Made by a program: the position numbers and the translations under genes. A stretch of DNA of 64,000 nucleotides from a virus: the IMG/VR virus record IMGVR_UViG_3300027754_003462; one strand, 5' to 3'. The notes below the pieces were generated by a model that saw only the letters and a program-made list of their open reading frames with translations, was not told the origin of the DNA and did not search any database. Within the stretch, counting starts at the first letter, position 1, and each line of letters begins with the position of its first letter. This document shows positions 1 to 64,000 of this stretch, piece by piece.

Positions 1-21
1 AATAGTCTTTGGGATCTATCA

Positions 22-306
22 TTACATTGTCCAAAAAAGTTCTGAACTGGGCGAGCAAGATCTAGGAGTATTCACGTCCTCTTGATATTCTTGGCCAGTC
101 ATAAGATTAGTGCGGGTAACCATCCGGGGTTTGTAGTGATTGGTAGCAATGATAGCAAGTTCGGAGATGTTCCAACCCGACTTGCGGCAGAGACGAGTGC
201 GGGTGGCCATTGCGGCACCAAAAGTTTTGTATGCACGAGTTTTGGCAGGACCGTCGTTGACAATTAGACCTGAACCTTTGCTGACAACATAATAACTGTG
301 ACTCAT
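22..306 (-). CDS. hypothetical phage early protein (94 aa)
   Basis: ORF with AAGGAG RBS and its own sigma70-type promoter (336-364). Confidence 0.8.
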   Translation of the reverse strand: MSHSYYVVSKGSGLIVNDGPAKTRAYKTFGAAMATRTRLCRKSGWNISELAIIATNHYKPRMVTRTNLMTGQEYQEDVNTPRSCSPSSELFWTM

Positions 307-312
307 TTCTGG

Positions 313-364
313 CTCCTTTTAGTTTCTATACAAGTATTATAACCGATCGAGAAATATTGGTCAA
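313..364 (-). promoter_or_regulatory. sigma70-type early promoter TTGACC-N17-TATAAT plus conserved leader ACTTGTATAGAAACT..AGGAG
   Basis: On - strand, -35 at 359-364 and -10 at 336-341, 17-bp spacer; same leader recurs at 33412-33464 and 33626-33678. Confidence 0.85.
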
Positions 365-370
365 CCAAAA

Positions 371-622
371 TCAATTGGCCATCAGTGTGATTTGTACGTC
401 ATGTCCCTCGTGGGTGATGTTCACACCCACTGGGCGACCAGCACCAGTAAAACTACTGTGACGGCGATCATAAGCCAATTTCTGTATGGCCAGTCGCAGA
501 GCGGCACCGTGGCTCGCTGTGGCTGTTTTTGTGTAGATGTCGTTGATAGTACCGTACATACCAAAACCGTTGACAATAAAACGAATTCGGGTGCTGTTAC
601 TAAATCCTGCTACGTGGCGCAT
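371..622 (-). CDS. hypothetical phage early protein (83 aa)
   Basis: ORF with AGGAG RBS and promoter at 655-683. Confidence 0.8.
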   Translation of the reverse strand: MRHVAGFSNSTRIRFIVNGFGMYGTINDIYTKTATASHGAALRLAIQKLAYDRRHSSFTGAGRPVGVNITHEGHDVQITLMAN

Positions 623-654
623 TTGGTGCTCCTGTTTTGTTACTCTATGTCTAT

Positions 655-735
655 ATTATAGCAAAAGGACCATTATTGGTCAACCAAAAGAAAACCCCAC
701 ATCTCTGTAGGGTTTTGGTAGTACTTGAGTATTAC
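655..735 (-). promoter_or_regulatory. early promoter (TTGACC-N17-TATAAT) with upstream hairpin (691-716) and 18-bp dyad GTAGTACTTGAGTATTAC (718-735)
   Basis: -10 at 655-660, -35 at 678-683; same arrangement at 8890-8969 and 33650-33730. Confidence 0.8.
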
Positions 736-751
736 TTTTTGGGTTACATTT

Positions 752-1825
752 TTACTTCAATAATTCGTTGGCATGAAGTATGCTCAACGCACGATCTACT
801 GATCGATCCCACGAAAATGCATCACGTATGATAGAACTGTTGGCAAAGGCCCTTGATTGTAGTGTGACATAGTTGTCTCGCGAGGTTCTTAATGCTGAGC
901 GGATGCTGTCAACCCTGGGTTGTGCCCATGAACCCCAGTTGCCATCATCAGTGGGGTAATAAGATTTATATTCCTCACAAGCAATAGGAGCCATGTCAAA
1001 CTCCACAGGTACCACACTGGAAGGTATGTGCTGTAAAAATTCTGTGTGCGCACTGTGCATGACTGTGATGATGGGCAAGCCCACTGCCGCGGCTTCAATT
1101 AGTGGCAGTCCCCAACCTTCACCTTTGGTGGGCAACACAAAAATGTGGCTTTGTTGATACAGGTCAATTAGGTCAGATGTTGAACTGGTGCCCCATAACA
1201 CTCGCACGTTTTGAACGCCAGTGCTTTCGATCCAACCAGACAGTTCATTGTACTTGGCCGCTTGGTTGGTAAAATAATTGCTTTTGACCACAAGTTCCAC
1301 GTCAGAATCATTGCCAAACTCCTGGATCCAGGCATATATGGTTTCTATAATACTTTTCCTCAGTTCATACTTGCCGGCAATGAGATAACTCAAGATAGGT
1401 GATTCTACTCTGGGTGCGTATGGGTGATATCGAGCACTGTCTACTCCTTCGGGTACCACATGACACAGGTCAGCCGCAACACCACCGTCAACTAAAATCT
1501 TCCGTCCCCACTCACTGGGAACCCATACTTGGTCTGCGGTCAGCATGGTGTTCATCACAGTGGGTGGCACTCGAGTACTTTCAAACACAACCCATTGAAT
1601 GTTTGTGCCTTGATAGTGATCTTGTATGGGCATGCTCACAAACGAGATATTGATGTCTTCGGGACGACTGCGTTCAACCCCGGCCCAGACTTCATCCTGA
1701 TTGTCACAGTTGATTTCTTCCACTAGATTGCCTATGTGACTTATACGTCGAAGAGCATCGGCAAAATTGCTATAATGTACGCCTATTCCGTACTGGTTTC
1801 TTTGTCCAATTAATCTGATTCTCAT
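752..1825 (-). CDS. GT-B (family 4-like) glycosyltransferase
   Basis: C-terminal FVLPTKGEGWGLPLIEAAAVGLPII (E-x7-E) motif; VWVPSEW. Confidence 0.85.
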   Translation of the reverse strand: MRIRLIGQRNQYGIGVHYSNFADALRRISHIGNLVEEINCDNQDEVWAGVERSRPEDINISFVSMPIQDHYQGTNIQWVVFESTRVPPTVMNTMLTADQVWVPSEWGRKILVDGGVAADLCHVVPEGVDSARYHPYAPRVESPILSYLIAGKYELRKSIIETIYAWIQEFGNDSDVELVVKSNYFTNQAAKYNELSGWIESTGVQNVRVLWGTSSTSDLIDLYQQSHIFVLPTKGEGWGLPLIEAAAVGLPIITVMHSAHTEFLQHIPSSVVPVEFDMAPIACEEYKSYYPTDDGNWGSWAQPRVDSIRSALRTSRDNYVTLQSRAFANSSIIRDAFSWDRSVDRALSILHANELLK

Positions 1826-1877
1826 AATATATAATGGTTTCTACGTAGTGGTAAATACTGGCGAAGGAGAAAAATAA

Positions 1878-2048
1878 ATGTCACAAATGTTTATTCAATT
1901 TATAGAACGTCTTGCTGAGATGTTCCCCAAGCAAGGTTATCAATCGCGTTTGGAACAGTATTTAAGCACCAAATGCATAACCAGCGCATCAGACGTAGAA
2001 TACTGGCAACGTCAGTACGACAAACAATCAGATAGGAATTTTGCATGA
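1878..2048 (+). CDS. small protein (56 aa), DUF3563-like
   Basis: Not in ORF track. AAGGAG RBS, TAAATA upstream; MSQMFIQFIERLAEMFPKQGYQSRLEQYLSTKCITSASDVEYWQRQYDKQSDRNFA. Confidence 0.65.
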   Translation: MSQMFIQFIERLAEMFPKQGYQSRLEQYLSTKCITSASDVEYWQRQYDKQSDRNFA

Positions 2049-2164
2049 AACAATTTTTAAACTCAGTTTGGAATTTTCTTGAAGCCATGGGCGAAGCCCG
2101 TGCAGCCACAGTATTGGCCAGGGCAGGTAAAATAAACGAAGCCAAGGCCATATACGCAAAATGA
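2045..2164 (+). CDS. small protein (39 aa)
   Basis: ATGA overlap with the previous ORF; MKQFLNSVWNFLEAMGEARAATVLARAGKINEAKAIYAK. Confidence 0.6.
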   Translation: MKQFLNSVWNFLEAMGEARAATVLARAGKINEAKAIYAK

Positions 2165-2223
2165 TTGCAGATATATTGATGCTGTATCGCTGGGCTCGTG
2201 AAGGTTGGGAAATTCATCCCTAG
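2161..2223 (+). CDS. very small protein (20 aa)
   Basis: ATGA overlap with the previous ORF; MIADILMLYRWAREGWEIHP. Confidence 0.4.
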   Translation: MIADILMLYRWAREGWEIHP

Positions 2224-2468
2224 TGTGGGGTTAATAACCAGCCTTGGTCTGATACTCGGTGGTACCAGTGATAAAATGGCTCATTGATTGCCAATGTGCC
2301 GTTGGTTGCTAGATGCAAATACCTAGGTAATATATCAACACCATCAACGGTGACAGTGTCATCTGCGTTGAAAAACAACGGGTCGTGTAGGTTGGCATCA
2401 ACGGCCTGGTCATTCACAACAACGTTTAGTTTTAAATCAGTAGCCAGCAGTTCTGAAAAGTTCTTCAT
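2220..2468 (-). CDS. hypothetical protein (82 aa), downstream of radical SAM gene
   Basis: ORF overlapping the 3' end of the radical SAM gene. Confidence 0.65.
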   Translation of the reverse strand: MKNFSELLATDLKLNVVVNDQAVDANLHDPLFFNADDTVTVDGVDILPRYLHLATNGTLAINEPFYHWYHRVSDQGWLLTPH

Positions 2469-3702
2469 ATTGGGGTAGATAAGTTAGTACGCTGTTGCCA
2501 CGGCCGGCTTCAATGCGTTTTAGATAGGTCACTAGTGCAGGCAATCTAAAACTTTCATCGGATTCACGTTTCAAATAGTTCACGTAACTTTGTAGATCTT
2601 GCACAATCTGTTGTTGAGCCACTGATGGATCTCGAGTGTTCACAATGGTTTTGCTGTTGGTATCATGTTCCGCAATCCAAGATTCCATACGATCGATTAT
2701 GGGCAGACGATGACTCAAGGGCAGTACCGAAGGGCGCATGCATTCAGGTTGATCTAAAAAATTACAACTTTCGATTGCTATTGATCGATCCCAGGCATAC
2801 TGGTACACACTCAACAAAGAGTCAATGGTCAATGCTGTGGGAGTGGTACGGAACTGCATGAGCCAATTGTGATCCCGTGCTATAGCAATCCATTGGTCCA
2901 GGTACTGATGTATCTTGGGCATGGTAGCAGGCCAACGCACATAATCGTTTACCGTGTCAAATGATTCAATACTCATGCCAAGATTTACGCCGGCAAATTG
3001 TGAAAGCAAATCAACCACGGGCTGATTCCACGTGATAAGATTGGTAGTGAATCCAATGGTGGCTGTGCGATTCAACCCTGATCGGATCATGGCTTGTAGT
3101 ATGGTTTGAAACGCCGGAGTTATCAAGGTCTCGCCACCAATAAAGTGTAGATACTGAATATGCGGACTTGCTTCCAGCATGGCAATGAATTGATTGACCA
3201 GTGTTGGATTATCGGTCCAGTTTGGTGCCGGCAGTTGATCAATAAAACCTATGCGTTTCCATTCCGTGGCCAATCGTGAACTGGCATTGGGGTGACAAAA
3301 AATACAAGCACTGTTACAATGATTGCCAAGATCTATTTGCCAATCTTGGGGCAACTGTGAGAATTCCTGCGAGGCCAAGGTGTTGACCCAAGGACTTGAT
3401 GCTAGGGTCTTTTCAAACTGTTCAACCCGCACACCAATCTTGAGTAGTTGTTTTTGTCTGCCGCTGACCTTGTTGTGTGTCTCCATGAGATAACATCTAT
3501 TGCACCCCGCCACTGGTTCACCTTGCAACATGGTGGTGCGTACACCGGCCATGTGCTGTTGAAAAAAACTTTGAGGATCAACGTCCCGGATGTTGACTTC
3601 TGTTGTGTTTTTGTCTGCCCAACGGCAATAGGTCATACCGCCATTGTTGGTAATACGCATGTGGAACCATGGGCTTGGGCAAAAATGATTTTTTAGTGCC
3701 AT
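2437..3702 (-). CDS. radical SAM protein with N-terminal SPASM/twitch-like Cys cluster
   Basis: CNSACIFC (CxxxCxxC); FIGGET; TTN; N-terminal CPSPW...YC...CNRC. Confidence 0.9.
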   Translation of the reverse strand: MALKNHFCPSPWFHMRITNNGGMTYCRWADKNTTEVNIRDVDPQSFFQQHMAGVRTTMLQGEPVAGCNRCYLMETHNKVSGRQKQLLKIGVRVEQFEKTLASSPWVNTLASQEFSQLPQDWQIDLGNHCNSACIFCHPNASSRLATEWKRIGFIDQLPAPNWTDNPTLVNQFIAMLEASPHIQYLHFIGGETLITPAFQTILQAMIRSGLNRTATIGFTTNLITWNQPVVDLLSQFAGVNLGMSIESFDTVNDYVRWPATMPKIHQYLDQWIAIARDHNWLMQFRTTPTALTIDSLLSVYQYAWDRSIAIESCNFLDQPECMRPSVLPLSHRLPIIDRMESWIAEHDTNSKTIVNTRDPSVAQQQIVQDLQSYVNYLKRESDESFRLPALVTYLKRIEAGRGNSVLTYLPQYEELFRTAGY

Positions 3703-4292
3703 TAACGTTTGTCGAGTATCTTGTCCACTAATCCATAGTCCAAGGCTTCTTGAGCTGACATAAAGAAATCACGTTCCATGTCTGCACTCAACTGCTCAAA
3801 GGTTTTGCCCGCTGAGTTGTGCTTGACATAGATCGTAGTAAGATATTCTTTCATCTTTTGGATTTCTCTTGCTTGGATTTGGATGTCTGTGGCTTGTCCT
3901 GAAGCACCACCTGATGGTTGGTGAATCATGTGTCGAGCATGGGGCAGAATCATGCGCTTGCCTGCGGCTCCTGCTGTACTTAGCAGACTTCCCATGGAAC
4001 ATGCTTGTCCCATCACAATGGTCTGTACGTCACATCGAATAAACTGCATGGTGTCGTAGATGGCCATGCCTGCTGTGACTGATCCGCCAGGCGAGTTAAT
4101 ATACAGGCTGATGTCTTTGTCTGGATTTTCACTTTCCAAAAACAACATCTGTGCTACCAGCAAACTGGCTGTGTGTTCTGATACTTCTGTGTCCAGCATG
4201 ATCACACGGTCTTTTAGTAATCGGCTGTAGATGTCATAACTGCGTTCACCTTTTGAGGTTTGTTCAAGCACAATTGGCACTAGATTTGGCAT
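3702..4292 (-). CDS. clpP: ATP-dependent Clp protease proteolytic subunit
   Basis: [28 protein letters not shown] (Ser), MIHQP (His), MERD (Asp); start moved to MPNLVP after AAGGAG. Confidence 0.97.
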
Positions 4293-4343
4293 GGGGTCTC
4301 CTTGTTCAAAGCATAAGTATAACATATTCTTACGGAAAAAACA

Positions 4344-5924
4344 ATGCGTGATCTACTCAATTTACTTGATAATGTTCTTATGGAAAAAAGTCGTGGCCTA
4401 TTGTATCGCGATGCGGGCGACTCGTTTTTCCAAGGATCCAAGGATAACCCCACTGCTGAAATTGTATTTGACAAGGTTGACTACTTTCCTGGCATGCCAG
4501 GTGCCTATGCCAACTATGATGAAATGTCGCTAACAGGTGCAGATTTGTTCAAACAATATCCCAGTATTACTTGGAGTAACAAACCCACACAAGCCAGCAA
4601 GGCCTTTGCTATTGTTACATTCAACGGTCCCGAGGCCGGGCAACAAACATATTTTGGTAGATTTTTCAATGAAATAAAACCTGACATGGCGGGCTTTTGG
4701 AAAAACTCCGAACTGCCCGGAGGTTGGCAATTGAACAAAGCAGTAAGTTTAAAAGGTGCGTATTACAAACTCAAACCTGCTGACTTGTTTCCAGCAAATT
4801 CTACGTTCGATACTCCATCAGATACCGTGGCTGCCATGGGCACTAGACCAGGAACAACACCCGATCAAATGGCCAGCATTGATAAAGTACGACCTGGCAT
4901 GGATCAGTTGCTGGCTGGTCAATTGCCAAAGTTTGAAAACATGGGCGACATGGTCACTGCTGTGCGTGATGACCTAGGAGAAACCATTGGGCCTATTGCT
5001 TTGATCCAGGGCATGGATATGGGAGTGGGTGCTGAAGCCGCACGTAAAGATATACTTGGCAAAGATGGTACCTATGATGGAAGCGCGATCAATTTCCCAG
5101 CTGACAAAAACAACGGTCTAGTAGACAGTTACTTGTTTCATCCAAGTGGTATAGAGATTGGTATCTCTAGCAAGGGTGAAAAAGGTGCGTCGGCATCAGT
5201 TAAAAATATTTCGGATGGTGTGACTACTGCACGTAACAAGGGCATGACTGAGTTGCTTGACACGTATGCGTCGCAGGTGGAAATTATTGAAAAAATTGGA
5301 TCCATGAGTGCTATAGACTTTCCCATAGTGTATGGCATAGAGCAAGGCATCATTGATCAGGACACTGGAGCAGAAATAAAGCAGTTGGTTAAAACCAATG
5401 CCACACCTACCAATCCGACTATCCTGGATCTTATGGGTGACATCAATGCCAAAACAGATAACCCACGTTACAATACAGGGTATCACACTTTGGCCGCCTT
5501 GGCTCGACGTGTGGCCAAGAACGTAAATTCAGATCCCAAGTTTGGTGAGGCTTGTTTAAAGTTTCTTAACTCCAGTCCTATTATTCAGTTGCACCTAAAC
5601 GGGTCTGAAAAATCCGGCAATTATACTGTCACTGGATTTACCAGTAAATATCCGCCAGATTTCAAAGGAACTGTGGGACTAGATGCTACTAAAGTTTATG
5701 CGGCTACCGGTATTATTGGGCGTGTGAGTTTTAGTTACAACGGTGGTGGCAATAAGGATACTGATGTAACCACCACTGCGGTAGGCGACACTGATGCTGA
5801 GAATGCAAAACTTGATCAGGTAGGTTCTGAACCTAGACTGTCTGGTCCAGGTGCTCGAGCATCCAGACAAAGTCAAGAGCCCGACTTTGACGAAAAGACG
5901 CTGGGACGTAAGAAAAAAGGTTAA
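4344..5924 (+). CDS. hypothetical phage protein (526 aa), probable virion/internal protein
   Basis: Long ORF; N-terminal [14 protein letters not shown] resembles the leaders of other putative head proteins here; D..IEIGISSK could be PD-(D/E)xK-like. Confidence 0.7.
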
Positions 5925-6502
5925 CTCTTGACCACACTGATGTCATCGCAGATGCCCAGTGCTAGTGCTTCTTGGGCTGACAGCCAGATGTCTTGTGGTG
6001 GCAACAGGTTCGTGCGTATTTCTTCCCGACCCAGTCCTGTACACAATTCATAGTGTGCAATCATTCGAGCCTGTGTGAGTTCAAACTCACGCATGGTAGC
6101 AAACAACTCATGTGCCTTGCCTTCGTTGTACCATGAGAACTGATGGCTTAGAATACTTGTGTTGGGAGTGAGCACCCGGCGTCCGTGAGTGCCGGATATG
6201 AAGATTAGCAAGCCTGCTGATGCAATGGTTCCTAGTCCCACAGTTTTTACTGGAATTCGAGAACTCATCATGACATCAATCAAGGCAAAGGCCGCACCCA
6301 TGTCTCCTCCGTTGGAGCAGACCATGAGCAGTAGTTCTTTTTTCTTTTTCTTGGTCACATAGTTTTCGTAAAGCAACCATTCCACAACTGGTTTGATACT
6401 TTCTTCATCTACATCTCCCATGAAAACATACATGCCGGAATCGGCAAGTGCTTGGGCGTGAGTTTGTTCTGTCGGGGTAGTTTCAATAGTTGGCATGATC
6501 AT
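5921..6502 (-). CDS. divergent ClpP-family protease
   Basis: CSNGG, GTIASAG (Ser), LSHQ (His), QDIWLSAQEAL..GICD. Confidence 0.85.
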   Translation of the reverse strand: MIMPTIETTPTEQTHAQALADSGMYVFMGDVDEESIKPVVEWLLYENYVTKKKKKELLLMVCSNGGDMGAAFALIDVMMSSRIPVKTVGLGTIASAGLLIFISGTHGRRVLTPNTSILSHQFSWYNEGKAHELFATMREFELTQARMIAHYELCTGLGREEIRTNLLPPQDIWLSAQEALALGICDDISVVKS

Positions 6503-6510
6503 AAAAGAGG

Positions 6511-6537
6511 AAAAGCGGTGTTGTTGGCACCGCTTCT
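6511..6537 (-). terminator. hairpin, probable terminator
   Basis: AAGCGGTG-ttgttgg-CACCGCTT inverted repeat followed by a T-run on - strand. Confidence 0.55.
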
Positions 6538-6550
6538 ATTTATACGCCGT

Positions 6551-7357
6551 TTATCGTACGGTGGTTTGGCCGATTACTGCACCGGGTTTGGCCAGTGCTT
6601 CATCCCGTTTTTGTCGGTATTCAGCATTGTCCACATCAAGTAACTTGACTTCACCTGACGTTGTGGGCACAATTACAGGAGCAACTCGGCTCTGTGGAGT
6701 CAATCTACGCTCAAGTGCAGAATCAGCATCTTGCTCACGCTTGGAATCACGGGCTTCGTTGGCGTCCATATCACGCTCTGCGGCGCGACCACGGATCTCT
6801 GCTTCACGTTGCATACGAGTTTGATCTCTGCGTGTTTGCATTGCATTGTTGGCGCCTGTAGGCAAACGCAATAACACATAGACCTTGTAGTACTGACCAT
6901 CATGTGTGGCCTGACTGTCAACTCGTTGGGCGCCACTCAATTCGCCATTGGCATTTTTGCGAGTGACTTGTTGATAGTTTTCGATTGTGACACTTCCACG
7001 ATCGGCTTTGTAACTGTTGGTCTGTGTTGTAATACGGCTGTACATTTGTTCAACCAGTTTGCGCTCTGCGGCCATACGTGCTTTGTCGTAGGCCATCTGC
7101 TCATCTGTTGATGTTGCAGTGCCCACAGCAAATGTCATGTCTTCAGTGTCTGGGGGCAAGTTCACAAACCAAGCAGGTGCCTGCGGTACCACTCGAGCCT
7201 GTGCCTGGGGCAAGGCGTAAGGATGCGGCGGTGGCGCAATCTCAACCACTCGAGCAGCCGGAGCCGGCGTAGGTGCTATTGTTTCGGCCTTTTGTGTGCT
7301 GGCACAGGCCACAAGACTCACTGCCACGGCCACGGTTGATAAACGCTTGATTAACAT
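6551..7357 (-). CDS. lipoprotein, LPP20-like
   Basis: Lipobox LVAC; Pro/Ala linker; PAWF...AVG.A...A..KA..AA pattern. Confidence 0.7.
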   Translation of the reverse strand: MLIKRLSTVAVAVSLVACASTQKAETIAPTPAPAARVVEIAPPPHPYALPQAQARVVPQAPAWFVNLPPDTEDMTFAVGTATSTDEQMAYDKARMAAERKLVEQMYSRITTQTNSYKADRGSVTIENYQQVTRKNANGELSGAQRVDSQATHDGQYYKVYVLLRLPTGANNAMQTRRDQTRMQREAEIRGRAAERDMDANEARDSKREQDADSALERRLTPQSRVAPVIVPTTSGEVKLLDVDNAEYRQKRDEALAKPGAVIGQTTVR

Positions 7358-7405
7358 ACATACCTTTCAGGTTAGTTTTACGATAGTTAAATTATACAGG
7401 ATTGA

Positions 7406-7966
7406 TTATATTTTGTCAACCACTACCCACTGATCCGTTTCCAATCTGCAGATAATGCCTTGACGTGTGACCACATCGGTCTGGGCCCATTCGGTATCCA
7501 AAAACCAACGGCACCGAGTGCCATTGTGCCAGAACTCTCGAGGATAATCCGGGTGCGGCCTAAACTGGTGCAGGCGTCCTTGTGTGCCCACTGCTGTTCG
7601 TCTTAGGGTGTCCATATTGGGGCGATCAGTACAGACCATGGTGCTTTCTCCACGCACACCAACTGGAGCCACATGTGTTCTTACACTGGCATCTGCTCGG
7701 CTCATGGCCACAGCACAGGCTTCGGTGTCAGGTGCGTTGCCCGGCCAATCATACACGCCTGTGGCCAAGTACCACTGAGCACCAATTCTGGCTTTGTAAC
7801 TCACTTGGCATCTGCGATATCCTTGGCTGGGACTGGGCACAATGTCCTTGCGAACGTCACTGCGTTCTTCAATTCTCACTGTGGCCGAAGTAGTGGTGCG
7901 ATCAGTCATCACACATTCGGCCTGTGCCAGTATGGGAATCAGGGCCGCTAATAGCAATCGTTTCAT
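7406..7966 (-). CDS. secreted Cys-containing hypothetical protein
   Basis: Signal peptide ending AQA; six Cys. Confidence 0.75.
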   Translation of the reverse strand: MKRLLLAALIPILAQAECVMTDRTTTSATVRIEERSDVRKDIVPSPSQGYRRCQVSYKARIGAQWYLATGVYDWPGNAPDTEACAVAMSRADASVRTHVAPVGVRGESTMVCTDRPNMDTLRRTAVGTQGRLHQFRPHPDYPREFWHNGTRCRWFLDTEWAQTDVVTRQGIICRLETDQWVVVDKI

Positions 7967-8289
7967 TGGCAGTAACTCAATTGGTTAAGATGGAAGTCAA
8001 TATACTTGTTGGGGTGGTTGTGTGCAATGTCATGATCTGGTGTCCATGAGAATGGACGAAACGTGCTTCGCATGCTGGAGGCAAATTGTTCATCACGGCT
8101 TTGTCTCATGCTTTGCAACATGGCCACCTGCTGTGATTTGATTCTGCAATCAACTTGAAAGTGATTGAGGTCTCGAGTGCTCATCGGCACACGACGGGGA
8201 TCAATTTGATTGGCACAGCCACTAAACAGGACGACACACATAACGCAAATGCCAGATGCGATGACGGAACGATGCACGGCTGGTTTCAT
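7963..8289 (-). CDS. putative lipoprotein
   Basis: Hydrophobic N-terminus with FSGC lipobox; ATGA coupling to next gene. Confidence 0.7.
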   Translation of the reverse strand: MKPAVHRSVIASGICVMCVVLFSGCANQIDPRRVPMSTRDLNHFQVDCRIKSQQVAMLQSMRQSRDEQFASSMRSTFRPFSWTPDHDIAHNHPNKYIDFHLNQLSYCQ

Positions 8290-8473
8290 AATCTTCTTGC
8301 CTTTCTAGGGAGTGACGTGGGACGCGGGCTTGGGTTTCCAACCAATTGATCATGGCCACTTGATTGGCACAATCATTGGGCATGGCTGACACACTGGCGG
8401 GTGGATTGTAGTTCACGGTTGCGGCACAACCAGTGAGCAACACGATGGGTAGCAGTCGACCGATCATGCCCAT
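8222..8473 (-). CDS. putative lipoprotein
   Basis: LLTGC lipobox; ..DC.N...MI.WL pattern parallels the neighbouring lipoprotein. Confidence 0.7.
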   Translation of the reverse strand: MGMIGRLLPIVLLTGCAATVNYNPPASVSAMPNDCANQVAMINWLETQARVPRHSLERQEDYETSRASFRHRIWHLRYVCRPV

Positions 8474-8883
8474 AACTCCAGAGCGTTGTACAACTGATCA
8501 GTGGGCACACCGTGTTGGGTGTAACCTTCTAGTACCAGATCAAAATAACCTTGCCCAGGCAATCCATCTGCCTGACCTGGATTCATAAAATACACAATGG
8601 CATCTTTCGTCTCGCCGTTGTGTTCTACCACCATCTCAATGCGATTGTAGTAGTGTGGGAAGCCTTCTAAGGCATCCAGTTTCTGTAAACATTCTTCGGT
8701 GATTGACCACAGCACTCCGTCCACATAGCAGTCAGGAACCACTACCACATCAGCATGAATAGCAAAGCGAAACGCATTATCTAGCAGTCGTGCAGGGCCA
8801 AGGCTCTGGGCCTGCGGACACCGATACGCCATCTCATGCAAGTTGGTGTTCATGCCGTAGCCGAAGTAAAGTTTTGTGTCCAT
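8464..8883 (-). CDS. gamma-glutamylcyclotransferase (AIG2-like) family protein
   Basis: LYFGYGMN, GVLW, LDALEG.P.YY motifs. Confidence 0.85.
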   Translation of the reverse strand: MDTKLYFGYGMNTNLHEMAYRCPQAQSLGPARLLDNAFRFAIHADVVVVPDCYVDGVLWSITEECLQKLDALEGFPHYYNRIEMVVEHNGETKDAIVYFMNPGQADGLPGQGYFDLVLEGYTQHGVPTDQLYNALELWA

Positions 8884-8889
8884 AGCCGT

Positions 8890-8969
8890 ATTATAGCAAA
8901 TGACGAATTATTGGTCAAGAGAAAGCCCCAAAATCTGGGGCCTTGCAAATTGTAATACTTGAGTATTAC
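8890..8969 (-). promoter_or_regulatory. early promoter with hairpin and perfect dyad GTAATACT-TG-AGTATTAC; transcript probably leaderless
   Basis: -10 at 8890-8895, -35 at 8913-8918; ATG 7 nt below -10 with no SD; dyad at 8952-8969. Confidence 0.8.
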
Positions 8970-9241
8970 TTTTTAGCGGTTGCTGGCTTGAGCGCCTTGA
9001 AGAAATCTTCGCATGATTTGAAATAGTCAAATTTAGCGGCTTCTTGAACTGCTTTGACTGCTTCAGTTGTAAGTGTAGTGAAAGTATCTGTACCAACCTT
9101 GGCGGCTCGTTTGGTATAGTCTGCTTGTGCGTCAATGAATTTGATCATTGATTCTTTGGCAGTTTCGTTTGTAACGAATGTGTTAACGAAAGTTTTTTTA
9201 CCGGTTTGAACGGTGTCGATGATTGCGTCTGCTGTAAACAT
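8966..9241 (-). CDS. phasin-like protein (91 aa)
   Basis: Ala/Thr/Lys-rich amphipathic helices (IDTVQTGKK.FV...FIDAQ..Y.K); strong RBS; family assigned by resemblance only. Confidence 0.55.
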   Translation of the reverse strand: MFTADAIIDTVQTGKKTFVNTFVTNETAKESMIKFIDAQADYTKRAAKVGTDTFTTLTTEAVKAVQEAAKFDYFKSCEDFFKALKPATAKK

Positions 9242-9247
9242 ATGGTT

Positions 9248-9331
9248 CTCCTATAAAGCGAGTTTACTATAGGACCCGGCCTGTCCAGCGTCCTATGTAG
9301 TATTATATATGATTTCGCAACCACAAATCAA
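9248..9331 (-). promoter_or_regulatory. sigma70-type promoter, 5' hairpin and ROSE-like SD hairpin for the phasin-like gene
   Basis: TTGATT-N18-TATAAT (9302-9331); AUAGGAC..GUCCUAU stem; CUCGCU-UUAU-AGGAG. Confidence 0.55.
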
Positions 9332-9382
9332 TGGTTTTCTCTAGTGAGCGATCACTAATAAATAACTGCACAGGAGAACCAT

Positions 9383-9643
9383 ATGTTACGATTTTTAAAA
9401 GGCTTTTTTGCCAAGCCAAAACACCCAGATACCTTGCCACCAACAGCACCATACAAAGTGGAAGCACCCAGCACCGATTGGCCATTTCCCAAAGCAACTG
9501 AAATTGTTCCGGAACCCGCTCCAGTAGCCACAACTGCTCCTGTCAAAAAGCCCCGAGCACCTGCCCGGCCCAAAGCGGCACCTGTTGCAAAACCAGCAGT
9601 GGCGTCCAAAAAACCACGAGCCAAAAAACCCCTGGCTGAATAA
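9383..9643 (+). CDS. Pro/Ala/Lys-rich small protein with histone H1-like tail
   Basis: AGGAG RBS, TAAATA upstream; KKPRA repeats. Confidence 0.75.
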   Translation: MLRFLKGFFAKPKHPDTLPPTAPYKVEAPSTDWPFPKATEIVPEPAPVATTAPVKKPRAPARPKAAPVAKPAVASKKPRAKKPLAE

Positions 9644-9661
9644 TACACAAAGGAAACGATC

Positions 9662-10207
9662 ATGGCAGAACAAAAATCACTCTCACGCTCAGAACGTGAA
9701 GCCGTCATCAAAGATAAAGCAGGATGGGTAATTGTTGTATTCGCGGCATTTTTGGCCATCAACACATATCTAGGCAGTGGCAACTCGGGTCGTATACTAA
9801 ACGACACAATCGAAGCCAACAACACTTGGGCATTTTATCAAGCAAAATCAATCAAGGGTACCTTGGCCGAAATGTCATTAGATGATGCTATGGCTCGTAA
9901 GGATGTGAACAAGGTTGCCTCACTCAGCAAGAAGATTGCACGTTATGAATCAGATCCTGTAACAGGCGAAGGCAAGAAAGAACTTATGGCCAAGGCTCGT
10001 GCTCTAGAAGCAGATCGTGCTGTGGCCAAACAACGTAGCCCTTGGTATACATTTGCTGGATCACTATTCCAGATTGCCATTGTGTTATTAAGTGCTAGTA
10101 TATTGGCAGTGAACAATCGCTTGTATACAGCCAGTTTGTACGTAGGCGGCATCGCAATGGTGCTGATGAGTCAGGCCATCTGGCTCTGGATTCCCACCTT
10201 GTTTTAA
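9662..10207 (+). CDS. DUF4337-like membrane protein
   Basis: TM, then WAFYQAKSIK motif, coiled coil, and 2 TM (QIAIVLLSASIL). Confidence 0.8.
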   Translation: MAEQKSLSRSEREAVIKDKAGWVIVVFAAFLAINTYLGSGNSGRILNDTIEANNTWAFYQAKSIKGTLAEMSLDDAMARKDVNKVASLSKKIARYESDPVTGEGKKELMAKARALEADRAVAKQRSPWYTFAGSLFQIAIVLLSASILAVNNRLYTASLYVGGIAMVLMSQAIWLWIPTLF

Positions 10208-10276
10208 ACCCAGTTTAATCTAGCACCAGGATCCTGTAAATACTCTAAGCCCTGAACAACAAGGGCATGGAGTACA

Positions 10277-10531
10277 ATGAAAAAATATGGGGCCATCTAT
10301 AGAACTGTAATCTTAGTATCATTGCTAATACTATGTGCTTCCGCGATGGTATCAAGTTCACCCATGTACGGAGGCAATCGACCCAGTGTTGCCCAAGAAC
10401 TACCCTCTAGAGAACGAGAAGTCCGACTCAACCACGGCATTGCCGAATGTGTAAGAACTGCCTGGATTGGTGACATCAACAATAGAATCTTGATCTGTGT
10501 TGAGTATCGGTTGAAGAAAGAGATAAAGTAA
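10277..10531 (+). CDS. hypothetical secreted/membrane protein
   Basis: GGAG RBS, TAAATA upstream, TAATG coupling. Confidence 0.7.
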   Translation: MKKYGAIYRTVILVSLLILCASAMVSSSPMYGGNRPSVAQELPSREREVRLNHGIAECVRTAWIGDINNRILICVEYRLKKEIK

Positions 10532-11304
10532 TGGATCCCATAACATTATTTGCTCTGGCCAATACAGCGGTTGCCGCTGTGAAAAAAGGCTGTCAACTGT
10601 ACAAGGACATCAAAGGTGCCTCAGGCGATGTCAAGGCTGTTCTCAAGGATCTCGACGAGCAGTTTCACAACGCACACAAAGACAAACCCGCAAGTGTAGA
10701 AGCACGTAATCAGTTTGTAAAAGAAAAAAATCGTGTGATAGAATTGAACAAACGCGATGGTGAGACTGCAGGCATCTATACTGAACTAGGCGAGCACCTG
10801 GGTGCCTACTATGACAACTACTACAAGTGTATGGCCATATTTGAGGAGGAAGAAAAACATCACGAGCATGAGATCTATCAAGGTGATGCCAGTCTAGGCA
10901 AACGTGCTCTACAGCGTGTGCTGATGAAAAAACAACTGGAACAGATGGGCACAGAACTGCGTGAGATAATGGTGTACCAATCGCCTCCTGAACTGGGTGC
11001 CTTGCACTCGGACGTTGAAGACATGATGGAAAAGATGGGCAAGCAACAAAAAATTCTTATTGCCCGGCAAATGCGAGCAGATCATGCCAGTGCTGTCAGG
11101 CATCGCAGACGCATGGATGCTGTGTGGGCCAATGCTGTGTGGGGAGTGGCAGCCATTGTTATTGCTTGTGCCATTGGACTGATGATGGTATGGGTAGTAC
11201 AAGACAGAATTCAAAAGTATCCTGAACTAGGCACAGGTATTGTACCCAAAACAGAACGTCAACGTCAACAGGAAGCAGAACCCAAACGATATTCAGGAAG
11301 ATAA
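10531..11304 (+). CDS. hypothetical coiled-coil protein with C-terminal TM helix
   Basis: 257-aa ORF; MDPITLFALA start; hydrophobic segment near C-terminus. Confidence 0.8.
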   Translation: MDPITLFALANTAVAAVKKGCQLYKDIKGASGDVKAVLKDLDEQFHNAHKDKPASVEARNQFVKEKNRVIELNKRDGETAGIYTELGEHLGAYYDNYYKCMAIFEEEEKHHEHEIYQGDASLGKRALQRVLMKKQLEQMGTELREIMVYQSPPELGALHSDVEDMMEKMGKQQKILIARQMRADHASAVRHRRRMDAVWANAVWGVAAIVIACAIGLMMVWVVQDRIQKYPELGTGIVPKTERQRQQEAEPKRYSGR

Positions 11305-11305
11305 T

Positions 11306-11446
11306 TTAGTGTCTGTGAGTCAGCCAATAGGCAAAGCCCAGAGCAATGGCCCCAGACAAAACAAGGATCAATAGAGTAACACCCAGCACCTTGCCAGCAG
11401 GATTATCTGTCACTAGATCGTTTAGGTCTTCAAAGATACTACTCAT
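11306..11446 (-). CDS. small single-TM protein (46 aa)
   Basis: Not in track; MSSIFEDLNDLVTDNPAGKVLGVTLLILVLSGAIALGFAYWLTHRH; TAAATA just upstream. Confidence 0.55.
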   Translation of the reverse strand: MSSIFEDLNDLVTDNPAGKVLGVTLLILVLSGAIALGFAYWLTHRH

Positions 11447-11505
11447 ATCACGTATTTAGAACAGACTTATAAAAACAAAAGCACATACATATGAGTAAAT
11501 AAAAC

Positions 11506-12216
11506 ATGACAGAACTAATCGCAACACTGGTAATGACACACATTACCATCGTCTGTGTCACATTGTATTTGCATCGTGGCCAGGCTCACAAGGGCATTGA
11601 GTTTCATCCCATCCTTGAACATTTCATGAGATTTTGGTTATGGCTCACAACAGGCATGGTAACCCGACAGTGGGTGGCCATACATCGCAAACATCACAGA
11701 TACAGTGATGTGGAAGGTGATCCGCATACCCCTCACGTGTACGGTATATGGCAGGTATTATTCAAAGGAGCAATGTTATATCATGCGGCATCAAAAGATA
11801 AAGTCATGGTTGACGCATACGGTCGTGATACTCCTGCTGATTGGATGGAGCTTCACGTATACCAGCCTTACTCTAGACTTGGCATTGGCATTCTCTTTTT
11901 GCTAGACATCTTGGTGTTTGGTTGGTGGGGAATGTTAATCTGGGGCGTCCAGATGATATGGATTCCATTCTGGGCCGCAGGTGTTATCAATGGACTAGGC
12001 CATTGGATAGGATATAAAAATGGCAAAACTAAAGATCATAGTCGTAATATTAGTCCTTGGGGCATTGTTATTGGCGGCGAAGAGTTGCATAACAACCACC
12101 ACTTGGACCCAGCGAGTGCCCGCCTCTCTAAAAAGTGGTGGGAGTTTGATATAGGCTGGATGTGGCTTGGCCTGTTTAGACTGCTAGGGCTTGCTAGACT
12201 GCGCAATCAAGAGTAA
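11506..12216 (+). CDS. delta-9 acyl-lipid/acyl-CoA fatty acid desaturase (DesA-like)
   Basis: Three His boxes: HRGQAH, HRKHH, HNNHH; EFDIGW. Confidence 0.93.
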   Translation: MTELIATLVMTHITIVCVTLYLHRGQAHKGIEFHPILEHFMRFWLWLTTGMVTRQWVAIHRKHHRYSDVEGDPHTPHVYGIWQVLFKGAMLYHAASKDKVMVDAYGRDTPADWMELHVYQPYSRLGIGILFLLDILVFGWWGMLIWGVQMIWIPFWAAGVINGLGHWIGYKNGKTKDHSRNISPWGIVIGGEELHNNHHLDPASARLSKKWWEFDIGWMWLGLFRLLGLARLRNQE

Positions 12217-12815
12217 TCTTGGCGAAGGTCAGGGTCAATCAACTGGCCCTGCATCAAGTATATGGGGCTCTTGCGATAGATCCATACATCGTGAAACGGA
12301 TCAGTTATGATCTTTAGACACCAGACCAGTGCAACTCGTCGGCTTTGCAGTGCGGTCAGTTGAATCATTCTAAACACAACACCGGCCGCACCCAGCCATA
12401 ACCATCCCATGCCCACGCGATTCACAAATGTCATTGGGTCGTTGTCGGGAATCAGCAGGTTCATTAGTTCAGCATCAAAGTACGCCAGCACAGGCACAGC
12501 CGCCCAACAGGTCAGTAGCACACGTTTGCGTTTCAAGTTAAATCCAATTTTGATTTTTTCTTTGTGGTCAAATGTGGCCTTGTTGTATTCATCGTAGCCG
12601 TGCGGCTCAAAGAAAAAATGTCCGGCTTGACGAGTGGTCATGGCAATCAACCATGCAATGTATGCACTCACAACAGGATCAATGAACAGATACACATAGG
12701 CAATCAAGAAACTTGTGGCTGAAATCAAGTGCAAGAATTGATTGATTCTGCTATGATGATAGTAACGATGGTCGTCCCAGCGTTGCTCGCGAAGTGTTTG
12801 TAGTATTTCTTTCAT
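12207..12815 (-). CDS. Mpo1/DUF962-like membrane protein
   Basis: YYHHSRINQFLH and RQAGHFFFE motifs; several TM segments. Confidence 0.65.
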   Translation of the reverse strand: MKEILQTLREQRWDDHRYYHHSRINQFLHLISATSFLIAYVYLFIDPVVSAYIAWLIAMTTRQAGHFFFEPHGYDEYNKATFDHKEKIKIGFNLKRKRVLLTCWAAVPVLAYFDAELMNLLIPDNDPMTFVNRVGMGWLWLGAAGVVFRMIQLTALQSRRVALVWCLKIITDPFHDVWIYRKSPIYLMQGQLIDPDLRQDYS

Positions 12816-12834
12816 TGAATTTCCTTTGGTTTAT

Positions 12835-13848
12835 TTACTTGGTCCACAAGTGGTTGGGAGTGAGATTGTCTCGGAATATGTGCCAGGCTCGATCCCATGA
12901 CCAACGTTGACTGCCTGACCATACTTGTTGTCTATTTAAGAACAAACAATCAGTGACTGCTTGCTTCAAGTCTTCATTCATACAACCTGTAACGCCTTCA
13001 TCAATCACATCCTCTGGACCTTGACAAGGGTAGGCTGCAACAGGTGTTCCGCAGGCCATGGCTTCTATCATCACAATGCCAAATGTTTCCCAGCGTGACG
13101 GAAACACAAACACATCTGCCATGGCATAGTATTGGGCCAGTTCTGCGCCTGTTTTGAATCCCACAAACTCCACATCAGGATACTGCTTCCGGTATTTTTC
13201 TAGCATGGGACCATCACCTACCATGATCTTGCGACTGTTGGGATATTGTAATTCAAAAAAGTCTTCCAGGTTCTTTTCTTTGCTCACACGGGCAACACAC
13301 AACAGCACCTTGACATTGTCTTGTCGATCTCGATAGCCAGGATGAAATATCTCACGGTCCACACCACGTGTCCAGGAAATGACTTCTCCGTCAAAGCCAT
13401 GCGCTTGTAACTCCGCTACCATTGAGTCAGTTGTGGTCAACACCTTGCCCGAGTGCTTGTGAAACCAACGCACAAATCGCCAGGTTATAAATTCAGGAAT
13501 GCCAAATAACTTTTTAAGTCCCTCAGGAAACTTAGTATGATAAGCGGTATTGTGACAAATATCACCCAGTGAAAGATATGCTCTAGCCCACAAACCCAGA
13601 GGACCTTCTGTGGCGATGTGGATATAATCCGGACGTATCTCCTCAATCTTCGCGCCCAGGTTACGCGGATAGGCAATCTTGACTTCGTGGTACCTAGGAC
13701 AATCAATGTAGCGGAACCGCCCGGGATCAATATAATCAACATGATAACCATCGCGAATTGCATGAGCCTCAATGTTCTTGTAAGTGGTGACCACACCATT
13801 AATTTGATCCGGTAAGTTGTCCGTTATTATCAGTATCTTCTTTGTCAT
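12835..13848 (-). CDS. GT4 glycosyltransferase, Agt-like (diacylglycerol glycosyltransferase)
   Basis: QINGVVTT, HIATEGPLG, YHTKFPE, RVSKEKN, FPSRWETFGIVMIEAMACG; directly downstream of PlcP-like gene. Confidence 0.85.
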   Translation of the reverse strand: MTKKILIITDNLPDQINGVVTTYKNIEAHAIRDGYHVDYIDPGRFRYIDCPRYHEVKIAYPRNLGAKIEEIRPDYIHIATEGPLGLWARAYLSLGDICHNTAYHTKFPEGLKKLFGIPEFITWRFVRWFHKHSGKVLTTTDSMVAELQAHGFDGEVISWTRGVDREIFHPGYRDRQDNVKVLLCVARVSKEKNLEDFFELQYPNSRKIMVGDGPMLEKYRKQYPDVEFVGFKTGAELAQYYAMADVFVFPSRWETFGIVMIEAMACGTPVAAYPCQGPEDVIDEGVTGCMNEDLKQAVTDCLFLNRQQVWSGSQRWSWDRAWHIFRDNLTPNHLWTK

Positions 13849-14593
13849 GTTCTTGAGTCCATGTTACAATCTCCCAGTGCCCGTCGTGATGTTCTACCAA
13901 GGCGGTACATGATTCTACCCAGTCGCCATCATTCATGTATACAACGCCGTTGATCTCTTTTATTTCTGCGTGATGGATGTGACCACAGACCACACCGTCA
14001 AATCCTCTTTTTTTGCAGTAGGCTGCAAGATTCCGTTCAAAGTGAAATATGAAGTCAATGGCTTTTTTGACCCTATGCTTAAGAAACTGGCTAAGACTCC
14101 AGTAACCAAAACCCATACGATGGCGGATCCAATTAAATCTGCTATTAAGCCCCAGGATAAAATCATATGCTTTGTCTCCTAAAAAACTCAACCACGGTGC
14201 CAGGCGGGTAATACCATCAAATAGGTCGCCGTGCACCACAAGGTAATGTTTACCATCTGCACCCACATGTTCGCATTGATTACATATTTCCACAGTACCG
14301 AATGTGGCGGCATATGGTATCATGGGACGCAGGAATTCGTCATGATTTCCAGCCACGTATACAACCCTAGTGCCACGCTTGGCATGACCAAGAACCCTGC
14401 GAACCACATTGGTATGGCTTTGTTTCCATCTCAATCTATTTTGTTGCATCTTCCAGGCGTCAATGATGTCGCCTACTAGATATAAGGTATTGCAGGAGTT
14501 GTGCTTTAAGAAATTGTTTAGTTCTTCTGCCTTGCAGTCTCTTGTGCCAAGATGGACGTCACTAATAAAAATACTGCGGTATGTTTTTGGCAT
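13799..14593 (-). CDS. PlcP-like metallophosphoesterase (phospholipase C; often annotated UDP-2,3-diacylglucosamine hydrolase)
   Basis: SDVHLG, VGDIID, GNHD, HGD, CGHIH, NDGDWVESCTAL. Confidence 0.85.
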   Translation of the reverse strand: MPKTYRSIFISDVHLGTRDCKAEELNNFLKHNSCNTLYLVGDIIDAWKMQQNRLRWKQSHTNVVRRVLGHAKRGTRVVYVAGNHDEFLRPMIPYAATFGTVEICNQCEHVGADGKHYLVVHGDLFDGITRLAPWLSFLGDKAYDFILGLNSRFNWIRHRMGFGYWSLSQFLKHRVKKAIDFIFHFERNLAAYCKKRGFDGVVCGHIHHAEIKEINGVVYMNDGDWVESCTALVEHHDGHWEIVTWTQEHDKEDTDNNGQLTGSN

Positions 14594-14615
14594 CTAGTAT
14601 TTAGGCAGAATTGTG

Positions 14616-15281
14616 TTACTGTTTTGTTACAAACATTTGGTCCACAAAATCCAACAACAGTGTATGGTGTTGACCCCTATGATATCGACCCCGCATCCAG
14701 GAGTAACTGTCGTACCAGAATTGTTCACTTTCAGGATGACATCCTATTAGACCAATGTTGTTTTGTATAATGGCCATGGCATCACCATTCATGTATGTGG
14801 CCATGGTCTTAAACTTGGTCCGGTCGCCTACCAGGGCACAGCCATCGTAAAAGAACATGTTCCAAGGCTCGATGTTCCCCCAACGATCGCGCCATAGCAC
14901 AGGCAAGTTCTTGGCATGTGGTCTATGTGTGTCTGTACCCGGACGTCGGATATACTGTACTGCATCCACACCATCTAATATATCAAGATATTCACTTCCG
15001 GCCCAGTAGGCGCCCATACAGATGCCCAGGTATCTGCCACCACGAGCAAGAAATTGTTGCACACGTTCGGCATTGTGTTTGAAAAGTGATTCAAATGAAT
15101 CAGCATCACCAAAGCCGCCGGGCACAGCAATCATGTCCACGTCATCAAAGAACACATCTTCTAGTTTGTTTTTACCAAATATTTTGAATTTGTAATGATC
15201 ACCCAAGGCTCGCATGAGCCCATTACCGCTTTGCACACTGCATTTGGGGTCGTGCAAGAACAGGGCTATGGTGGGTTTCAT
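14616..15281 (-). CDS. BPL-N / class I glutamine-amidotransferase-like domain protein
   Basis: VPGG, YLGICMGAY nucleophile elbow, CHPE. Confidence 0.8.
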   Translation of the reverse strand: MKPTIALFLHDPKCSVQSGNGLMRALGDHYKFKIFGKNKLEDVFFDDVDMIAVPGGFGDADSFESLFKHNAERVQQFLARGGRYLGICMGAYWAGSEYLDILDGVDAVQYIRRPGTDTHRPHAKNLPVLWRDRWGNIEPWNMFFYDGCALVGDRTKFKTMATYMNGDAMAIIQNNIGLIGCHPESEQFWYDSYSWMRGRYHRGQHHTLLLDFVDQMFVTKQ

Positions 15282-15322
15282 TCAGTATTTAGTGACCGTG
15301 ATTTTTTGACAGTTTTATGACA

Positions 15323-15350
15323 CAAAAAAATACCCCAAATTTTGGGGTAT
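15323..15350 (-). terminator. intrinsic terminator
   Basis: ATACCCCAAA-AA-TTTGGGGTAT followed by a T-run on - strand. Confidence 0.8.
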
Positions 15351-15408
15351 CTACTGGTTACGAGTTCCAGCGCCACTCTATCATTGTGGTCGGTTGCATT
15401 TATTTATA
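15323..15408 (-). ncRNA. candidate small late RNA (TATAAATA promoter, two hairpins, terminator)
   Basis: CCAC-N9-GUGG and CUGG-N9-CCAG hairpins between a promoter and a terminator; also holds a 13-codon ORF without SD. Confidence 0.4.
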
Positions 15409-15429
15409 GAAGTATATGTTACAATAATA

Positions 15430-15732
15430 TTACTGAGATAGCATCCTGATCAGGCCCACCGTATCGATACTGACTAACAGGATGTAGTTGGCCAACATAC
15501 CAAACGATTGACGAGTCCAACTAGCCCAAGCATACATAGCACAACCACTAATCCATATAGGGTAAAGTACCACGAGAGGGGGATTAGGTACAGTGGCAGC
15601 CATCGTAATACTGCACCCAATAGACACAGCCCAAGCCAGTACTTCCACGAAAAACCTAAGTGGGTTAGTTTTGTAGTCACTTCGAATCCAATCAAAGATG
15701 TTGAGAAATATATTGTTCATACAGTTGTTCAC
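15430..15732 (-). CDS. small membrane protein (about 3 TM)
   Basis: Hydrophobic ORF overlapping the uvsE 3' end. Confidence 0.75.
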   Translation of the reverse strand: MNNCMNNIFLNIFDWIRSDYKTNPLRFFVEVLAWAVSIGCSITMAATVPNPPLVVLYPIWISGCAMYAWASWTRQSFGMLANYILLVSIDTVGLIRMLSQ

Positions 15733-16723
15733 TTGCCAAGTTTTTGCCCTTGGCTTCTACTTGTATATCAAACTGATCACGAAAGCCTAAGACCCATGCG
15801 TTCACAGCCCAATTCCAGCAGAAGTCACTGTGTGCCCGGAGTTTCTGCTTTTTATAACCTCTAGCAAGAAGTTCAGCAAGGTCTGGTCGAACTCCTGGAT
15901 CATGGTCGACAAGAATATCTTCGCGGCTAGTACTAAAATGCATTGCAGGGCGAACGCCGCGCCAAGAGTCAATAACCCTACTTGTACGAACGTCCTGCGG
16001 TTCGATGTATTCGCCTGAGTTGATCCAGTGGTGGTGTACATCCAACACAAGAGCCACATGCTGAGCCACAGCCAAAGTAGTGTCCAATCCATTTGTCATC
16101 TCGTCATTCTCGATGGTTATCAAGTTCCTGGCCTCTGGAGTGAGGCGACCCAAGGTCTTCAGGAATTTAGCGGGACCACCTTTACCCGATAAATGCACAT
16201 TAATCTTAAATCCATGATCATGCCAGGTGGCACCGTAGCCCATCCATCTAGCCATGTCTGCATGATACTCAAACTCTAACACACTGCGTTCTACAATCTC
16301 GTCGCTTTCACTAGCAAGTACACAAAACTGTCCAGGATGGAAACTCAGTCGCACACCCAGGCGTCTTGCAGTTTCGCCTATGGGAGCAAATATCTTCTCA
16401 CAGTGACCTTGAATCTCTGTTCGTTGCCACCAGTCAATCCAATTGGCTTCAGTGTAGCCCTGTAGCATTTCACTGCCCAGACGTACCATTCTACGACCTT
16501 CAGGCAGGGTGGCCACACGCTCAATCATTTTCACAGCCGCCGACGTGTTGTGATTCATGATATCCCATTGGCGTTGTTCCGCTTCGTCTTTGTGTTCGCG
16601 AAGCCACCTCATGGTAGTTGATCTGCCGTTTAGTTCACGGTCCTTTGCATTGACTTTCATGCCCCCTGTTTCCGAGGGATCATTGAGCCATTTGCAACAA
16701 AAGCCAATTTGGGGTGTAGTCAT
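15692..16723 (-). CDS. uvsE: UV DNA damage endonuclease (UvsE/UVDE)
   Basis: RLSFHPGQF, INVH, IENDE, LDVHHH, HFS, AHSD, VEAKGK. Confidence 0.92.
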   Translation of the reverse strand: MTTPQIGFCCKWLNDPSETGGMKVNAKDRELNGRSTTMRWLREHKDEAEQRQWDIMNHNTSAAVKMIERVATLPEGRRMVRLGSEMLQGYTEANWIDWWQRTEIQGHCEKIFAPIGETARRLGVRLSFHPGQFCVLASESDEIVERSVLEFEYHADMARWMGYGATWHDHGFKINVHLSGKGGPAKFLKTLGRLTPEARNLITIENDEMTNGLDTTLAVAQHVALVLDVHHHWINSGEYIEPQDVRTSRVIDSWRGVRPAMHFSTSREDILVDHDPGVRPDLAELLARGYKKQKLRAHSDFCWNWAVNAWVLGFRDQFDIQVEAKGKNLASEQLYEQYISQHL

Positions 16724-16754
16724 GCTGTAATTATACAGCATTTGAAATTAATAG

Positions 16755-17666
16755 TCAACCGCGTTGTAAATCCAAAGTCACACAATGGAAACCACCACCC
16801 AAAGTGCGACTATGGCGTAGTTCTATTGGTATCACTTCAAATCGGTAACTCCGGAGCGTTTTAATCAATTCGGTTTGGTTTCGGTCGCATATGACTGTGT
16901 GTGAATCTACCACCAACATGTTCATAGCAATCCATTTTGATGCATATGGATACTCGTGGAACCCTTGTGCTACCACATCGTTTACCCAGATCTTGTGCCA
17001 ACCATCAAATACTCTGGGTACGTTATCAAAACTTACCCGACTGGCATTGAGCATGACCAGGCCTTCACGCAAGGGTACAATGGTTGAATCAATATGCACA
17101 CCGGCATAGAAGTTACACAATTCGATTTCAACGTCCGGAAATTGCTCACACAACCAATCATATGCTTGACGATTACCCGATGCTGATTCCAAGAATAACA
17201 TCCGGTCGCCAAGTCTGCACACATTGGCAGCATCCAAAATAAATCCTTCGTTTCGTGGCATGAACAAATAACGATCAGCACTATCCACAATGTCATGATA
17301 ACATTGCAGTTCCATATCTCTACAAGGATACATCATGGCAGGATCAATCACAGTCGACCCATACACAAGTAGCCGATCACGTGGGCAATAATTGTACATG
17401 CCATCGTGGACCTGGAAGTTGAGTGGATCCGGACGCACTACTTCTACGCCTAGGCTCATCAGGGTCGTTGCTAGACCATCCAGGTCCGCGTTGGCTTCGT
17501 CAATTATCCACTGGGGCACAGGCCCACGCGGAACAGGCGTTTCTTTCCAGGTGGTCTTTTCACCTTCCTTAGCGAACACAGGATCAGTTACAGGCCAGTT
17601 AGCGTCAGTGGCCGAACCTACGACAATTTTCTTTAGTGGACTCCACTCGTCGCGACTTGATATCAT
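16755..17666 (-). CDS. amidinotransferase (glycine/inosamine-phosphate amidinotransferase family)
   Basis: DEWSPLK, YCPRD, DAAN, HIDST, GGGFHC; ATGA coupling. Confidence 0.9.
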   Translation of the reverse strand: MISSRDEWSPLKKIVVGSATDANWPVTDPVFAKEGEKTTWKETPVPRGPVPQWIIDEANADLDGLATTLMSLGVEVVRPDPLNFQVHDGMYNYCPRDRLLVYGSTVIDPAMMYPCRDMELQCYHDIVDSADRYLFMPRNEGFILDAANVCRLGDRMLFLESASGNRQAYDWLCEQFPDVEIELCNFYAGVHIDSTIVPLREGLVMLNASRVSFDNVPRVFDGWHKIWVNDVVAQGFHEYPYASKWIAMNMLVVDSHTVICDRNQTELIKTLRSYRFEVIPIELRHSRTLGGGFHCVTLDLQRG

Positions 17667-18181
17667 AAATGTCCTGTTATTTGCAAGGTATATCTTGGTT
17701 CGAGACCCATGTTGGCGGCCATGTGTGGCGCATCGTAACACCATTCGACCACATCACCTGCTTGCCAATCAACCTTGGCTGTGCTGTTGTATTCTGCATA
17801 ATGCCCGGGTTTCCAGTCTTCCAAGAACACAATGGCTCTGCGTATGCGTTGTTCTTGGCCGTTGAGGTTGAACAGATCAACATAACGCAAATACAAATCA
17901 CTGTGAGTGGGAAGTATAGTACCAGTACTCATTCTATAGTAACTGGTCCCAATATCTTTCCAGCCTAGTTCGGTGTAGATGTTAACAAACTGTTGATTCC
18001 ATGTGGGTTGTGGACTGCGCATGTCGCACATGTCCCCAGTGAACCGGTTGGCATAACCTTGTGACATCCAATTTTCAATGCTGACAATGTCATTGAACGA
18101 TTCATTAACATAGTTGAGTTGTTTAAACTCTTCATTCCAAAATTTAGGAATATGATATCTAAGAATTTCGTGTGTTGCCAT
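17663..18181 (-). CDS. 2OG-Fe(II)/cupin oxygenase-like protein
   Basis: PTHSD (HxD), PH.AAN.G..PRYTLQITG. Confidence 0.75.
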   Translation of the reverse strand: MATHEILRYHIPKFWNEEFKQLNYVNESFNDIVSIENWMSQGYANRFTGDMCDMRSPQPTWNQQFVNIYTELGWKDIGTSYYRMSTGTILPTHSDLYLRYVDLFNLNGQEQRIRRAIVFLEDWKPGHYAEYNSTAKVDWQAGDVVEWCYDAPHMAANMGLEPRYTLQITGHL

Positions 18182-19397
18182 ATGGTATTACTGTTAAGCC
18201 TTCGATTGCAGGTAGTTTGCGCCACGGATCAACAATGATACTGTTTCGTGGAATTGCGCAGTATGGTAATGTATCCGTTTGACCTTCGATATAGTTATAA
18301 GTTATCTTACGATTGTGTGCCCATAATATAACCGCGGGTCCTGCCAGTTCTGAAATAACTTCAGCGGGATCGTCTGCCAATGGGTCTAGATATCTCACAT
18401 CATGTCCTGCTTGTTTAACATAGTGTCCTACCAATGTAGAATACGATCCAATACAATACGGTACATCTGGTTTGTATGCTTTGCCATGAATCACAATACT
18501 CATGCCGTGTGGTTTGGCCTGCTCAATCAGGAACATGGCCAAGTTTTTGGCTTGAATTTCTCTAGCATGCATCACAGTGTCAAACAAGTCGTAACCAAGG
18601 TCATATTCTTTGGCCAACCAACGCAGGGCAATGTTGTCACGTGGATGACATGCGCCTGCATCACCCATGCCCGCGGTCATGTACTTAGGACCCATGATAC
18701 GCATAGTGCTACGTGACAGCGCATCAGTGACCATATCAACATTGATATGGCCAATGCGCATGGCAAAATCTTGAATCATGTTGACCAAGCCAACCTTGGC
18801 TGAAATAAATGTATTATAGAAAATCTTGATTGCTTCGCACTCGTCCCAGGTGCCAATTTCGTAGCGTGGATCGTTTTGCATCACAGTATCGTACAGTGCT
18901 CGAAGTTCGCCGGCTAGTGCATTGGGATTACCATCTTCGGTGCCAATCATGATCATTTCTGGATTGACCATGTCCCATTTGACCGAGCCCATGGCAATCA
19001 GGTAAGGGTTATATAAAAACTGGTGTTTGCGAGCCAATCTAGGAACAAACTCCCTGCGAGTGGTTCCTGGTAACACTGTAGAGATCAGTACAACTTTTTT
19101 GGATTCTCGAGCATGGTTATTGATTTTGTTGATGGCATCAATCACAGCATCATATCCAAAGTCACGGGGTTCCAAGTGAGAACTTGGTACTGCACCGTCG
19201 TAGCCTTCAGCATGTGGAGTAGGTACAGCAATAAAGATCCACTCACTTTCATTCACAAGTTCATCAATATCACAAACTTTTACTGAGTCGCTTGCACGTG
19301 GGTAAATATCGTAGCCTCTGACTTCATGCTTCTCTGCCATGACTTCAGCACAATCAAGACCCAGTTTACCGATCCCAATAAATCCAATTTTTTCCAT
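18159..19397 (-). CDS. ugd: UDP-glucose/GDP-mannose dehydrogenase family
   Basis: GIGKLG, AVPTP, STVLPGT, IKIFYNTF, GACHPRD, AYKP. Confidence 0.88.
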   Translation of the reverse strand: MEKIGFIGIGKLGLDCAEVMAEKHEVRGYDIYPRASDSVKVCDIDELVNESEWIFIAVPTPHAEGYDGAVPSSHLEPRDFGYDAVIDAINKINNHARESKKVVLISTVLPGTTRREFVPRLARKHQFLYNPYLIAMGSVKWDMVNPEMIMIGTEDGNPNALAGELRALYDTVMQNDPRYEIGTWDECEAIKIFYNTFISAKVGLVNMIQDFAMRIGHINVDMVTDALSRSTMRIMGPKYMTAGMGDAGACHPRDNIALRWLAKEYDLGYDLFDTVMHAREIQAKNLAMFLIEQAKPHGMSIVIHGKAYKPDVPYCIGSYSTLVGHYVKQAGHDVRYLDPLADDPAEVISELAGPAVILWAHNRKITYNYIEGQTDTLPYCAIPRNSIIVDPWRKLPAIEGLTVIPYGNTRNS

Positions 19398-20711
19398 ATG
19401 AGCGTACCTTTAGATAGATTATACAACTTTTTACATGATATTGCAAATCGTGATGACTTAATAATTTATGGCTTTTACCCGCATGGCTCAAGAAAACTTG
19501 ATGATCTAAAGAGCATCTATCAGACATCGTCAATTTCTTGGATCAAAGGGATGACTACTCCATCTCTGATATTTCATGACCAAGAACCGTTAAATTATAA
19601 CTTGTATACTGAAAAAGATTTCCAAGATTATTTGGACACCTACGGAGATTATTATCCATCAGACAATCCAAAAAATCTTGTGGCCAGTTTACATTTGCGA
19701 GCATGTATTAAATTACCGTTGATGGCGTATGACCAAGTATTATTATGCCATTCTGAGAAAAATAGTTCGGAACTTGAACTCTACAAGCAAAATGGATTCA
19801 TTGGTGTGTACTACTGGAGTCATGCCCTTATCTCCCGAGACTGGTATAGATTTGCCAATATAGATCCTATGTTAATGCCAAATTTTGACAACATCACTCA
19901 TGATTTTTTGATTTATAATCGTGCATGGTCGGGCACACGCGAGTATCGATTGACCCTGGCAGAGATTGTGGTCAATCACAATTTATTATTGTTTTGTAAA
20001 ACAAAATTTTCTGAGTTTGATAATCACGTTCAATACACTCAACACAAATTCAACAACTCAACTCTTGCCATTTGTCGTGATGATCTGCATGAATTGTATC
20101 CAACCAATTCTCACGATGCTTTTGCTAGTGCAGATTACAATGCAAACGATTATGCATGTACAGCAATAGAAGTTGTACTAGAAACCCTGTTTGACGACTC
20201 CCGGCATCATCTGACAGAAAAGTCGTTGCGACCGATTGCATGCGGTCGTCCATTTATCCTGGCCGCCACTGCTGGTAGTTTACAATATTTAAAGCAGTAT
20301 GGTTTCAAAACATTTGACGGCTTAATAGACGAAACGTACGATACCATTGCAGATCCGCGAAAGCGATTGGAGGCAATTGCACAAGAAATGAAAAGAATCA
20401 GTTGTCTAGATTATCGTACAAAAAAACTGTTGTGGACTAGATTGTATGCAATTGCCAAACAAAATAAAGAATTATTTTTTTCAAATGAGTGGCAAAATAG
20501 TATCATAAAGGAGTTTCATGATAATTTTATATCAGGTGTTACTCAATTGACCGCCACAGGAAAATATCAACAAGAACTAGAGCGCATAGCATTAAATGAT
20601 CCAGCACTAGCGGCTTGCAGATCACGTGACAGTCACTTGGGGTTTGGGCCAACTTTAGAATGCCGGAAAAAACTTAAAAATTGGATAGAAGAAAAAAATT
20701 CTCTCACTTGA
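19398..20711 (+). CDS. putative glycosyltransferase-like protein
   Basis: VLETLF..HLTEKSLRPIACGRPF...LKQYGFKTF..IDETYD (GT10-like TEK motif); AT-rich; start taken at MSVPLD. Confidence 0.55.
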   Translation: MSVPLDRLYNFLHDIANRDDLIIYGFYPHGSRKLDDLKSIYQTSSISWIKGMTTPSLIFHDQEPLNYNLYTEKDFQDYLDTYGDYYPSDNPKNLVASLHLRACIKLPLMAYDQVLLCHSEKNSSELELYKQNGFIGVYYWSHALISRDWYRFANIDPMLMPNFDNITHDFLIYNRAWSGTREYRLTLAEIVVNHNLLLFCKTKFSEFDNHVQYTQHKFNNSTLAICRDDLHELYPTNSHDAFASADYNANDYACTAIEVVLETLFDDSRHHLTEKSLRPIACGRPFILAATAGSLQYLKQYGFKTFDGLIDETYDTIADPRKRLEAIAQEMKRISCLDYRTKKLLWTRLYAIAKQNKELFFSNEWQNSIIKEFHDNFISGVTQLTATGKYQQELERIALNDPALAACRSRDSHLGFGPTLECRKKLKNWIEEKNSLT

Positions 20712-21054
20712 TTAATGTTGCGTCCCAGTTGTCGGGCACACCGTTTTGTTTGTGTTGCTCGATTCGAGTCAATAAATCTGTGTAAAATGTGTCAAGTTCG
20801 CCTCCCCATCGTCCCATCAATCCTTGGATAGCCGGTTTGCAATAATCCCAGTGTTTTTGTTTGTAATAGTTCATCGCATCAGCATGGATTTGTTTATCAT
20901 GCTCTAGTGTAACAAATTCATCTAGTGCTAATTTTTCGACCAAACAGTATGCAGTCATTGTTTCATCACTATCTGCGGGTCGAAAAGTATCAAGTTCTAG
21001 TATAATATAATGATTGGGTATAGAATCAACCAAGTCGCCAAATATAATGTTCAT
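20704..21054 (-). CDS. hypothetical protein (116 aa)
   Basis: AAGGA RBS; helical C-terminus ending PDNWD. Confidence 0.75.
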   Translation of the reverse strand: MNIIFGDLVDSIPNHYIILELDTFRPADSDETMTAYCLVEKLALDEFVTLEHDKQIHADAMNYYKQKHWDYCKPAIQGLMGRWGGELDTFYTDLLTRIEQHKQNGVPDNWDATLIK

Positions 21055-21078
21055 TGCATTTCCTTTTAAATATGTATC

Positions 21079-21870
21079 ATGAGTTTAGCATTTGATTTAA
21101 TTTCTGATTTACATATAGAAACCTGGCCCGGCGAGTTTGATTGGACGTACCAGGCCACGAGTCCTGTGTGCATTGTAGCCGGTGACGTTACCCGAGATCC
21201 GGACATTCTGGTGCGCATCCTTAAACACCTGGGCAAGTGTTATCAGGCTGTATTTTACGTTGATGGCAACGATGAACATTATACACAACTGGAGGATTTG
21301 GGGCATAGTTACAGTGATCTCACTCGACGCTTGCGACGTATTCCCAATGTGGTTTACCTCCAGGATAATGTGGTCATAGTAGACGGCGTGGCCATTTTGG
21401 GCACCAACGGTTGGTGGGGGTTTGACTTTGATCTTGGTATCGACCCTGAACAGGCTGCACAATGGACTCAAGAAAGATATCACATAACTGAAAATGCTAC
21501 CAAAGGCATAGCCAGAATGAGCAATACTGATGCCACATACATGATATCTAGTGTGGCTAAATTACAAAATCATAAAGATGTTCGAAAGATTGTGATGGTT
21601 ACTCATACTGTACCTGATCCTGCACTGATAGCCCATGACATAGATCTAGACGGTACCATGAGATTCAACACCATGGGCAACAGACTCATGATGCAGGCCA
21701 TGGCAGCCGATACTGAAAACAAACTGCATACCTGGTGCTTTGGCCACTATCACGGTAGTGTGGATCAGGTCCGATCAGGTATACGTTTTGTAAACAACTG
21801 TCGCGGTAGAGGCAATACAACTTACGCCAAGCCAGTGTATTACCCTCAACGTATTGTGGTAGAGTTTTAA
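21079..21870 (+). CDS. calcineurin-like metallophosphoesterase
   Basis: SDLH, AGD, GNDE, THT, FGHYH. Confidence 0.88.
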   Translation: MSLAFDLISDLHIETWPGEFDWTYQATSPVCIVAGDVTRDPDILVRILKHLGKCYQAVFYVDGNDEHYTQLEDLGHSYSDLTRRLRRIPNVVYLQDNVVIVDGVAILGTNGWWGFDFDLGIDPEQAAQWTQERYHITENATKGIARMSNTDATYMISSVAKLQNHKDVRKIVMVTHTVPDPALIAHDIDLDGTMRFNTMGNRLMMQAMAADTENKLHTWCFGHYHGSVDQVRSGIRFVNNCRGRGNTTYAKPVYYPQRIVVEF

Positions 21871-22178
21871 ACTACGCCTTCGGGCTCGACTCTGATCTGC
21901 AACGGATAACTCTGAGCGCGAGCCAACATGGTAACTTCAATACCTTTTTGTTCGGCAATTTCATAAGGTAACACTGCCACACAAGCCGATCCGGCTTCGT
22001 GAATATCAGCAGTGATAGTTTGAGCAGTTTCCACAGTATGATCAAAATACTGCATCAACGATTCAACCACAAATTCGTATGTGGTTTGATTGTCATTGAG
22101 ATATACAACACGGTACATTGGTGGTTCTTTTAAGTCTTCAGCAGGTTTAATTCGTGTTCTTGTATCGCTTTGTGCCAT
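21867..22178 (-). CDS. clpS: ATP-dependent Clp protease adaptor ClpS
   Basis: PPMYRVVYLNDNQTTYEFVV...IHEAG...YEIAEQK...YPL. Confidence 0.93.
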   Translation of the reverse strand: MAQSDTRTRIKPAEDLKEPPMYRVVYLNDNQTTYEFVVESLMQYFDHTVETAQTITADIHEAGSACVAVLPYEIAEQKGIEVTMLARAQSYPLQIRVEPEGVV

Positions 22179-22195
22179 TTCAGTTCCTTGTTGTT

Positions 22196-22220
22196 CAGTA
22201 GCGGGACCGTCCCGCTACTG
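22196..22220. other. perfect 11-bp stem hairpin between hsp20 and clpS
   Basis: CAGTAGCGGGA-ccg-TCCCGCTACTG immediately downstream of TAAATA on - strand. Confidence 0.7.
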
Positions 22221-22236
22221 TATTTACACTATTATA

Positions 22237-22689
22237 TTACACTGTGTAGGTGATAGCAATAGTCTTTGGCTTGGCGTCTTCTGGCACTTCACGTCGCAGG
22301 TGAACACTTAGAATACCAAGTTCAAGGTGAGCATTGCTGATTTCCACATGATCCGCAAGTTGGAATTCTCTACGGAAATCTCTATTGCTAATTCCTTTGT
22401 GCAAATAGTTTGGCACGATGTTTTCGCTTTCAGGGTGATACTCTTTGCCTTCAATAATCAAGAACTTTTTGTCCTTGGTGACTGAAAGATTATCAAGCCC
22501 AAATCCAGCCACAGCAAGACTGATCATGTACTCATCTTCATTGATTTGTACAATGTTGTAGGGTGGATAGTTTGAAGTGGATTGTTGAGTACTCACACGC
22601 ATGAGATCATCAAACATGTTATCGAAACCGATACCAAATTTGTGAAGTGCGGGAATATCGAAACTACGAAGGGTGAGAGTTTTTGTCAT
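22237..22689 (-). CDS. small heat shock protein Hsp20 (IbpA-like)
   Basis: IGFD, YPPYNI, LAVAGF, YLHKGIS.R.F.R.F.LA. Confidence 0.95.
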   Translation of the reverse strand: MTKTLTLRSFDIPALHKFGIGFDNMFDDLMRVSTQQSTSNYPPYNIVQINEDEYMISLAVAGFGLDNLSVTKDKKFLIIEGKEYHPESENIVPNYLHKGISNRDFRREFQLADHVEISNAHLELGILSVHLRREVPEDAKPKTIAITYTV

Positions 22690-22696
22690 TTGTTTT

Positions 22697-22760
22697 CTCC
22701 TTTATATAAGCAAGATGACTTGTAATGTAGCCCCACTATGGGCACTACATTGTTATTTAT
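22697..22760 (-). promoter_or_regulatory. hsp20 leader: TAAATA, 5' hairpin, ROSE-like RNA thermometer
   Basis: AAUGUAG..CUACAUU stem (22724-22751); CUUGCUU-auaua-AAGGAG pairing over the SD. Confidence 0.6.
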
Positions 22761-22779
22761 TATACAGAAGAAAATTGGC

Positions 22780-23004
22780 TTAGTAAAGTTTCTTTGGCAA
22801 TTCTTGGCTGGCCAGTTTCTTCTTCCAACGATTCTTTGCGGCACTGGCCTTGAGTTTGCGAGCAGTAGTAGGTTTGGTATAAAATTCACGGTCGCGAAGT
22901 TCATTCAGCAATCCTGTTTCCATGATCTTCTTTTTGAACTTGCGTAGAGCCTTGTCTACATTACCGTCTTGTACCAGTACCGATCTACCTCTGAGCTTTT
23001 GCAT
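22780..23004 (-). CDS. rpsU: ribosomal protein bS21
   Basis: [11 protein letters not shown]...[14 protein letters not shown]. Confidence 0.9.
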
Positions 23005-24199
23005 TCACTTCCTTTAATTCTGTAGGGGTATTTACCTGATCTGCGTCAATAAACACATGGTCGATACCCTCCCTACGATAACGGGCCAAATAGAACATAT
23101 GGGGCAATAGCACACGCTCCAGTTCACTGTGCAATCCCCTGGCACCAGTTTTGTTTAGAATAGTGCGATCTGCAATCATTTCCAAGGCATCGGGTGAAAA
23201 TTCTAGTTCTACTTTGTCCTGCCCAAACAACCAGGAATACTGTTCTATGTAACTGTGTTTGACATCTAGCAAGATACGGATCAAATCTTCTTTGCTGAGT
23301 TCATTGAGCGCAACCCAACTTGGAAAACGTCCCACAAACTCTGGAATCATACCAAACTTGATCAAGTCTTCTGGATTGGTTTGGTCCAAGTGTGTTATTG
23401 TATCGTTTTTAATTTTAGCACCAAATCCAATGCTGGTTCCTTGCACCCGGTTCTTGACCACATTATCAAGTCCCACAAATGCACCACCAGCAATAAACAA
23501 GATGTTGGTGGTGTCAATTTCAATCATGTCACCTGAAGGATGCTTGCGATTGCCTGTGGGAGTGACTCTACACTTGGTGCCTTCTACCAATTTAAGCAAG
23601 GCTTGTTGTACACCTTCTCCCGACACATCTCGGGTGATACTGGCACTCTCTGAACGGCGACTGATCTTGTCAATTTCGTCAATAAACACAATACCACGTT
23701 GAGTTTTTCCTACATCGCCGCCAGCCGCCGCAAACAGTCTGCTAATCAAACTTTCCACATCGTCGCCTACATAACCTGCTTCGGTCAAACTCGTGGCATC
23801 TGCAATCACAAATGGCACATCCAAATAACGTGCCACAGTTCGAGCCAGCAATGTTTTGCCCGAACCTGTAGGGCCAAGCATGAGTATGTTACACTTTTCA
23901 ACTTCTATATCAGGATTGGGATTGGTAATACGTTTGTAATGATTAACAACTGCTACACTTAGTACTTGCTTGGCACGATCTTGGCCGATCACATACTGGT
24001 CCAGATGCTGTTTGATCAGTACAGGATCAAGTTCAATTGTCTCACTTGGTTTGATAATGTTTTCATCGTGAAGCAAAGTTTCACAAAGTTCCACACATTC
24101 GTTGCAGATTGCAACTTGTTCACCCACTATGAGTTTGGCCACTACATCTTTGTGTTTGCCGCAAAAACTACAGGTGTCGATTGTATCGTTAGGTTTCAT
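22985..24199 (-). CDS. clpX: ATP-dependent Clp protease ATP-binding subunit ClpX
   Basis: Zn finger [34 protein letters not shown] loop, GARGL. Confidence 0.97.
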
Positions 24200-25767
24200 T
24201 AGGATTGTTTTGTTTGTAAGTAGTCTGCCACTTGTTCACGTTCGCTGTCACTCAACAAGTCTGGGTCGTATTCGCCAGTACTTATTTTGTTTATTAGATG
24301 CTCAATATAAGCCGAGTCGTAGGTATAACTATCGCTGAGATTTTTGTCGACAGCAATCCAGTTAACGCCGTTGTATTTGTACAGCACACTGGGTATGATA
24401 TCTACCCGTACAAAAGTATCACCTTTGTTGGGGATTTCTGGAAAACCAATACCAAAGCCACTACGACTTTCTCTGCCACCGGCATTGTCGGCTATCAAAC
24501 CCATCCAAGGCAATTCAGCAATCTCGCCACGCATGTACTTGTAACGTTGATTTTTTATGGTGTCGTCAGGATGGTCGGACTTCCACTTTTTAATGGCAGT
24601 TTTGATTTCATCATCCTCATCGTCGTCAATCTCTTCATCTGGAGGTTCAACTGCCTGTATTTTATCAAAACGTGATACCAATCTCTCATTGTCATAGACA
24701 TGCAAGTCAGGATCATGATCGGGTTCGTGGTGTTCGTCTATAAACTTGTATTCGATTTCAATCGGTGCAAATTTGACAGGTTCCTCACCGTTGACATTGT
24801 CTATTACATCACATTCTTTGTTGGGACAGAACAAGCCAATACCCGGAGCGTCTACTAAAGGTGTGCTACACTTGTAGCAAGGTATAGGATCGTCGGGCGG
24901 CTCTGTTTTGAACACTTCCACAGATTTTTTAAGTTGATCAACCTGAGACTCTGATAACGGACCATCATCGGGCTCGTACCGGGGCTCGTCATGTATGAAG
25001 CCGCCTGTGCCTTCTCTAGCCCATTGGAATTGTTTGTTGGCGGCCAGAATCAATGTAAGTGCCAGTGGGTCAAACACCAACACAATCATGATGATCACAA
25101 GACGTACAGCACGTTCTAGTACATTGGCATCAGGGTTATCTCCATAGATCAAGGCCGCAATGTATTTGATTGGACCTACCTCTGACTCGACCTTACGGAA
25201 CTCGGCCGCTAGTGGTGCCCGCTCTTCATTAAGGCTAGTAATTTTTTTCTGTTCGGTTTCAATGTCAACAAGTATCCTAGCCCGTTCTTTTTGCTGGCCT
25301 CTTCGTATTGCAACTGCTTTGTCGGCACCTTTTTCATCTTGGCTTCGGCCCATAACTTGGTCCACTGCCTCATCCATCTGTTTAAGTGCTCGGCGGTTGG
25401 CATCAATATTGTCACGAGATATTTTGATCTTTTCATCATAGATTGCCACCTTTGCAATTGAGTCGCCTGACACTAGGCTTTGATCTGAGTGTGCCTTGGA
25501 GAGGTATCCAAAGATACCCATTGATGTTAGTAACATCAAGAACATCACTGCTGGTACTAGATATGCCTTGAACAAAAATCCAGCACGTTTCCAATTATTA
25601 TGTAACCAAACGGTGGCCACAATCTTGCCCAGTTCCAATGAACCGCCCATGATGATCACAGGAATAGTTGCCGCGGAGAAGATGGCAGTAAGACCTGCTA
25701 CTGAGTAATATGCGGCCACACAACTGAGTAAAATTGCTGTGGCCAGGATGCTGAAACCAAATATCAT
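24199..25767 (-). CDS. hypothetical membrane/coiled-coil protein (522 aa)
   Basis: N-terminal TMs, coiled coil, VGPIKY, FDPLA, CxxC..CPxxxC, acidic C-terminus. Confidence 0.8.
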   Translation of the reverse strand: MIFGFSILATAILLSCVAAYYSVAGLTAIFSAATIPVIIMGGSLELGKIVATVWLHNNWKRAGFLFKAYLVPAVMFLMLLTSMGIFGYLSKAHSDQSLVSGDSIAKVAIYDEKIKISRDNIDANRRALKQMDEAVDQVMGRSQDEKGADKAVAIRRGQQKERARILVDIETEQKKITSLNEERAPLAAEFRKVESEVGPIKYIAALIYGDNPDANVLERAVRLVIIMIVLVFDPLALTLILAANKQFQWAREGTGGFIHDEPRYEPDDGPLSESQVDQLKKSVEVFKTEPPDDPIPCYKCSTPLVDAPGIGLFCPNKECDVIDNVNGEEPVKFAPIEIEYKFIDEHHEPDHDPDLHVYDNERLVSRFDKIQAVEPPDEEIDDDEDDEIKTAIKKWKSDHPDDTIKNQRYKYMRGEIAELPWMGLIADNAGGRESRSGFGIGFPEIPNKGDTFVRVDIIPSVLYKYNGVNWIAVDKNLSDSYTYDSAYIEHLINKISTGEYDPDLLSDSEREQVADYLQTKQS

Positions 25768-25773
25768 AGAGTA

Positions 25774-26091
25774 TTATTTACCGGTGGGTTCGACTTGTCT
25801 AACAGCATGTTTAATTGCTATCCAGGTGCCAAACTTAGGATCTGGCACTTCAAACCAAACACGTTCTGTGGAGCCACCTATTCGCCAGAGGCCGGCATGT
25901 TCTAGTCTACGTTTGACGTGTGCTTGACTACGCCAATTCTTACCGAACTGTGCTCGTGCTTCTCGCATGATAGTGTACCATGTGTCCACACTTGACAATT
26001 CGAAATATAATTTGTGCATGGGCAAAGCCGTTGTTCTAAGAGAGTCAAGGGACGGAAGCATAGGATCAGAGGCTTCTATTTTAACAGACAT
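25774..26091 (-). CDS. hypothetical protein (105 aa)
   Basis: AAGGA RBS at the end of a long structured leader. Confidence 0.75.
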   Translation of the reverse strand: MSVKIEASDPMLPSLDSLRTTALPMHKLYFELSSVDTWYTIMREARAQFGKNWRSQAHVKRRLEHAGLWRIGGSTERVWFEVPDPKFGTWIAIKHAVRQVEPTGK

Positions 26092-26094
26092 TTA

Positions 26095-26285
26095 AACTTC
26101 CTTTCACTGATAATCCAACTGGGCATACACCGGGTATCAGCCGGTTTTAATCTATTGCTAGATCTTGGTCAGTGTCTCAACCTTGTGGGCATTATATCTA
26201 CCTGCCACGGTTATGTCGGGCCCGGGCGAATCGATCACCCCGCTCATACCATTAGATCGCCACCAATCTCCTTGCTCATGCACAC
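26095..26285 (-). ncRNA. candidate structured RNA / long 5' leader
   Basis: About 190 nt with no credible ORF, with multiple stems including GAUCUA-GCAA-UAGAUU, downstream of TTGACA-N18-TATAAT. Confidence 0.5.
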
Positions 26286-26289
26286 GTAC

Positions 26290-26319
26290 ATTATACAAGA
26301 AAAGTGGTGGCGGTGTCAA
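26290..26319 (-). promoter_or_regulatory. consensus sigma70 promoter TTGACA-N18-TATAAT
   Basis: -35 at 26314-26319, -10 at 26290-26295. Confidence 0.8.
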
Positions 26320-26347
26320 CTTATTGTTGTTCTAAAATCAGTAATGT

Positions 26348-27037
26348 TTATTTTCTATCGCCAAACAATTGCAACAAATTCAAGAACAAGTTGATAAAGT
26401 CCATGTACAAGGTCAACGCACCACGCACTTCTGCGGCATCAGTAGTTTCTACACTGAGTTCTTCACGGATCTGTTGTGTGTCATAGGCAGTAAGTCCCAA
26501 GAAGATAATGATAGCCAGTGCAGAGATCACCATCTGCATCACGGTGCTGCCAATAAAGATGTTCACAATACTGGCAATACAGATGGCGATCAAACCTACA
26601 ATCATAAACTTGCCCATGCTGTCAAGACTGCGTTTGGTAAAGTAGCCATATCCACTCATTACACCAAACAAGATGGCCGCACCCATAAAGGCACTCACAA
26701 TTGACCCCATGGCAAACACAGCAAAGATCATTGAAAAACTCAGACCCATTAGAGCGGCAAAGCCATGTAGGCATAACTGTGCTACTGGTTTGCTTGGGTT
26801 ATTACCCAGCACCATGCTCACACCAAATATGGCCGCTAGCGGTGCAAAAATCACAATCCACTTCATCACGCCAGTGAAAAAGAACTGTAGCAACTCTGGT
26901 GTGGTGCCTACCCAGTAACTGATCAGCATACTCACAATCACTGCCAGACTCATGTGTCCGTAAACACGGCCCATGGCTGAGTTGATTTGTTCGGCTGAAC
27001 GGTATTGTTCATCATTAAATACAAGTGTATCATTCAT
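26348..27037 (-). CDS. Bax inhibitor-1 / YccA family membrane protein
   Basis: 7 TM; GLTAYDTQ, ALTLYMDFINLF; start at MNDTL after AAGGAG. Confidence 0.92.
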   Translation of the reverse strand: MNDTLVFNDEQYRSAEQINSAMGRVYGHMSLAVIVSMLISYWVGTTPELLQFFFTGVMKWIVIFAPLAAIFGVSMVLGNNPSKPVAQLCLHGFAALMGLSFSMIFAVFAMGSIVSAFMGAAILFGVMSGYGYFTKRSLDSMGKFMIVGLIAICIASIVNIFIGSTVMQMVISALAIIIFLGLTAYDTQQIREELSVETTDAAEVRGALTLYMDFINLFLNLLQLFGDRK

Positions 27038-27048
27038 AGTTTTCTCCT

Positions 27049-28257
27049 TTAAGGTCTGTTGGTTGGCCACCTGGCCCGTACATTGTTTGCAGGCACTACA
27101 ATTCGTTCTAGTGCCACTGCTGGATCCCACTCTTCGCAGTACTTAGCACGATTCTTGCGTCCAACTGCTGAGTCTGGATCATAGTCAATCCAAGTAAACT
27201 CTGTGCCATCGCATTCGGGGCAATGGTCGTTGTAGTCATCGTCGGTGCGACGATCTTCACTCTTGCCTACCCAATCGCATTTCTTATTATCGCAACTAAT
27301 ATCTACAGGCTCTGGTGGTTGATTGACCCATGAACCGGTGTCCCAGTTGTATCCTGACCAAGTGACAATCTCTCCTGTAATAGGATTGAACTTGCCGTAT
27401 TCCCATTCCCCAAACTGTGTGCCATCCCAGTATGCTGTGCCATATGTTGTACCAGAGTGTCGCCATGTACAACTGTAATAGCCTGGGAGAGTGGGCTGGA
27501 CTTTCTTAAATTTAAATGTCTCAGATTTTTCCCAAGTGCTGGGACTTGATCCATGTGGAGGATGTCCCCAGTCCTTTTCTTCAGGCGCATAAGTTTCCCA
27601 GGTGTTGCTATCTATTACAAGATACATTCCAAAGTCACTACTTTTACCGTCTGTACTACCACCAAAGTTATCAATGTCTTCATCATCATAGGTCACGCTG
27701 TTGACCAGTTCCTCACCGTCAATGTCATCGTAGCCCAAAGTTAGTTTGGTAATATCAAAAGGTTGCGTAAGGTTGATTTCGCCTTCGAAGAATGTGCCTT
27801 TTTCATTGCTAGTACCGATGAACACCACTGTGCCAGCAGGCTTACTGCCAACCCAGGCTTCGTCATTGCATGACCATTCGGGGCTATCGTCACTGCCTCC
27901 ATCCATATCTTCTAATCTCCGTTCAAATACCACAGCACCAGTTTCATCTTCAATCTGTAGTGTGCCAGCATTACGGCTAACACCATTGGTGTGTGTCATA
28001 TCGTCACATTCGTACCATGAACCTGGGGGAAATGGTAGTCGATCTACATCTAAGCCCATATCATCTTGAACAGTTTCTTCATCGCTCCAGGCAATTTCAG
28101 ATAGGTCAACCTGGTGCTCCATGCAGTAGTCCCATACATCTCGTTCTACTGTGCCCATGACCTTTTCACCACCGTAGCCCCACATACTGACTTTGTAGGT
28201 TCTTGGAGTAAATTTCAAAACTTCAATGAGTTTTTGTTGTTCTTCAATGGTGGCCAT
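27049..28257 (-). CDS. hypothetical acidic protein (402 aa) with C-terminal Zn-ribbon-like Cys pairs
   Basis: Long ORF with GAGGA RBS; GYGGE, EKGTFF; CDNKKC/CPEC. Confidence 0.8.
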   Translation of the reverse strand: MATIEEQQKLIEVLKFTPRTYKVSMWGYGGEKVMGTVERDVWDYCMEHQVDLSEIAWSDEETVQDDMGLDVDRLPFPPGSWYECDDMTHTNGVSRNAGTLQIEDETGAVVFERRLEDMDGGSDDSPEWSCNDEAWVGSKPAGTVVFIGTSNEKGTFFEGEINLTQPFDITKLTLGYDDIDGEELVNSVTYDDEDIDNFGGSTDGKSSDFGMYLVIDSNTWETYAPEEKDWGHPPHGSSPSTWEKSETFKFKKVQPTLPGYYSCTWRHSGTTYGTAYWDGTQFGEWEYGKFNPITGEIVTWSGYNWDTGSWVNQPPEPVDISCDNKKCDWVGKSEDRRTDDDYNDHCPECDGTEFTWIDYDPDSAVGRKNRAKYCEEWDPAVALERIVVPANNVRARWPTNRP

Positions 28258-28258
28258 A

Positions 28259-28372
28259 TCAATCCTCTATTAAAAAATATCCCGAAGCAGGATAGTGTTG
28301 TTGTAACCATTCCAGGAGGCCTGGTTCCCATGGTAACTGTATTTCAAGATTTCTGGATGAGATACACATCAT
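28259..28372 (-). CDS. small hypothetical protein (37 aa)
   Basis: Fills a gap, ATGA-coupled; MMCISSRNLEIQLPWEPGLLEWLQQHYPASGYFLIED. Confidence 0.5.
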   Translation of the reverse strand: MMCISSRNLEIQLPWEPGLLEWLQQHYPASGYFLIED

Positions 28373-28827
28373 GCGTTTTCCTTCTTGGTCAGTTCGCATA
28401 CCAACAGGAATTGTTCGTATGCATGTTTTACACTTGCGTGTTTCATTAATTGATCTGCTTCTGTTTGTAATGCTTTCAATCCTGCTTCAGCAATGTCATG
28501 AGCACTGGCCCGAGATAGTGATCTAGCATCTTCGCCAAACACTTCAATCAAGTGATTCCAGGCCGCTATTTGCTCAGGTGTAAGAGGAGTACGACTTGGT
28601 TGTACTTCGCTGGCCTTGCGCAGAGCATCACACATGGCAAACTCAGCCACACGACTGGCCGCAAGCAGGGCCGCATGGTTGGGATTGATGTTGTAGCGTT
28701 TGCTTTGCCCGCCTGGGTAACACATCACAAGATGTGATCCTTTGGGAAAGGCATCAAACATGTCGTAGTCGTTTTCTGCCACAGGCACATATCTGCGACC
28801 ACGTTTTTCGTAGTAGATTTTTTTCAT
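28369..28827 (-). CDS. hypothetical phage protein (152 aa)
   Basis: ATGA-coupled ORF; YYEKRGRRYVPV. Confidence 0.8.
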   Translation of the reverse strand: MKKIYYEKRGRRYVPVAENDYDMFDAFPKGSHLVMCYPGGQSKRYNINPNHAALLAASRVAEFAMCDALRKASEVQPSRTPLTPEQIAAWNHLIEVFGEDARSLSRASAHDIAEAGLKALQTEADQLMKHASVKHAYEQFLLVCELTKKENA

Positions 28828-29264
28828 CTGTAACTCTTGTCCAGTTTGGTATTGGTCAAACCTGCAATGGTCTGGAACTGATCCCAGGCATCTTTCACTG
28901 CGGGACGGCTCATCATCTCAGAATCTGGTAGCACAGTTTCCAACCATATTTCAGGACGGCGAGTAGGCTTTACGCCAAACTTGCGTGGCTGGTGTAACTT
29001 ACCTGATTCCCAAAGTTCAATACTGACACTACGAAAACGATCTTCATCGTGATAGCCAGCCCATTCAGGATTGCTTTGACTGAAGAAGCCACGGCTGTAT
29101 GCATTGTCTGTGCCACCACCGTAGCCAACCCAGATGCCCCGCCACTGCTCATCATCATGCGGATCAAAATCCGTGCGAGTGATTAGTATAAGAACATCCG
29201 CAATGTCTACTGTACCATCCACAATATCACGGACACATCGACTGTAACTCAGTCCAATTTTCAT
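28824..29264 (-). CDS. hypothetical phage protein (146 aa)
   Basis: MKIGLSYSRCVRDI; GKLHQPR. Confidence 0.8.
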   Translation of the reverse strand: MKIGLSYSRCVRDIVDGTVDIADVLILITRTDFDPHDDEQWRGIWVGYGGGTDNAYSRGFFSQSNPEWAGYHDEDRFRSVSIELWESGKLHQPRKFGVKPTRRPEIWLETVLPDSEMMSRPAVKDAWDQFQTIAGLTNTKLDKSYR

Positions 29265-29380
29265 TTTTGCTCTGCTTTCTTTTCAATAGGCGGTGGAAAG
29301 TGCGGCTCGATCACATAGTGTGTGGCACTCCACCAACCAAATGCTGAGATAAAACCGTATAAAAATATTTCAACTATCAT
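29261..29380 (-). CDS. small membrane protein (39 aa)
   Basis: Fills a gap, ATGA-coupled; MIVEIFLYGFISAFGWWSATHYVIEPHFPPPIEKKAEQK. Confidence 0.5.
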   Translation of the reverse strand: MIVEIFLYGFISAFGWWSATHYVIEPHFPPPIEKKAEQK

Positions 29381-29609
29381 CTGTCATCCCCAGTGTCATA
29401 GGTGCATGATCCAATATGTCTTGACCATCTCGTTGATAAAAATATGCATCTGTATCGTCTATTGTGATACACAAGTCGCTGTGATGTATGTCGTAGTCCA
29501 CAAAGTTGTGTTCAGCATCATACACACGGAATACAATGGTTCCGTCAACTAGGTTTAACAAGTGTCCACGAACACCATTGGCTGTTTTTGATGTCATTTT
29601 TAATCTCAA
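29370..29609 (-). CDS. hypothetical protein (about 79 aa)
   Basis: ORF downstream of a TTGACA-type promoter near 29625-29656. Confidence 0.7.
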   Translation of the reverse strand: MRLKMTSKTANGVRGHLLNLVDGTIVFRVYDAEHNFVDYDIHHSDLCITIDDTDAYFYQRDGQDILDHAPMTLGMTDDS

Positions 29610-29658
29610 CTTATTTTTGATATACTATTATATGCTATTGCAATCAAGTTGTCAACCT

Positions 29659-30996
29659 TCAAAAAGTCCATTGTGTGACAGCATATCCGATGTTGTGCTG
29701 ATTGGTGGTGCTACCGCCGGTAAAAACCAAATTCCATTTGCCATCTATTTTAATCGGCAGTGCAACACCGTAATTTCCAACGGGTGTTATGTCAGTGTGT
29801 AGTGTTCTAAAATTATCTAATATTGTAGACACTTTAGATATGGCCTGTTGTGCGAATTGTCCAGTTCCATCGTTGATCCAGAATTGATTGCTGTTGTTGT
29901 TTTGCCAGGCGTTTACACTTCCTAGCCAAATATCAGGCTTGCCATCATTGTTAAAATCCATCACCTTGGGAGTATAACTGCTGAGAGTATTAGAATTATA
30001 AGTGCTGAATCCAGACGATTCCGTAAACACATAATTGCCCTGATTGATATACACCTGTACATAACTCTGTGGCGGTGATGTTCCAGCAAGGATCGCTGCC
30101 GAATTACTGGCACTCACTATCACAATATCAGGTCGCCCATCATTGTTGAAATCGGCCACCACGCAACTCACATCATGGCTGAGTTCTTGCGTGGTACTAT
30201 CTTTGTCAAAATATGATACAGGTAACGTAGCAACTTTTGTTAAGTTGTTGAATTCTGCATAGGTAGTATTGACTTCATAGATATATGTGTCTTGAATGGA
30301 GTCATACGAGTCTGTGAATACCAATTGACTGCGACCGGTATTGTTAAAGTCACCAGCACAAACTCCCGAAGCACCAGAATTTGAATATTTTCGATAAGTG
30401 AATATTCCACTGCCGCTGTTTATCCATGCTTGCCCTTGATTGCTGATCACGTCAAGATCACCGTCACTGTCTAGGTCCACTGCAACACTGGCATGTGCCG
30501 ATATAGGATCTGTTAAATCGTATCGCTGATGACTTTGGCCTTTACGACTTATAAAAACTGCGCTGGGATTGTTTGGTGTGCCTGGTTGATCAGTAAACCC
30601 TGGAAAAAATATGTCATCTATTCCATCATTGTTAAAGTCGGCTACCACAGGATACATAACAGAAAAAGAAAACTCCGAACCTAAAATAGCAACTGTTGCA
30701 TCCAGGGACGAGCCATCAGAATTGAGTTTGTAAATCTTTACTGGCGGCCCAGACAAATCGTTTACATACCATCCGCTGACAACTGCATACTTGCTACCAT
30801 CGCCAGCAAACTCACCAGACACCAGGGTTGGAATAAATGCAGACGAAGTTGAGCCAGTGGTACCGATTTTTGTTATCAGAATACTTGACGCCAATGCTGG
30901 TGTACTAGATCCAGAAGATCCTCCGCCACCGCCACCACCACCACCACAACCTGTTAGAGCCACTGCCAATGCAGAGATTACAAGTGCAAGTTTCAT
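29659..30996 (-). CDS. FG-GAP/VCBS-repeat lipoprotein
   Basis: Lipobox LTGC followed by poly-Gly; repeated DFNNDG.DD/DLDSDGDLD Ca-binding motifs. Confidence 0.88.
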   Translation of the reverse strand: MKLALVISALAVALTGCGGGGGGGGGSSGSSTPALASSILITKIGTTGSTSSAFIPTLVSGEFAGDGSKYAVVSGWYVNDLSGPPVKIYKLNSDGSSLDATVAILGSEFSFSVMYPVVADFNNDGIDDIFFPGFTDQPGTPNNPSAVFISRKGQSHQRYDLTDPISAHASVAVDLDSDGDLDVISNQGQAWINSGSGIFTYRKYSNSGASGVCAGDFNNTGRSQLVFTDSYDSIQDTYIYEVNTTYAEFNNLTKVATLPVSYFDKDSTTQELSHDVSCVVADFNNDGRPDIVIVSASNSAAILAGTSPPQSYVQVYINQGNYVFTESSGFSTYNSNTLSSYTPKVMDFNNDGKPDIWLGSVNAWQNNNSNQFWINDGTGQFAQQAISKVSTILDNFRTLHTDITPVGNYGVALPIKIDGKWNLVFTGGSTTNQHNIGYAVTQWTF

Positions 30997-31005
30997 ACAA
31001 CTCCT

Positions 31006-31203
31006 TTAGTTTCTATCAACCTTTACACAGATATATCCAGTTCGTTTGTCTTGTTTATGACTTAATCTCTTTTGTTCTTGACGGCAAGTGTTCCATGAAT
31101 TGTAATAATCCAAAGGTTGATATTCTAAAGTTAGAGGTCCGCCCAATGGGCTCTGTACTATCATGACTGCCACTAGCACTATTTCATACAAGGGTATCAT
31201 CAA
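31006..31203 (-). CDS. small hypothetical protein
   Basis: ATGA coupling to the ligase gene; hydrophobic N-terminus, two Cys. Confidence 0.65.
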   Translation of the reverse strand: MMIPLYEIVLVAVMIVQSPLGGPLTLEYQPLDYYNSWNTCRQEQKRLSHKQDKRTGYICVKVDRN

Positions 31204-32573
31204 ACTTTTTCTCCTGCGTCAAAGTCTCGGAATCTCAAGAATCTCGGGAATCGGAGACTGTAGGTTCCGTCTTGATTTTGGGTGACTGCGTCCGCTTGGA
31301 CTTCAACCAGGTGACCAAGTAACTGATCCCTACTGGTCCAATACTCATCACGAACAGTATCGCTAAAGCCAGTACCAACATTAACACAAATTCTACGGTC
31401 ATTGTCTTCTCCTTCACATATTATAGCACCCAACCGGCCAGCATTGCGACCAGTTCCTTCTTCAAAACCCACTATATTGAGATCAACTGAGATAGTGGGT
31501 TTCCATTTCATCCAAAAGTCACTGCGTTTGCACTCATAAGGTGCATCCAGGCTCTTGATCATGATGCCTTCAAAGCCTTGGGCCACAGCGTCTTGAGCAA
31601 AACGGTTCATGATGTCATGACCTTCTGCTGTGTCCAAATCCACATCCAGGCCGTTCATGATTCTCAAGCAAGGTGTTTCCAACAAGCGATCTCGAGCACT
31701 CTCAATCCACTCAATGCGTTTGTACTGTTGTATGTTACAATGACCTTCTTGCAATGAATCTAATGGAAGGATATCAAAAATGTGATACACCATGCCTTCG
31801 GTTCGGGCATCACTCTTGCGATGTGCTTGCTTCATGAGTTTCTGGAAACTCTCGCCCACAATCTCGCCGTCCAATACAAAACGTCCGCCTGTGCCACGAC
31901 CCCATTGAAAGTGCTTGCGGGCATCTTCAATGGCATCTGCAATCTGTGGAAAGTTTGCAAACTCTTTGCCATTGCGACTGAACAAGGAGACATTACTGCC
32001 GTCGACCACTGCCAGTACCCGCACACCATCCAGTTTGACTTCCAGGCGTTTGATGCCTTTGAGTTTTTTGGGTTGGTCTGTGGAGTCTTGTGCCAGTTGA
32101 CAAGTAAACACAGGAATCTTGTATTCTGTTTTACCTAGTACTTTGTTTAGTGTTTTCTCTGAGATGCCACAACGCAGATCTTTGATCATCACACGGCGAG
32201 CCAAGTTGTTCCACTCGTCTGAGTCAAACTGTTGACTCATCGATTCAATGGCTTCTCTAGCACGATTACCTGTGGTAGACCTTGTGCGTAGGGCTTCCAG
32301 TAACCCCCAAAATTTTGTCCAAGGGTTGGGCCTATCAGTCAGTCCCTCGGTTTCGGGTACCTGACGGATGTTAAAAGTGTAGAAAGGATTGTAGGCCTGG
32401 TAACAATTAAAGAGAAAACATTGTGCATCGGCACTGCCCAGTTTGGCGGCCATCAGGGCTTTTTCAATGGTTTTTTCTTTGTGTATGCGACTGTCTGAAC
32501 TTTCTAGATCACGGATCCATCCAGCCGCCACTATGCTGTCAAACCTTTCGTTTGAGAAGTCTGTTTCATTCAT
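31200..32573 (-). CDS. ATP-dependent DNA ligase
   Basis: EVKLDGVR (KxDG), LDGE, FD, EGIMIK, WMKWK, SLRFPRF. Confidence 0.95.
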   Translation of the reverse strand: MNETDFSNERFDSIVAAGWIRDLESSDSRIHKEKTIEKALMAAKLGSADAQCFLFNCYQAYNPFYTFNIRQVPETEGLTDRPNPWTKFWGLLEALRTRSTTGNRAREAIESMSQQFDSDEWNNLARRVMIKDLRCGISEKTLNKVLGKTEYKIPVFTCQLAQDSTDQPKKLKGIKRLEVKLDGVRVLAVVDGSNVSLFSRNGKEFANFPQIADAIEDARKHFQWGRGTGGRFVLDGEIVGESFQKLMKQAHRKSDARTEGMVYHIFDILPLDSLQEGHCNIQQYKRIEWIESARDRLLETPCLRIMNGLDVDLDTAEGHDIMNRFAQDAVAQGFEGIMIKSLDAPYECKRSDFWMKWKPTISVDLNIVGFEEGTGRNAGRLGAIICEGEDNDRRICVNVGTGFSDTVRDEYWTSRDQLLGHLVEVQADAVTQNQDGTYSLRFPRFLRFRDFDAGEKV

Positions 32574-32585
32574 ATATTTAAGTGG

Positions 32586-32942
32586 TTACCACGATGAGTT
32601 ATAAAACACTTTAAGTCCCATGAACAATTCTGCTCGGGCTTTCTTGATGAATTCAAGATCTTGTTCTTTGTAAAAGTCATCTGACTCGTTGCCAAAAAAG
32701 AATCCCTGCGTACTCGGCAGTTGGCTATGTGTTACTGCACGTTCCAGTTCATCCAGATCCTCCCAGGTGAGTTCCAGTTCAACACCGTTGAATGAGCCGT
32801 ACTCTACATTTTTAGATTTGGCAAGTCGTTCCATCCAACCATGTAGATTAGGATGTTTACGCCAGTAGGCAATTTCACGTTGACCAGTTTCGTAATCTGC
32901 CTGTTCTTTGGCGGCAGTGTATGCATACATGTCGAGACCCAT
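32586..32942 (-). CDS. conserved hypothetical phage protein
   Basis: MGLDMY..AYWRKHPNLHGW..GFFFG..YNSSW. Confidence 0.85.
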   Translation of the reverse strand: MGLDMYAYTAAKEQADYETGQREIAYWRKHPNLHGWMERLAKSKNVEYGSFNGVELELTWEDLDELERAVTHSQLPSTQGFFFGNESDDFYKEQDLEFIKKARAELFMGLKVFYNSSW

Positions 32943-33097
32943 TACTCTACTCCTTGTTGATGTCTATATTCACGTTTGAGCCAAAATTTATATTGGAGAA
33001 AATATTCCTGTGCGGTTAACTGTGGTTCAAGCCCGTAACTGATCAGTTCGTCCACGTGCTCGTACCACTTTTCTCTGCACCAAGAACGAAAGTTCAT
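32942..33097 (-). CDS. small hypothetical protein (51 aa)
   Basis: Coupled at both ends; MNFRSWCREKWYEH...YKFWLKREYR. Confidence 0.6.
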   Translation of the reverse strand: MNFRSWCREKWYEHVDELISYGLEPQLTAQEYFLQYKFWLKREYRHQQGVE

Positions 33098-33405
33098 GCT
33101 GTCACCATCTGTCCTTCAACTATCTCCAACATATTGGCCGGGATCTTCCACAAGCCACCGTCTCTGTCATTACGAACTGTGACATACTTGATAGCAATCT
33201 TCTTAACTGTGCCTGTGGCACCTGCGGGGTTCTTGCTACTGACCCAACGCACTCGAACGCCCACGTCCAGACTACGTTTGACCTGCTTGCGAAGACTGAT
33301 CTGATTAAAACGAATGGCATCAGCCATGCTACGAAGTTCCACATCGGTCCACGTGCCAAACATGATAGCAGAGTTAACTTGCTGAATTGATGAGAGTTTT
33401 TCCAT
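33094..33405 (-). CDS. hypothetical early protein (SH3-like C-terminus)
   Basis: AGGAG RBS and own promoter at 33436-33464. Confidence 0.8.
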   Translation of the reverse strand: MEKLSSIQQVNSAIMFGTWTDVELRSMADAIRFNQISLRKQVKRSLDVGVRVRWVSSKNPAGATGTVKKIAIKYVTVRNDRDGGLWKIPANMLEIVEGQMVTA

Positions 33406-33411
33406 CTTGGG

Positions 33412-33464
33412 CTCCTGTTAAGTTTCTATACAAGTATTATAACAAATTGGGAATATTCGGTCAA
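33412..33464 (-). promoter_or_regulatory. early promoter plus conserved leader
   Basis: TTGACC-N17-TATAAT-ACTTGTATAGAAACT..AGGAG. Confidence 0.85.
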
Positions 33465-33619
33465 TCAACGTAATAGTGTACGGCCTGTGAGAGTGCAGAC
33501 AACTTGTCCATGATGTCCCTATACACTTGACCACATTCGGCCAGTTGATCACCACTACAGGTTGCTTCGTCTATCATGGTTTCAACTTCACTAAGTTTAG
33601 CAAGAATTGCATCACGCAT
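33461..33619 (-). CDS. small hypothetical early protein (52 aa)
   Basis: Not in track; AAGGAG RBS; MRDAILAKLSEVETMIDEATC... Confidence 0.65.
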   Translation of the reverse strand: MRDAILAKLSEVETMIDEATCSGDQLAECGQVYRDIMDKLSALSQAVHYYVD

Positions 33620-33625
33620 CTCTGA

Positions 33626-33730
33626 CTCCTTTTTAGTTTCTATACAAGTATTATAGCAAAAACTCGATTATTGGTCAACCAAAAAAAAGCCCCGCAAACT
33701 TGCAGGGCTTTTACAGTACTAAAGTACTAC
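33626..33730 (-). promoter_or_regulatory. early promoter, leader, terminator-like hairpin and dyad
   Basis: -10 at 33650-33655, -35 at 33673-33678; hairpin ~33686-33711; AGTACT-AA-AGTACT within 33713-33730. Confidence 0.8.
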
Positions 33731-33733
33731 TTT

Positions 33734-34276
33734 TTAGAAACCACGTGTGTATGCTACTGCAACAACCTTTTGGTTGCTGTCGCCTTGCACACGGTCATAC
33801 TTGACAGCAACGGTATCATTCTTGCTTAATGCATAAGCCAATGAATAACGGGCTGTGTGAGTTTGATCATTGTTTGCACTATCAAATGCACTTCTCCAAC
33901 GGAAACCAACTTTGGCAGTTAAACCTGCAACACCTGGAACGGCGGCAGCGATACCTGGCTCAATTGAGTAGTATGAAAAGTCAGCAGTATTACTATACTT
34001 TTGACCATATGCGGCACGAGCATACAATCCAACTGGACCGTTAACTGTAGCGCCTGCTTCCAAGCGTGTGCTCAGAGCATTGGTACCTTCAGTCTGTGCA
34101 TTCGAAAATGCTAAGTCGCCAGCGAACCCGCTGAATTCTTTCTTAACGCCCAAAACGTATTGTTGTTGTGCGGCGGCACCTGCGTTGTTAATGCGTTGGC
34201 CTTCAACAGTAAAACTGTCGGCTGCAAATGCAGTACCTGTGATGGCCAAAGCCAAAATTGCGAAGATTTTCTTCAT
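33734..34276 (-). CDS. small outer-membrane beta-barrel (porin-like) protein
   Basis: Signal peptide ending AFA; alternating amphipathic strands; C-terminal Y-x-x-x-F BAM signal (AYTRGF). Confidence 0.8.
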   Translation of the reverse strand: MKKIFAILALAITGTAFAADSFTVEGQRINNAGAAAQQQYVLGVKKEFSGFAGDLAFSNAQTEGTNALSTRLEAGATVNGPVGLYARAAYGQKYSNTADFSYYSIEPGIAAAVPGVAGLTAKVGFRWRSAFDSANNDQTHTARYSLAYALSKNDTVAVKYDRVQGDSNQKVVAVAYTRGF

Positions 34277-34379
34277 TTAGTTTTTTCCTTTTAAAAGTAG
34301 AATGACATAGTCAATCTGTATTATATATGCGTAGTTGTATTAAGTCAATACAAAATCAACCTCAAAATAGCCAATTTGA

Positions 34380-36467
34380 TCATGTAACTGGGTCGATTGC
34401 TGGAATTGGTGTCACTATCGGAGCACTAGGTATTTGATTGGTATTGTACAGACCAGCCGCATTCAATCTTGCATTATTGCGACCTTCACGCATGGCACCC
34501 ACAATGGCCTGCCCACCTAGAATCGTGGTATCTGCAAGATTTTCTAAAAACTCAGCCGCATCTCCTGCGGCGGTGAGTAATCCGTAATTGGGCAAGTTTT
34601 GTACAAAGGCAATCACACTGTTCTTGTTACCAGGTTGCAAAAGGAAATAGTCAATACCGGCCTGACTTGTGTACTTGGCACTCAGGTTCATTAGATTGGC
34701 CATATACGTCCATGCTGTGTTCAGAGTGATCACATAAGGACTTGCACTAAGTGCGGCAATAGCCGAGTTGGCGTTGCTAATTTGTGTAATGACTCCAGCA
34801 TCATTAACAGCCGACAAGATATTTACGTATGCTGTGTTAAGTGTGGCAAGGCTGCCTGCGGTCTGTAATGCATTGATTGCTGTGGTGGCTGTGTTCAATT
34901 GTGCGGCAAAGTTGTTGCTATCAAGTGCTAGTCCTAGTACATCACTAGTGGTAATAGTCCCACAAGGCCCGGTTCCAGTGGCAAATGCACTGGCAATATA
35001 ATCAGTCACACTCGAATCTACCGGGGCAGTTTGTTCTTGTATCAATGGTAAATCGGCCATGGTACTAAGACCACCCAATTTGGTAGGGCTCCAAAAATTT
35101 TCATCGTCAATATCAGTACCTGGCGGAACAATAAAAGTTGCAAGAGTACAGCCTGGAGACTTTGCACGATAATATTGAGGAGTAGAGGACGGGTTAGCAG
35201 GAGTAGGGGACGGAGTTATACTTACAACATCGTTAGGCAAGTATTCTTGTGTAATGTCCCAAGGATTGTCAGTGTTACCTAATACTGTTTCGGCCAACCG
35301 TGGTAACGTTGTATTGGGTATGTTATTGATTTGTTGCAGTGCCACTTGAATGGCTTTGTTGGCCGTGGCCTGAGCAGGTGGAATAATCTTGCCCAGTTCA
35401 TCACAACCTGACGCTGTGGGCAAGTAACTGTTGACTATGGGAGTGATGTTTGAATTTACTGCACCAGTTGAGTTGAAAATAGGCACAGCACCATCAGGGC
35501 TGGGTGTTTGCAATGATGCATAACTCAGTGGGAACATGATCACAGGATTCAACAAGTCATCAAGGCTGTCAATATTAGGGGTAGTCACTCCCAGTATGTC
35601 TAAAGTTTGATTGAGGGCATCACCTGATATCATAGTTGTGGCATTGTACGCCAACAACTGTAGTTTATCAAATTCATTTTGTGTAAGGCCTGTGGGATTG
35701 TTTAGACCCACACGATTATCGTTCACCAGGTCAGCAATGTTGCCAGCAGACAGGCCCATACTGATCATGGCATTTTGTAGATCAGGAATTGTGCGTCCTC
35801 GAATGCCGGCCAATGCAGATATTTGTTGTACAAGGCCAGCCGGAGTGCCATACAAATCCAACTTGCTTGTGTTCCAAAGATTGCCTTGGTTGGCTAGATC
35901 AACTCCAAAACTAGGTAAGTCAGTAGTCATACTGGCTATGTTACCTGTTACTAGATCATCCATATTAGTAAACAAGGGACCAAGATACTCATTGGCGTTT
36001 ACTGAACTGTTTATATATTGATTAATTGTGTTAATATATCCTTGCATGGCCACAAAGCCTTGACCGAACTCGCCAGCATCACCATTACCGAGATAGGCCG
36101 CACATGTTTGTTCTATCAAGTTTGAAAATCCCGAAGGATCAATTGTAGATCCGTCGGCGGCGCCAAGATAGTTGATTAGATATTCGCTATTCAAATAAGG
36201 ATAACTGCCTACGGGAGTTTCTGGTATGCTGTTGCCCAGTGCTGGACATACTGTGGCACCAATGCTCAACAAACTGGTCAATGTAGATTGTGTGGCAAAA
36301 CTCTGTGCTTTGTAAAAACTCACCGCCGCAAGAAAGTTACTGATTACTGTGGTAGCATTGAAAGACTGAATAGCAGTGGCCAATGCGGCCGGAAACGGTT
36401 TTAGTCCTTGATTTTGCAACAAGGACACAGCGGCGGTTAATTGTAACGGACTGAGAATACTGGGCAT
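34380..36467 (-). CDS. probable virion/baseplate structural protein (695 aa)
   Basis: TAATG-coupled to the PAAR gene; Ala/Thr/Asn-rich. Confidence 0.65.
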   Translation of the reverse strand: MPSILSPLQLTAAVSLLQNQGLKPFPAALATAIQSFNATTVISNFLAAVSFYKAQSFATQSTLTSLLSIGATVCPALGNSIPETPVGSYPYLNSEYLINYLGAADGSTIDPSGFSNLIEQTCAAYLGNGDAGEFGQGFVAMQGYINTINQYINSSVNANEYLGPLFTNMDDLVTGNIASMTTDLPSFGVDLANQGNLWNTSKLDLYGTPAGLVQQISALAGIRGRTIPDLQNAMISMGLSAGNIADLVNDNRVGLNNPTGLTQNEFDKLQLLAYNATTMISGDALNQTLDILGVTTPNIDSLDDLLNPVIMFPLSYASLQTPSPDGAVPIFNSTGAVNSNITPIVNSYLPTASGCDELGKIIPPAQATANKAIQVALQQINNIPNTTLPRLAETVLGNTDNPWDITQEYLPNDVVSITPSPTPANPSSTPQYYRAKSPGCTLATFIVPPGTDIDDENFWSPTKLGGLSTMADLPLIQEQTAPVDSSVTDYIASAFATGTGPCGTITTSDVLGLALDSNNFAAQLNTATTAINALQTAGSLATLNTAYVNILSAVNDAGVITQISNANSAIAALSASPYVITLNTAWTYMANLMNLSAKYTSQAGIDYFLLQPGNKNSVIAFVQNLPNYGLLTAAGDAAEFLENLADTTILGGQAIVGAMREGRNNARLNAAGLYNTNQIPSAPIVTPIPAIDPVT

Positions 36468-36748
36468 TATCCTGCCCTTACGTCAGCACTACCACCAGCA
36501 CGAGCATGTCCACAAGTGTCTGAACAACCAGCAGTAACAACGGGAACACCACCGGCTCGAACAGTGCCACTTCCTCCTGTGGTGCTGGCAGACGCATGTG
36601 GTGGGTGTGGTCGTCCCCAAGGTGCATGGGCACTCACAGGATTTCCGTTCACAGTAACAGGACTACCATTCACACGTACAGAGGCAACACCGCCGGAGAC
36701 CACACCCCCTGCGCCATTTGCATCACCATCTCGTTGTACTGCTGGCAT
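36467..36748 (-). CDS. PAAR-repeat baseplate spike tip (gp5.4-like)
   Basis: RDGD, VRVNG.PV, H...H, GS.TVRAGG, CGH. Confidence 0.88.
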   Translation of the reverse strand: MPAVQRDGDANGAGGVVSGGVASVRVNGSPVTVNGNPVSAHAPWGRPHPPHASASTTGGSGTVRAGGVPVVTAGCSDTCGHARAGGSADVRAG

Positions 36749-36749
36749 G

Positions 36750-37049
36750 TTATCCCAATATAAGTTTTTTGTCCGGAACTTTAATGCCTGTGGTTGCTTC
36801 GATGTATTTCATTTTAACAGCGTCTTCAGCATAGGCATAAAGTGATATGCTGTTGATATTTAGTTGTATTTCCCGCTTGATATCTGCGGTAAACAAACTG
36901 GGCACAAGTCCCATACCTTGTGGACCCGGAGCCACGCTCACAGGGTCGCTGATTGTAATCCACTCTGTGCCAGGTTTTTCTACACGGGCAATCAACTCTT
37001 CTCCAGAGTTGAGTTTGAAGGTGTACACTTGATTTTGTTCGAATTGCAT
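36750..37049 (-). CDS. conserved phage protein, Sm-like fold
   Basis: TFKLNSGEELIAR motif; YIEATTGI. Confidence 0.7.
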   Translation of the reverse strand: MQFEQNQVYTFKLNSGEELIARVEKPGTEWITISDPVSVAPGPQGMGLVPSLFTADIKREIQLNINSISLYAYAEDAVKMKYIEATTGIKVPDKKLILG

Positions 37050-37050
37050 T

Positions 37051-37722
37051 TTAAACTTTCTTTATAACGAGTTGATAATTAATCAATTTAACTTCTATAT
37101 GCTTTTGAAACATGTTTACAAAAGCATCAATAGACATCTTGGGACGATCTAACATATCTGTGGCTACCATCCAAAGATAGTCATCAAAAATCATGTATCC
37201 ATTCTTTTTTAGCAGTCCAAATGCCATCACAGCATCTGCTAACACTTCGTCTGCGCTGTGACTGCCGTCAACATAGATAAAATCAAATTGCGCATTTTCT
37301 GTTATCAACTCAGCCAAGGCATAAAAACTCAAAGTTGGCATGAGTCGAATTGTTTGCTCAGGTGCTTTGGCTAGGTCAGTATTGTGACGGAATACTTGCT
37401 CAATTAAGTTTGGTGCAGGCGCTTGGTCATTTCGAAAGGCACTGAGCGGTTCGTTTGCGAACGGATCTATACAAGTGATTGCGCCATCTTCTGTTAGTAA
37501 GTTTTCTAACATCCAACAAGTGCTCCGACCTTCGTGACACCCAATCTCTAGTATTGATGCTGGCGGTGAATCCATTTGTTCTTTGGTATATTCAAAATTA
37601 ATCAGGCCATTTGTAAACCAATCAGCAGTAAAAAATTTATTGGTTTCAAGAGTTGGTATTTTTTCTTTCAACCAGGCCATGGTCATTGATTTGGCATCAA
37701 CTGAGCCGTTTTCTAAGTTCAT
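37051..37722 (-). CDS. class I SAM-dependent methyltransferase (Methyltransf_24-like)
   Basis: LEIGCHEGRS, CIDPF, DFIYVDGSH, IFDDY. Confidence 0.88.
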   Translation of the reverse strand: MNLENGSVDAKSMTMAWLKEKIPTLETNKFFTADWFTNGLINFEYTKEQMDSPPASILEIGCHEGRSTCWMLENLLTEDGAITCIDPFANEPLSAFRNDQAPAPNLIEQVFRHNTDLAKAPEQTIRLMPTLSFYALAELITENAQFDFIYVDGSHSADEVLADAVMAFGLLKKNGYMIFDDYLWMVATDMLDRPKMSIDAFVNMFQKHIEVKLINYQLVIKKV

Positions 37723-37918
37723 TAAACCCTCCTACGAGTTCTTCATCTAAAAATACTTGTGGTAATGTTCGCGCAGTTGGCACAGCGGCCAACAAGTCTT
37801 CCTTGTCCCACCCATCCTCGATATTGCGTTCTTCAAATTCAATACCTCTAGATTCCAACAATGCCTTTGCTTGAGTGCAATAAGGGCACTGATTTTTGCT
37901 CCATACAATGGCTTTCAT
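37697..37918 (-). CDS. glutaredoxin
   Basis: CPYC, TLPQVF, VGGF; start at MKAIVW after AAGGAG. Confidence 0.93.
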   Translation of the reverse strand: MKAIVWSKNQCPYCTQAKALLESRGIEFEERNIEDGWDKEDLLAAVPTARTLPQVFLDEELVGGFNELRKRLS

Positions 37919-37919
37919 T

Positions 37920-38372
37920 TTATTCTCCTTGTAGTTGTGATGTGTCGTATGTTTTGAAAAAGATATCTTTTTTAACCGGGCCGTAATCACCCGGGCCATG
38001 ACGCACAATGTAGTCGTTGCCACGAGTGTATTCTAAGTTGCCCCAAGTGGCTTTAATTATACCGTCATGGTCTGCCAGTTTGGCCAGTTTGGTAACGCCG
38101 CCTTTTGGTGTGCCAGTGCCATCTCCGTTATCATCATACTTGCTGTGAAAGTTATCTGGATCCATAGGCCAGAATTCTCCTTTAGGACCCGGACCCATAA
38201 TGTAGTGACCCATCTTATGCGGAACAGGACCTTCTAAAGTTTTAGTAATACCGTCCTGCTTTGCAATAGTATATGGAACAGGAATAGGCTTTTTAAAAGT
38301 TTTAAATCCGCCGTCACGAAACCATGCATCTGTAACGCCTTGGTCTTCCATTAAATTAATTAAATTTCTCAT
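37920..38372 (-). CDS. PGDYG-domain protein (internal two-fold repeat)
   Basis: TLEG..YI.GPKGEFWP..F..KY and GPGDYGPVKKDIF.KTY. Confidence 0.75.
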   Translation of the reverse strand: MRNLINLMEDQGVTDAWFRDGGFKTFKKPIPVPYTIAKQDGITKTLEGPVPHKMGHYIMGPGPKGEFWPMDPDNFHSKYDDNGDGTGTPKGGVTKLAKLADHDGIIKATWGNLEYTRGNDYIVRHGPGDYGPVKKDIFFKTYDTSQLQGE

Positions 38373-39469
38373 AGTTCTGGTAACTCCTCATAATCTATAC
38401 TGTCGCTCATAATCCCAATCACATAGTTGGTTGATTCATTTTCTTGCAAGGCCGTCTGCTTCTTGCTGGTGTCCACGTGCTTGGTAAACCAAGGAATAGG
38501 CGTTGAACGTGGATGCTCTTCAGTGTACTTGATGCCAATTTCTTTGAGTGCATTGAATGCGGTGAAGTCCACAAAGTCTTTGAGAATGTTTGCATTAAGA
38601 CCAATCACTGGACCTTTGTTGAACAAATAGTCGGCCCAGGCTTTTTCTTCACGAATCACATCCAGATACATTTGGTATACTTCGCCTTCACATTCGGCCT
38701 TGACCTCAGCAAATCTTGGATCTTCTTTGATCACCTGATTGATCAACCAACCAGTCCACTCTTTGTGTAGCATTTCATCTTGCAGGATCAACTGAATGAT
38801 ATTGCCATTGCCAATGAAGATACGATTCTCTACCATGGCTAAACTTGTGGCAAATGACACCATGAAGCGGAATGCTTCTAAGGCATAACTTGCATTCAGT
38901 GCCATCCAGATGGCCTTGATGTGTTCACGTTCAGGAAACTCTTCCAGCAACTCTTTGCGACAGTTGATCATGTGTAGTCGATCATAGTAATTGCCCACAC
39001 TGGATGCCATGTCAACGATTTCTTGTGTGTCGTGAATTGTGTTGAACACATCCTTGGGCACATTGTAGATGTTGCGAATGATGTGACTGTAACTACGTGA
39101 ATGGATATTGGTTTCAAAGAATGTCCAGTTGTAGACCAAGGCTTCCAGTTCAGGAATTGAAACTACAGGTGTAAAAATTTGACTAGGGCCACGGCCTTGC
39201 AAACTGTCTAAGGCTGTTTGACGCAAGAGGTTGCTGGTGAAGATATGTTTGACTGTATCTGATGCATCTTTGAAGTCTTGTGCGTCCTTGGTCAAGGAGA
39301 TTTCTTCTGGAACCCAGAAGAAGCCACGTGCTTCTTGCTCGTACTTGACCAGTTTGTTGTATTTGACTTCTTCAAATCGTTGAATGGTTACCGGACCTGC
39401 TGGATCCAAGAACATCTTGCGACTGAGATAATCTGTTTTTGTTTTTAAATTGTATTGTTGTTTGCTCAT
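38369..39469 (-). CDS. nrdB: ribonucleotide reductase class Ia beta subunit
   Basis: FFWVPEE, LDSLQGR, ETNIHSRSY, EAFRF, DEMLH, C-terminal QE.E...Y. Confidence 0.96.
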   Translation of the reverse strand: MSKQQYNLKTKTDYLSRKMFLDPAGPVTIQRFEEVKYNKLVKYEQEARGFFWVPEEISLTKDAQDFKDASDTVKHIFTSNLLRQTALDSLQGRGPSQIFTPVVSIPELEALVYNWTFFETNIHSRSYSHIIRNIYNVPKDVFNTIHDTQEIVDMASSVGNYYDRLHMINCRKELLEEFPEREHIKAIWMALNASYALEAFRFMVSFATSLAMVENRIFIGNGNIIQLILQDEMLHKEWTGWLINQVIKEDPRFAEVKAECEGEVYQMYLDVIREEKAWADYLFNKGPVIGLNANILKDFVDFTAFNALKEIGIKYTEEHPRSTPIPWFTKHVDTSKKQTALQENESTNYVIGIMSDSIDYEELPEL

Positions 39470-40092
39470 TTGTGTTTTCCTGATGCAAGTACTATCTTGC
39501 AAATATGTTCTAATCTCTCTATGTGCTCATAGGCACGCCATGGTGTGACATCGATAGCCACAACTCCATGTCCTTTGATACCCACTATGTCGTAGGCAAT
39601 ATTGCCTGCTGGGTCTAGTCCCAGATTACGATGACAAGCATCAGCAAGTTCTTGACTGATAGGTGCTACGTCTCCCACATTCGGTGCCACTCGTGTATAA
39701 CGATTGAGTTCTGGAAATGCATTGCTGACAGTGCTAAGGTCAATGCCGGCATGCATGGCCGCAATGCAATAGGTTGGATGCACATGAACTACTACCCTAA
39801 CGTCATTACTGTGCTGACCCATTTCCTTCTGTAATCCAAAATGCAGAGGTATCTCTCCACTGGGTTTTAAGTTAGAACTGATGTCGGTATAGACTTCTTC
39901 TTGCCAATGTAGACTACTTACAATCTTAATCTTTTTGAACTGGTCCGGTTGCATGGTCTGCTTACGCACACCACTCGGAGTAATGTAAAAATGGTCACGG
40001 TCGTGATGACGTATAGAAATATTGCCATCTCTACTGGTTATCCAGTTGCGTTTGTACGCATCTACTAATATATCACAACAGGTTTCTAACAT
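39466..40092 (-). CDS. class II aldolase/adducin family protein
   Basis: DGNIS, ITPSG, PSGE..LH, HVHP, GHG. Confidence 0.9.
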   Translation of the reverse strand: MLETCCDILVDAYKRNWITSRDGNISIRHHDRDHFYITPSGVRKQTMQPDQFKKIKIVSSLHWQEEVYTDISSNLKPSGEIPLHFGLQKEMGQHSNDVRVVVHVHPTYCIAAMHAGIDLSTVSNAFPELNRYTRVAPNVGDVAPISQELADACHRNLGLDPAGNIAYDIVGIKGHGVVAIDVTPWRAYEHIERLEHICKIVLASGKHK

Positions 40093-40093
40093 G

Positions 40094-40315
40094 TTAATCG
40101 TTCCAATGTCTCAATACACCTGCTATAATAAACAGATTGGTTAGTATATAGCACAACACAATTGCTGTGCGTATATAAGCAATAAGATCTGACTCAGAGT
40201 TTGTATCGCCTGCTTTGTTACCTAATGCTTTTGCCCAGAGCCGCCATATTTTATTTTTTGGTAAAAACATAAATACCTTCCCATTTTTCTCTACCTTGTT
40301 TTTTATTGTTACCAA
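40094..40315 (-). CDS. small membrane hypothetical protein
   Basis: WRLWAKALG.KA..; TN.FI.AGV.RHW; true start uncertain. Confidence 0.7.
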   Translation of the reverse strand: MVTIKNKVEKNGKVFMFLPKNKIWRLWAKALGNKAGDTNSESDLIAYIRTAIVLCYILTNLFIIAGVLRHWND

Positions 40316-41375
40316 CGCCAGGTCTGGTGTTCAACATCATTTTTATGATGCCTTGATGTTGGAACCCCATCTGCTCCGCAGTATCAATCCATCTATCAAC
40401 TACAAAATATTCTTTGTTGCCATAACTTTTGTAGTCGGCAATGTTGGTGGCAAACACACCATCTGAATTTAATCCTTTGTGTATATTTCTCATGGTAGGT
40501 ACTGCATACAATTCAAACCAATCATCCAACGTGGTACACCTTACCATGCATTGTGTAGGCTCATCACAATACTTTTCCAAATTAAAATACGGAGGACTTG
40601 AAAATGCAAGGTCAACATCTATGGGTTCAAAATTTTCACTTGTGTCACAGTTCAATGTTGCTTTACGACCGTATGCTTCAGTGATCAGACTAGCAAGGTA
40701 TTGCAAGTTAGCGAATGTTTCTGTGTTGGGATCTATGCCTGTGTAACAGTAACCCATTTTGCTACTGGTAATACCTAGCATGCGACCACCATAGCCTGCA
40801 GAATAATCATACACATTACCCCACATCACTGGACACAGATGTTCCACAATAGATCTGGCGTTTTGTGATTTGAAGTTTTGTACATTTTCACCAGTGACCA
40901 ATTCAAGCGCCCGGCGCATGGCTGTGGGGTAAACTAACTTGTCACCTTCTCTAAATTCAAAACAAATACGTATGGCTCTTTTTAATTTGGCATCATCTAA
41001 AAATCTATCTCTTAAACTATTACTGCCTCGACCCTTGGGTTCTGCAGTCATCATGTTTGGAAACAAAAATCTATTAATGGTTTGTCCTTGATTATTACCT
41101 AGCCCCAACGTACTATTGTCTACTGAATTAACTTTTTTATCTCGAAAAAGTCTTAATTCTTTTATTAAGCCCGGTTCTGTAAAGTAATCTATGGGCACAA
41201 GATTTACAGACCTATATAGATCTTTAATTTTTTCAATTGTGCCTGCAGGATCTTTTTGATAAACATCTTTAGTGTATAAATCAAATTGATCATACAGATG
41301 TTCATACCCTGTGAAACGATCGCCGCGAATATTAGCAGGCTGGATGTTCCACTGTTGATATAAACGATCTATCAT
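40251..41375 (-). CDS. amino (N4-C/N6-A) DNA methyltransferase-like protein
   Basis: DYSAGYGGR (motif I), GIDPN, FSSPPYF (motif IV). Confidence 0.8.
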   Translation of the reverse strand: MIDRLYQQWNIQPANIRGDRFTGYEHLYDQFDLYTKDVYQKDPAGTIEKIKDLYRSVNLVPIDYFTEPGLIKELRLFRDKKVNSVDNSTLGLGNNQGQTINRFLFPNMMTAEPKGRGSNSLRDRFLDDAKLKRAIRICFEFREGDKLVYPTAMRRALELVTGENVQNFKSQNARSIVEHLCPVMWGNVYDYSAGYGGRMLGITSSKMGYCYTGIDPNTETFANLQYLASLITEAYGRKATLNCDTSENFEPIDVDLAFSSPPYFNLEKYCDEPTQCMVRCTTLDDWFELYAVPTMRNIHKGLNSDGVFATNIADYKSYGNKEYFVVDRWIDTAEQMGFQHQGIIKMMLNTRPGVGNNKKQGREKWEGIYVFTKK

Positions 41376-41398
41376 GTTTTTGTAAGCGGGCGTTCACG

Positions 41399-43714
41399 TT
41401 AAAGTTTACAGGCTTCGCAGTCTTCCTCAAGATCAAAATCAATGATTTCAAGAGGAGCCGCTTCAGCAGTTTGTTTACTACCTGCTTTGTTGATCAGGCT
41501 GTAGTAGAATGTTTTCAATCCCCAGTAGTGTGCCTGCATTAAGTTCTTGGCAATTAATGTGGTTGGTACCTTACGGTCAGCAAAGTGTGCTGGGTTATAG
41601 AATGTGTTGGTACTGATGCTTTGATCAACATAGGCCGCTAACACGGCCGCTGTTTTCAAATAACCATCACAGTCTTTCTGCGCCCACATCATTTGATACT
41701 TGTTCTTGAGTTTGTGATACTCAGGCACAACTTGTGTAAGGGAACCTGCTTTGCTTTCCTTAACGGAAATAAGACTCATGGGCATTTCAATACCATTGGT
41801 TGAGTTGATCACAACACTGGATGATTCAACCGGTGCAATGGCCATCAGTGTGGCATTGCGTACACCATATGATCTCATTTCAGCACGTAGGCCTTCCCAG
41901 TTCAGTTCAGGTGTAAAGTCGGCGAGTTCGTTGACCCCGGCGCTACGTCTCTCCCAAGGAAAGACACCTTTACCGTACCAGGTGCGGTCCGAATCTTTGC
42001 AACGGCCGCGTTCCTTTGCCAGTTCAACCGTAGCCTCTGTAAGGTAGTAGGCCTGATGTTCCATCCAAGATTTAACCTCTCCAAGAGCATCTTTGTTACC
42101 ATATTGGAGTCCGCGCTTGGCATGCCAGTAAGCAAGGTTAGTAATGCCGATACCAAGCGGCTGAATTTCGTCATTCGAAAGTTGCGATTGGATCGAGAGG
42201 AAATCTTGGTAGTCAAGAATGTTACACAGCGAGCGTTGCAAAATGCGACAAGCGCGACGCATATCCTCAGGATTACGGAACGCTCCCCAGTTAATGGACC
42301 CAAGAGTGCATAAAGCAATGCGCCCATCAGCGTCGTCCAGTCGTTTGAATGGTTTAGTTGGGAGGAGAATTTCACAGCAAAGGTTACTCTGGTAAATGGT
42401 ATGATATTCAGTGTCAAAGGGTCCTTGATTCTGAACATTGTCAATGAACACTAGATAGATACGACCTGTGTCCGTACGCTCTTTGAGTATGCCTGACTTG
42501 AACACTTCTTCTGCACTCATGACCTTGGTACGTAGGTCCTTGCGCTTTTCGTATTCAACATACAGTTTCTCAAAGCGTTCAGTGTTGGCATAGAACGCTT
42601 CGTACAGTTCGGGTACCTGGTTGGGATCAAAGAAAGTTATGTTTTCTTTGTTCTTGAATCGTCTCCAGAAAAATGCGGAAAGTACAACCCCATAGTCCAT
42701 GTGCCGGACTCGGGTTTCTTCTGTGCCTTGATTGTTTTTAAGCACAATAAGATCATCAAACTGAAGATGCCAAATAGGATAGAATACAGTAGCACTTGCA
42801 TTACGGATACCTCCTTGTGAGCATGAGCGTAAGTCACCAAACCATTTCTTCAAGAAAGGTATCATACCTGTATGCATAATCTCACCACCTCTGATGGGAC
42901 TGCCTAATGGACGTAAGCGTCCAATCTCTAGACCAATGCCAGCACGTTTGCTGGCATACTTGGCCATCATCTCACCACTAGCAAAAATACTATCCAGGTC
43001 ATCATCACTGCGAATGAGTACGCACGAACTGAATTGCTTAGTAGGGGTACCGAGACCAGCAAGGACGGGAGTAGCAAGGGTAAATAATCCATCACTTGCG
43101 GCATTGTAGTATTCCTTTATATAACGCATACGGGCTGTGTTGGGTTCTTCCTTGTGGAACACTGTGGCAGCCGCAATCATGTAACGCACTTGTGGCGTTT
43201 CATAAATCTCTTTTGTTGAGCGATTACGCACAAGATATTTTTCAATCAGTTGTTCCACTGCGGCATATGAATATTGTTCGTCTTTAACATGGTCGATCAT
43301 GTCTTCCATCTTGTTCCAGTCGTCTTCACTGTACCATTCCAACAGTTCACTAGTGTAAAGTCCTGTTTCTACATTTTTCTTTACGATTTCATACAGGTGA
43401 GGAGGATCGTATGATCCATACACATCCTTACGCAACATAGATAGTCGTTGCTTACCTGCCACATACTGATAGTTAGTGTGACCAACGTCAGGGTTTGATT
43501 CTACGTCAATCAAGTCCACAATAGCACGTAGTGTGATACCGTCAATTTCGTTTGTTGTGATACCATCATAAAAATGTAACTGGGCTTTGATCTCTATCAT
43601 GCTCTGACTTACATCTGCTATACCTGCACAAACCTTGGCTATTTGTGCTTGCCATTTTTCCAACGCCAGTGGCTCGCGACGTCCACTACGTTTTTGTACT
43701 ATAATTTGCTTCAT
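41399..43714 (-). CDS. nrdA: ribonucleotide reductase class Ia alpha subunit with ATP cone
   Basis: VQKRSG ATP cone, ATP..SSC, QGG.R, SNLCCEI, AP..SS, LKTFYY, CEAC. Confidence 0.97.
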   Translation of the reverse strand: MKQIIVQKRSGRREPLALEKWQAQIAKVCAGIADVSQSMIEIKAQLHFYDGITTNEIDGITLRAIVDLIDVESNPDVGHTNYQYVAGKQRLSMLRKDVYGSYDPPHLYEIVKKNVETGLYTSELLEWYSEDDWNKMEDMIDHVKDEQYSYAAVEQLIEKYLVRNRSTKEIYETPQVRYMIAAATVFHKEEPNTARMRYIKEYYNAASDGLFTLATPVLAGLGTPTKQFSSCVLIRSDDDLDSIFASGEMMAKYASKRAGIGLEIGRLRPLGSPIRGGEIMHTGMIPFLKKWFGDLRSCSQGGIRNASATVFYPIWHLQFDDLIVLKNNQGTEETRVRHMDYGVVLSAFFWRRFKNKENITFFDPNQVPELYEAFYANTERFEKLYVEYEKRKDLRTKVMSAEEVFKSGILKERTDTGRIYLVFIDNVQNQGPFDTEYHTIYQSNLCCEILLPTKPFKRLDDADGRIALCTLGSINWGAFRNPEDMRRACRILQRSLCNILDYQDFLSIQSQLSNDEIQPLGIGITNLAYWHAKRGLQYGNKDALGEVKSWMEHQAYYLTEATVELAKERGRCKDSDRTWYGKGVFPWERRSAGVNELADFTPELNWEGLRAEMRSYGVRNATLMAIAPVESSSVVINSTNGIEMPMSLISVKESKAGSLTQVVPEYHKLKNKYQMMWAQKDCDGYLKTAAVLAAYVDQSISTNTFYNPAHFADRKVPTTLIAKNLMQAHYWGLKTFYYSLINKAGSKQTAEAAPLEIIDFDLEEDCEACKL

Positions 43715-43716
43715 CT

Positions 43717-44142
43717 TTACCTAATTTGTTGTTGTATTTGCTCTTGCGTAATGCTGTGGTGGGTTTTGAAATGCCCTAGAGTGATATTTAACATCTGCTC
43801 CGGATCCCAATTCAGTATATATTTCTTTTTGTTCACTAGGACTAAATTGTCGCTATCTACCTCGGCCAACACAGCATCCTGCAGATCTGGTCGATCTAGC
43901 ATAGTTATAGTATACAGTATTCCCAGCCCGCGAGCAAGAGGACAATAGAGATCGTCGCTCAATAATTGCCAAGGATCGGGCCAAAGCAGTCGATCGTCCC
44001 AGTGCAAATGGTATGCTCGCCAGGGAGTTTGAAACCACCATGAGTTGATGGCAGCAAGTGCTGTTTCTGCATCAGCAGTGGAGGCTTGAGTACGGAGTTG
44101 TGCCCAACTCTCAAGCCTTTCGGCAAAAGTTTTAGGCCACAT
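43717..44142 (-). CDS. hypothetical protein, possibly transglutaminase-like
   Basis: WPDPWQLL..DLYC pattern; coupled to the tail gene. Confidence 0.65.
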   Translation of the reverse strand: MWPKTFAERLESWAQLRTQASTADAETALAAINSWWFQTPWRAYHLHWDDRLLWPDPWQLLSDDLYCPLARGLGILYTITMLDRPDLQDAVLAEVDSDNLVLVNKKKYILNWDPEQMLNITLGHFKTHHSITQEQIQQQIR

Positions 44143-45926
44143 TAGGCTAGTTTTGTGACTGAATAGTTAATAGTGCCAGAGTTGGTAGTGATATACCTCC
44201 AACTTATCACACCAGTAGATACGTTCTCGATCACACTAAAAGTGACACCTGTTGCAGAATTTTCTATACCAGAGTCACTTGATGCCAGAGCGCCGGTTGA
44301 ATCAGATGTGCTACGTACAATAGTATATGTGCCAGTTCTAACTGCATTATTGCCGTCGGTTATGATAGTGTAATCAATCTTGACTGCGGCAATATAGTTT
44401 GCGTCAAAAGTAAACAAGGTCTGAACACTGCCAGACACAGTTAAGTTATCTTGTATGCCTGCTACTCGCTGATATGTCCCCAGAGTCAACTGATTGGCAA
44501 AGTTATAAGGAGTACCACCACCATCCGAATTGTCTTGATAAAATGTGATGTTGCTCACATTCATGCCCAGTGCCACACCATTGACATTGTTCAGTTTAAT
44601 TCTTGGATGAATTACTCCATTTGAATACTGTGTGGTGCGCTCAAACATGTCGCCTACACTCACATTGTTTGTTCCGTCAATATCAATTACTGGAGTAGAA
44701 GGGTTGTCGGTTCCCAAGAAATGATTGCCCACATCATAAAACATATTGTATGCCGAACAATTGAGTCCCACGTTTACAATTGATATACCTGCATCATAGA
44801 TATTGTCAAAGTTGTTTTGTACTATACGGAACCCAGTTGGTCCCACCGCCGGTGCTGAACTATTGCCTAAGTAAACGCCTTGATATAGAGTATCAAAAGA
44901 ACAGTTGCTGAAGGTAACGCCTTCTATTTGTTCATCGGTATTGGTACCCCAGGTCATGCCGGTGAATGTGCCATGATTCCATTCTATATTACTACACACA
45001 TAACTGGCTGTGGTATCAAATCTCACACAAGCACTACCACTTGCGGTGTTGATCAAGGAACCTGCTGTTTCAGGACCGGCAACGTTGACACTTTGAAATG
45101 AGCAGTCTTGAGCGGCTTGCACAAGACCGCCGTCATGAACCATGTTGGTCATGAACTTCATGTTGGAAACTTCAAAACTTCCTGGCTGCAAAGCACCGTT
45201 GGATCCAATGTTAGCTCCGGTTTGTTGTAGACTGTCGGCGGTTCTAAAAATGTAAGGAGGTAATGTAGTAGCAGTCCAATACGCTGTGTTAGATATGGTA
45301 GTGCCAACCGGAACCAAGGCCGTGCTTCGATAATAACTGCCACCATTCTTTACCAACACACCACTGGCATAGGCCACACTGCTGGCCCAGGTCTGAACAT
45401 AAAAATAAATGATTGTGCTTTCGGGTCCATCACCATACAAGTTACAATAAGGAGGTATGTTCAGTGTGTCACTGATTATGTAGGTACCAGCAGGAAAATA
45501 TAAACTGCGACGTATTTGAGTGTTGACTTGGCGGCAATACAGTTGGTATAACGCATTGTTGATGTTGGCAGTGACATCTGTCACTCCGTCACCGGTGGCC
45601 CCAAAATCTGTGATCACTGCAAGGCTATCCAGTCTGGACTGTAGGCTCTGACTCACCGGAGTACTTGCTGTGAGGCCTGTTTGTGCAACATAATTGGCAG
45701 ATTCACCTCGGTAGGTGTATTCTGTGGAGTAACTCAAAATATCGCTGAATTCGGTTAACACCTCAGTGTTGCCCACAACAGGTGCACCTTCTTGAGTGGT
45801 GCCGTTGCCGATGTAGAGTCTGCGGGTGTCTGTTGCCCAGCCAAGTTCTGCGCCGGCCAACGGATTCGGTAGGTCAATGGCTAGACCTTTGCGTTGAGTT
45901 ATTCTTGAGATTTGTACAATTGCCAC
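44142..45926 (-). CDS. tail fibre/spike-like protein with pectate-lyase-type beta-helix
   Basis: N-terminal L..AELGW..D..RLYIG; DFGATGDGVTD..LYFPAGTY; beta-helix-like repeats. Confidence 0.8.
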   Translation of the reverse strand: MAIVQISRITQRKGLAIDLPNPLAGAELGWATDTRRLYIGNGTTQEGAPVVGNTEVLTEFSDILSYSTEYTYRGESANYVAQTGLTASTPVSQSLQSRLDSLAVITDFGATGDGVTDVTANINNALYQLYCRQVNTQIRRSLYFPAGTYIISDTLNIPPYCNLYGDGPESTIIYFYVQTWASSVAYASGVLVKNGGSYYRSTALVPVGTTISNTAYWTATTLPPYIFRTADSLQQTGANIGSNGALQPGSFEVSNMKFMTNMVHDGGLVQAAQDCSFQSVNVAGPETAGSLINTASGSACVRFDTTASYVCSNIEWNHGTFTGMTWGTNTDEQIEGVTFSNCSFDTLYQGVYLGNSSAPAVGPTGFRIVQNNFDNIYDAGISIVNVGLNCSAYNMFYDVGNHFLGTDNPSTPVIDIDGTNNVSVGDMFERTTQYSNGVIHPRIKLNNVNGVALGMNVSNITFYQDNSDGGGTPYNFANQLTLGTYQRVAGIQDNLTVSGSVQTLFTFDANYIAAVKIDYTIITDGNNAVRTGTYTIVRSTSDSTGALASSDSGIENSATGVTFSVIENVSTGVISWRYITTNSGTINYSVTKLA

Positions 45927-45945
45927 AGTAATAGTCCTTGCGATA

Positions 45946-46662
45946 TTACATATTTAGCATGTAGTACTGTTCGACCTTTTTCCACCACATGTCCCGATAA
46001 CGATCATATTCGGCGCCTTCCAGCACAAATTCCTGGTAAACTGGCCGGCCTATGATGTTATGCTGTTCATCCAAGTCAGGTTTTACGCACATCAAAATCA
46101 CGCCTTTGCGTATCCGTGTTCCATGCAATTCGTTGTGTGCTTCTGCATAGGCACACAGTTGCACAAAATAATCATCAATCCATTCACGCTTTTTGGGCTT
46201 ATTGGTTTGTTTATAGTCTAATATGGCTTCTTCATTTAGATGAATGCCAGCACCATCTGTTGTGCCTGCATATACGCTGGGGAAATATAGCGGAACTTCA
46301 ATGCCCCAAAATTCATTTACATTGGCAAGTCCTTGATCAATTACCACATCCGCCATTGCGTGACTGGGCCACGAGAAAGGATTTGATCCACGTTCTTTTC
46401 GCTCGCCTGTTTTGACATAGTGTTCAAGATACGTATGCATACGTGTGCCGCGGTTGGCAGCTTCGGTTGTGATTTGCTGGGCTTTTTCTGCGCCCACACG
46501 TCGTCGCCATTGGTTCAGTGCTTCAACTTTTTCCGGGGGTTTTGTTTTGTCTAGTATTGTGGTTACACTTGGCAAGTTATTGCCGTCTGGGGTGGCATAG
46601 TAACGCCGGCCCTCTATTGTGACTCGGGGAATGGGCTGGTAATCAAATTTTGGATTATACAT
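45946..46662 (-). CDS. PD-(D/E)xK exonuclease
   Basis: PSVTTIL, RGT.MH, E..L, AGTTD, DYK, QL.AY. Confidence 0.88.
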   Translation of the reverse strand: MYNPKFDYQPIPRVTIEGRRYYATPDGNNLPSVTTILDKTKPPEKVEALNQWRRRVGAEKAQQITTEAANRGTRMHTYLEHYVKTGERKERGSNPFSWPSHAMADVVIDQGLANVNEFWGIEVPLYFPSVYAGTTDGAGIHLNEEAILDYKQTNKPKKREWIDDYFVQLCAYAEAHNELHGTRIRKGVILMCVKPDLDEQHNIIGRPVYQEFVLEGAEYDRYRDMWWKKVEQYYMLNM

Positions 46663-46702
46663 AATTATAGTCAATTATATACTATTATAGTCCAACTGTC
46701 AA

Positions 46703-47026
46703 CTATATTCGAAAACTTTCTCCGCAACCGCAACGGTCACGTTCATTGGGGTTGGAGAATTCAAAGCCTTCGTTAAGGCCCTGGCGCACATAATCTACTG
46801 TCATGTTTTGAAGATACACATTGTCTTTTTGATTCACCAGCACCACAAACTCTGGCTGTGCATAATTGATAACATACTGTTCCGATGTGTATTCCTTGAC
46901 ATACTCTAACACATAAGCAAGCCCGGAGCAACCTGTGGTCTTGACCCCAAGGCGAATACCAGCATAGTTTTTGGCTGTGACTAACTTTTGTATTTTATTT
47001 CGAGCGGTATCACTGAACGAGATCAT
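46703..47026 (-). CDS. iscA: iron-sulfur cluster assembly protein IscA
   Basis: TGCSGLAY, F.NPN...CGCGESF. Confidence 0.95.
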   Translation of the reverse strand: MISFSDTARNKIQKLVTAKNYAGIRLGVKTTGCSGLAYVLEYVKEYTSEQYVINYAQPEFVVLVNQKDNVYLQNMTVDYVRQGLNEGFEFSNPNERDRCGCGESFRI

Positions 47027-47393
47027 GCTTTTTGCGATAGTCTGCTACCGCGGCTTTGATGGCGTCTTCGGCAAGGATTGAGCAGTGGATTTTGACTGGG
47101 GGGAGAGCAAGTTCTTCAGCAATTTGGCTATTTCGTATGGATCCTGCTTCTTCAAGTGTTCGACCTTTGACCCATTCCGTAACGAGGCTAGAACTCGCGA
47201 TTGCGCTTCCGCATCCGTATGTTTTGAATCTTGCATCTGTAATAATTCCATCTGTTACTTTTATCTGTAACTTCATAACGTCACCGCAAGCAGGCGCACC
47301 AACCATGCCGGTGCCAACGGTATCGTCAATTTCAAATTTACCCACGTTGCGTGGATTTTCGTAGTGATCGATCAACTGCGGTGAATAGGCCAT
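47010..47393 (-). CDS. iscU: Fe-S cluster scaffold IscU
   Basis: HYENPRNVG, APACGDVM, GCGSAIASSS, LPPVKIHCS. Confidence 0.97.
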   Translation of the reverse strand: MAYSPQLIDHYENPRNVGKFEIDDTVGTGMVGAPACGDVMKLQIKVTDGIITDARFKTYGCGSAIASSSLVTEWVKGRTLEEAGSIRNSQIAEELALPPVKIHCSILAEDAIKAAVADYRKKHDLVQ

Positions 47394-47408
47394 ATAATTT
47401 TTCCAATT

Positions 47409-47699
47409 TTAATTAAATCTCGCGATCCAGAAAGTTGCACCTTCGGGACCATACTTTTCACTGTGCCACACATGACTGTCGTACCCAAAGCTGTCGCCTT
47501 TGGTCAAGTGTCTTGTGACTCCTTCAATACTTAGCCACATTTCGCCCTGAGCCACATGTGCTTTGGCTCCGAATGGGTGTTGGTGATTACCAGACTCATG
47601 ATTGGCCTCCCACTCTCGAACCAACACTTCGTTAGCACCTTGGCCCAGTGCCCACTCTTGAAATTCGTCAAATGTTAGTTCTATGTCTAGGTCTGCCAT
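47409..47699 (-). CDS. cupin-domain protein
   Basis: HQHPF, GEM, H.E.YGPEGA. Confidence 0.8.
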   Translation of the reverse strand: MADLDIELTFDEFQEWALGQGANEVLVREWEANHESGNHQHPFGAKAHVAQGEMWLSIEGVTRHLTKGDSFGYDSHVWHSEKYGPEGATFWIARFN

Positions 47700-47830
47700 T
47701 ATTGTACATCTTCCGTATGTTTATGTTTATAAGACTTTTTAAGGATCTTGAGCCATGCCTTTTTCTCTTTGACACTGTCGTGTGCAAAGATGGCAGTGTA
47801 CATCTTTTTTCTTAGTCGGCGTAGTTTCAT
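47699..47830 (-). CDS. small basic protein (43 aa)
   Basis: Coupled at both ends; MKLRRLRKKMYTAIFAHD... Confidence 0.55.
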   Translation of the reverse strand: MKLRRLRKKMYTAIFAHDSVKEKKAWLKILKKSYKHKHTEDVQ

Positions 47831-48147
47831 TGTGAGCAGGTCCTTGTTCTAGTAATGGTACCATCAAAGTTTTGTACTTCGGTCCACACAGTACATTGTT
47901 GACTTTGTCCATAATAAACTGTAGCAGGTGGCACGGGATACTGTTGTACTACAACAGGCTGTTGCACAATCACCGGAGGTTGATTACGTGCAATTTCATA
48001 ACCAATCACGCCACCAATAATGGTAGGTGCTACCCAGCCGTAGTTGTATCCTGGATAGTATCCATGATGATGGTGGTGCCTAAAACCTGGTTGTGCCTGG
48101 ACTGACACACAACCAATAAGTAACATCAAAGCGATAAGTCGTTTCAT
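47827..48147 (-). CDS. secreted His/Pro-rich hypothetical protein
   Basis: Signal peptide, H6 run, GWVAP.IIGG, Cys pair; AGGAGG RBS. Confidence 0.8.
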   Translation of the reverse strand: MKRLIALMLLIGCVSVQAQPGFRHHHHHGYYPGYNYGWVAPTIIGGVIGYEIARNQPPVIVQQPVVVQQYPVPPATVYYGQSQQCTVWTEVQNFDGTITRTRTCSQ

Positions 48148-48214
48148 ATACGCCTCCTATAGTCGAGTATACTATATTTAACGTTTCGTGTCAACCTTTG
48201 GTTGACTGGTTTGG

Positions 48215-48571
48215 TTAGACGCCGCGGTCTTTGTTCATGGCCGATTTGGCAGCCGAAGCCACAATGTCTTGTGCTTTGTTCACTGGCATGGCAACATCAG
48301 GTTGTCCTGCCCCTTTGAACATCAACACGCCTGTGTTTGGATCCATGGGTTCCAACAAGTTACTAAGAGGCTCTTGACTTACAACATCGGCTAGATTCTG
48401 GGCAGTGATGTTGATATCCAGATCATTGGCCAGTTTGATAAACGCATCTTGGCTGATTTCTTTTCGAGCATGAGTATTGTTGGCACGACCATTGAGGAAC
48501 TGCACAAGGCCTGACAGTTGTTCAGGGTCTGGCGTAGTCGCCATGCCCATGTCAACTTCGAATATTTTCAT
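48215..48571 (-). CDS. hypothetical late protein
   Basis: MKIFE leader; TAATG coupling. Confidence 0.75.
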   Translation of the reverse strand: MKIFEVDMGMATTPDPEQLSGLVQFLNGRANNTHARKEISQDAFIKLANDLDINITAQNLADVVSQEPLSNLLEPMDPNTGVLMFKGAGQPDVAMPVNKAQDIVASAAKSAMNKDRGV

Positions 48572-49512
48572 TATCTCTTGGCGCGGCCTAGCGCGGCAGC
48601 AGGAGGTTCAGCACCGGCTTCGGCGGCTGCGGCATCTAATTCTGCATCAGCGCCCATCTCAGCACCCATGTCGCCTGCGGCGGCCATGTCAGCACCTGCG
48701 GCGGCCATGTCGCCTGCACCTGCGGCAATGTCAGCGCCCATAGCACCAGCGGCTGCGGCACCAGCAGGTGCTTGTCCTGTTACAACATTCAATGCGGCAT
48801 CAAGTTGTTGTTTGGCACCTTGCAGGTTTTGCACCAGTCCGGCCAATGCGGCGGTAGCATCTGAATTGAATTGTGTGGCTTGATCAATACCAACTTGATT
48901 CTTGATTGAGTCAACCAAGGCAGGCAATTCTTTGAATTGCAATTCTGTAACATCTTCCAACATGCCTTGCATCTTGTCAACCATGTCTTGTGCAGCCAAC
49001 ACCACTTGGGCTTGTTGTACTTCACTTTCGTTGAGACGATGCATTGCACGACGCAAACGGCTTTCGGCCTGCATCATTGCGGCACCGGCCACAAGTTTTT
49101 GTTCTTCGGGATTTAATTGTTGTCCGCCGGCAGATTTTTTCAATGCGGCAGCCAGTTTAGGATCCTGTGGAGGTTTTGCACCAGTAGGGGCGGCGGCACC
49201 AATTGCGCCAGGTTGTGCTGGGGCGCCAGCGGCAGCACCTGTACTGGCCACAGGTGGCAGTGTGGTTTCTTTTAGTCTGGCACTTAATGCCTGTTCCATC
49301 ATTACCAGTTGCAGGTACTTGGGATTGGTTTCACTGCGATGACGGGCGGTTGTTCCACGGTGTTCTTTTAACACGCCTTGCACCTTGACCAACATCACAC
49401 GAGTTTGATTGTGTGACAATTGATCAAAACGAATACGTGAACCAAAGTAACTTTCGAATACTTTGGCGATTTGTTTACTTGGCTTGGGAGCCGATAGTTC
49501 TTGCAGTTTCAT
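48571..49512 (-). CDS. probable head/scaffold-associated protein (313 aa)
   Basis: MKLQEL leader, LNESE, Ala/Gly-rich repeats; TAAATA upstream. Confidence 0.65.
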   Translation of the reverse strand: MKLQELSAPKPSKQIAKVFESYFGSRIRFDQLSHNQTRVMLVKVQGVLKEHRGTTARHRSETNPKYLQLVMMEQALSARLKETTLPPVASTGAAAGAPAQPGAIGAAAPTGAKPPQDPKLAAALKKSAGGQQLNPEEQKLVAGAAMMQAESRLRRAMHRLNESEVQQAQVVLAAQDMVDKMQGMLEDVTELQFKELPALVDSIKNQVGIDQATQFNSDATAALAGLVQNLQGAKQQLDAALNVVTGQAPAGAAAAGAMGADIAAGAGDMAAAGADMAAAGDMGAEMGADAELDAAAAEAGAEPPAAALGRAKR

Positions 49513-49960
49513 TATTGAATCCTCTAATCTGTAGATATTTAGCCCGATTTACACAATTTTCTAATTCTGCGTCAACGGAATTATATAGGTCTATTTTGGG
49601 TTGAATCTTCATGTTTATGATTTCATAAAAATTCTCATGGCGTCCACGTTCGCCCACTGTCTTACGACAGTATATATCCGCGGCCAGGGCCTGTTTTTTA
49701 CGGTCTAACACCAGTATTGAATTGCTTAGATTGTACTGTTGCTGATGATCAGCAGTGCACCAACTCATGGCTGATTTTTTACTGCTGAAACTGTGTATTT
49801 CTCTATCCCATGTGCTCACACAGAATCTTGAGTCTTTGGATTCAATACAGTATTTTCCAAATACCACAATGCCGCCTGCGCCATTATCTATTATGATACT
49901 ATCAATGTTGCGTTTGAGCTCACGTTCGGCCCAGGCTTCTAGTTTTTGTTCTCGGGTCAT
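49475..49960 (-). CDS. hypothetical protein (161 aa)
   Basis: Coupled ORF within the late operon. Confidence 0.75.
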   Translation of the reverse strand: MTREQKLEAWAERELKRNIDSIIIDNGAGGIVVFGKYCIESKDSRFCVSTWDREIHSFSSKKSAMSWCTADHQQQYNLSNSILVLDRKKQALAADIYCRKTVGERGRHENFYEIINMKIQPKIDLYNSVDAELENCVNRAKYLQIRGFNNETARTIGSQAK

Positions 49961-50220
49961 TTTATTACATAATGGGAGATCATATATCCCAACGCCGCCA
50001 TTAGTACCCCAATGGATCCCACGGCCCAGTTGAGCAGTTGATTGTTGCGCTGATCGTTCATTTGAGTCACTGTTTCATGTATTTCTCGAGCAGTTACTTT
50101 GACAGAAGCAACGTCAGTTTCTAAATTTTCTAGTTTGAGTTCTAGGTGGCGATAACGCTCTGCACACAGTTCAACGTGCGCTTCAAGACTTTTCTTTTCA
50201 ATATCAGTTGTATCGGCCAT
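49957..50220 (-). CDS. coiled-coil protein with C-terminal TM
   Basis: LEAHVELCAERY; hydrophobic tail. Confidence 0.75.
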   Translation of the reverse strand: MADTTDIEKKSLEAHVELCAERYRHLELKLENLETDVASVKVTAREIHETVTQMNDQRNNQLLNWAVGSIGVLMAALGYMISHYVIK

Positions 50221-50222
50221 GA

Positions 50223-50654
50223 TTACTCCAATGCATTATTTACCGCAATGAACCAAATGTTTTGATCTTCGCCATTGGTGGTGATAGTAGGAGCCAGACT
50301 GGGTTGTTCTGTCAAGTTCAACATCATGGGTATTCCTTCACAATCAACTCTGAGTCCGGCCAAGGGATCAGGGTCTCCGTGCATTTCAAATACGCCTTCA
50401 CTTTCACTTCGGAATTCAAACTCCCATACCCCGTCCGTTTCTACAGGCACAGTAAGGTCAGCAGGCTGTGTTCGCAAACTTATAATTTGTAACAGTGTTT
50501 CCCAGTTGCGTTGTTGGTTGCGCGAATGATTCCAGTCGTGTTGATTGTGTACAGATTGCCCAGCGCGATCTACAAATGGAATTTCACTTGATCTGAAATG
50601 ACCGGTCACACCAGTGAGACTGCAATCAAAAAGAGTACGGCATATGATTTTCAT
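50223..50654 (-). CDS. hypothetical protein
   Basis: TLFDC..TG, RNQQRNWET..Q..SLR; TAAATA upstream. Confidence 0.75.
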   Translation of the reverse strand: MKIICRTLFDCSLTGVTGHFRSSEIPFVDRAGQSVHNQHDWNHSRNQQRNWETLLQIISLRTQPADLTVPVETDGVWEFEFRSESEGVFEMHGDPDPLAGLRVDCEGIPMMLNLTEQPSLAPTITTNGEDQNIWFIAVNNALE

Positions 50655-50673
50655 TCTATGAGTATTTAATGCC

Positions 50674-50710
50674 AAAAAGAAACCCCGGAGTTTTTACGTC
50701 CGGGGTTGGT
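50674..50710 (-). terminator. intrinsic terminator
   Basis: AACCCCGGA..TCCGGGGTT followed by TCTTTTT on - strand. Confidence 0.75.
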
Positions 50711-50732
50711 TCAACTAAAAACCAGTTGGTTA

Positions 50733-51173
50733 TTAAGCAACCAAACTAGTGAATGTAGCCGCGTTGGATACGTTACCAGTTGGGATACCAATGTTCAAAC
50801 CACCAGTTGCATTGGCTGTTTGAGCAGCCGCTACCAATGTTGCTGTTGTGTAAGCGCCACTTGGGTAGATAGCAATGTTGATTGTACCAGCAGTTGCACC
50901 TGCTTGGTAGAACGCAATTGTTCCGCCTGCACCGCCGCCAGTGATGCCAGCACCAGATTGGATTGCTTGGAACACATTGTTCAAATAACCGTTGACGTTA
51001 CCAGCATTTGTCAATGCGGCATTTGCTGTCAATAAGAAGAAGTCTAGCTTTGGGCCAGACAACATCACTGGGCCTTGGGCCGCGACGTTTGCTGTACCAG
51101 CGATAGAACCGTTTGCTACGTCCAGTGCAAAGACTGGTTGGGTAGTACCATTTACTCTTGTGAATGTTGCCAT
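50733..51173 (-). CDS. small Ala/Gly/Thr-rich structural protein (possible capsid decoration)
   Basis: Own TAAATA promoter, AAGGA RBS and terminator; composition. Confidence 0.65.
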   Translation of the reverse strand: MATFTRVNGTTQPVFALDVANGSIAGTANVAAQGPVMLSGPKLDFFLLTANAALTNAGNVNGYLNNVFQAIQSGAGITGGGAGGTIAFYQAGATAGTINIAIYPSGAYTTATLVAAAQTANATGGLNIGIPTGNVSNAATFTSLVA

Positions 51174-51237
51174 TTCGATTTTTCCTTTAAGTTAGTGGTC
51201 TTGGAGGACCTGCTTTTATTTAGCCGAATTGGAAAAA

Positions 51238-53142
51238 TCACGCCTGTTGAGGATTATTTCTCTGACGATTTTGAGCCGCAAAAGCATTGGGGTCAAATCT
51301 GTTTACTGCTTTTGCATAGCCCACAGGAGTGGCCATGACCCAGCCTTCTTGCCCCGGGTGCTCGGTATCTGCTTGGCGTAGCAGGTGCATTTTGACATTG
51401 TGTAGCAAGTTAAATGCATTAAATGCCGCGGCAAGTGCAGGAGTGTTACTTGTAGGGCTGTTCAAGTACTCTACAATATTACGGAACTTTTGTGGGGTTA
51501 CCTTGGTTTCTAACCACTTGCCGAACTCAGGCAACAGTGTGGCACCGTTGAGTGGACTACCTACTTTGGTGTTGATAAAGTCCACACACAGTTTTGCTAG
51601 GTCTGTGATCTTGTGTGCTCGTAATTCTGTGGGGTTGAACAACGTATCAATCGCTCGCCCGCTGGTCTTGATCAACTGCTTCAATTGCTTTTCGACCTTG
51701 GTTTCAGTTTCAAGTGCTCGAGGGCTTGCTGGCCTTTCCAACATCAGTCCCGGAACCTCATTAAACTTTACTCCACTGAGTGGTTGACGTGCATCTCCTG
51801 CATCTGCATACATTGAGTGGATAGCAATACCAATATCACTAGCACCAATGCGTTGTCCTAGTGAACTCTTGACCGGAATTTTGTATTCCACTGTGTTGGG
51901 CCGGAACACATAGTTGCCTGCTTCCACAGGAGGTGTTGACATGTACAACAAGTCACCTTTGACATAGCCGCGGAAGTTTGGGGGCAGTGCGGCTTCTAGT
52001 ATAGGAAACAATGTGGTATAGATTTGAATCAATTCAGTTCTGTCACCTGGACGATGACTTTGTATATCGGTCATCATTTCAGGACTTGTGGCAAGTCCAT
52101 CGTAGCCTTTGGCTTCGAACCCCGAACCATCTGTTAACACAAACTCACCTGTGGCAGGCTTGCGTCCAAATATCACAGCAGGTTTGCCGTCCCACTTGGC
52201 TGTAACAGTTCGAGGTTGCTGAGTAGCATGGCTAACAATTTCAAGTGCGTCCTTGATGCCTTGTGTACCACGACGGAACACTAGATCTTCAAGATGTTCA
52301 ATACCTTTGGCTCTGCCACCAACTCCGGCTTGCTCTGCTTCTACTAGAGCAATATAGCCCCGGTTCACAATACGATCACGTAGCCGTGCTAGAAAGTTAA
52401 CGTCACTTTCTGCTACACCTGTTTCAGGTTCTTTTACACCTTCACGTGTGATATAATCACGGAAGTCTGCTAGTTTGGCATCACGATCAGGATCCATGGC
52501 CAAGGCCTTGTAAATGCTTTCCACAGTCATTAGTTGATTGCGTTTGTATTGTGGAGCCAGCAATATGCCAGCGGCTTGATCTGGATCCATTGTGACCATT
52601 CGATCTGTTTCACGACTGATGATGCCTTTGGCTGAGGCTTTGAGTCCCAGTGCTTTGGCAATGCTCGACATTAAAATATTTCGGAACACACCTTTGTAGG
52701 CTGATCCTGTGCCGCCGCCCAGCCAAAATGTACCCCATTCCATATTGGGCATGAACATAAAGTCTGTTTGTACATAGCCACGCTTGGGGTCGCCTTGTAT
52801 GGGTGTTTTGAAGTGTACTGCTTCACCTGTAAGGCGTGTCCAGTCTTTAGGATCTTGTTTGTTTTTTGTGGACCAGGCATCTAGTATGCCCTTGAGTTCA
52901 GCCTTGGTTATTTCGTTGGCATCCACAGCAAGATCTAGGTCACCCGAGTCAGGTTTCTTGCCTGTTGAGCCCAGCCACTTGACGGGAATTCCTGCTTCGT
53001 CTCGATCATGTGATAAATCAAGACCTGTGACAGTTTCCAGCCAAGCCACTGTGCTGGCAATATCCCCTTGTTTGATGCGTTGTGTTAGTGGCTGGCCTTG
53101 TGCATCTTTGAAAACATTGCCGCCTTCGTTGAGATAAGTCAT
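51238..53142 (-). CDS. fusion of Pol-beta-type nucleotidyltransferase and ligase-like (KxDG) domain
   Basis: LGSTGKK..SGDLDL and VQTDF; second half HLED, AKWDG, KGDLLY, EGWV. Confidence 0.65.
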   Translation of the reverse strand: MTYLNEGGNVFKDAQGQPLTQRIKQGDIASTVAWLETVTGLDLSHDRDEAGIPVKWLGSTGKKPDSGDLDLAVDANEITKAELKGILDAWSTKNKQDPKDWTRLTGEAVHFKTPIQGDPKRGYVQTDFMFMPNMEWGTFWLGGGTGSAYKGVFRNILMSSIAKALGLKASAKGIISRETDRMVTMDPDQAAGILLAPQYKRNQLMTVESIYKALAMDPDRDAKLADFRDYITREGVKEPETGVAESDVNFLARLRDRIVNRGYIALVEAEQAGVGGRAKGIEHLEDLVFRRGTQGIKDALEIVSHATQQPRTVTAKWDGKPAVIFGRKPATGEFVLTDGSGFEAKGYDGLATSPEMMTDIQSHRPGDRTELIQIYTTLFPILEAALPPNFRGYVKGDLLYMSTPPVEAGNYVFRPNTVEYKIPVKSSLGQRIGASDIGIAIHSMYADAGDARQPLSGVKFNEVPGLMLERPASPRALETETKVEKQLKQLIKTSGRAIDTLFNPTELRAHKITDLAKLCVDFINTKVGSPLNGATLLPEFGKWLETKVTPQKFRNIVEYLNSPTSNTPALAAAFNAFNLLHNVKMHLLRQADTEHPGQEGWVMATPVGYAKAVNRFDPNAFAAQNRQRNNPQQA

Positions 53143-54068
53143 TACCATGGGATTCCATTTTCGTCGGCGGCTTGTTTGTGAGTTGGATTGTTTGCATCAT
53201 ATTGCATGTAACCTTGCCCAAAATTAATTTCTTTACCTCGAGTGCGAGGATTTATTTGGAACTGTACTGCACCAACACCGCCACTGCCAGCCGCGCTGCC
53301 ACGTTTGATGTCGTATGCTATGATGTTTTGTGCTGGTAGTATTCCGTCGCCCACTAGTTTGATCCAATCCAGGCCCATGTTTTTGGGGTCGCCACCTTGT
53401 ATTTCGGCTTGGTAGATAGCGTCTATCATTTGTGTGATATCTGCAACCACATCTTGTATGCCTTGTTTGGCCACTGGATCTTTGATACTGCTGGCCAACT
53501 GTGTGTATTCTCTACCCAGCATTTGATTGACCAGCATGTGTAACTCTTGTTTCAATGCAGCCACACTAGGTTGAGAAACTGTTTTGAGACTGTTAGCAGG
53601 ATTACCATTGGCGTCTTTGCTGTTGGCCAAAAAATTCTGTACTGTTTGTGCCCAAGAAGCCTGCATTGTTGTGGCCAGTTGTTTGGCCATAGGGCTGTTG
53701 ACCATGCTCTTGAACATGTCATCACGACTCATTGATGTGCCACCTTTGCCCAGGACATCTACCCCACCAAAGGCCTTGCTCATTAGGCTTTTGCCCAATG
53801 CCCCTAGTGTTCCGCCGGCCAAGGCCGCGGCGCCACCTACAATTTTTCCCGGAACGCTGTTGGCAATAGCACTGCCCACAGATCCACTGGTCTTGGCTGC
53901 GGCAGAGGGAGTTGCAGTAGCAGTAGTTCCAGCAGTGGCTGAACCACTAGTGGCAACAGGTTTGGCAAATCCTGTGCCGTAAGTTACCTTGGGTTGAACA
54001 CCACCGGTTCCTGTCACTGTTGGCACAAGTTCGGTTAGGGGTCTACGTGTTATTTCATGAATCTGCAT
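53142..54068 (-). CDS. probable virion internal protein
   Basis: MQIHEI leader after AGGAG; Gly/Ala/Thr-rich. Confidence 0.7.
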   Translation of the reverse strand: MQIHEITRRPLTELVPTVTGTGGVQPKVTYGTGFAKPVATSGSATAGTTATATPSAAAKTSGSVGSAIANSVPGKIVGGAAALAGGTLGALGKSLMSKAFGGVDVLGKGGTSMSRDDMFKSMVNSPMAKQLATTMQASWAQTVQNFLANSKDANGNPANSLKTVSQPSVAALKQELHMLVNQMLGREYTQLASSIKDPVAKQGIQDVVADITQMIDAIYQAEIQGGDPKNMGLDWIKLVGDGILPAQNIIAYDIKRGSAAGSGGVGAVQFQINPRTRGKEINFGQGYMQYDANNPTHKQAADENGIPW

Positions 54069-54303
54069 TGGTTCTCCTAACAGATCGCGAAAACTTGCCA
54101 GCATCTTTGGTGCGTATGGCATTCAGCAGTTTTCTGGTGAGGTTGTCTGCTTGCTCTGCACCAAACTCTGATTCTATTTGTTCAATCAAGCGTATGGCGC
54201 TGGCAATCACACTGTCAGCCCTAGTTTCAATGATCAGGCGGCGATCCTGCTTCACATACATTGAATCTAGTTCTTCTAGCAAACTTCGGGTCTTTTTCTG
54301 CAT
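54055..54303 (-). CDS. conserved hypothetical late protein (82 aa)
   Basis: TRSLLEEL..; TAAATA upstream. Confidence 0.8.
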   Translation of the reverse strand: MQKKTRSLLEELDSMYVKQDRRLIIETRADSVIASAIRLIEQIESEFGAEQADNLTRKLLNAIRTKDAGKFSRSVRRTNADS

Positions 54304-54321
54304 TCGATCTGGGCCTTTGGA

Positions 54322-54352
54322 TTATTTAGTGCTTTTTAGATTCTAATAAATA
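54322..54352. promoter_or_regulatory. divergent pair of T4-late-like TAAATA promoters
   Basis: TATTTA (- strand) near 54323 and TAAATA (+ strand) near 54347, between divergent structural genes. Confidence 0.65.
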
Positions 54353-54372
54353 TCTATTATACAGGATCACAC

Positions 54373-55296
54373 ATGACAAGTCAAATCAACCCCAACAACA
54401 TCGACGGCCAATACCCCGTTGCGGGCCAGCCCAACAACACACAGGGCTTTAGAGATAATTTTACCAACATCAAAACCAATTTCCAAACAGCCGCCACAGA
54501 GATCACTGACTTGGAAAACAAAGGCGTATTCAAAGCCGCACTAACAGGCACCACACTTGACAACAACATGGCAGACAACTTAATATACGCCGTTAAATTA
54601 CAAGATGTCAGTTACACGTATGTGCAACAAACTGCTACCGCAGGTGCTATCCCTATTGATTACGCAGCTGGGCAATATCAACTGGTTGCGCCCACTGCCA
54701 ACGTTAGTTTGAGTTTTTCTAACTGGCCTGCCGCAGGATCTGAGGGCGAAGTGTACGTTGACGTTGTTGTGACCAATACTGCTTACACAGTCACCCTGCC
54801 TGCCGCAGTCAGTGTAGGCACAACAGGCATTCAAGGGTATGCAGCCAACGTTATCACCTTTGGTGCTGCCGGTACATATAGATTTGGGTTTAGTACTGCG
54901 GACGCAGGTACTACAATTGCCATCTATGATTTGAATCGTGCTCTCACTGCTTACACCAATTCATTTGGATATGTTGCCGGGGGTGGCGGCACTGTGACTC
55001 AGGCCACCAACAAGGCCACCGGTGTTACACTAAACAAACCCAGTGGTCAAATTACTATGAGCAATGCGGCCCTGGCTGCCGCTACTATTGTGAGTTTTAC
55101 TTTTACAAACAGCACAATTTCATCTACTGACTTGTTGGTAATCAATCATGTGAGTGGCGGTACTGTGGGGTCTTACACATTCACTGCCGCTTGTGGCTCG
55201 GGCTCGGCCACTGTGTATGTTCGTAATGCAACCTCAGGCTCACTCGGCGAAGCCATTGTGTTGCGTTATGCTGTGATTAAGGGCGCCATAAGTTAA
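54373..55296 (+). CDS. tail fibre/structural protein (307 aa)
   Basis: YPVAGQ.N.TQGFRDNF N-terminus; TVTQAT.K.TGVTLN..SG.IT beta-rich C-terminus. Confidence 0.75.
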   Translation: MTSQINPNNIDGQYPVAGQPNNTQGFRDNFTNIKTNFQTAATEITDLENKGVFKAALTGTTLDNNMADNLIYAVKLQDVSYTYVQQTATAGAIPIDYAAGQYQLVAPTANVSLSFSNWPAAGSEGEVYVDVVVTNTAYTVTLPAAVSVGTTGIQGYAANVITFGAAGTYRFGFSTADAGTTIAIYDLNRALTAYTNSFGYVAGGGGTVTQATNKATGVTLNKPSGQITMSNAALAAATIVSFTFTNSTISSTDLLVINHVSGGTVGSYTFTAACGSGSATVYVRNATSGSLGEAIVLRYAVIKGAIS

Positions 55297-56405
55297 AGAT
55301 ACCTAGCATAAAATTCAGCCACTTCTGGAAATGTTTTTTGAAATGACTGATTTCTAAAGTTATCAAATTTTACAATTTCTTTTATCATACTTTCAATACC
55401 TATGGGATTTTCTTCCCAGTTCTTAGATATTAAATTCTTATAGTTGCTTGTTTGCATAGCATCAACATATTCTTGTGTGCAGTTATCTAGACTAAATTTT
55501 CCAAGTGCTAGATGATTTCCTTGACTAGTAGGGTCACCTTCACGGTTACTTGAAAAATTATCATCAGCCCAGATCTTTGATTGTTCTAGATAAAAGAGAT
55601 TAAAGATACTCACAGTTTCTTCAATGTGAAACATTACATTACTAGGAGCAGTGTGACGAATTTGCATCATGTTATCAACCACCTGATGCCAGGATGCTGG
55701 CCAACGAAGATATTCAAATCTTTCGCCAATGCCATCTAGACTTACGTTTAGTTTGACCAGATGAAATCTATCAATTATTTCATGATTTCTGACATGTATG
55801 GGTTGAGTACCATTTGTCTGAAAACACAAAGTCAATTGTTGTTTGACATTGGGCACATTGTTAGATAACCATTCGGCAATTTTCCAATATGCTTGCCCCA
55901 ACATGGTTTCGCCTCCAGCAAATACTAACATTTGCAAATTAGAAAGATCTAGTTGTTCCAGTGCTAAAATCACATTGTGATGTTGTTGTAGAGAACTTAT
56001 CGGTTGATTCCAACTGCCGTGCTCATTGAGATGCTTTTGCCAAAACGTACTTGATTGCGGCCCGCAAGATCTACATGCAAGATTACAACTTAGATCAAAT
56101 TTAAGATCTATTCTTGTTGGCCCCGACAGGTTGGTCTTTATGTCTTTTAATCCGGCATTCATTCCAGTACGAAAACTTTGTCCACCAACTGTCTCTATAG
56201 ATTTACAACTTTCGCATTCTGGTGCCCAAACATTTTGATTATTAAGTTGCCGGAGGGGTATAAATCCTGGATCGTTCCAAAAATTTGTTGTTATGTCAAT
56301 TGGAAATCTTGAATTGTGCAAACAACAATGCTGGGCAGTTGCGTATTTTTCTTTAAGATTTAATTCAAGACCGCCGTGTATCATTGAGCAGTAAGAGTCG
56401 GTCAT
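55293..56405 (-). CDS. radical SAM protein
   Basis: CNLACRSC, AGGET, QTNG, SLDG; N-terminal YC..HCC..CESC. Confidence 0.9.
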   Translation of the reverse strand: MTDSYCSMIHGGLELNLKEKYATAQHCCLHNSRFPIDITTNFWNDPGFIPLRQLNNQNVWAPECESCKSIETVGGQSFRTGMNAGLKDIKTNLSGPTRIDLKFDLSCNLACRSCGPQSSTFWQKHLNEHGSWNQPISSLQQHHNVILALEQLDLSNLQMLVFAGGETMLGQAYWKIAEWLSNNVPNVKQQLTLCFQTNGTQPIHVRNHEIIDRFHLVKLNVSLDGIGERFEYLRWPASWHQVVDNMMQIRHTAPSNVMFHIEETVSIFNLFYLEQSKIWADDNFSSNREGDPTSQGNHLALGKFSLDNCTQEYVDAMQTSNYKNLISKNWEENPIGIESMIKEIVKFDNFRNQSFQKTFPEVAEFYARYL

Positions 56406-57859
56406 GATTGTTTAATCTTTCCCAGCAGTTGTTTTAGTTTTGCGCTTTGCACATCTGCTGAAACTTTGCCTGTTTCCTGTGGGCCTTTTTCCCAAGCAGG
56501 AGTTCCTGTGGCTCGCTCCCATGGTGGGGATGATTCACTTGACTCTACAGTGTCGGCTGGCTTAACTTGACTGCGAGCCTTGATTGAGTCCATGATACTG
56601 CTTTGGGGTTTGTTGTAACCAGTTCCTTCGTCCCCACCTTCATCAGTAATGCGCATGGTTTCAATGTTGTATTCAAGGTCAATCTTTTGTCCCACACCTG
56701 TTGAACTACGACTCTTCATACATTGTATTTGATACTTGCCACGCTCTTTCATGGCACGACTTGTAAAGATACCAAACACATTGTCTGCTGTGTTGATCTT
56801 GGAAATACCGCCTGATATGTGCGAGTGATCAAATTCAATCTCTTCCACAGCACTACGATTCAACTGCGATGCTGTTACCATTAGCACTGCCAACTCTTTG
56901 GCCAAGTTACGCAGTTCTTCACTCACATACTTGTCTTTAACAAACAAGTCGTTGGGTGAGACTTTGGCACTCACAGGCATCAACAAATCCAAATAGTCAA
57001 TCATCACAAAGTCTACCTTCTTGCCTGTTTGAATTTGATACTCTTTCAAATAAGCACGAATGTCATTGATGTTGCTCTGGGCTGGCAATCCTTTCACTTG
57101 ATAGTTGCCTGACTTCTTGGCCACAAGTTTTACCTTGAGTTCAGTTGTATCAATATCTTTGCGAATGTCCTTGGTGCTCATGTTTGTTAACATAGCATCT
57201 GTTCGCAAACTTGTGAGTTCTTCTGATAGTTCAAGTGTGATATACACCCCACTCAGGCCTTGTTGTAACCAGTTGAGTGCAATGTTCATCATCACAAGAC
57301 TCTTACCCGAACCCGATCCTCCGGCAAAGATGTTGAGTTCACCACGACTGAATCCGCCATACAACAATCTATCCAGTTGTGGCCATCCTGTGCTTACTTG
57401 CCCGCCCGAGTTAAAGTATTTCTCAATGCGAGCCTTAGGATCAGCAAAGTAATCCGTGCCCATGTCTTTAGTAAGTGATATCTGTACTGCATCTTTGATA
57501 AGTTTCTCAACGGGTTCAAACTCGCCTTTCTCCAACAGGTCTGCTGATTTTAAAATTGCACGTTCAAGTTCTTGGCGCCGGGTAAATGCTTCAAACTCGC
57601 CCATGAACCAGTCAAAGTGGCCTTCGTTCAAGTCCGGCACTGGCGCAAGTTTAATGCCTGTAGTCGCAGAGATCTGTGACCTGTCGGGCATGGTCTTGTG
57701 TTTGTCAGTGTGTTCTTTAATGAACTCAGCCGCTGGTCTTAGACTTCGGTCAAAGTTCTGCGGATTGTAGATGTTTTGAACACGCACATAACTTGTGGCG
57801 TCTTCCAGCATCATTTCTAGAAATAGTCTTTGGACGTCAAGTCCGTATTCTTTTAACAT
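56402..57859 (-). CDS. replicative DNA helicase (T4 gp41/DnaB-like)
   Basis: GGSGSGKS, TLEL, IDYLDL, TASQLNR, KSR. Confidence 0.93.
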   Translation of the reverse strand: MLKEYGLDVQRLFLEMMLEDATSYVRVQNIYNPQNFDRSLRPAAEFIKEHTDKHKTMPDRSQISATTGIKLAPVPDLNEGHFDWFMGEFEAFTRRQELERAILKSADLLEKGEFEPVEKLIKDAVQISLTKDMGTDYFADPKARIEKYFNSGGQVSTGWPQLDRLLYGGFSRGELNIFAGGSGSGKSLVMMNIALNWLQQGLSGVYITLELSEELTSLRTDAMLTNMSTKDIRKDIDTTELKVKLVAKKSGNYQVKGLPAQSNINDIRAYLKEYQIQTGKKVDFVMIDYLDLLMPVSAKVSPNDLFVKDKYVSEELRNLAKELAVLMVTASQLNRSAVEEIEFDHSHISGGISKINTADNVFGIFTSRAMKERGKYQIQCMKSRSSTGVGQKIDLEYNIETMRITDEGGDEGTGYNKPQSSIMDSIKARSQVKPADTVESSESSPPWERATGTPAWEKGPQETGKVSADVQSAKLKQLLGKIKQS

Positions 57860-58971
57860 TGTATAATTGGTCCCTGGAGACTAAGTCTCCAATTTGTGTT
57901 TCTTATTTTATCTAGTTTTTCAAAATAATCAATCCATTCAGTGGATTGCGACGATCCTAGTTGTGATAACAGGCCGCTGGCACCTGGCAACTCTATAATA
58001 GATTGTAACACATCTTCAGCAGAATTATGTAACATACTGGGAAAATTTTTTAGTGATAAAACCTTTCCACCATACGATGATGGCTCAATTGCACGTACAA
58101 ATATTTGACTAGAATCTCCTTGATTTCCATTTTGGCAGTGATTTTTCCACCATTCAAAAAACTCAGGCATATTAAAAATATTATGTATTCCTACTATAGC
58201 ATTAACTTCAATTAAAATACAAGGACCGTCCAAATTTCTAAACCATTGAATATTTTTTTGTGTCTGGTCCCAGTTGGCCGGAAATCTAGTGTATTCAAAT
58301 GTTGTACCTATACCGTCAAGACTAAAAAATAACCGAATCCATTTTGCCTGGCACCATAGATCTATCAGTTCCTGATCGGGCAAAATAGTTCCGTTTGTAT
58401 TGTACGTCAATGAGACTTCGGGAAGGCGTCCAATGTTTTTGAGATGCATTAATATTTTTTTATTGTCAGGGTTTAAGAGTGGTTCCCCTCCAGTAAAATG
58501 CAACTGGCTTACTTCGCTTAGGTCTAAATCTTGCCAAACGGATTCAGGATTCTTTTTCAAACGGATTAGGGGAATTGTGTTATCAAACAAGTGATAGTGT
58601 GAATTCCAAGAACTACTATATCGAGAACTGCAAGATATACATGTGAGATTGCAAATTAAACTTTGTTCAAGATGTAATTTTTTAATTTTTGTTCCGGAGT
58701 CGTCCCAAATTGTTTCGTTTTGTGTGCGTTCTCTTTCGTTGGCAATGTGTCCTGACATTTTACAATATGATGAGCATTTGTCAGGCACACGGTCCTGGGA
58801 TTGGCGCCTAATAGATTGCAGATAGTCATGATCAAACATTACTTTTTCAACAGATTTTTTATTCTGCCAACAACACATAGAAATTTGAGTGCTACCTTGA
58901 GGAGTACTACCAATGAATAGTCCTTGATCATAGTATGGACAAAAACAATCACTGGCGTAGTCTTTTAACAA
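57853..58971 (-). CDS. radical SAM protein
   Basis: CNLTCISC, FTGGEPL, NTNG, SLDG; TTG start. Confidence 0.88.
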   Translation of the reverse strand: MLKDYASDCFCPYYDQGLFIGSTPQGSTQISMCCWQNKKSVEKVMFDHDYLQSIRRQSQDRVPDKCSSYCKMSGHIANERERTQNETIWDDSGTKIKKLHLEQSLICNLTCISCSSRYSSSWNSHYHLFDNTIPLIRLKKNPESVWQDLDLSEVSQLHFTGGEPLLNPDNKKILMHLKNIGRLPEVSLTYNTNGTILPDQELIDLWCQAKWIRLFFSLDGIGTTFEYTRFPANWDQTQKNIQWFRNLDGPCILIEVNAIVGIHNIFNMPEFFEWWKNHCQNGNQGDSSQIFVRAIEPSSYGGKVLSLKNFPSMLHNSAEDVLQSIIELPGASGLLSQLGSSQSTEWIDYFEKLDKIRNTNWRLSLQGPIIQC

Positions 58972-59938
58972 GTTGTTTCTTCCTTATTTCTATTTTGATT
59001 CGGCTGGTTTCTCTCGAGGCCATAATAGTTAGCAAAGCCCCCAGGCGGCCTAGTTTTATCACAGCGTCATTGACATCTTTGCAACCCGCTGGCCACTCGG
59101 GTATGCTCACTGCCCAGCCCAGTTCCACAGCACGGTCGATCAGTTCTACGCCGGCTGTGTCTTGATCTGGCACCACAGTGACTTCACGACCAAGACTGCG
59201 AATTAATCTTGCTTGGCCATCGCTGATGGTATTGTGCATCACAGCAAGTCCACCGATTGAGAGTGCATCAAAGATACCCTCAGTAACAATCACATGTTGC
59301 CAGTCTGCATGTTGTAAATCTGTACCAAACACATAGCCCGGTTGTGAGTGATTGATGTACCGGGGCTGTTTGTCATCTAAGAATCTAGCAGTCCAGCCTA
59401 TCACTCGGTTGTCATATGTAAACGGTACCAACACAAATGGCCTTGTCCAATGAACCCCATCAGTTTTGATCGATGTCATTATGGGAAAGTCTTCAGGCAC
59501 GCCACGCCGGCGTATGTAATCCCAGTACAGCGGATGTTCAGGTGTGACCACTTCTGAGAACGGGGGGAAGTCGTCTGCTTCTTCAAACTCAATGGCACTG
59601 AGTGCATTGAATACTCGTTGTCGATCTTCCAAGATGCCGTGTATGCTACGATGACGCAGACTTTCAAGATTGAGCATTTCAATCTCGTTATCCGGCACAC
59701 CCATCCATCCTAACAATCTCTTGGCTTTGAAACTGACAGTACGGCCTAGAATGAAACTGGCTGTGTATGAGCAATTGAAGCAATGATAACTCCAGCCCGA
59801 TTCAGTTGCTTTGATACCACCACGTCCACGCCGGTCTTGGCTGTTGCCATTATGAGTGCAACATACCGCATTGAAACTCAGCCAGCCTTGTGGACTGGGT
59901 TTTCTTTTTGCAGGTAGGTAAGCAAGGATGTCTAGCAT
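58949..59938 (-). CDS. DNA primase (gp61-like)
   Basis: Zn finger (CC.H...HCFNC); TOPRIM TEGIFDAL, PDQD, KDVND. Confidence 0.9.
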   Translation of the reverse strand: MLDILAYLPAKRKPSPQGWLSFNAVCCTHNGNSQDRRGRGGIKATESGWSYHCFNCSYTASFILGRTVSFKAKRLLGWMGVPDNEIEMLNLESLRHRSIHGILEDRQRVFNALSAIEFEEADDFPPFSEVVTPEHPLYWDYIRRRGVPEDFPIMTSIKTDGVHWTRPFVLVPFTYDNRVIGWTARFLDDKQPRYINHSQPGYVFGTDLQHADWQHVIVTEGIFDALSIGGLAVMHNTISDGQARLIRSLGREVTVVPDQDTAGVELIDRAVELGWAVSIPEWPAGCKDVNDAVIKLGRLGALLTIMASRETSRIKIEIRKKQLVKRLRQ

Positions 59939-59969
59939 TCAACTAGTATAACACAATTGTCACACTAGA

Positions 59970-61040
59970 TCAACGATATTGAACGTTTTGTACTCGTCCG
60001 TTTGTAAATAGTGCAGTGGCACTTACATTGCTTTGGAATTGAACTGGCAAGTAGCCCGATCCGCCATTGGTAACAGTTACCCCGGCAACACCACCGTTGG
60101 GATCAATTGTACAGGTAGCAGTTGCACCCGAACCATCACCTAGGATTTCAACCAAGGGCGGTGCCACATAGTACACGCCGGCATTGGTTATACTGACCGA
60201 AGTTACCACATTATTTGTGACTTGTACTGTGCCCGCGGCACCATAACCAATTGAGTTGTTGAATGCCAGGCGCAACAATGGATGGAAGCCAACCACGTTG
60301 AAATAATCACTTATGGTTTCGCCAAGATATTGTCTTGACTCTGTCACATTGTACCAGACTGATTCATAGTTCTGGGCGGCTTGTATTTTGACTGTGCCTG
60401 TGTAGCCCACCAAGTCATACTTGACTGTGGTCAGGCTTGCGCCGTTTGTGGGCATGAAACTACTGTAGAATTCCGTTGCTTGAATAGCATTGATCGGTTG
60501 TGGTGTCAGTGCCCAGTCTGGCCATTGTGTTGGACCCACGCCAAAGTAGTTGTTCTTGCCGTACATGTCAGGCACAGTGCATTCTGCGGCTGGTATGTGT
60601 TGCGGCAGCACAGAGTCCACAATGTTGCAGTCTGCTCTGGCTTGTGAGTTAGCATCTGTATACGCGGCCTGCACATAGTTGCCGGCTGTGCGTTGTATGC
60701 TGTAACTGGCAGGCTGTGCTTGAATGTTGATTGTGTCAGTGTTATCAAGCACAACTTTGACTCTGCCCAGTGCGGAACTTAGGATTTCCATGGGCTTGGT
60801 AACCAGGAGTTCATCTCCTGTTTGATTTACCACACGGAAAACAAAACTAGAGCCTGCAATATTCACAGGTTTCTGGTCTTGATTTATAAATTCAAAGAGT
60901 AGAACATTGTCCACTCCCTTGTTGATTGTTAGTTGTTTTGCGTACACTGGGTCGTACCTCTTTGTAAAATATCCGCCACTGGTGTCTATCAAAAGTACCC
61001 GGACGAGTTGTTGGTATAAGTAAACGGTGGTTGAATACAT
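59970..61040 (-). CDS. probable virion structural protein
   Basis: KGVDN..F.F.NQDQKPV; C-terminal V..V.ITN.G..Y...P repeats. Confidence 0.7.
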   Translation of the reverse strand: MYSTTVYLYQQLVRVLLIDTSGGYFTKRYDPVYAKQLTINKGVDNVLLFEFINQDQKPVNIAGSSFVFRVVNQTGDELLVTKPMEILSSALGRVKVVLDNTDTINIQAQPASYSIQRTAGNYVQAAYTDANSQARADCNIVDSVLPQHIPAAECTVPDMYGKNNYFGVGPTQWPDWALTPQPINAIQATEFYSSFMPTNGASLTTVKYDLVGYTGTVKIQAAQNYESVWYNVTESRQYLGETISDYFNVVGFHPLLRLAFNNSIGYGAAGTVQVTNNVVTSVSITNAGVYYVAPPLVEILGDGSGATATCTIDPNGGVAGVTVTNGGSGYLPVQFQSNVSATALFTNGRVQNVQYR

Positions 61041-61060
61041 AGGATCCTCAGCAAGTATTT

Positions 61061-61438
61061 ATGGGTAACAATATCTTTGAAAAATTGACAGAAAAATATC
61101 CCTTCATAACATTGTGCATTTATGCCAATGCAGAATATGTGGGTGTGGTACAAAACAGGGACGATATTGTTACAACTATCTACGACTTTGGCAGTATCTT
61201 GGACCAAGAATCCAAGATACTGTTCCTGGAATTGGCCAGCACTTGGTGGTGGGAAAGCAATCGATCAATCCCCATAAACATATTCCTGCGCCGAGACTGG
61301 GAACAGTTCCGCTATACCCTGCGCACTTTTGTCAACAAAGATCTAGAGATCTTGCACGGTCCTGCTTGCAGTTTGCTGGACATAGTGCGCAAGAAAAGCA
61401 AACGCAAATCAATTACTCTTGTGCGACGGATGGACTAG
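61061..61438 (+). CDS. conserved hypothetical protein (125 aa)
   Basis: YPF..EYVG..YD..WWWESNRSIPINIFL. Confidence 0.8.
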   Translation: MGNNIFEKLTEKYPFITLCIYANAEYVGVVQNRDDIVTTIYDFGSILDQESKILFLELASTWWWESNRSIPINIFLRRDWEQFRYTLRTFVNKDLEILHGPACSLLDIVRKKSKRKSITLVRRMD

Positions 61439-61982
61439 TAAGATTCATGTGTAATGCTACCAGGGCCGCGTAGGAAACTGCGTGGCTTTTTTTGAATGTG
61501 TAGCCTCGAGATTCGTCACCATCCCACACACTCTCAAATACTTCTGCCCAAGGGCGTGTTTGTAAGTGTGCTTTGCCCGGGCGAATAACGGATATAAAAG
61601 CCGCCATCCTGGGTATTGAATCTGGTTTCATCACACGTAGCAAATCTGTATAATTGCCCACGTGTACTAACTGACTGGCCCAGGCATGATCTGTCCACAG
61701 TCTTTCCCAAGGTGGGGTGGTTGTGAGCATGGCTTCATAGTGTGCAGGATCCTGGACCAACTGATACACACTCATGTTTAGGAAGTCCAGTTTAAAATAT
61801 CCACGCTGTTCTGCTTCTTCGTAATCTATTGCGGCGCACTGATTCACAGGATCCCAGGGAATGTCTGATACATATATACCTGAGTTGTGTTTACGTCCAT
61901 TGCTTTGTCGTGCAGGCACATGCTGAATCAATTTCAGTACGTCCTCGCGATTCGCAAAATCTAAATCTATATCTGCGCTCAT
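61413..61982 (-). CDS. miniature DNA polymerase III alpha (DnaE)-like palm protein
   Basis: DIDLDF, HNSGIYV, FKLDFL, IRPG, GYTFKKSHAVSYA in DnaE order. Confidence 0.8.
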   Translation of the reverse strand: MSADIDLDFANREDVLKLIQHVPARQSNGRKHNSGIYVSDIPWDPVNQCAAIDYEEAEQRGYFKLDFLNMSVYQLVQDPAHYEAMLTTTPPWERLWTDHAWASQLVHVGNYTDLLRVMKPDSIPRMAAFISVIRPGKAHLQTRPWAEVFESVWDGDESRGYTFKKSHAVSYAALVALHMNLTSPSVAQE

Positions 61983-62656
61983 TACCAGCCTGCCTTGTTC
62001 AATATATCTTTCACATACTCTTGATCTGCTGGGTAGTTGGTAAACTTCTTTTGCCAGGCGTCCGAATCAATGTAGGGCCAGACCATGGCCACTTGTTCTG
62101 TGCTCAATTCGCTGAGAAACTTTTGTCCTGATTCACTATTATAAATTATCCAAGGTGATATACGTCCGGCCGTGACAGCATAACATAGACTATTGGTGTT
62201 GCCATAACGCATCCAGTCATGTGCAGGATTACCTGTTTCTTCTGCCCAACGTATGCTGTGTTCTATTGCTCGAGCCAGGGCATCGTCCACTGCTTCCACA
62301 CGCAGGTATTCTATTAAGTACTCTGTGTAGATTTTGTCACTGCACCAATGATCAATTTTCTTTTGTGCCTTCAGCAACCAGGTCATGAAACGTGCGGGCG
62401 CAACCACATGTGTGTTTACACAATAGTTTCCAAACTTGACAAATGCTCGGTAGTAAGGGCTGTCACAAAAGTCATCGTGTGTTTTGTTTCGGGCCGATCC
62501 TTGCATGGTTTCATAGAACTTGATATAGGCTTGAAATCCCATGCGTACACCTGCTTCGTCTCGAGCAAGTCTTCTGCGCTTGGGCTCACACGAATGCACC
62601 AACAGTGAAGTTTCTTTCATGAATGTTTTCTTGCAATACTCACACGTGAATGTCAT
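61982..62656 (-). CDS. hypothetical protein with N-terminal C2HC-type zinc finger
   Basis: CEYC..F..E..L..H.C. Confidence 0.75.
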   Translation of the reverse strand: MTFTCEYCKKTFMKETSLLVHSCEPKRRRLARDEAGVRMGFQAYIKFYETMQGSARNKTHDDFCDSPYYRAFVKFGNYCVNTHVVAPARFMTWLLKAQKKIDHWCSDKIYTEYLIEYLRVEAVDDALARAIEHSIRWAEETGNPAHDWMRYGNTNSLCYAVTAGRISPWIIYNSESGQKFLSELSTEQVAMVWPYIDSDAWQKKFTNYPADQEYVKDILNKAGW

Positions 62657-63099
62657 TTTTTCTCGTTACCTGCGGCTCGATTGTATGCGTCTATTTCTTT
62701 TTGGGTTGTTATTTGTGCCATGACATCTATCTCGTCATCTTTGTAGGTGGGATACATGGCCATCAATGCCTTGCGTTTGGCACTGAGTCCTGCTTCTTTT
62801 TTCTTAGGGGCTATCCAAGGATGTCGTGGTGTGCCCATACCTGGACTTACGCTTGTGGCCATGAGCCAGTGTAGTTTAGGATGCTTACTCACATCAAAGA
62901 AGTGTTTGTTCAGGCGCTCATTGCAACTGATAACATAGAACTCTTGTAATTCTCTTGAACCTTCCACTGAACTTCCCCAACGTATCATGAGATAGTTCGA
63001 AAACTTTTTCTTTTCTTCTGGGGTCAAGTCATCGTAAAATGTCCTAACCTTGCGGTCAAACATACGCATCTCGTTGGCAATGTTCAGTTTATCACTCAT
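62653..63099 (-). CDS. putative clamp-loader small subunit (gp62-like)
   Basis: K.FS.Y...RW.S, N..N, HPKL.W, H.WI..KK pattern; replication context. Confidence 0.6.
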   Translation of the reverse strand: MSDKLNIANEMRMFDRKVRTFYDDLTPEEKKKFSNYLMIRWGSSVEGSRELQEFYVISCNERLNKHFFDVSKHPKLHWLMATSVSPGMGTPRHPWIAPKKKEAGLSAKRKALMAMYPTYKDDEIDVMAQITTQKEIDAYNRAAGNEKK

Positions 63100-63397
63100 C
63101 AGTCTTGGTCAGTCGGTAGATCATTATAGCATGATCCAGTGAATCTTGTAAAGTGGGATTGGTCTTTGCGGCACGCCGGATCTCAGCCCACATCTTGTCT
63201 TCTATAATGTGATCGTGTAAAGGTCTTCCGTCGTTTGTTCTTGAATCCCAGTCATGTGGTATCTTTTGTCCTGTGATAGGATCGTATTCGTATCCTACTA
63301 CTGTTCGATCACCTGGATCAGCACCAAACTCCCGAGCATAAACCACACCATTGGCACGTTCGTATATGTACTTGGTGTCAGGTTTGAGTTGTGACAT
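63092..63397 (-). CDS. hypothetical protein (101 aa)
   Basis: YIYER..GVVYAR motif; coupled ORF. Confidence 0.75.
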   Translation of the reverse strand: MSQLKPDTKYIYERANGVVYAREFGADPGDRTVVGYEYDPITGQKIPHDWDSRTNDGRPLHDHIIEDKMWAEIRRAAKTNPTLQDSLDHAIMIYRLTKTDE

Positions 63398-63897
63398 TAC
63401 CAGGCCAGATTATAGTTGACAATTTCACAGTTGCGGCTGACGTCTTTCACAAAGTACACACAGTCAGGTTCAGCATCATCGTTCAAGGGCACAGCCAACA
63501 TCTGACCGTTCTTGAGTTTGGGTGCGTACCAGTTGACCTCATGATACACATCTAGTATTTCGATGTCCGGGAAGGAGGGTCTATAACTGCTCAGGGGATT
63601 GAATTGAAATACTTTAAAGCCTCTGTCATTGATCGAAGTCAACGGTAGCACTTCAAGATCACCAACGTCAGGTTCACCAATCAAGATCTGCCAGTCCATG
63701 GGCATTTTGATTGTTTGTGTTCCGATACGCAACACCAGGGCAGGTGCATTAAAACTCTCTAAAAAGATCAGCGGAATAAAGTGATAGTCTGGTTCTACTG
63801 GATTTGAGTTGTCAAGTATGGCAAAACGCATGTCATCAACTTCTTCGGGCAGTTGATTTAGATCGTAATAGGTGTTGTCAAGTGTTAGTATTCTCAT
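63397..63897 (-). CDS. conserved hypothetical protein (166 aa)
   Basis: PLIFLESF.APA; WYAPKLK. Confidence 0.8.
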   Translation of the reverse strand: MRILTLDNTYYDLNQLPEEVDDMRFAILDNSNPVEPDYHFIPLIFLESFNAPALVLRIGTQTIKMPMDWQILIGEPDVGDLEVLPLTSINDRGFKVFQFNPLSSYRPSFPDIEILDVYHEVNWYAPKLKNGQMLAVPLNDDAEPDCVYFVKDVSRNCEIVNYNLAW

Positions 63898-63928
63898 AAT
63901 TGTATGTTACAGGATTTGTCGGAGGAAG

Positions 63929-64000
63929 TCAAGCAATCTTCATCCATTCTAGTTTTTCTGCTGAGAAAGGATAGTTGGCTTCCCGGTAGAACTGTTTGCG
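63929..64000 (-). CDS. C-terminus of a probable UvsW-like SF2 helicase (partial)
   Basis: ...RKQFYREANYPFSAEKLEWMKIA*; R..FY.E..Y.F end resembles UvsW. Confidence 0.55.
   Translation of the reverse strand, partial: RKQFYREANYPFSAEKLEWMKIA

What the first reader, a model, noticed from the sequence alone, without database searches (positions are those of the whole stretch)
11506..14593. Phage-encoded membrane-lipid remodelling module: PlcP + Agt + Mpo1-like + desaturase
Seen: four adjacent lipid-related genes. They are a metallophosphoesterase with GNHD, overlapping a GT4 glycosyltransferase, then a DUF962/Mpo1-like membrane protein, converging on a delta-9 desaturase. TAAATA motifs precede plcP, the Mpo1-like gene and the desaturase. 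Known: in Sinorhizobium, SAR11 and roseobacters, PlcP (His in GNHD, versus Arg in GNRD for LpxH) releases diacylglycerol from phospholipids. A neighbouring Agt converts it to phosphorus-free glycolipids under P starvation. Yeast Mpo1 alpha-oxidises 2-hydroxy fatty acids. Inference: the phage may mine host phospholipids for phosphate to make DNA, while refilling the membrane with glycolipid and tuning acyl chains. I do not know of this pathway being characterised as a phage auxiliary module.
Basis: partly seen in the sequence, partly recalled or inferred. Interest (0 to 1): 0.88.

Follow-up and report, generated by a model that had tools for sequence, protein, structure and literature searches.

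The report
Phage PlcP-Agt membrane lipid-swap island
A very large freshwater phage carries intact copies of the two bacterial enzymes that remove the phosphate head from membrane lipids and put a sugar in its place, next to a shortened fatty-acid desaturase and an unknown membrane protein. The virus can therefore probably draw phosphorus from its host's membrane, which I found in no published description of a virus.

Summary
The four genes exist as described and all are intact. 13799-14593(-) is a PlcP-type metallophosphoesterase with GNHD. It sits in the PlcP clade, far from true LpxH, and scores 46 bits on the LpxH model, whose cut-off is 134. 12835-13848(-) overlaps it by 50 nt and is the orthologue of the Agt glycosyltransferase that follows plcP in 53-54 of 80 bacterial loci.

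The window is a T4-like jumbo phage from fresh water, not host DNA. At least 571 IMG/VR contigs carry the gene. In 85 related loci plcP is always followed by a glycosyltransferase, either GT4 or GT2.

An 11-bp-periodic tandem repeat that resembles a Pho box, set 11 nt before TAAATA, precedes plcP (52/86) and phage pstS (7/7). It precedes almost no other tracked gene.

The desaturase is a conserved short DesA core. The "Mpo1-like" gene is a sub-threshold DUF962 relative of unknown function. Both are variable cargo of the same island (17/85 and 6/85 loci), not a fixed four-gene module.

Best reading: phosphate-stress lipid renovation run by the phage. Enzyme activities and regulation are inferred, not shown.

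This scan has already reported the plcP-agt pair on many other phage genomes. I found no paper describing it; virus surveys list the gene as "lpxH".

The parts
13799..14593 (-). plcP: PlcP-type metallophospholipase C candidate (264 aa, GNHD)
   Evidence: Pfam Metallophos. The LpxH equivalog models score 46.4 against a cut-off of 134 and 34.5 against 190. It falls in the PlcP clade, separated from LpxH by a branch of 4.46 with 100% support. GNHD is present in 86/86 PlcP-like rows and GNRD in 4/4 LpxH rows. dN/dS is 0.04-0.08.
12835..13848 (-). agt: GT4 diacylglycerol glycosyltransferase candidate (337 aa), overlapping plcP by 50 nt
   Evidence: GT4 domains. It is 36-46% identical over its full length to the GT4 directly downstream of plcP in 53-54/80 bacterial loci. 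Its best genome-wide hit is the plcP-adjacent gene in 4 of 5 genomes and the second-best hit in the fifth.
14615..14631 (-). Tandem direct repeat TGTAAC-N5-AGTAAC (11-bp period), resembling a Pho box, 11 nt upstream of the TAAATA before plcP
   Evidence: It is the only exact match to TGTMAY-N5-WGTMAY in the 64 kb on either strand. The same motif lies upstream of 35/86 (strict) or 52/86 (one substitution allowed) phage plcP genes and 7/7 phage pstS genes. It is absent upstream of 0/46 GT4, 0/38 GT2 and 0/17 desaturase genes.
14598..14603 (-). TAAATA (-10-like or late-promoter-like element) 4 nt before the plcP ATG; no Shine-Dalgarno sequence in between
   Evidence: The spacer from the tandem repeat is 11 nt, which is the commonest value in 59 instances.
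12207..12815 (-). DUF962/Mpo1-like membrane protein (202 aa), function unknown
   Evidence: PF06127 scores 20.5 bits, below the cut-off of 24. A cellular homologue scores 24.5. hhalign against bona fide DUF962 gives E = 6e-4 over the N-terminal 61 columns, which share the H...N...H and GHFxFE motifs. The AF2 model has pLDDT 78. Its ESM Atlas neighbours are its own DUF962-named family, plus a 734-aa aminotransferase fusion.
12832..12837 (-). TAAATA 16 nt before the Mpo1-like ATG, overlapping the agt stop codon; AAGGA lies between it and the ATG
11506..12216 (+). Short DesA-type membrane fatty-acid desaturase (236 aa)
   Evidence: NF049918 DesA family scores 385.7 bits over model positions 11-241 of 385. 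It is 54-57% identical to cellular DesA proteins of 393-400 aa. All metal-ligand boxes are present: HRGQAH, HRKHH, NGLGH and HNNHH. Fourteen phage copies are 233-238 aa long.
11496..11501 (+). TAAATA 4 nt before the desaturase ATG
14616..15281 (-). BPL_N / class I glutamine-amidotransferase-like protein (221 aa), directly upstream of plcP on the same strand; the commonest accessory neighbour
   Evidence: PF09825 scores 37.7 bits and GATase 23.2 bits. GICMG and CHPE motifs are read from the DNA. It lies within 9 kb of plcP in 29/85 phage loci.
15306..15323 (-). GTGTCATAAAACTGTCAA: matches the E. coli Pho box consensus at 16 of 18 positions, 25 nt before the BPL_N-like ATG, just after a terminator
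   Evidence: It is the only match with up to 3 mismatches in the window, although 0.45 are expected by chance. It is not conserved in related loci.
15328..15352 (-). Intrinsic-terminator-like hairpin plus T run, which closes the upstream unit
18159..19397 (-). Divergent nucleotide-sugar dehydrogenase (possible source of UDP-glucuronate); its link to the module is unproven
   Evidence: Pfam UDPG_MGDP_dh N-terminal and central domains. TIGR03026 scores 137.5 bits against a cut-off of 189.8. It belongs to the conserved backbone block ugd-o172-o329-uvdE upstream of the island in 5 related loci.

Best explanation
The window is part of a T4-like jumbo phage of fresh water. Between two backbone blocks (uvdE and its upstream neighbours on one side, o257/DUF4337 on the other) it carries a variable island of auxiliary genes.

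The fixed core of the island is a translationally coupled pair:
- PlcP, which would cleave host glycerophospholipids into diacylglycerol plus a phospho-head group.
- Agt, a GT4 enzyme that would glycosylate the diacylglycerol into a phosphorus-free glycolipid.

The pair would keep the membrane intact while releasing lipid phosphorus for phage DNA synthesis.

The pair sits behind a composite promoter: an 11-bp-periodic tandem repeat, then 11 nt, then TAAATA. Related phages use the same promoter for pstS. The most likely reading is control by the host PhoB under phosphate starvation.

The short DesA-type desaturase and the DUF962-like membrane protein are optional cargo of the same island. They have their own TAAATA elements. 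The desaturase probably re-tunes acyl-chain saturation of the altered membrane. The role of the DUF962-like protein is unknown.

What is shown:
- gene identity and family placement;
- orthology to the bacterial plcP-agt pair;
- location on a phage;
- wide distribution;
- purifying selection;
- the motif shared by plcP and pstS.

What is inferred:
- the enzyme activities;
- the sugar donor;
- PhoB control;
- the benefit to the phage.
For: PlcP, not LpxH:
- The LpxH equivalog model NF003743 gives 46.4 bits to the window protein. True LpxH proteins score 218-334 bits and the PlcP paralogues in the same bacterial genomes score 40-55 bits.
- GNHD against GNRD separates the two groups perfectly.
- In the tree, LpxH is split from 86 PlcP-like rows with 100% support. 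The jumbo-phage proteins form one clade that is sister to 79 proteobacterial PlcP proteins.
- The window protein is 50-58% identical to bacterial PlcP, including Pseudomonas copies. Characterised PlcP proteins are only 46-47% identical to each other (PMC8528852).

Agt:
- A colinear GT4 follows plcP in 53-54/80 bacterial loci.
- Genome-wide best hits fall on the plcP-adjacent gene at 232-278 bits, against at most 112 bits for unrelated GT4 genes.

Phage origin:
- The replicative helicase is 47% identical to those of PA5oct and Atu_ph07.
- The window also encodes RNR, primase, ligase and a tailspike-like protein.
- At least 571 IMG/VR contigs carry a relative, and the best 80 are 79-90% identical.
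- The nearest cellular homologue is at most 58% identical.
- The stretch occurs in 7 freshwater runs at 63% or more of its sampled words. All four runs that were laid cover all of it.

Fixed pair: 85/85 phage loci with room downstream have a glycosyltransferase directly after plcP on the same strand.

Link to phosphorus:
- pstS, a true PstS at 425 bits, is adjacent and co-oriented in L098, L099 and others.
- Pelagibacter phage Mosig has its PlcP-like gene next to its pstS-type gene.
- The tandem repeat is specific to plcP and pstS and sits at a rigid spacing of 11 or 21-22 nt from TAAATA.
- Pseudomonas plcP promoters show CTGTCAT repeats with the same 11-bp period before their -10 element.
- Host PhoB control of phage pstS is an established precedent in cyanophages (PMC10976474).

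Selection: dN/dS is 0.04-0.19.
Against: - No activity, lipid or expression data exist for any phage copy.
- I could not place the characterised proteins themselves in the tree (S. meliloti, MED193, SAR11 or PAO1). Only unnamed or species-level orthologues were available.
- The half-site is mostly TGTAAY, not the canonical TGTCAY. The host and its Pho box are unknown.
- The strict motif is absent upstream of most bacterial plcP loci sampled.
- PMC10976474 warns that Pho boxes predicted in phages are unreliable. The repeat could instead bind a phage regulator.
- Related phages are not independent samples.
- PlcP releases a phospho-head group, not phosphate, and no phosphatase was identified in the island.
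- TAAATA lies only 4 nt from the ATG. The transcript would therefore be leaderless, which is untested.
- The desaturase and the DUF962-like gene lack the repeat and are absent from most relatives, so their functional tie to the pair is weak.
Confidence: 0.72

Rival explanations
1. The pair does renovate lipids, but the pay-off is a change in membrane or cell-surface properties rather than phosphorus supply. Possible benefits are superinfection exclusion, altered receptor display, membrane stability or fluidity over a long jumbo-phage cycle in cold lake water, or escape from grazers.
For: - A desaturase, which adjusts membrane fluidity, is recurrent cargo of the same island (17/85 loci).
- Lipid renovation changes membrane proteins and interactions with predators in bacteria (PMC9804370; PMC9457565, listed).
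- No phosphatase that would free phosphate from the released head groups was found in the island.
Against: - The tandem repeat is shared specifically with pstS.
- pstS is physically adjacent to plcP in several relatives and in phage Mosig.
- The desaturase does not carry the repeat.
Confidence: 0.15
2. The gene is LpxH, as databases label it. On this reading it is a lipid A (LPS) biosynthesis auxiliary gene, and the GT4 acts on LPS or a capsule.
For: - JGI names the homologues 'UDP-2,3-diacylglucosamine pyrophosphatase LpxH'.
- GenBank does the same for phages Mosig and S-SRM01.
- AMG surveys list lpxH under LPS biosynthesis.
- The only solved-structure hit is LpxH, at E = 7e-4.
Against: - The protein scores 46 bits against a cut-off of 134.
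- It has GNHD, not GNRD.
- A long, fully supported branch separates it from LpxH.
- Bacteria that hold this family also hold a separate true LpxH, or, as in the two alphaproteobacterial genomes searched, no LpxH-scoring gene at all.
- The partner GT4 is orthologous to Agt.
Confidence: 0.03
3. The segment is host DNA joined to a phage contig by misassembly, or it belongs to a cellular genome.
For: All four genes have bacterial homologues at 45-58% identity.
Against: - Homologues of 79-94% identity lie on hundreds of viral contigs, between the same phage backbone genes.
- No cellular homologue exceeds 58% identity.
- GC content is even across the region, 0.44-0.47.
- Phage-type TAAATA elements precede the genes.
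- Four freshwater runs cover the whole 12 kb.
Confidence: 0.02
4. The tandem repeat is the site of a phage-encoded regulator, comparable to a T4 middle-promoter activator box, and defines a small phage regulon unrelated to host phosphate sensing.
For: - The half-site TGTAAY differs from canonical TGTCAY at one position in about 90% of unique instances.
- The repeat is always paired with the phage's own TAAATA element.
- A few copies precede other, unidentified ORFs.
- A search with the E. coli consensus finds almost nothing in relatives.
Against: - The genes it precedes are exactly the two classic Pho-regulon types, pstS and plcP.
- The 11-bp period and the position replacing a -35 element match PhoB promoters.
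- Some phage copies read TGTCAY.
Confidence: 0.2

Closest known systems
Bacterial PlcP-Agt lipid renovation pathway (P. aeruginosa PA3219/PA3218 Agt1 and PA0842 Agt2; S. meliloti and Phaeobacter MED193 PlcP; SAR11)
   Same: - The same two families in the same order on the same strand.
- GNHD metallophosphoesterase motifs.
- A GT4 with E-x7-E.
- 50-58% (PlcP) and 36-46% (Agt) identity to the bacterial pair, which is within the spread among characterised members.
- Tandem repeats with an 11-bp period upstream.
   Different: - It is encoded by a virus.
- The two genes overlap by 32-50 nt.
- The promoter uses TGTAAY half-sites fused to a phage TAAATA element, with almost no leader.
- In about 45% of related phages the GT4 is replaced by an unrelated GT2, which I did not find next to any of 80 bacterial plcP genes.
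LpxH (UDP-2,3-diacylglucosamine diphosphatase)
   Same: The same calcineurin-like superfamily and overall length, with a weak sequence match.
   Different: It has GNRD in place of GNHD, fails both LpxH equivalog cut-offs, forms a separate clade, and has a different gene neighbourhood.
Phage Pho-regulon auxiliary genes (cyanophage pstS and phoA under host PhoBR; PMC10976474)
   Same: A phage gene for coping with phosphorus shortage, apparently wired to a host-type phosphate-starvation site. pstS is adjacent in relatives.
   Different: Those genes import or release external phosphate. This pair would free phosphorus held inside the cell, in the host's own membrane.
Pelagibacter phage Mosig 'putative UDP-2,3-diacylglucosamine hydrolase' and Synechococcus phage S-SRM01 'UDP-2,3-diacylglucosamine diphosphatase'
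   Same: These are the only isolated phages among 50,697 records with a homologue (47.7% and 36.5% identity). The Mosig gene is next to its pstS-type gene and falls on the PlcP side of the tree.
   Different: Neither has an annotated glycosyltransferase next to the gene. Both are smaller T4-like phages of the family Kyanoviridae with marine or cyanobacterial hosts. The S-SRM01 protein did not match my GN[HR]D pattern.
Pseudomonas-type DesA acyl-lipid desaturase (NCBIfam NF049918), and cyanophage lipid desaturases (PMC5776448)
   Same: 54-57% identity to cellular DesA, with all His boxes kept. Phage-borne desaturases as such are known.
   Different: The phage form ends about 155 aa early, and this short form is conserved in at least 14 phage loci. 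No isolated phage has this desaturase type.
Yeast Mpo1 / DUF962 (PF06127)
   Same: The N-terminal ~60 residues share the His/Asn/His and GHFxFE pattern. Language-model and structural neighbours carry DUF962 names.
   Different: The match is below Pfam's cut-off. The C-terminal 130 aa are specific to this family (invariant TDPFHD). Cellular members are linked or fused to a class III aminotransferase and lie next to a PS-decarboxylase-like gene. Nothing indicates 2-hydroxy fatty-acid oxidation.

Membership tests
PlcP (metallophospholipase C of lipid renovation) | Calcineurin-like metallophosphoesterase motifs (DxH, GD, GNHD/E, H, GHxH) | tested here: met
   All motifs are present and invariant across 40 homologues.
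PlcP (metallophospholipase C of lipid renovation) | His in GNHD where LpxH has Arg | tested here: met
   GNHD is present in the window and in 86/86 PlcP-like rows. GNRD is present in 4/4 LpxH rows.
PlcP (metallophospholipase C of lipid renovation) | Groups with PlcP, not LpxH, in a phylogeny | tested here: met
   The split has 100% support. Caveat: the experimentally characterised proteins themselves could not be fetched. Pseudomonas and other plcP-agt loci stood in for them.
PlcP (metallophospholipase C of lipid renovation) | Operon partner is a diacylglycerol glycosyltransferase | tested here: met
   An Agt-type GT4 overlaps it. This holds in 85/85 phage loci with room downstream.
PlcP (metallophospholipase C of lipid renovation) | Phospholipase C activity on PE, PG or PC that yields diacylglycerol | not testable with these tools
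   Requires an enzyme assay or lipidomics.
PlcP (metallophospholipase C of lipid renovation) | Induction by phosphate starvation through PhoB (Pho box) | tested here: inconclusive
   The tandem repeat is shared with pstS, but its half-site is non-canonical, the host is unknown and no RNA data exist.
LpxH | Reaches the curated equivalog score (NF003743 134 bits; TIGR01854 190 bits) | tested here: not met
   It scores 46.4 and 34.5 bits. True LpxH proteins score 218-334 bits.
Agt (GT4 glycolipid synthase of lipid renovation) | GT4 two-domain architecture with E-x7-E | tested here: met
Agt (GT4 glycolipid synthase of lipid renovation) | Orthology to the GT4 encoded directly downstream of bacterial plcP | tested here: met
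Agt (GT4 glycolipid synthase of lipid renovation) | Makes MGDG and/or GADG from diacylglycerol and a UDP-sugar | not testable with these tools
   No equivalog model reaches its cut-off and no close solved structure exists.
DesA-family acyl-lipid desaturase (NF049918) | Curated full-length score of at least 400 bits | tested here: not met
   It scores 385.7 bits and matches only model positions 11-241 of 385.
DesA-family acyl-lipid desaturase (NF049918) | Complete set of di-iron His ligands (HxxxxH, HxxHH, NxxxH, HxxHH) | tested here: met
Mpo1-like / DUF962 (PF06127) | Reaches the Pfam gathering score of 24 bits | tested here: not met
   It scores 20.5 bits. Cellular homologues score 23.0-24.5 bits. 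The profile-profile comparison gives E = 6e-4 with probability 29%.
T4-type late promoter | TATAAATA-like element just upstream of late genes | tested here: inconclusive
   TAAATA is strongly placed before gene starts. The full TATAAATA occurs only twice, and timing of expression is unknown.

The most novel reading that the evidence does not exclude
Hundreds of freshwater jumbo phages run a host-PhoB-triggered programme that uses up the host's own membrane phospholipids for phosphorus. It works through a viral PlcP plus either of two unrelated glycosyltransferases, with optional viral acyl-chain desaturation. This would be a new class of auxiliary metabolism: turnover of a cell's internal structural phosphorus. 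Virus surveys have filed it as the LPS gene 'lpxH'.
Probability: 0.5. Interest if true: 0.82.

Novelty: new variant of a known kind. Interest (0 to 1): 0.72.

Why it matters
Phosphorus often limits phage production in lakes and oceans. Known viral answers act on external phosphate (pstS, phoA).

Membrane phospholipid is one of the largest phosphorus stores inside a cell. By my own rough textbook figures, an E. coli-sized cell holds about 2x10^7 phospholipids. A 350-kb double-stranded genome needs about 7x10^5 phosphorus atoms. The lipid pool would therefore cover tens of genomes.

A virus that converts that pool while keeping the membrane sealed with glycolipid would change several things:
- how viral phosphorus budgets, burst size under phosphorus stress and lake lipid biomarkers are read;
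- the annotation of a widespread viral 'lpxH' gene, which would need correcting;
- the tools available: a minimal DesA core and a second, GT2-type partner for PlcP that could be tested as enzymes.

Tried and rejected
- No whole genome is held for the window.
- No RNA holder is listed among the public runs, so expression could not be examined.
- The Logan contigs that were laid are short unitigs. No single piece spans the island.
- The E. coli Pho box consensus with up to 2 mismatches gave only 3 hits in 1.14 Mb of related loci, none conserved.
- The strict tandem motif is upstream of only 1/80 bacterial plcP loci. A looser half-site search found 11-bp repeats mainly in Pseudomonas.
- My first hhalign run against DUF962 used wrongly framed ORFs and was discarded. 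It was redone.
- Foldseek of the DUF962-like model against the PDB gave nothing at E <= 0.001.
- The BPL_N-like protein has no hit among solved structures.
- A 214-aa ORF family preceded by the tandem motif in 5 relatives is Ala/Val/Glu-rich, has no Pfam match and may be a wrong frame.
- The characterised PlcP and Agt sequences (S. meliloti, MED193, HTCC7211, PAO1) could not be fetched by name.
- I looked for a paper on phage-encoded PlcP/Agt with six searches and found none.
- No complex prediction was run, because nothing in the report depends on a binding claim.

Full report
**What is there**

Region 11506-14593 holds four intact ORFs.

- **plcP, 13799-14593(-), 264 aa.** It is a calcineurin-like metallophosphoesterase with DVHLG, GDIID, GNHDE, HGD and GHIHH.
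- **GT4, 12835-13848(-), 337 aa.** It is a two-domain GT4 glycosyltransferase with an E-x7-E motif. Its start lies 50 nt inside the end of plcP. Relatives keep a 32-50 nt overlap.
- **Mpo1-like, 12207-12815(-), 202 aa.** It is a helical membrane protein whose PF06127 match (20.5 bits) is below the cut-off of 24.
- **Desaturase, 11506-12216(+), 236 aa.** It converges on the Mpo1-like gene with a 10-nt overlap of the 3' ends.

The hexamer is not over-represented in the window (37 copies against 35 expected). It is strongly placed, though: 18 of 37 copies lie within 40 nt upstream of an ORF start, against 1.6 expected.

**Is it a phage?**

- The window encodes RNR large and small subunits, primase, an ATP-dependent ligase, a tailspike-like protein, and a DnaB-type helicase that is 47% identical to those of jumbo phages PA5oct and Atu_ph07.
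- Notes on sibling windows of the same genome describe virion and glycan modules.
- Proteins 80-94% identical to this PlcP are very common in metagenomes. They sit on contigs of up to ~360 kb with phage-like gene content.
- IMG/VR holds at least 571 viral contigs with a relative.
- The closest cellular PlcP is only 50-58% identical.
- GC content is even across the region.
- The stretch is found in seven freshwater metagenome runs at 63% or more of its sampled words. Four runs that were laid cover every bin of a 12-kb span, with visible strain diversity.

Host contamination or misassembly is therefore very unlikely.

**PlcP or LpxH?**

Databases call this family LpxH. Four tests say otherwise.

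- **Model scores.** The LpxH equivalog model gives the window protein 46.4 bits against a cut-off of 134. In bacterial genomes that hold a homologue, true LpxH genes score 218-334 bits and the PlcP-like paralogue 40-55 bits. The two alphaproteobacterial genomes searched (Azospirillum, Sphingopyxis) have only the paralogue.
- **Motif.** All 86 PlcP-like sequences carry GNHD and all four LpxH sequences carry GNRD.
- **Tree.** In a maximum-likelihood tree, LpxH is separated from the PlcP-like set by a branch of 4.46 with 100% support. The jumbo-phage proteins form one clade that is sister to 79 proteobacterial proteins. The Pelagibacter phage Mosig protein branches deeper on the same side.
- **Identity range.** Characterised PlcP proteins are themselves only 46-47% identical to each other (PMC8528852), so 50-58% is well within the family.

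Limit: I could not fetch the characterised proteins by name. The placement rests on plcP-agt loci of Pseudomonas, Azospirillum, Chromobacterium and others.

**The partner**

In 53-54 of 80 bacterial loci, a GT4 that is 36-46% identical to the window's GT4 over its full length lies directly downstream of plcP on the same strand.

I searched five whole genomes with the window's GT4. The plcP-adjacent gene was the best hit in four and a close second in the fifth (232-278 bits). Unrelated GT4 genes scored at most 112 bits. This is the Agt orthologue.

In P. aeruginosa, Agt1 makes MGDG from UDP-glucose and Agt2 makes GADG from UDP-glucuronate. The sugar used by the phage enzyme cannot be read from the sequence.

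A divergent nucleotide-sugar dehydrogenase lies 3.6 kb upstream (18159-19397). It belongs to a conserved backbone block, and the genome has other glycan systems. Its link to the pair is therefore open.

**Core and cargo**

I mapped 86 phage loci, counting the window itself: 80 from IMG/VR and 5 from metagenomes.

| Gene near plcP | Loci |
|---|---|
| GT4 directly downstream, same strand | 46 |
| GT2 directly downstream, same strand | 38 |
| No glycosyltransferase (contig ends within 180 nt) | 2 |
| BPL_N / glutamine-amidotransferase-like gene | 29 |
| Desaturase | 17 |
| pstS | 7 |
| Mpo1-like gene | 6 |
| Porin | 4 |

The accessory genes lie on either side of plcP and on either strand. The backbone blocks ugd-o172-o329-uvdE and o257/DUF4337 flank the island. 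L102 matches the window's gene order but lacks the Mpo1-like gene and the desaturase. In L006 the Mpo1-like gene is inverted.

So the unit is plcP plus a glycosyltransferase. All four are nevertheless under purifying selection in phages, with dN/dS 0.04-0.19.

**Regulation**

Upstream of plcP in most relatives, and of pstS in all seven cases, lies a tandem repeat TGTAAY-N5-TGTAAY (sometimes TGTCAY). It is followed by 11 nt, or 21-22 nt when a third repeat is present, and then TAAATA.

- With the strict pattern, 45 of 62 occurrences in 2.28 Mb of strand sequence lie within 80 nt upstream of plcP or pstS.
- None lies upstream of the 13 other gene families I tracked.
- Allowing one substitution, the counts are 52/86 plcP, 7/7 pstS, 0/46 GT4, 0/38 GT2, 0/17 desaturase and 1/29 BPL_N-like. 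The background rate is 0.012 per 150 nt.
- In the window, the only strict match in 64 kb is at 14615-14631(-), 11 nt before the plcP TAAATA.

The 11-bp period and the position replacing a -35 element are those of PhoB promoters. Pseudomonas plcP promoters show CTGTCAT repeats in the same phase before their -10 element. Host PhoB control of phage pstS is established in cyanophages, although the same paper warns that predicted phage Pho boxes often fail (PMC10976474).

A second site, at 15306-15323(-), matches the E. coli consensus at 16 of 18 positions and heads the BPL_N-like gene just after a terminator. It is a singleton that relatives do not share.

I read the repeat as a probable host Pho box. 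A phage regulator is a live alternative.

**Desaturase**

- The protein is 54-57% identical to DesA-family proteins of gamma- and betaproteobacteria, which are 393-400 aa long.
- It stops right after the last His box.
- Fourteen phage copies are 233-238 aa, so the short form is conserved.
- All ligand motifs are present: HRGQAH, HRKHH, NGLGH and HNNHH.
- No isolated phage among 50,697 records has it. Cyanophage desaturases of another type are known (PMC5776448).
- Delta-9 specificity is an inference from the family name only.

**Mpo1-like protein**

- The family is highly conserved, with invariant QRWDDHRYYH, GHFFFEP and TDPFHD.
- It is only marginally related to DUF962: 20.5-24.5 bits on the Pfam model, and hhalign E = 6e-4 over 61 columns.
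- An AlphaFold model (pLDDT 78) matches only its own DUF962-named family in the ESM Atlas and nothing in the PDB.
- In bacteria the gene lies beside a class III aminotransferase and a PS-decarboxylase-like gene in three of three loci examined. A 734-aa aminotransferase fusion also exists.
- It lies within 5 kb of plcP in 3 of 80 bacterial loci.

Its function is unknown.

**Literature and earlier scan notes**

I found no paper on phage-encoded PlcP or Agt. Two viral surveys list 'lpxH' as an LPS auxiliary gene. One is a Lake Baikal viral metatranscriptome that also lists a desaturase. These entries are probably this family.

After my own analysis I looked up earlier notes of this scan. The plcP-agt pair behind a Pho-type site has already been reported on many other phage genomes, in at least 62 genomes. 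My results agree with those reports.

New points for this window:
- the DesA-type short desaturase and the DUF962-like gene as island cargo;
- the alternation between GT4 and GT2 partners;
- the cellular context of the DUF962-like family.

**Verdict**

This is a new variant of a known kind. The bacterial pathway and the idea of phosphorus-related auxiliary genes are both known. A viral, apparently Pho-wired, system for removing phosphorus from membrane lipids is not published as far as I could find.

Noticed in passing
L002:8907-9626 and 37 other related phage loci (not in the window): In about 45% of related phages the GT4 after plcP is replaced by an unrelated 239-aa GT2. Its best NCBIfam hit is TIGR04283 at 61 bits, far below the cut-off. 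No such GT2 lies next to any of 80 bacterial plcP genes sampled. It may be a non-orthologous, phage-specific diacylglycerol glycosyltransferase.
   Followed up: partly
window 14616-15281 (-): This BPL_N / class I glutamine-amidotransferase-like protein has an apparent Cys-His-Glu triad (GICMG, CHPE). It is the commonest accessory neighbour of plcP (29/85 loci), on either side and either strand. Its role is unknown and it has no solved relative.
   Followed up: partly
window 14594-14603, 15282-15291, 11496-11505 and others: TAAATA lies only 1-8 nt before the ATG of seven genes, with no Shine-Dalgarno sequence (plcP, the BPL_N-like gene and the desaturase each have 4 nt). These transcripts may be leaderless. 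pstS in relatives has a ~25-nt leader with AAGGAG.
   Followed up: partly
L086:5827-9232, L056:7317-10551, L097:61-3142: In bacteria the DUF962-like family forms a conserved trio with a PS-decarboxylase-like gene and a class III aminotransferase. In L056 the trio also sits next to plcP and a UDP-glucose dehydrogenase. The ESM Atlas holds a 734-aa aminotransferase fusion. This looks like an uncharacterised lipid or head-group pathway.
   Followed up: partly
L098:9432-11434 (also L099, L108, L125): Related phages encode an outer-membrane porin (Porin_4, with a signal peptide and a C-terminal Phe) beside pstS and plcP. It may be a phage-borne phosphate porin, and it could hint at the host group.
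   Followed up: no
L001:6717-6866 (Pelagibacter phage Mosig): The 150-nt divergent region between the PlcP-like gene and the pstS-type gene holds several GTTAA(A/G)T repeats. This may be a different, SAR11/cyanobacterial-style Pho box. Mosig has no glycosyltransferase next to its PlcP-like gene.
   Followed up: no
window 21079-21870 (+): A second, unrelated metallophosphoesterase (TIGR03729 'putative phosphoesterase', 40 bits, below the cut-off) is preceded by TAAATA 6 nt before its ATG.
   Followed up: no
L120:9803-10450, L152:3349-4047, L158:4309-4953, L161:9706-10653, L165:4880-5524: A further ORF family downstream of plcP-GT in five relatives is preceded by the same tandem repeat plus TAAATA and a hairpin-forming leader. 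The ORF I extracted is Ala/Val/Glu-rich with no Pfam match, so the true gene or frame is unclear.
   Followed up: partly
window 15692-16741 (-) and 9662-10207 (+): A UvdE-type UV-damage endonuclease (PF03851, 101 bits) and a DUF4337 protein flank the island as conserved backbone genes.
   Followed up: no
L096:4998-5702 (Synechococcus phage S-SRM01): Its 'LpxH' homologue (36.5% identical) did not match a GN[HR]D pattern in my script and was left out of the tree. It sits among psbA, hli and ferredoxin genes.
   Followed up: no

Follow-up and report, generated by a model that had tools for sequence, protein, structure and literature searches.

The locus analysed here raises the question of whether a gene of only 189 codons that carries the catalytic motifs of the C-family (DnaE) DNA polymerases encodes an enzyme in its own right or one part of a larger enzyme. 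The gene lies in a 64,000-nucleotide stretch of viral DNA (IMG/VR record IMGVR_UViG_3300027754_003462), referred to as the window. It is the C-terminal unit of a split minimal DNA polymerase III (Pol III) alpha subunit, a kind of protein that is already known. The "mini-DnaE" is real but only half an enzyme, and its computational prediction has been published (Iyer et al. 2021, PMC7824862). The 189-aa protein is called the C-unit below, and the putative partner that would supply the missing part of the catalytic domain is called the N-unit.

The C-unit gene was read from the window sequence as an intact ORF of 189 codons on the minus strand. Its ATG shares one base with the TAA of the upstream gene for a 224-aa protein (TGG TAA/ATG), in agreement with the original prediction of an intact, TAATG-coupled ORF, and the same junction is present in a related locus (L079). 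The 3′ end overlaps the convergent 125-codon gene by 26 nt. Five DnaE-type motifs had been claimed for the protein, and all of them were found at the expected places and in DnaE order: DIDLD at residues 4–8, H32..G35, K64-L-D66, R134-P-G136, and Y161-T-F-K-K-S-H167. The positions of the gene, its motifs, and the neighboring genes are listed in Table 1.

Table 1. Features of the C-unit gene and its surroundings in the 64,000-nucleotide window
Feature	Position	Strand	Match or basis
Helical protein with CCHC zinc knuckle, 224 aa, upstream of the C-unit gene	61982..62656	-	phrog_11058
C-terminal unit of split minimal DNA Pol III alpha, 189 aa	61413..61982	-	Palm from the DxD strand on, plus reduced fingers core
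D4-I-D6-L-D8, metal-binding DxD strand	61959..61973	-	Aligns to E. coli 399-405 (D401/D403)
H32-N-S-G35, after the collapsed thumb	61878..61889	-	Equivalent to E. coli 511-HAGG by motif order and structural alignment range, not by residue-level superposition
K64-L-D66, primer-phosphate lysine and third catalytic Asp	61785..61793	-	Aligns to E. coli VKFDFLG (K553/D555)
R134-P135-G136	61575..61583	-	Aligns to E. coli R639/P640/G641, templating-nucleotide contacts
Y161-T-F-K-K-S-H167, helix-loop-helix of the dNTP pocket	61482..61502	-	Aligns to E. coli GYGFNKSHS (Y754/F756/N757/H760)
Convergent gene, 125 aa	61061..61438	+	phrog_11637, E 5e-29
Toprim DNA primase	58949..59938	-	Pfam Toprim_2; phrog_47, E 9.6e-32
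DnaB-like replicative helicase	56402..57859	-	phrog_19, E 6.9e-70

Among the PHROGs families, phrog_11778, annotated as "DNA polymerase", matched the 189-aa protein end to end (E 2.6e-49), and a weak match was obtained to phrog_405, a DnaE-type family of 1190 positions. For the C-unit alone, Pfam gave nothing significant, NCBIfam gave only sub-threshold matches, every one of which was colinear with Pol III alpha, and phmmer with the single sequence against the PDB returned only chance matches, to a collagen adhesin. Single-sequence searches were thus nearly blind, and a profile was needed to reach Pol III alpha. Searched against the PDB, the profile constructed from 76 homologues matched exclusively Pol III alpha chains, namely those from E. 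coli, Thermus, and M. tuberculosis, with E values of 6e-6 to 1e-4. It was colinear with E. coli Pol III alpha in three blocks, in which profile positions 4–21, 55–140, and 151–180 corresponded to E. coli residues 399–418, 539–641, and 739–769, respectively.

The AlphaFold2 model of the C-unit, generated from the 76-homologue alignment, had a mean pLDDT of 95.8 and a pTM of 0.89. When this model was used as the query, the top 15 Foldseek matches were all Pol III alpha or PolC. VIA-align placed 186 of the 189 residues on residues 460–841 of Taq Pol III alpha (3e0d_A) with a Z score of 9.7 and an rmsd of 4.0; M. tuberculosis DnaE1 (5lew, residues 418–808) and the E. coli protein (residues 399–784) gave Z scores of 9.6 and 8.3, respectively, and the best unrelated fold reached 3.6. 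The superposition on the Pol III alpha palm that had been proposed as a check on the original prediction therefore recovered a palm-plus-fingers fold. The profile and model comparisons indicate that the resemblance of the 189-aa protein to Pol III alpha is due to homology and not to chance, and its predicted fold is that of the Pol III alpha palm and fingers.

The retained residues were compared with those of known function in E. coli Pol III alpha. D4, D6, and D66 aligned with the catalytic carboxylates D401, D403, and D555. Across 76 diverse representatives sharing 28–64% identity with the query, D4, D6, K64, D66, and P135 were invariant (76/76), and D8, H32, G35, R134, K164, and H167 were kept in at least 90%. 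According to a 2026 preprint on the E. coli ternary complex, the K553A mutation abolishes Pol III activity, R639/P640/G641 touch the templating nucleotide, Y754/F756/N757/H760 form the dNTP pocket, the GS motif R362-G363-S364 holds the dNTP phosphates, and R709, K714, and K715 at the index finger close on the dNTP. Judged by alignment, the C-unit keeps counterparts of the E. coli residues that coordinate both metals, hold the primer end and the templating nucleotide, and bind the base and sugar side of the dNTP.

Other parts of the enzyme are missing. The 189-aa ORF corresponds to no more than E. coli residues 399–784, with deletions: 33 residues remain of the thumb (E. coli 419–538), and in the profile alignment about 10 remain of the segment 642–738. 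The index-finger tip (R709/K714/K715) falls in the latter segment and is lost with it, and the collapse of this dNTP-closing part speaks against an active polymerase. The C-unit has no PHP, beta-binding, HhH, or OB domain, and the PHP model (PF02811) had zero matches anywhere in the related genomes G001, Paride, and Phosso. The loss of PHP, HhH, OB, and thumb had been correctly described in the original prediction. Its description of the protein as a minimal polymerase core with all three catalytic Asp residues was borne out for the Asp residues, D4, D6, and D66 being invariant, but not for the completeness of the core, because the ORF begins exactly at the DxD strand and thus has no counterpart of the palm strand that bears the GS motif (E. 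coli R362-G363-S364). Bacterial DnaE1, DnaE3, and PolC (2hnh, 2hpi/3e0d, and 5lew) have the palm in common with the phage protein, with equivalents of D401/D403/D555, K553, RPG, and Y.FNKSH. They are single chains of about 1160 aa, whereas the phage enzyme would consist of two chains of about 174 and 189 aa, and they have PHP, thumb, index-finger tip, beta-binding, HhH, OB, and tau-binding domains, all of which the phage pair lacks. The absence of a thumb to grip primer-template DNA also weighs against an active polymerase, as does the clamp-binding motif, which was looked for and not identified in the split polymerase.

The missing strand was found in a natural fusion protein of 375 aa (P0181). 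The protein carries ..GVGRGSSSAS.. in its first half, followed by DFDID; the query aligns to the second half, and the Pfam PF07733 match extends across the boundary between the two. P0181 is encoded on a single 2.4-kb contig, on which a homologue of the convergent 125-aa gene adjoins the fused gene. A word-based search for longer (fused) relatives, which is of weak evidential value, found none besides P0181. With the first 190 residues of P0181 as the probe, a separate N-unit ORF of about 170–180 aa was found in five related genomes, namely three IMG/VR contigs including G001 (345 kb, 99% complete), Pseudomonas phage Paride, and Sinorhizobium phage Phosso. All five N-units have the C-terminus ..GVGRGSSVASY..D.D..EFL(K/R/N)-stop, in which R143-G144-S145 is invariant. 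The N-unit passes the PF07733 cut-off, with one match per genome in G001, Paride, and Phosso, and aligns to residues 318–392 of E. coli DnaE; the Pfam model for the fingers gave a weak match, and to the C-unit only. The split point corresponds to the six residues 393–398 of the E. coli protein and lies within the Pol-beta-like fold. E. coli R390 aligns to an invariant Glu of the N-unit, a difference that counts against the polymerase reading.

The N-unit family is large, with at least 7995 relatives of near length, many of which carry the JGI name "DNA polymerase III alpha subunit". N-unit matches occurred in 100 GenBank phage records, and C-unit matches, full-length in tblastn with E values of 1e-27 to 3e-44, occurred in 96, with an identical host spectrum. 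The two genes are 40–220 kb apart in the relatives, the N-unit and C-unit lying at 29 and 125 kb in G001, 59 and 15 kb in Paride, and 97 and 321 kb in Phosso. Within the 64-kb window, the N-unit was not found by a motif regular expression, phmmer with the N-terminal part of P0181, an HMM of the five N-units, or tblastn. A homologue of the Paride clamp loader was likewise not found within the window, so that the link to a clamp loader suggested in the original prediction received no confirmation there. GRGS-like strings in the window ORFs 53145-54122 and 40254-41393 had no HMM support and were dismissed as chance occurrences. Among the options offered by the original prediction, one part of a split polymerase was the right one, given the distant N-unit of about 174 aa with the GS motif in the relatives and the P0181 fusion.

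Cyanobacteria likewise encode a C-family polymerase in two widely separated genes; there, the products of dnaE-n and dnaE-c are joined by protein trans-splicing through an intein. The cyanobacterial DnaE is broken in the fingers, whereas the phage protein is split inside the palm and has no room for intein halves. An intein-mediated join was rejected for the phage units, both of which abut polymerase sequence directly (EFLR-stop and M-S-A-DIDLDF). Since neither unit can accommodate an intein half, their assembly would be non-covalent.

To predict the complex, the N-unit and C-unit of G001 were each given as an alignment in three runs, with three controls. The ipSAE values were 0.90, 0.90, and 0.91, and the best control gave 0.00; in calibration, 58 of 80 solved complexes and 2 of 110 mismatched pairs attained the ipSAE mark used. 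At least 97% of the contacts agreed among the runs, and the pLDDT of the partners was at least 89. The predicted interface involves C-unit residues 2–10 and N-unit residues 135–148, and the tightest contacts are those between C-unit residues 7–9 in the DxD strand and N-unit residues 138–140 in the strand leading into GRGSS, as would be expected for the pairing of these strands in an undivided palm. The pass may reflect recall by likeness, because solved DnaE structures hold the same contacts within one chain, and the complex model supports binding of the two units without proving it. The natural fusion in P0181 gives independent sequence support for their pairing.

A split minimal Pol III alpha, present beside a family B polymerase (PolB) in group 2.2 jumbo T4-like phages, was described computationally in 2021 by Iyer, Anantharaman, Krishnan, Burroughs, and Aravind (Viruses 13:63, PMC7824862). 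These authors suggested that it synthesizes one strand or acts in repair, and put forward the split enzyme as a present-day model of a minimal, pre-LUCA Pol III (Iyer et al. 2021, PMC7824862). The window protein belongs to the same family, with full-length identities of 35–41% in tblastn to the proteins of PA5oct-like and Rak2/121Q-like phages, CBB, Atu_ph07, and Phosso. The architecture seen in its relatives is also the same, consisting of a C-terminal unit for Mg2+ and template binding and a distant N-terminal unit for NTP binding, with PolB present as well in G001. No essential difference was found between the published system and the window copy, which comes from an uncultivated lineage abundant in metagenomes. 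Several GenBank records label one or both genes as "DNA polymerase (III alpha)", and we found no biochemical or genetic work on any member of the split Pol III family in the literature. The present analysis adds the exact split point (E. coli 393–398), the purifying selection on the gene, the size of the family in metagenomes, the fused form, the conserved place of the N-unit beside the clamp loader, and a residue-by-residue account of the parts retained and lost, including the loss of the index-finger tip.

Each half of the polymerase is embedded in a replication module, the C-unit with the primase and helicase and the N-unit with the clamp loader; the N-unit gene of Paride, 121Q, and G001 is followed by two small ORFs and then by a gp44-like clamp loader gene. 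A PolB ORF of 886 aa is present in the near-complete related genome G001, which fits the original remark that T4-like phages usually replicate with a family B polymerase; no PolB was seen among the large window ORFs scanned. The family C replicases of bacteria are unrelated to the family B polymerases of archaea, eukaryotes, and T4. These phages carry both families, the C-family enzyme being pared to a two-piece catalytic core.

From the sequence comparisons and models, we consider it likely that the 189-aa protein is the C-terminal subunit of a minimal C-family polymerase made of two subunits, as is typical of Rak2/PA5oct/Atu_ph07-type (group 2.2) jumbo T4-like phages; it would pair with the N-unit and carry out accessory templated DNA synthesis beside PolB. 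The two units would assemble non-covalently, and the GS strand of the N-unit would pair with the DxD strand of the C-unit to rebuild the Pol-beta-like palm. The heterodimer would then catalyze templated DNA synthesis as an accessory to the family B replicase of the phage. Because the pair has no PHP or exonuclease domain, thumb, or index-finger tip, it is predicted to be a short-patch polymerase of low processivity (distributive) and without proofreading, and low fidelity is predicted as well. It would probably serve to extend primers or fill gaps at the fork. Should the pair prove active, it would show how little C-family catalysis requires and give a tractable model of how Pol III originated; it might also uncover a division of labor at the phage fork.

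The alternative that fares best is that the heterodimer is an active nucleotidyltransferase of the Pol-beta fold but not a templated DNA polymerase, acting in template-independent 3′ tailing, in nucleotidylation of proteins or DNA ends, or in the production of a nucleotide signal. The Pol-beta nucleotidyltransferase superfamily has many non-polymerase members, and the index-finger tip, thumb, proofreading, and clamp- and DNA-binding domains are all missing from the phage pair. We nevertheless regard this alternative as unlikely. R-P-G, which contacts the templating nucleotide, K64, which contacts the primer terminal phosphate, and the Y.F.KSH pocket for the incoming base and sugar are conserved and would be pointless without a primer-template; in addition, both genes lie in replication modules. 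The conservation of the template and primer contacts argues for templated synthesis over other nucleotidyl transfer.

Within the preferred reading of a templated accessory polymerase, a more specific and rather doubtful possibility is that the heterodimer, with about 360 residues, is the smallest active C-family DNA polymerase and is dedicated to primer extension, receiving the RNA primer from the neighboring primase-helicase and extending it by a short stretch of DNA before clamp-bound PolB takes over. Such a role would parallel those of B. subtilis DnaE and eukaryotic Pol alpha. To our knowledge, no dedicated primer-extension polymerase of this kind has been described for T4-like phages.

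The genes around the C-unit occur in a conserved order, which reads g166, g148, g224 (zinc knuckle), C-unit, convergent g125, a structural gene, primase, and DnaB-like helicase. The order is kept from the close relatives of the window out to the PA5oct-like phages and Phosso, and in every one of the 30-odd relatives examined, Paride and Phosso among them, the 125-aa gene lies at this place. The 224-aa protein has invariant C5, C8, H21, and C23 and an all-helical body (AlphaFold2 pLDDT 83). Its Atlas matches were to viral clusters only, named "hypothetical" or "C2H2-type domain-containing". With the C-terminal domain of the T4 helicase loader gp59, it gave a Z score of 3.9 over 97 residues, a value that ties with those of unrelated helical proteins and serves as a lead only; the Pfam model gp59_C had no match in three related genomes.

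This conserved order, together with the TAATG overlap of the two genes in both the window and G001, could suggest that the adjacent zinc-knuckle protein is the missing polymerase piece or an obligate subunit, and the original prediction had named it as a possible partner. This is very unlikely, and the suggestion did not survive the fold comparison: no Pol III-like sequence was detected in the 224-aa protein with Pfam or NCBIfam, Foldseek yielded zero matches at E ≤0.001, and VIA-align against 48,161 chains gave a best Z score of 4.2 and no DnaE-like fold. Moreover, insertions of 0.3–2.7 kb of other DNA separate the two genes in many relatives, and the GS strand is already accounted for by the N-unit. 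The sequence and model comparisons suggest that the 224-aa protein is not the missing polymerase piece, and it may have an accessory role.

That the 189-aa protein acts alone as a mini nucleotidyltransferase, the principal proposal of the original prediction, is still less probable: although this chain carries all three catalytic Asp residues and its monomer is modeled at high confidence, it lacks the strand with the GS motif, through which every Pol-beta-like nucleotidyltransferase binds the dNTP phosphates. A dedicated N-unit co-occurs with the C-unit in the same phage records and is fused to it in P0181, and the predicted complex has the DxD strand buried in the contact with the N-unit.

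The ratio of nonsynonymous to synonymous substitution rates (dN/dS), calculated against the window gene by the Nei-Gojobori method, had a median of 0.08 and a range of 0.05–0.13. An ORF of 183–198 aa was intact at 77 of the 80 best related loci, and the remaining three were cut by contig ends. These results, together with the invariant catalytic residues, bear out the earlier suggestion of selection on the mini-protein, and the signs of a decaying pseudogene named along with it (variable length, frameshifts, and loss of the Asp residues) were clearly not seen, the length being constant and the Asp residues kept. The 189-aa gene is under strong purifying selection and is not decaying. Although more than 80% of DnaE is missing, the notion that the phage gene is what remains of a captured dnaE, in decay or without catalytic activity, is the least credible of all, given the low dN/dS, constant length, invariant catalytic residues, and thousands of intact homologues across phages at 30–95% identity. 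Members of the family abound in environmental phage DNA: proteins of about 185–200 aa formed 5847 clusters (90% identity, E ≤1e-3, near-length range) with 355 representatives at 50% identity, and about 600 C-unit loci were found in IMG/VR.

The neighborhood of the C-unit, the 189-aa C-terminal half of the split minimal Pol III alpha, was compared with the related loci, and the features are listed in the table below. The position of the Zn-knuckle gene upstream of the C-unit gene was kept from the relatives of the window to PA5oct-like phages and the Sinorhizobium phage Phosso. The tail-to-tail overlap between the polymerase gene and the convergent gene was retained in most relatives examined, including Phosso and the Pseudomonas phage Paride.

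Features of the polymerase neighborhood in the window and related loci
Feature	Location	Strand	Remarks
Zn-knuckle protein, 224 aa	window 61982-62656	-	invariant CCHC zinc knuckle and all-helical body
Convergent gene, 125 aa, phrog_11637	window 61061-61438	+	overlaps 3' end of polymerase gene by 26 nt
356-aa protein	window 59970-61040	-	between C-unit and primase
Radical-SAM gene	window 57853-58971	-	between primase and DnaB-like helicase
Radical-SAM gene	window 55293-56405	-	other flank of DnaB-like helicase
Extra DNA at Zn-knuckle/C-unit junction	L009 2262-3797; L044 1649-3836; L045 7813-10000; L062 928-3683		
N-unit/clamp-loader loci	L096 (G001 20000-36000); L094 (Paride); L095 (121Q)		
P0181, unsplit 375-aa mini Pol III alpha	L097 1066-2193		2.4-kb metagenomic contig

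The N-unit, the separate N-terminal half of the polymerase, was always followed downstream by two small ORFs and then a gp44-like clamp loader in the related contig G001, Paride, and 121Q. This arrangement constitutes a second conserved module common to three distant lineages. In 121Q, one of the two intervening ORFs is annotated as 'chaperonin'.

In P0181, a short linker joins the N- and C-units, and the tail-to-tail overlap with the 125-aa gene is also present beside this fused form. P0181 may represent an ancestral or re-fused polymerase; because it was seen on a single contig, the fusion is possibly an assembly artefact.

A fold search with the Zn-knuckle protein yielded no significant match. 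The C-domain of the T4 helicase loader gp59 gave a Z score of 3.9 over 97 residues, a value equaled by unrelated proteins, and a search for Pfam gp59 in the related genomes found none. That the Zn-knuckle protein could be the helicase loader of the module is a lead only.

In many related contigs, the junction between the Zn-knuckle and C-unit genes contained 0.3-2.7 kb of extra DNA, including a radical-SAM-like ORF in one case, and this DNA looks like a mobile or cargo insertion. In most relatives, the primase gene directly adjoins the helicase gene, and a radical-SAM-like gene is present only past the helicase; therefore, the radical-SAM gene that separates the two in the window looks like an insertion.

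The C-terminal approximately 80 residues of the 356-aa protein matched domains that occur in baseplate-wedge, head-closure, and large virion structural proteins (PHROGs, E 1e-7 to 1e-10). Its gene is of structural type and is placed within a replication module, and the protein varies among relatives with 39-97% identity.
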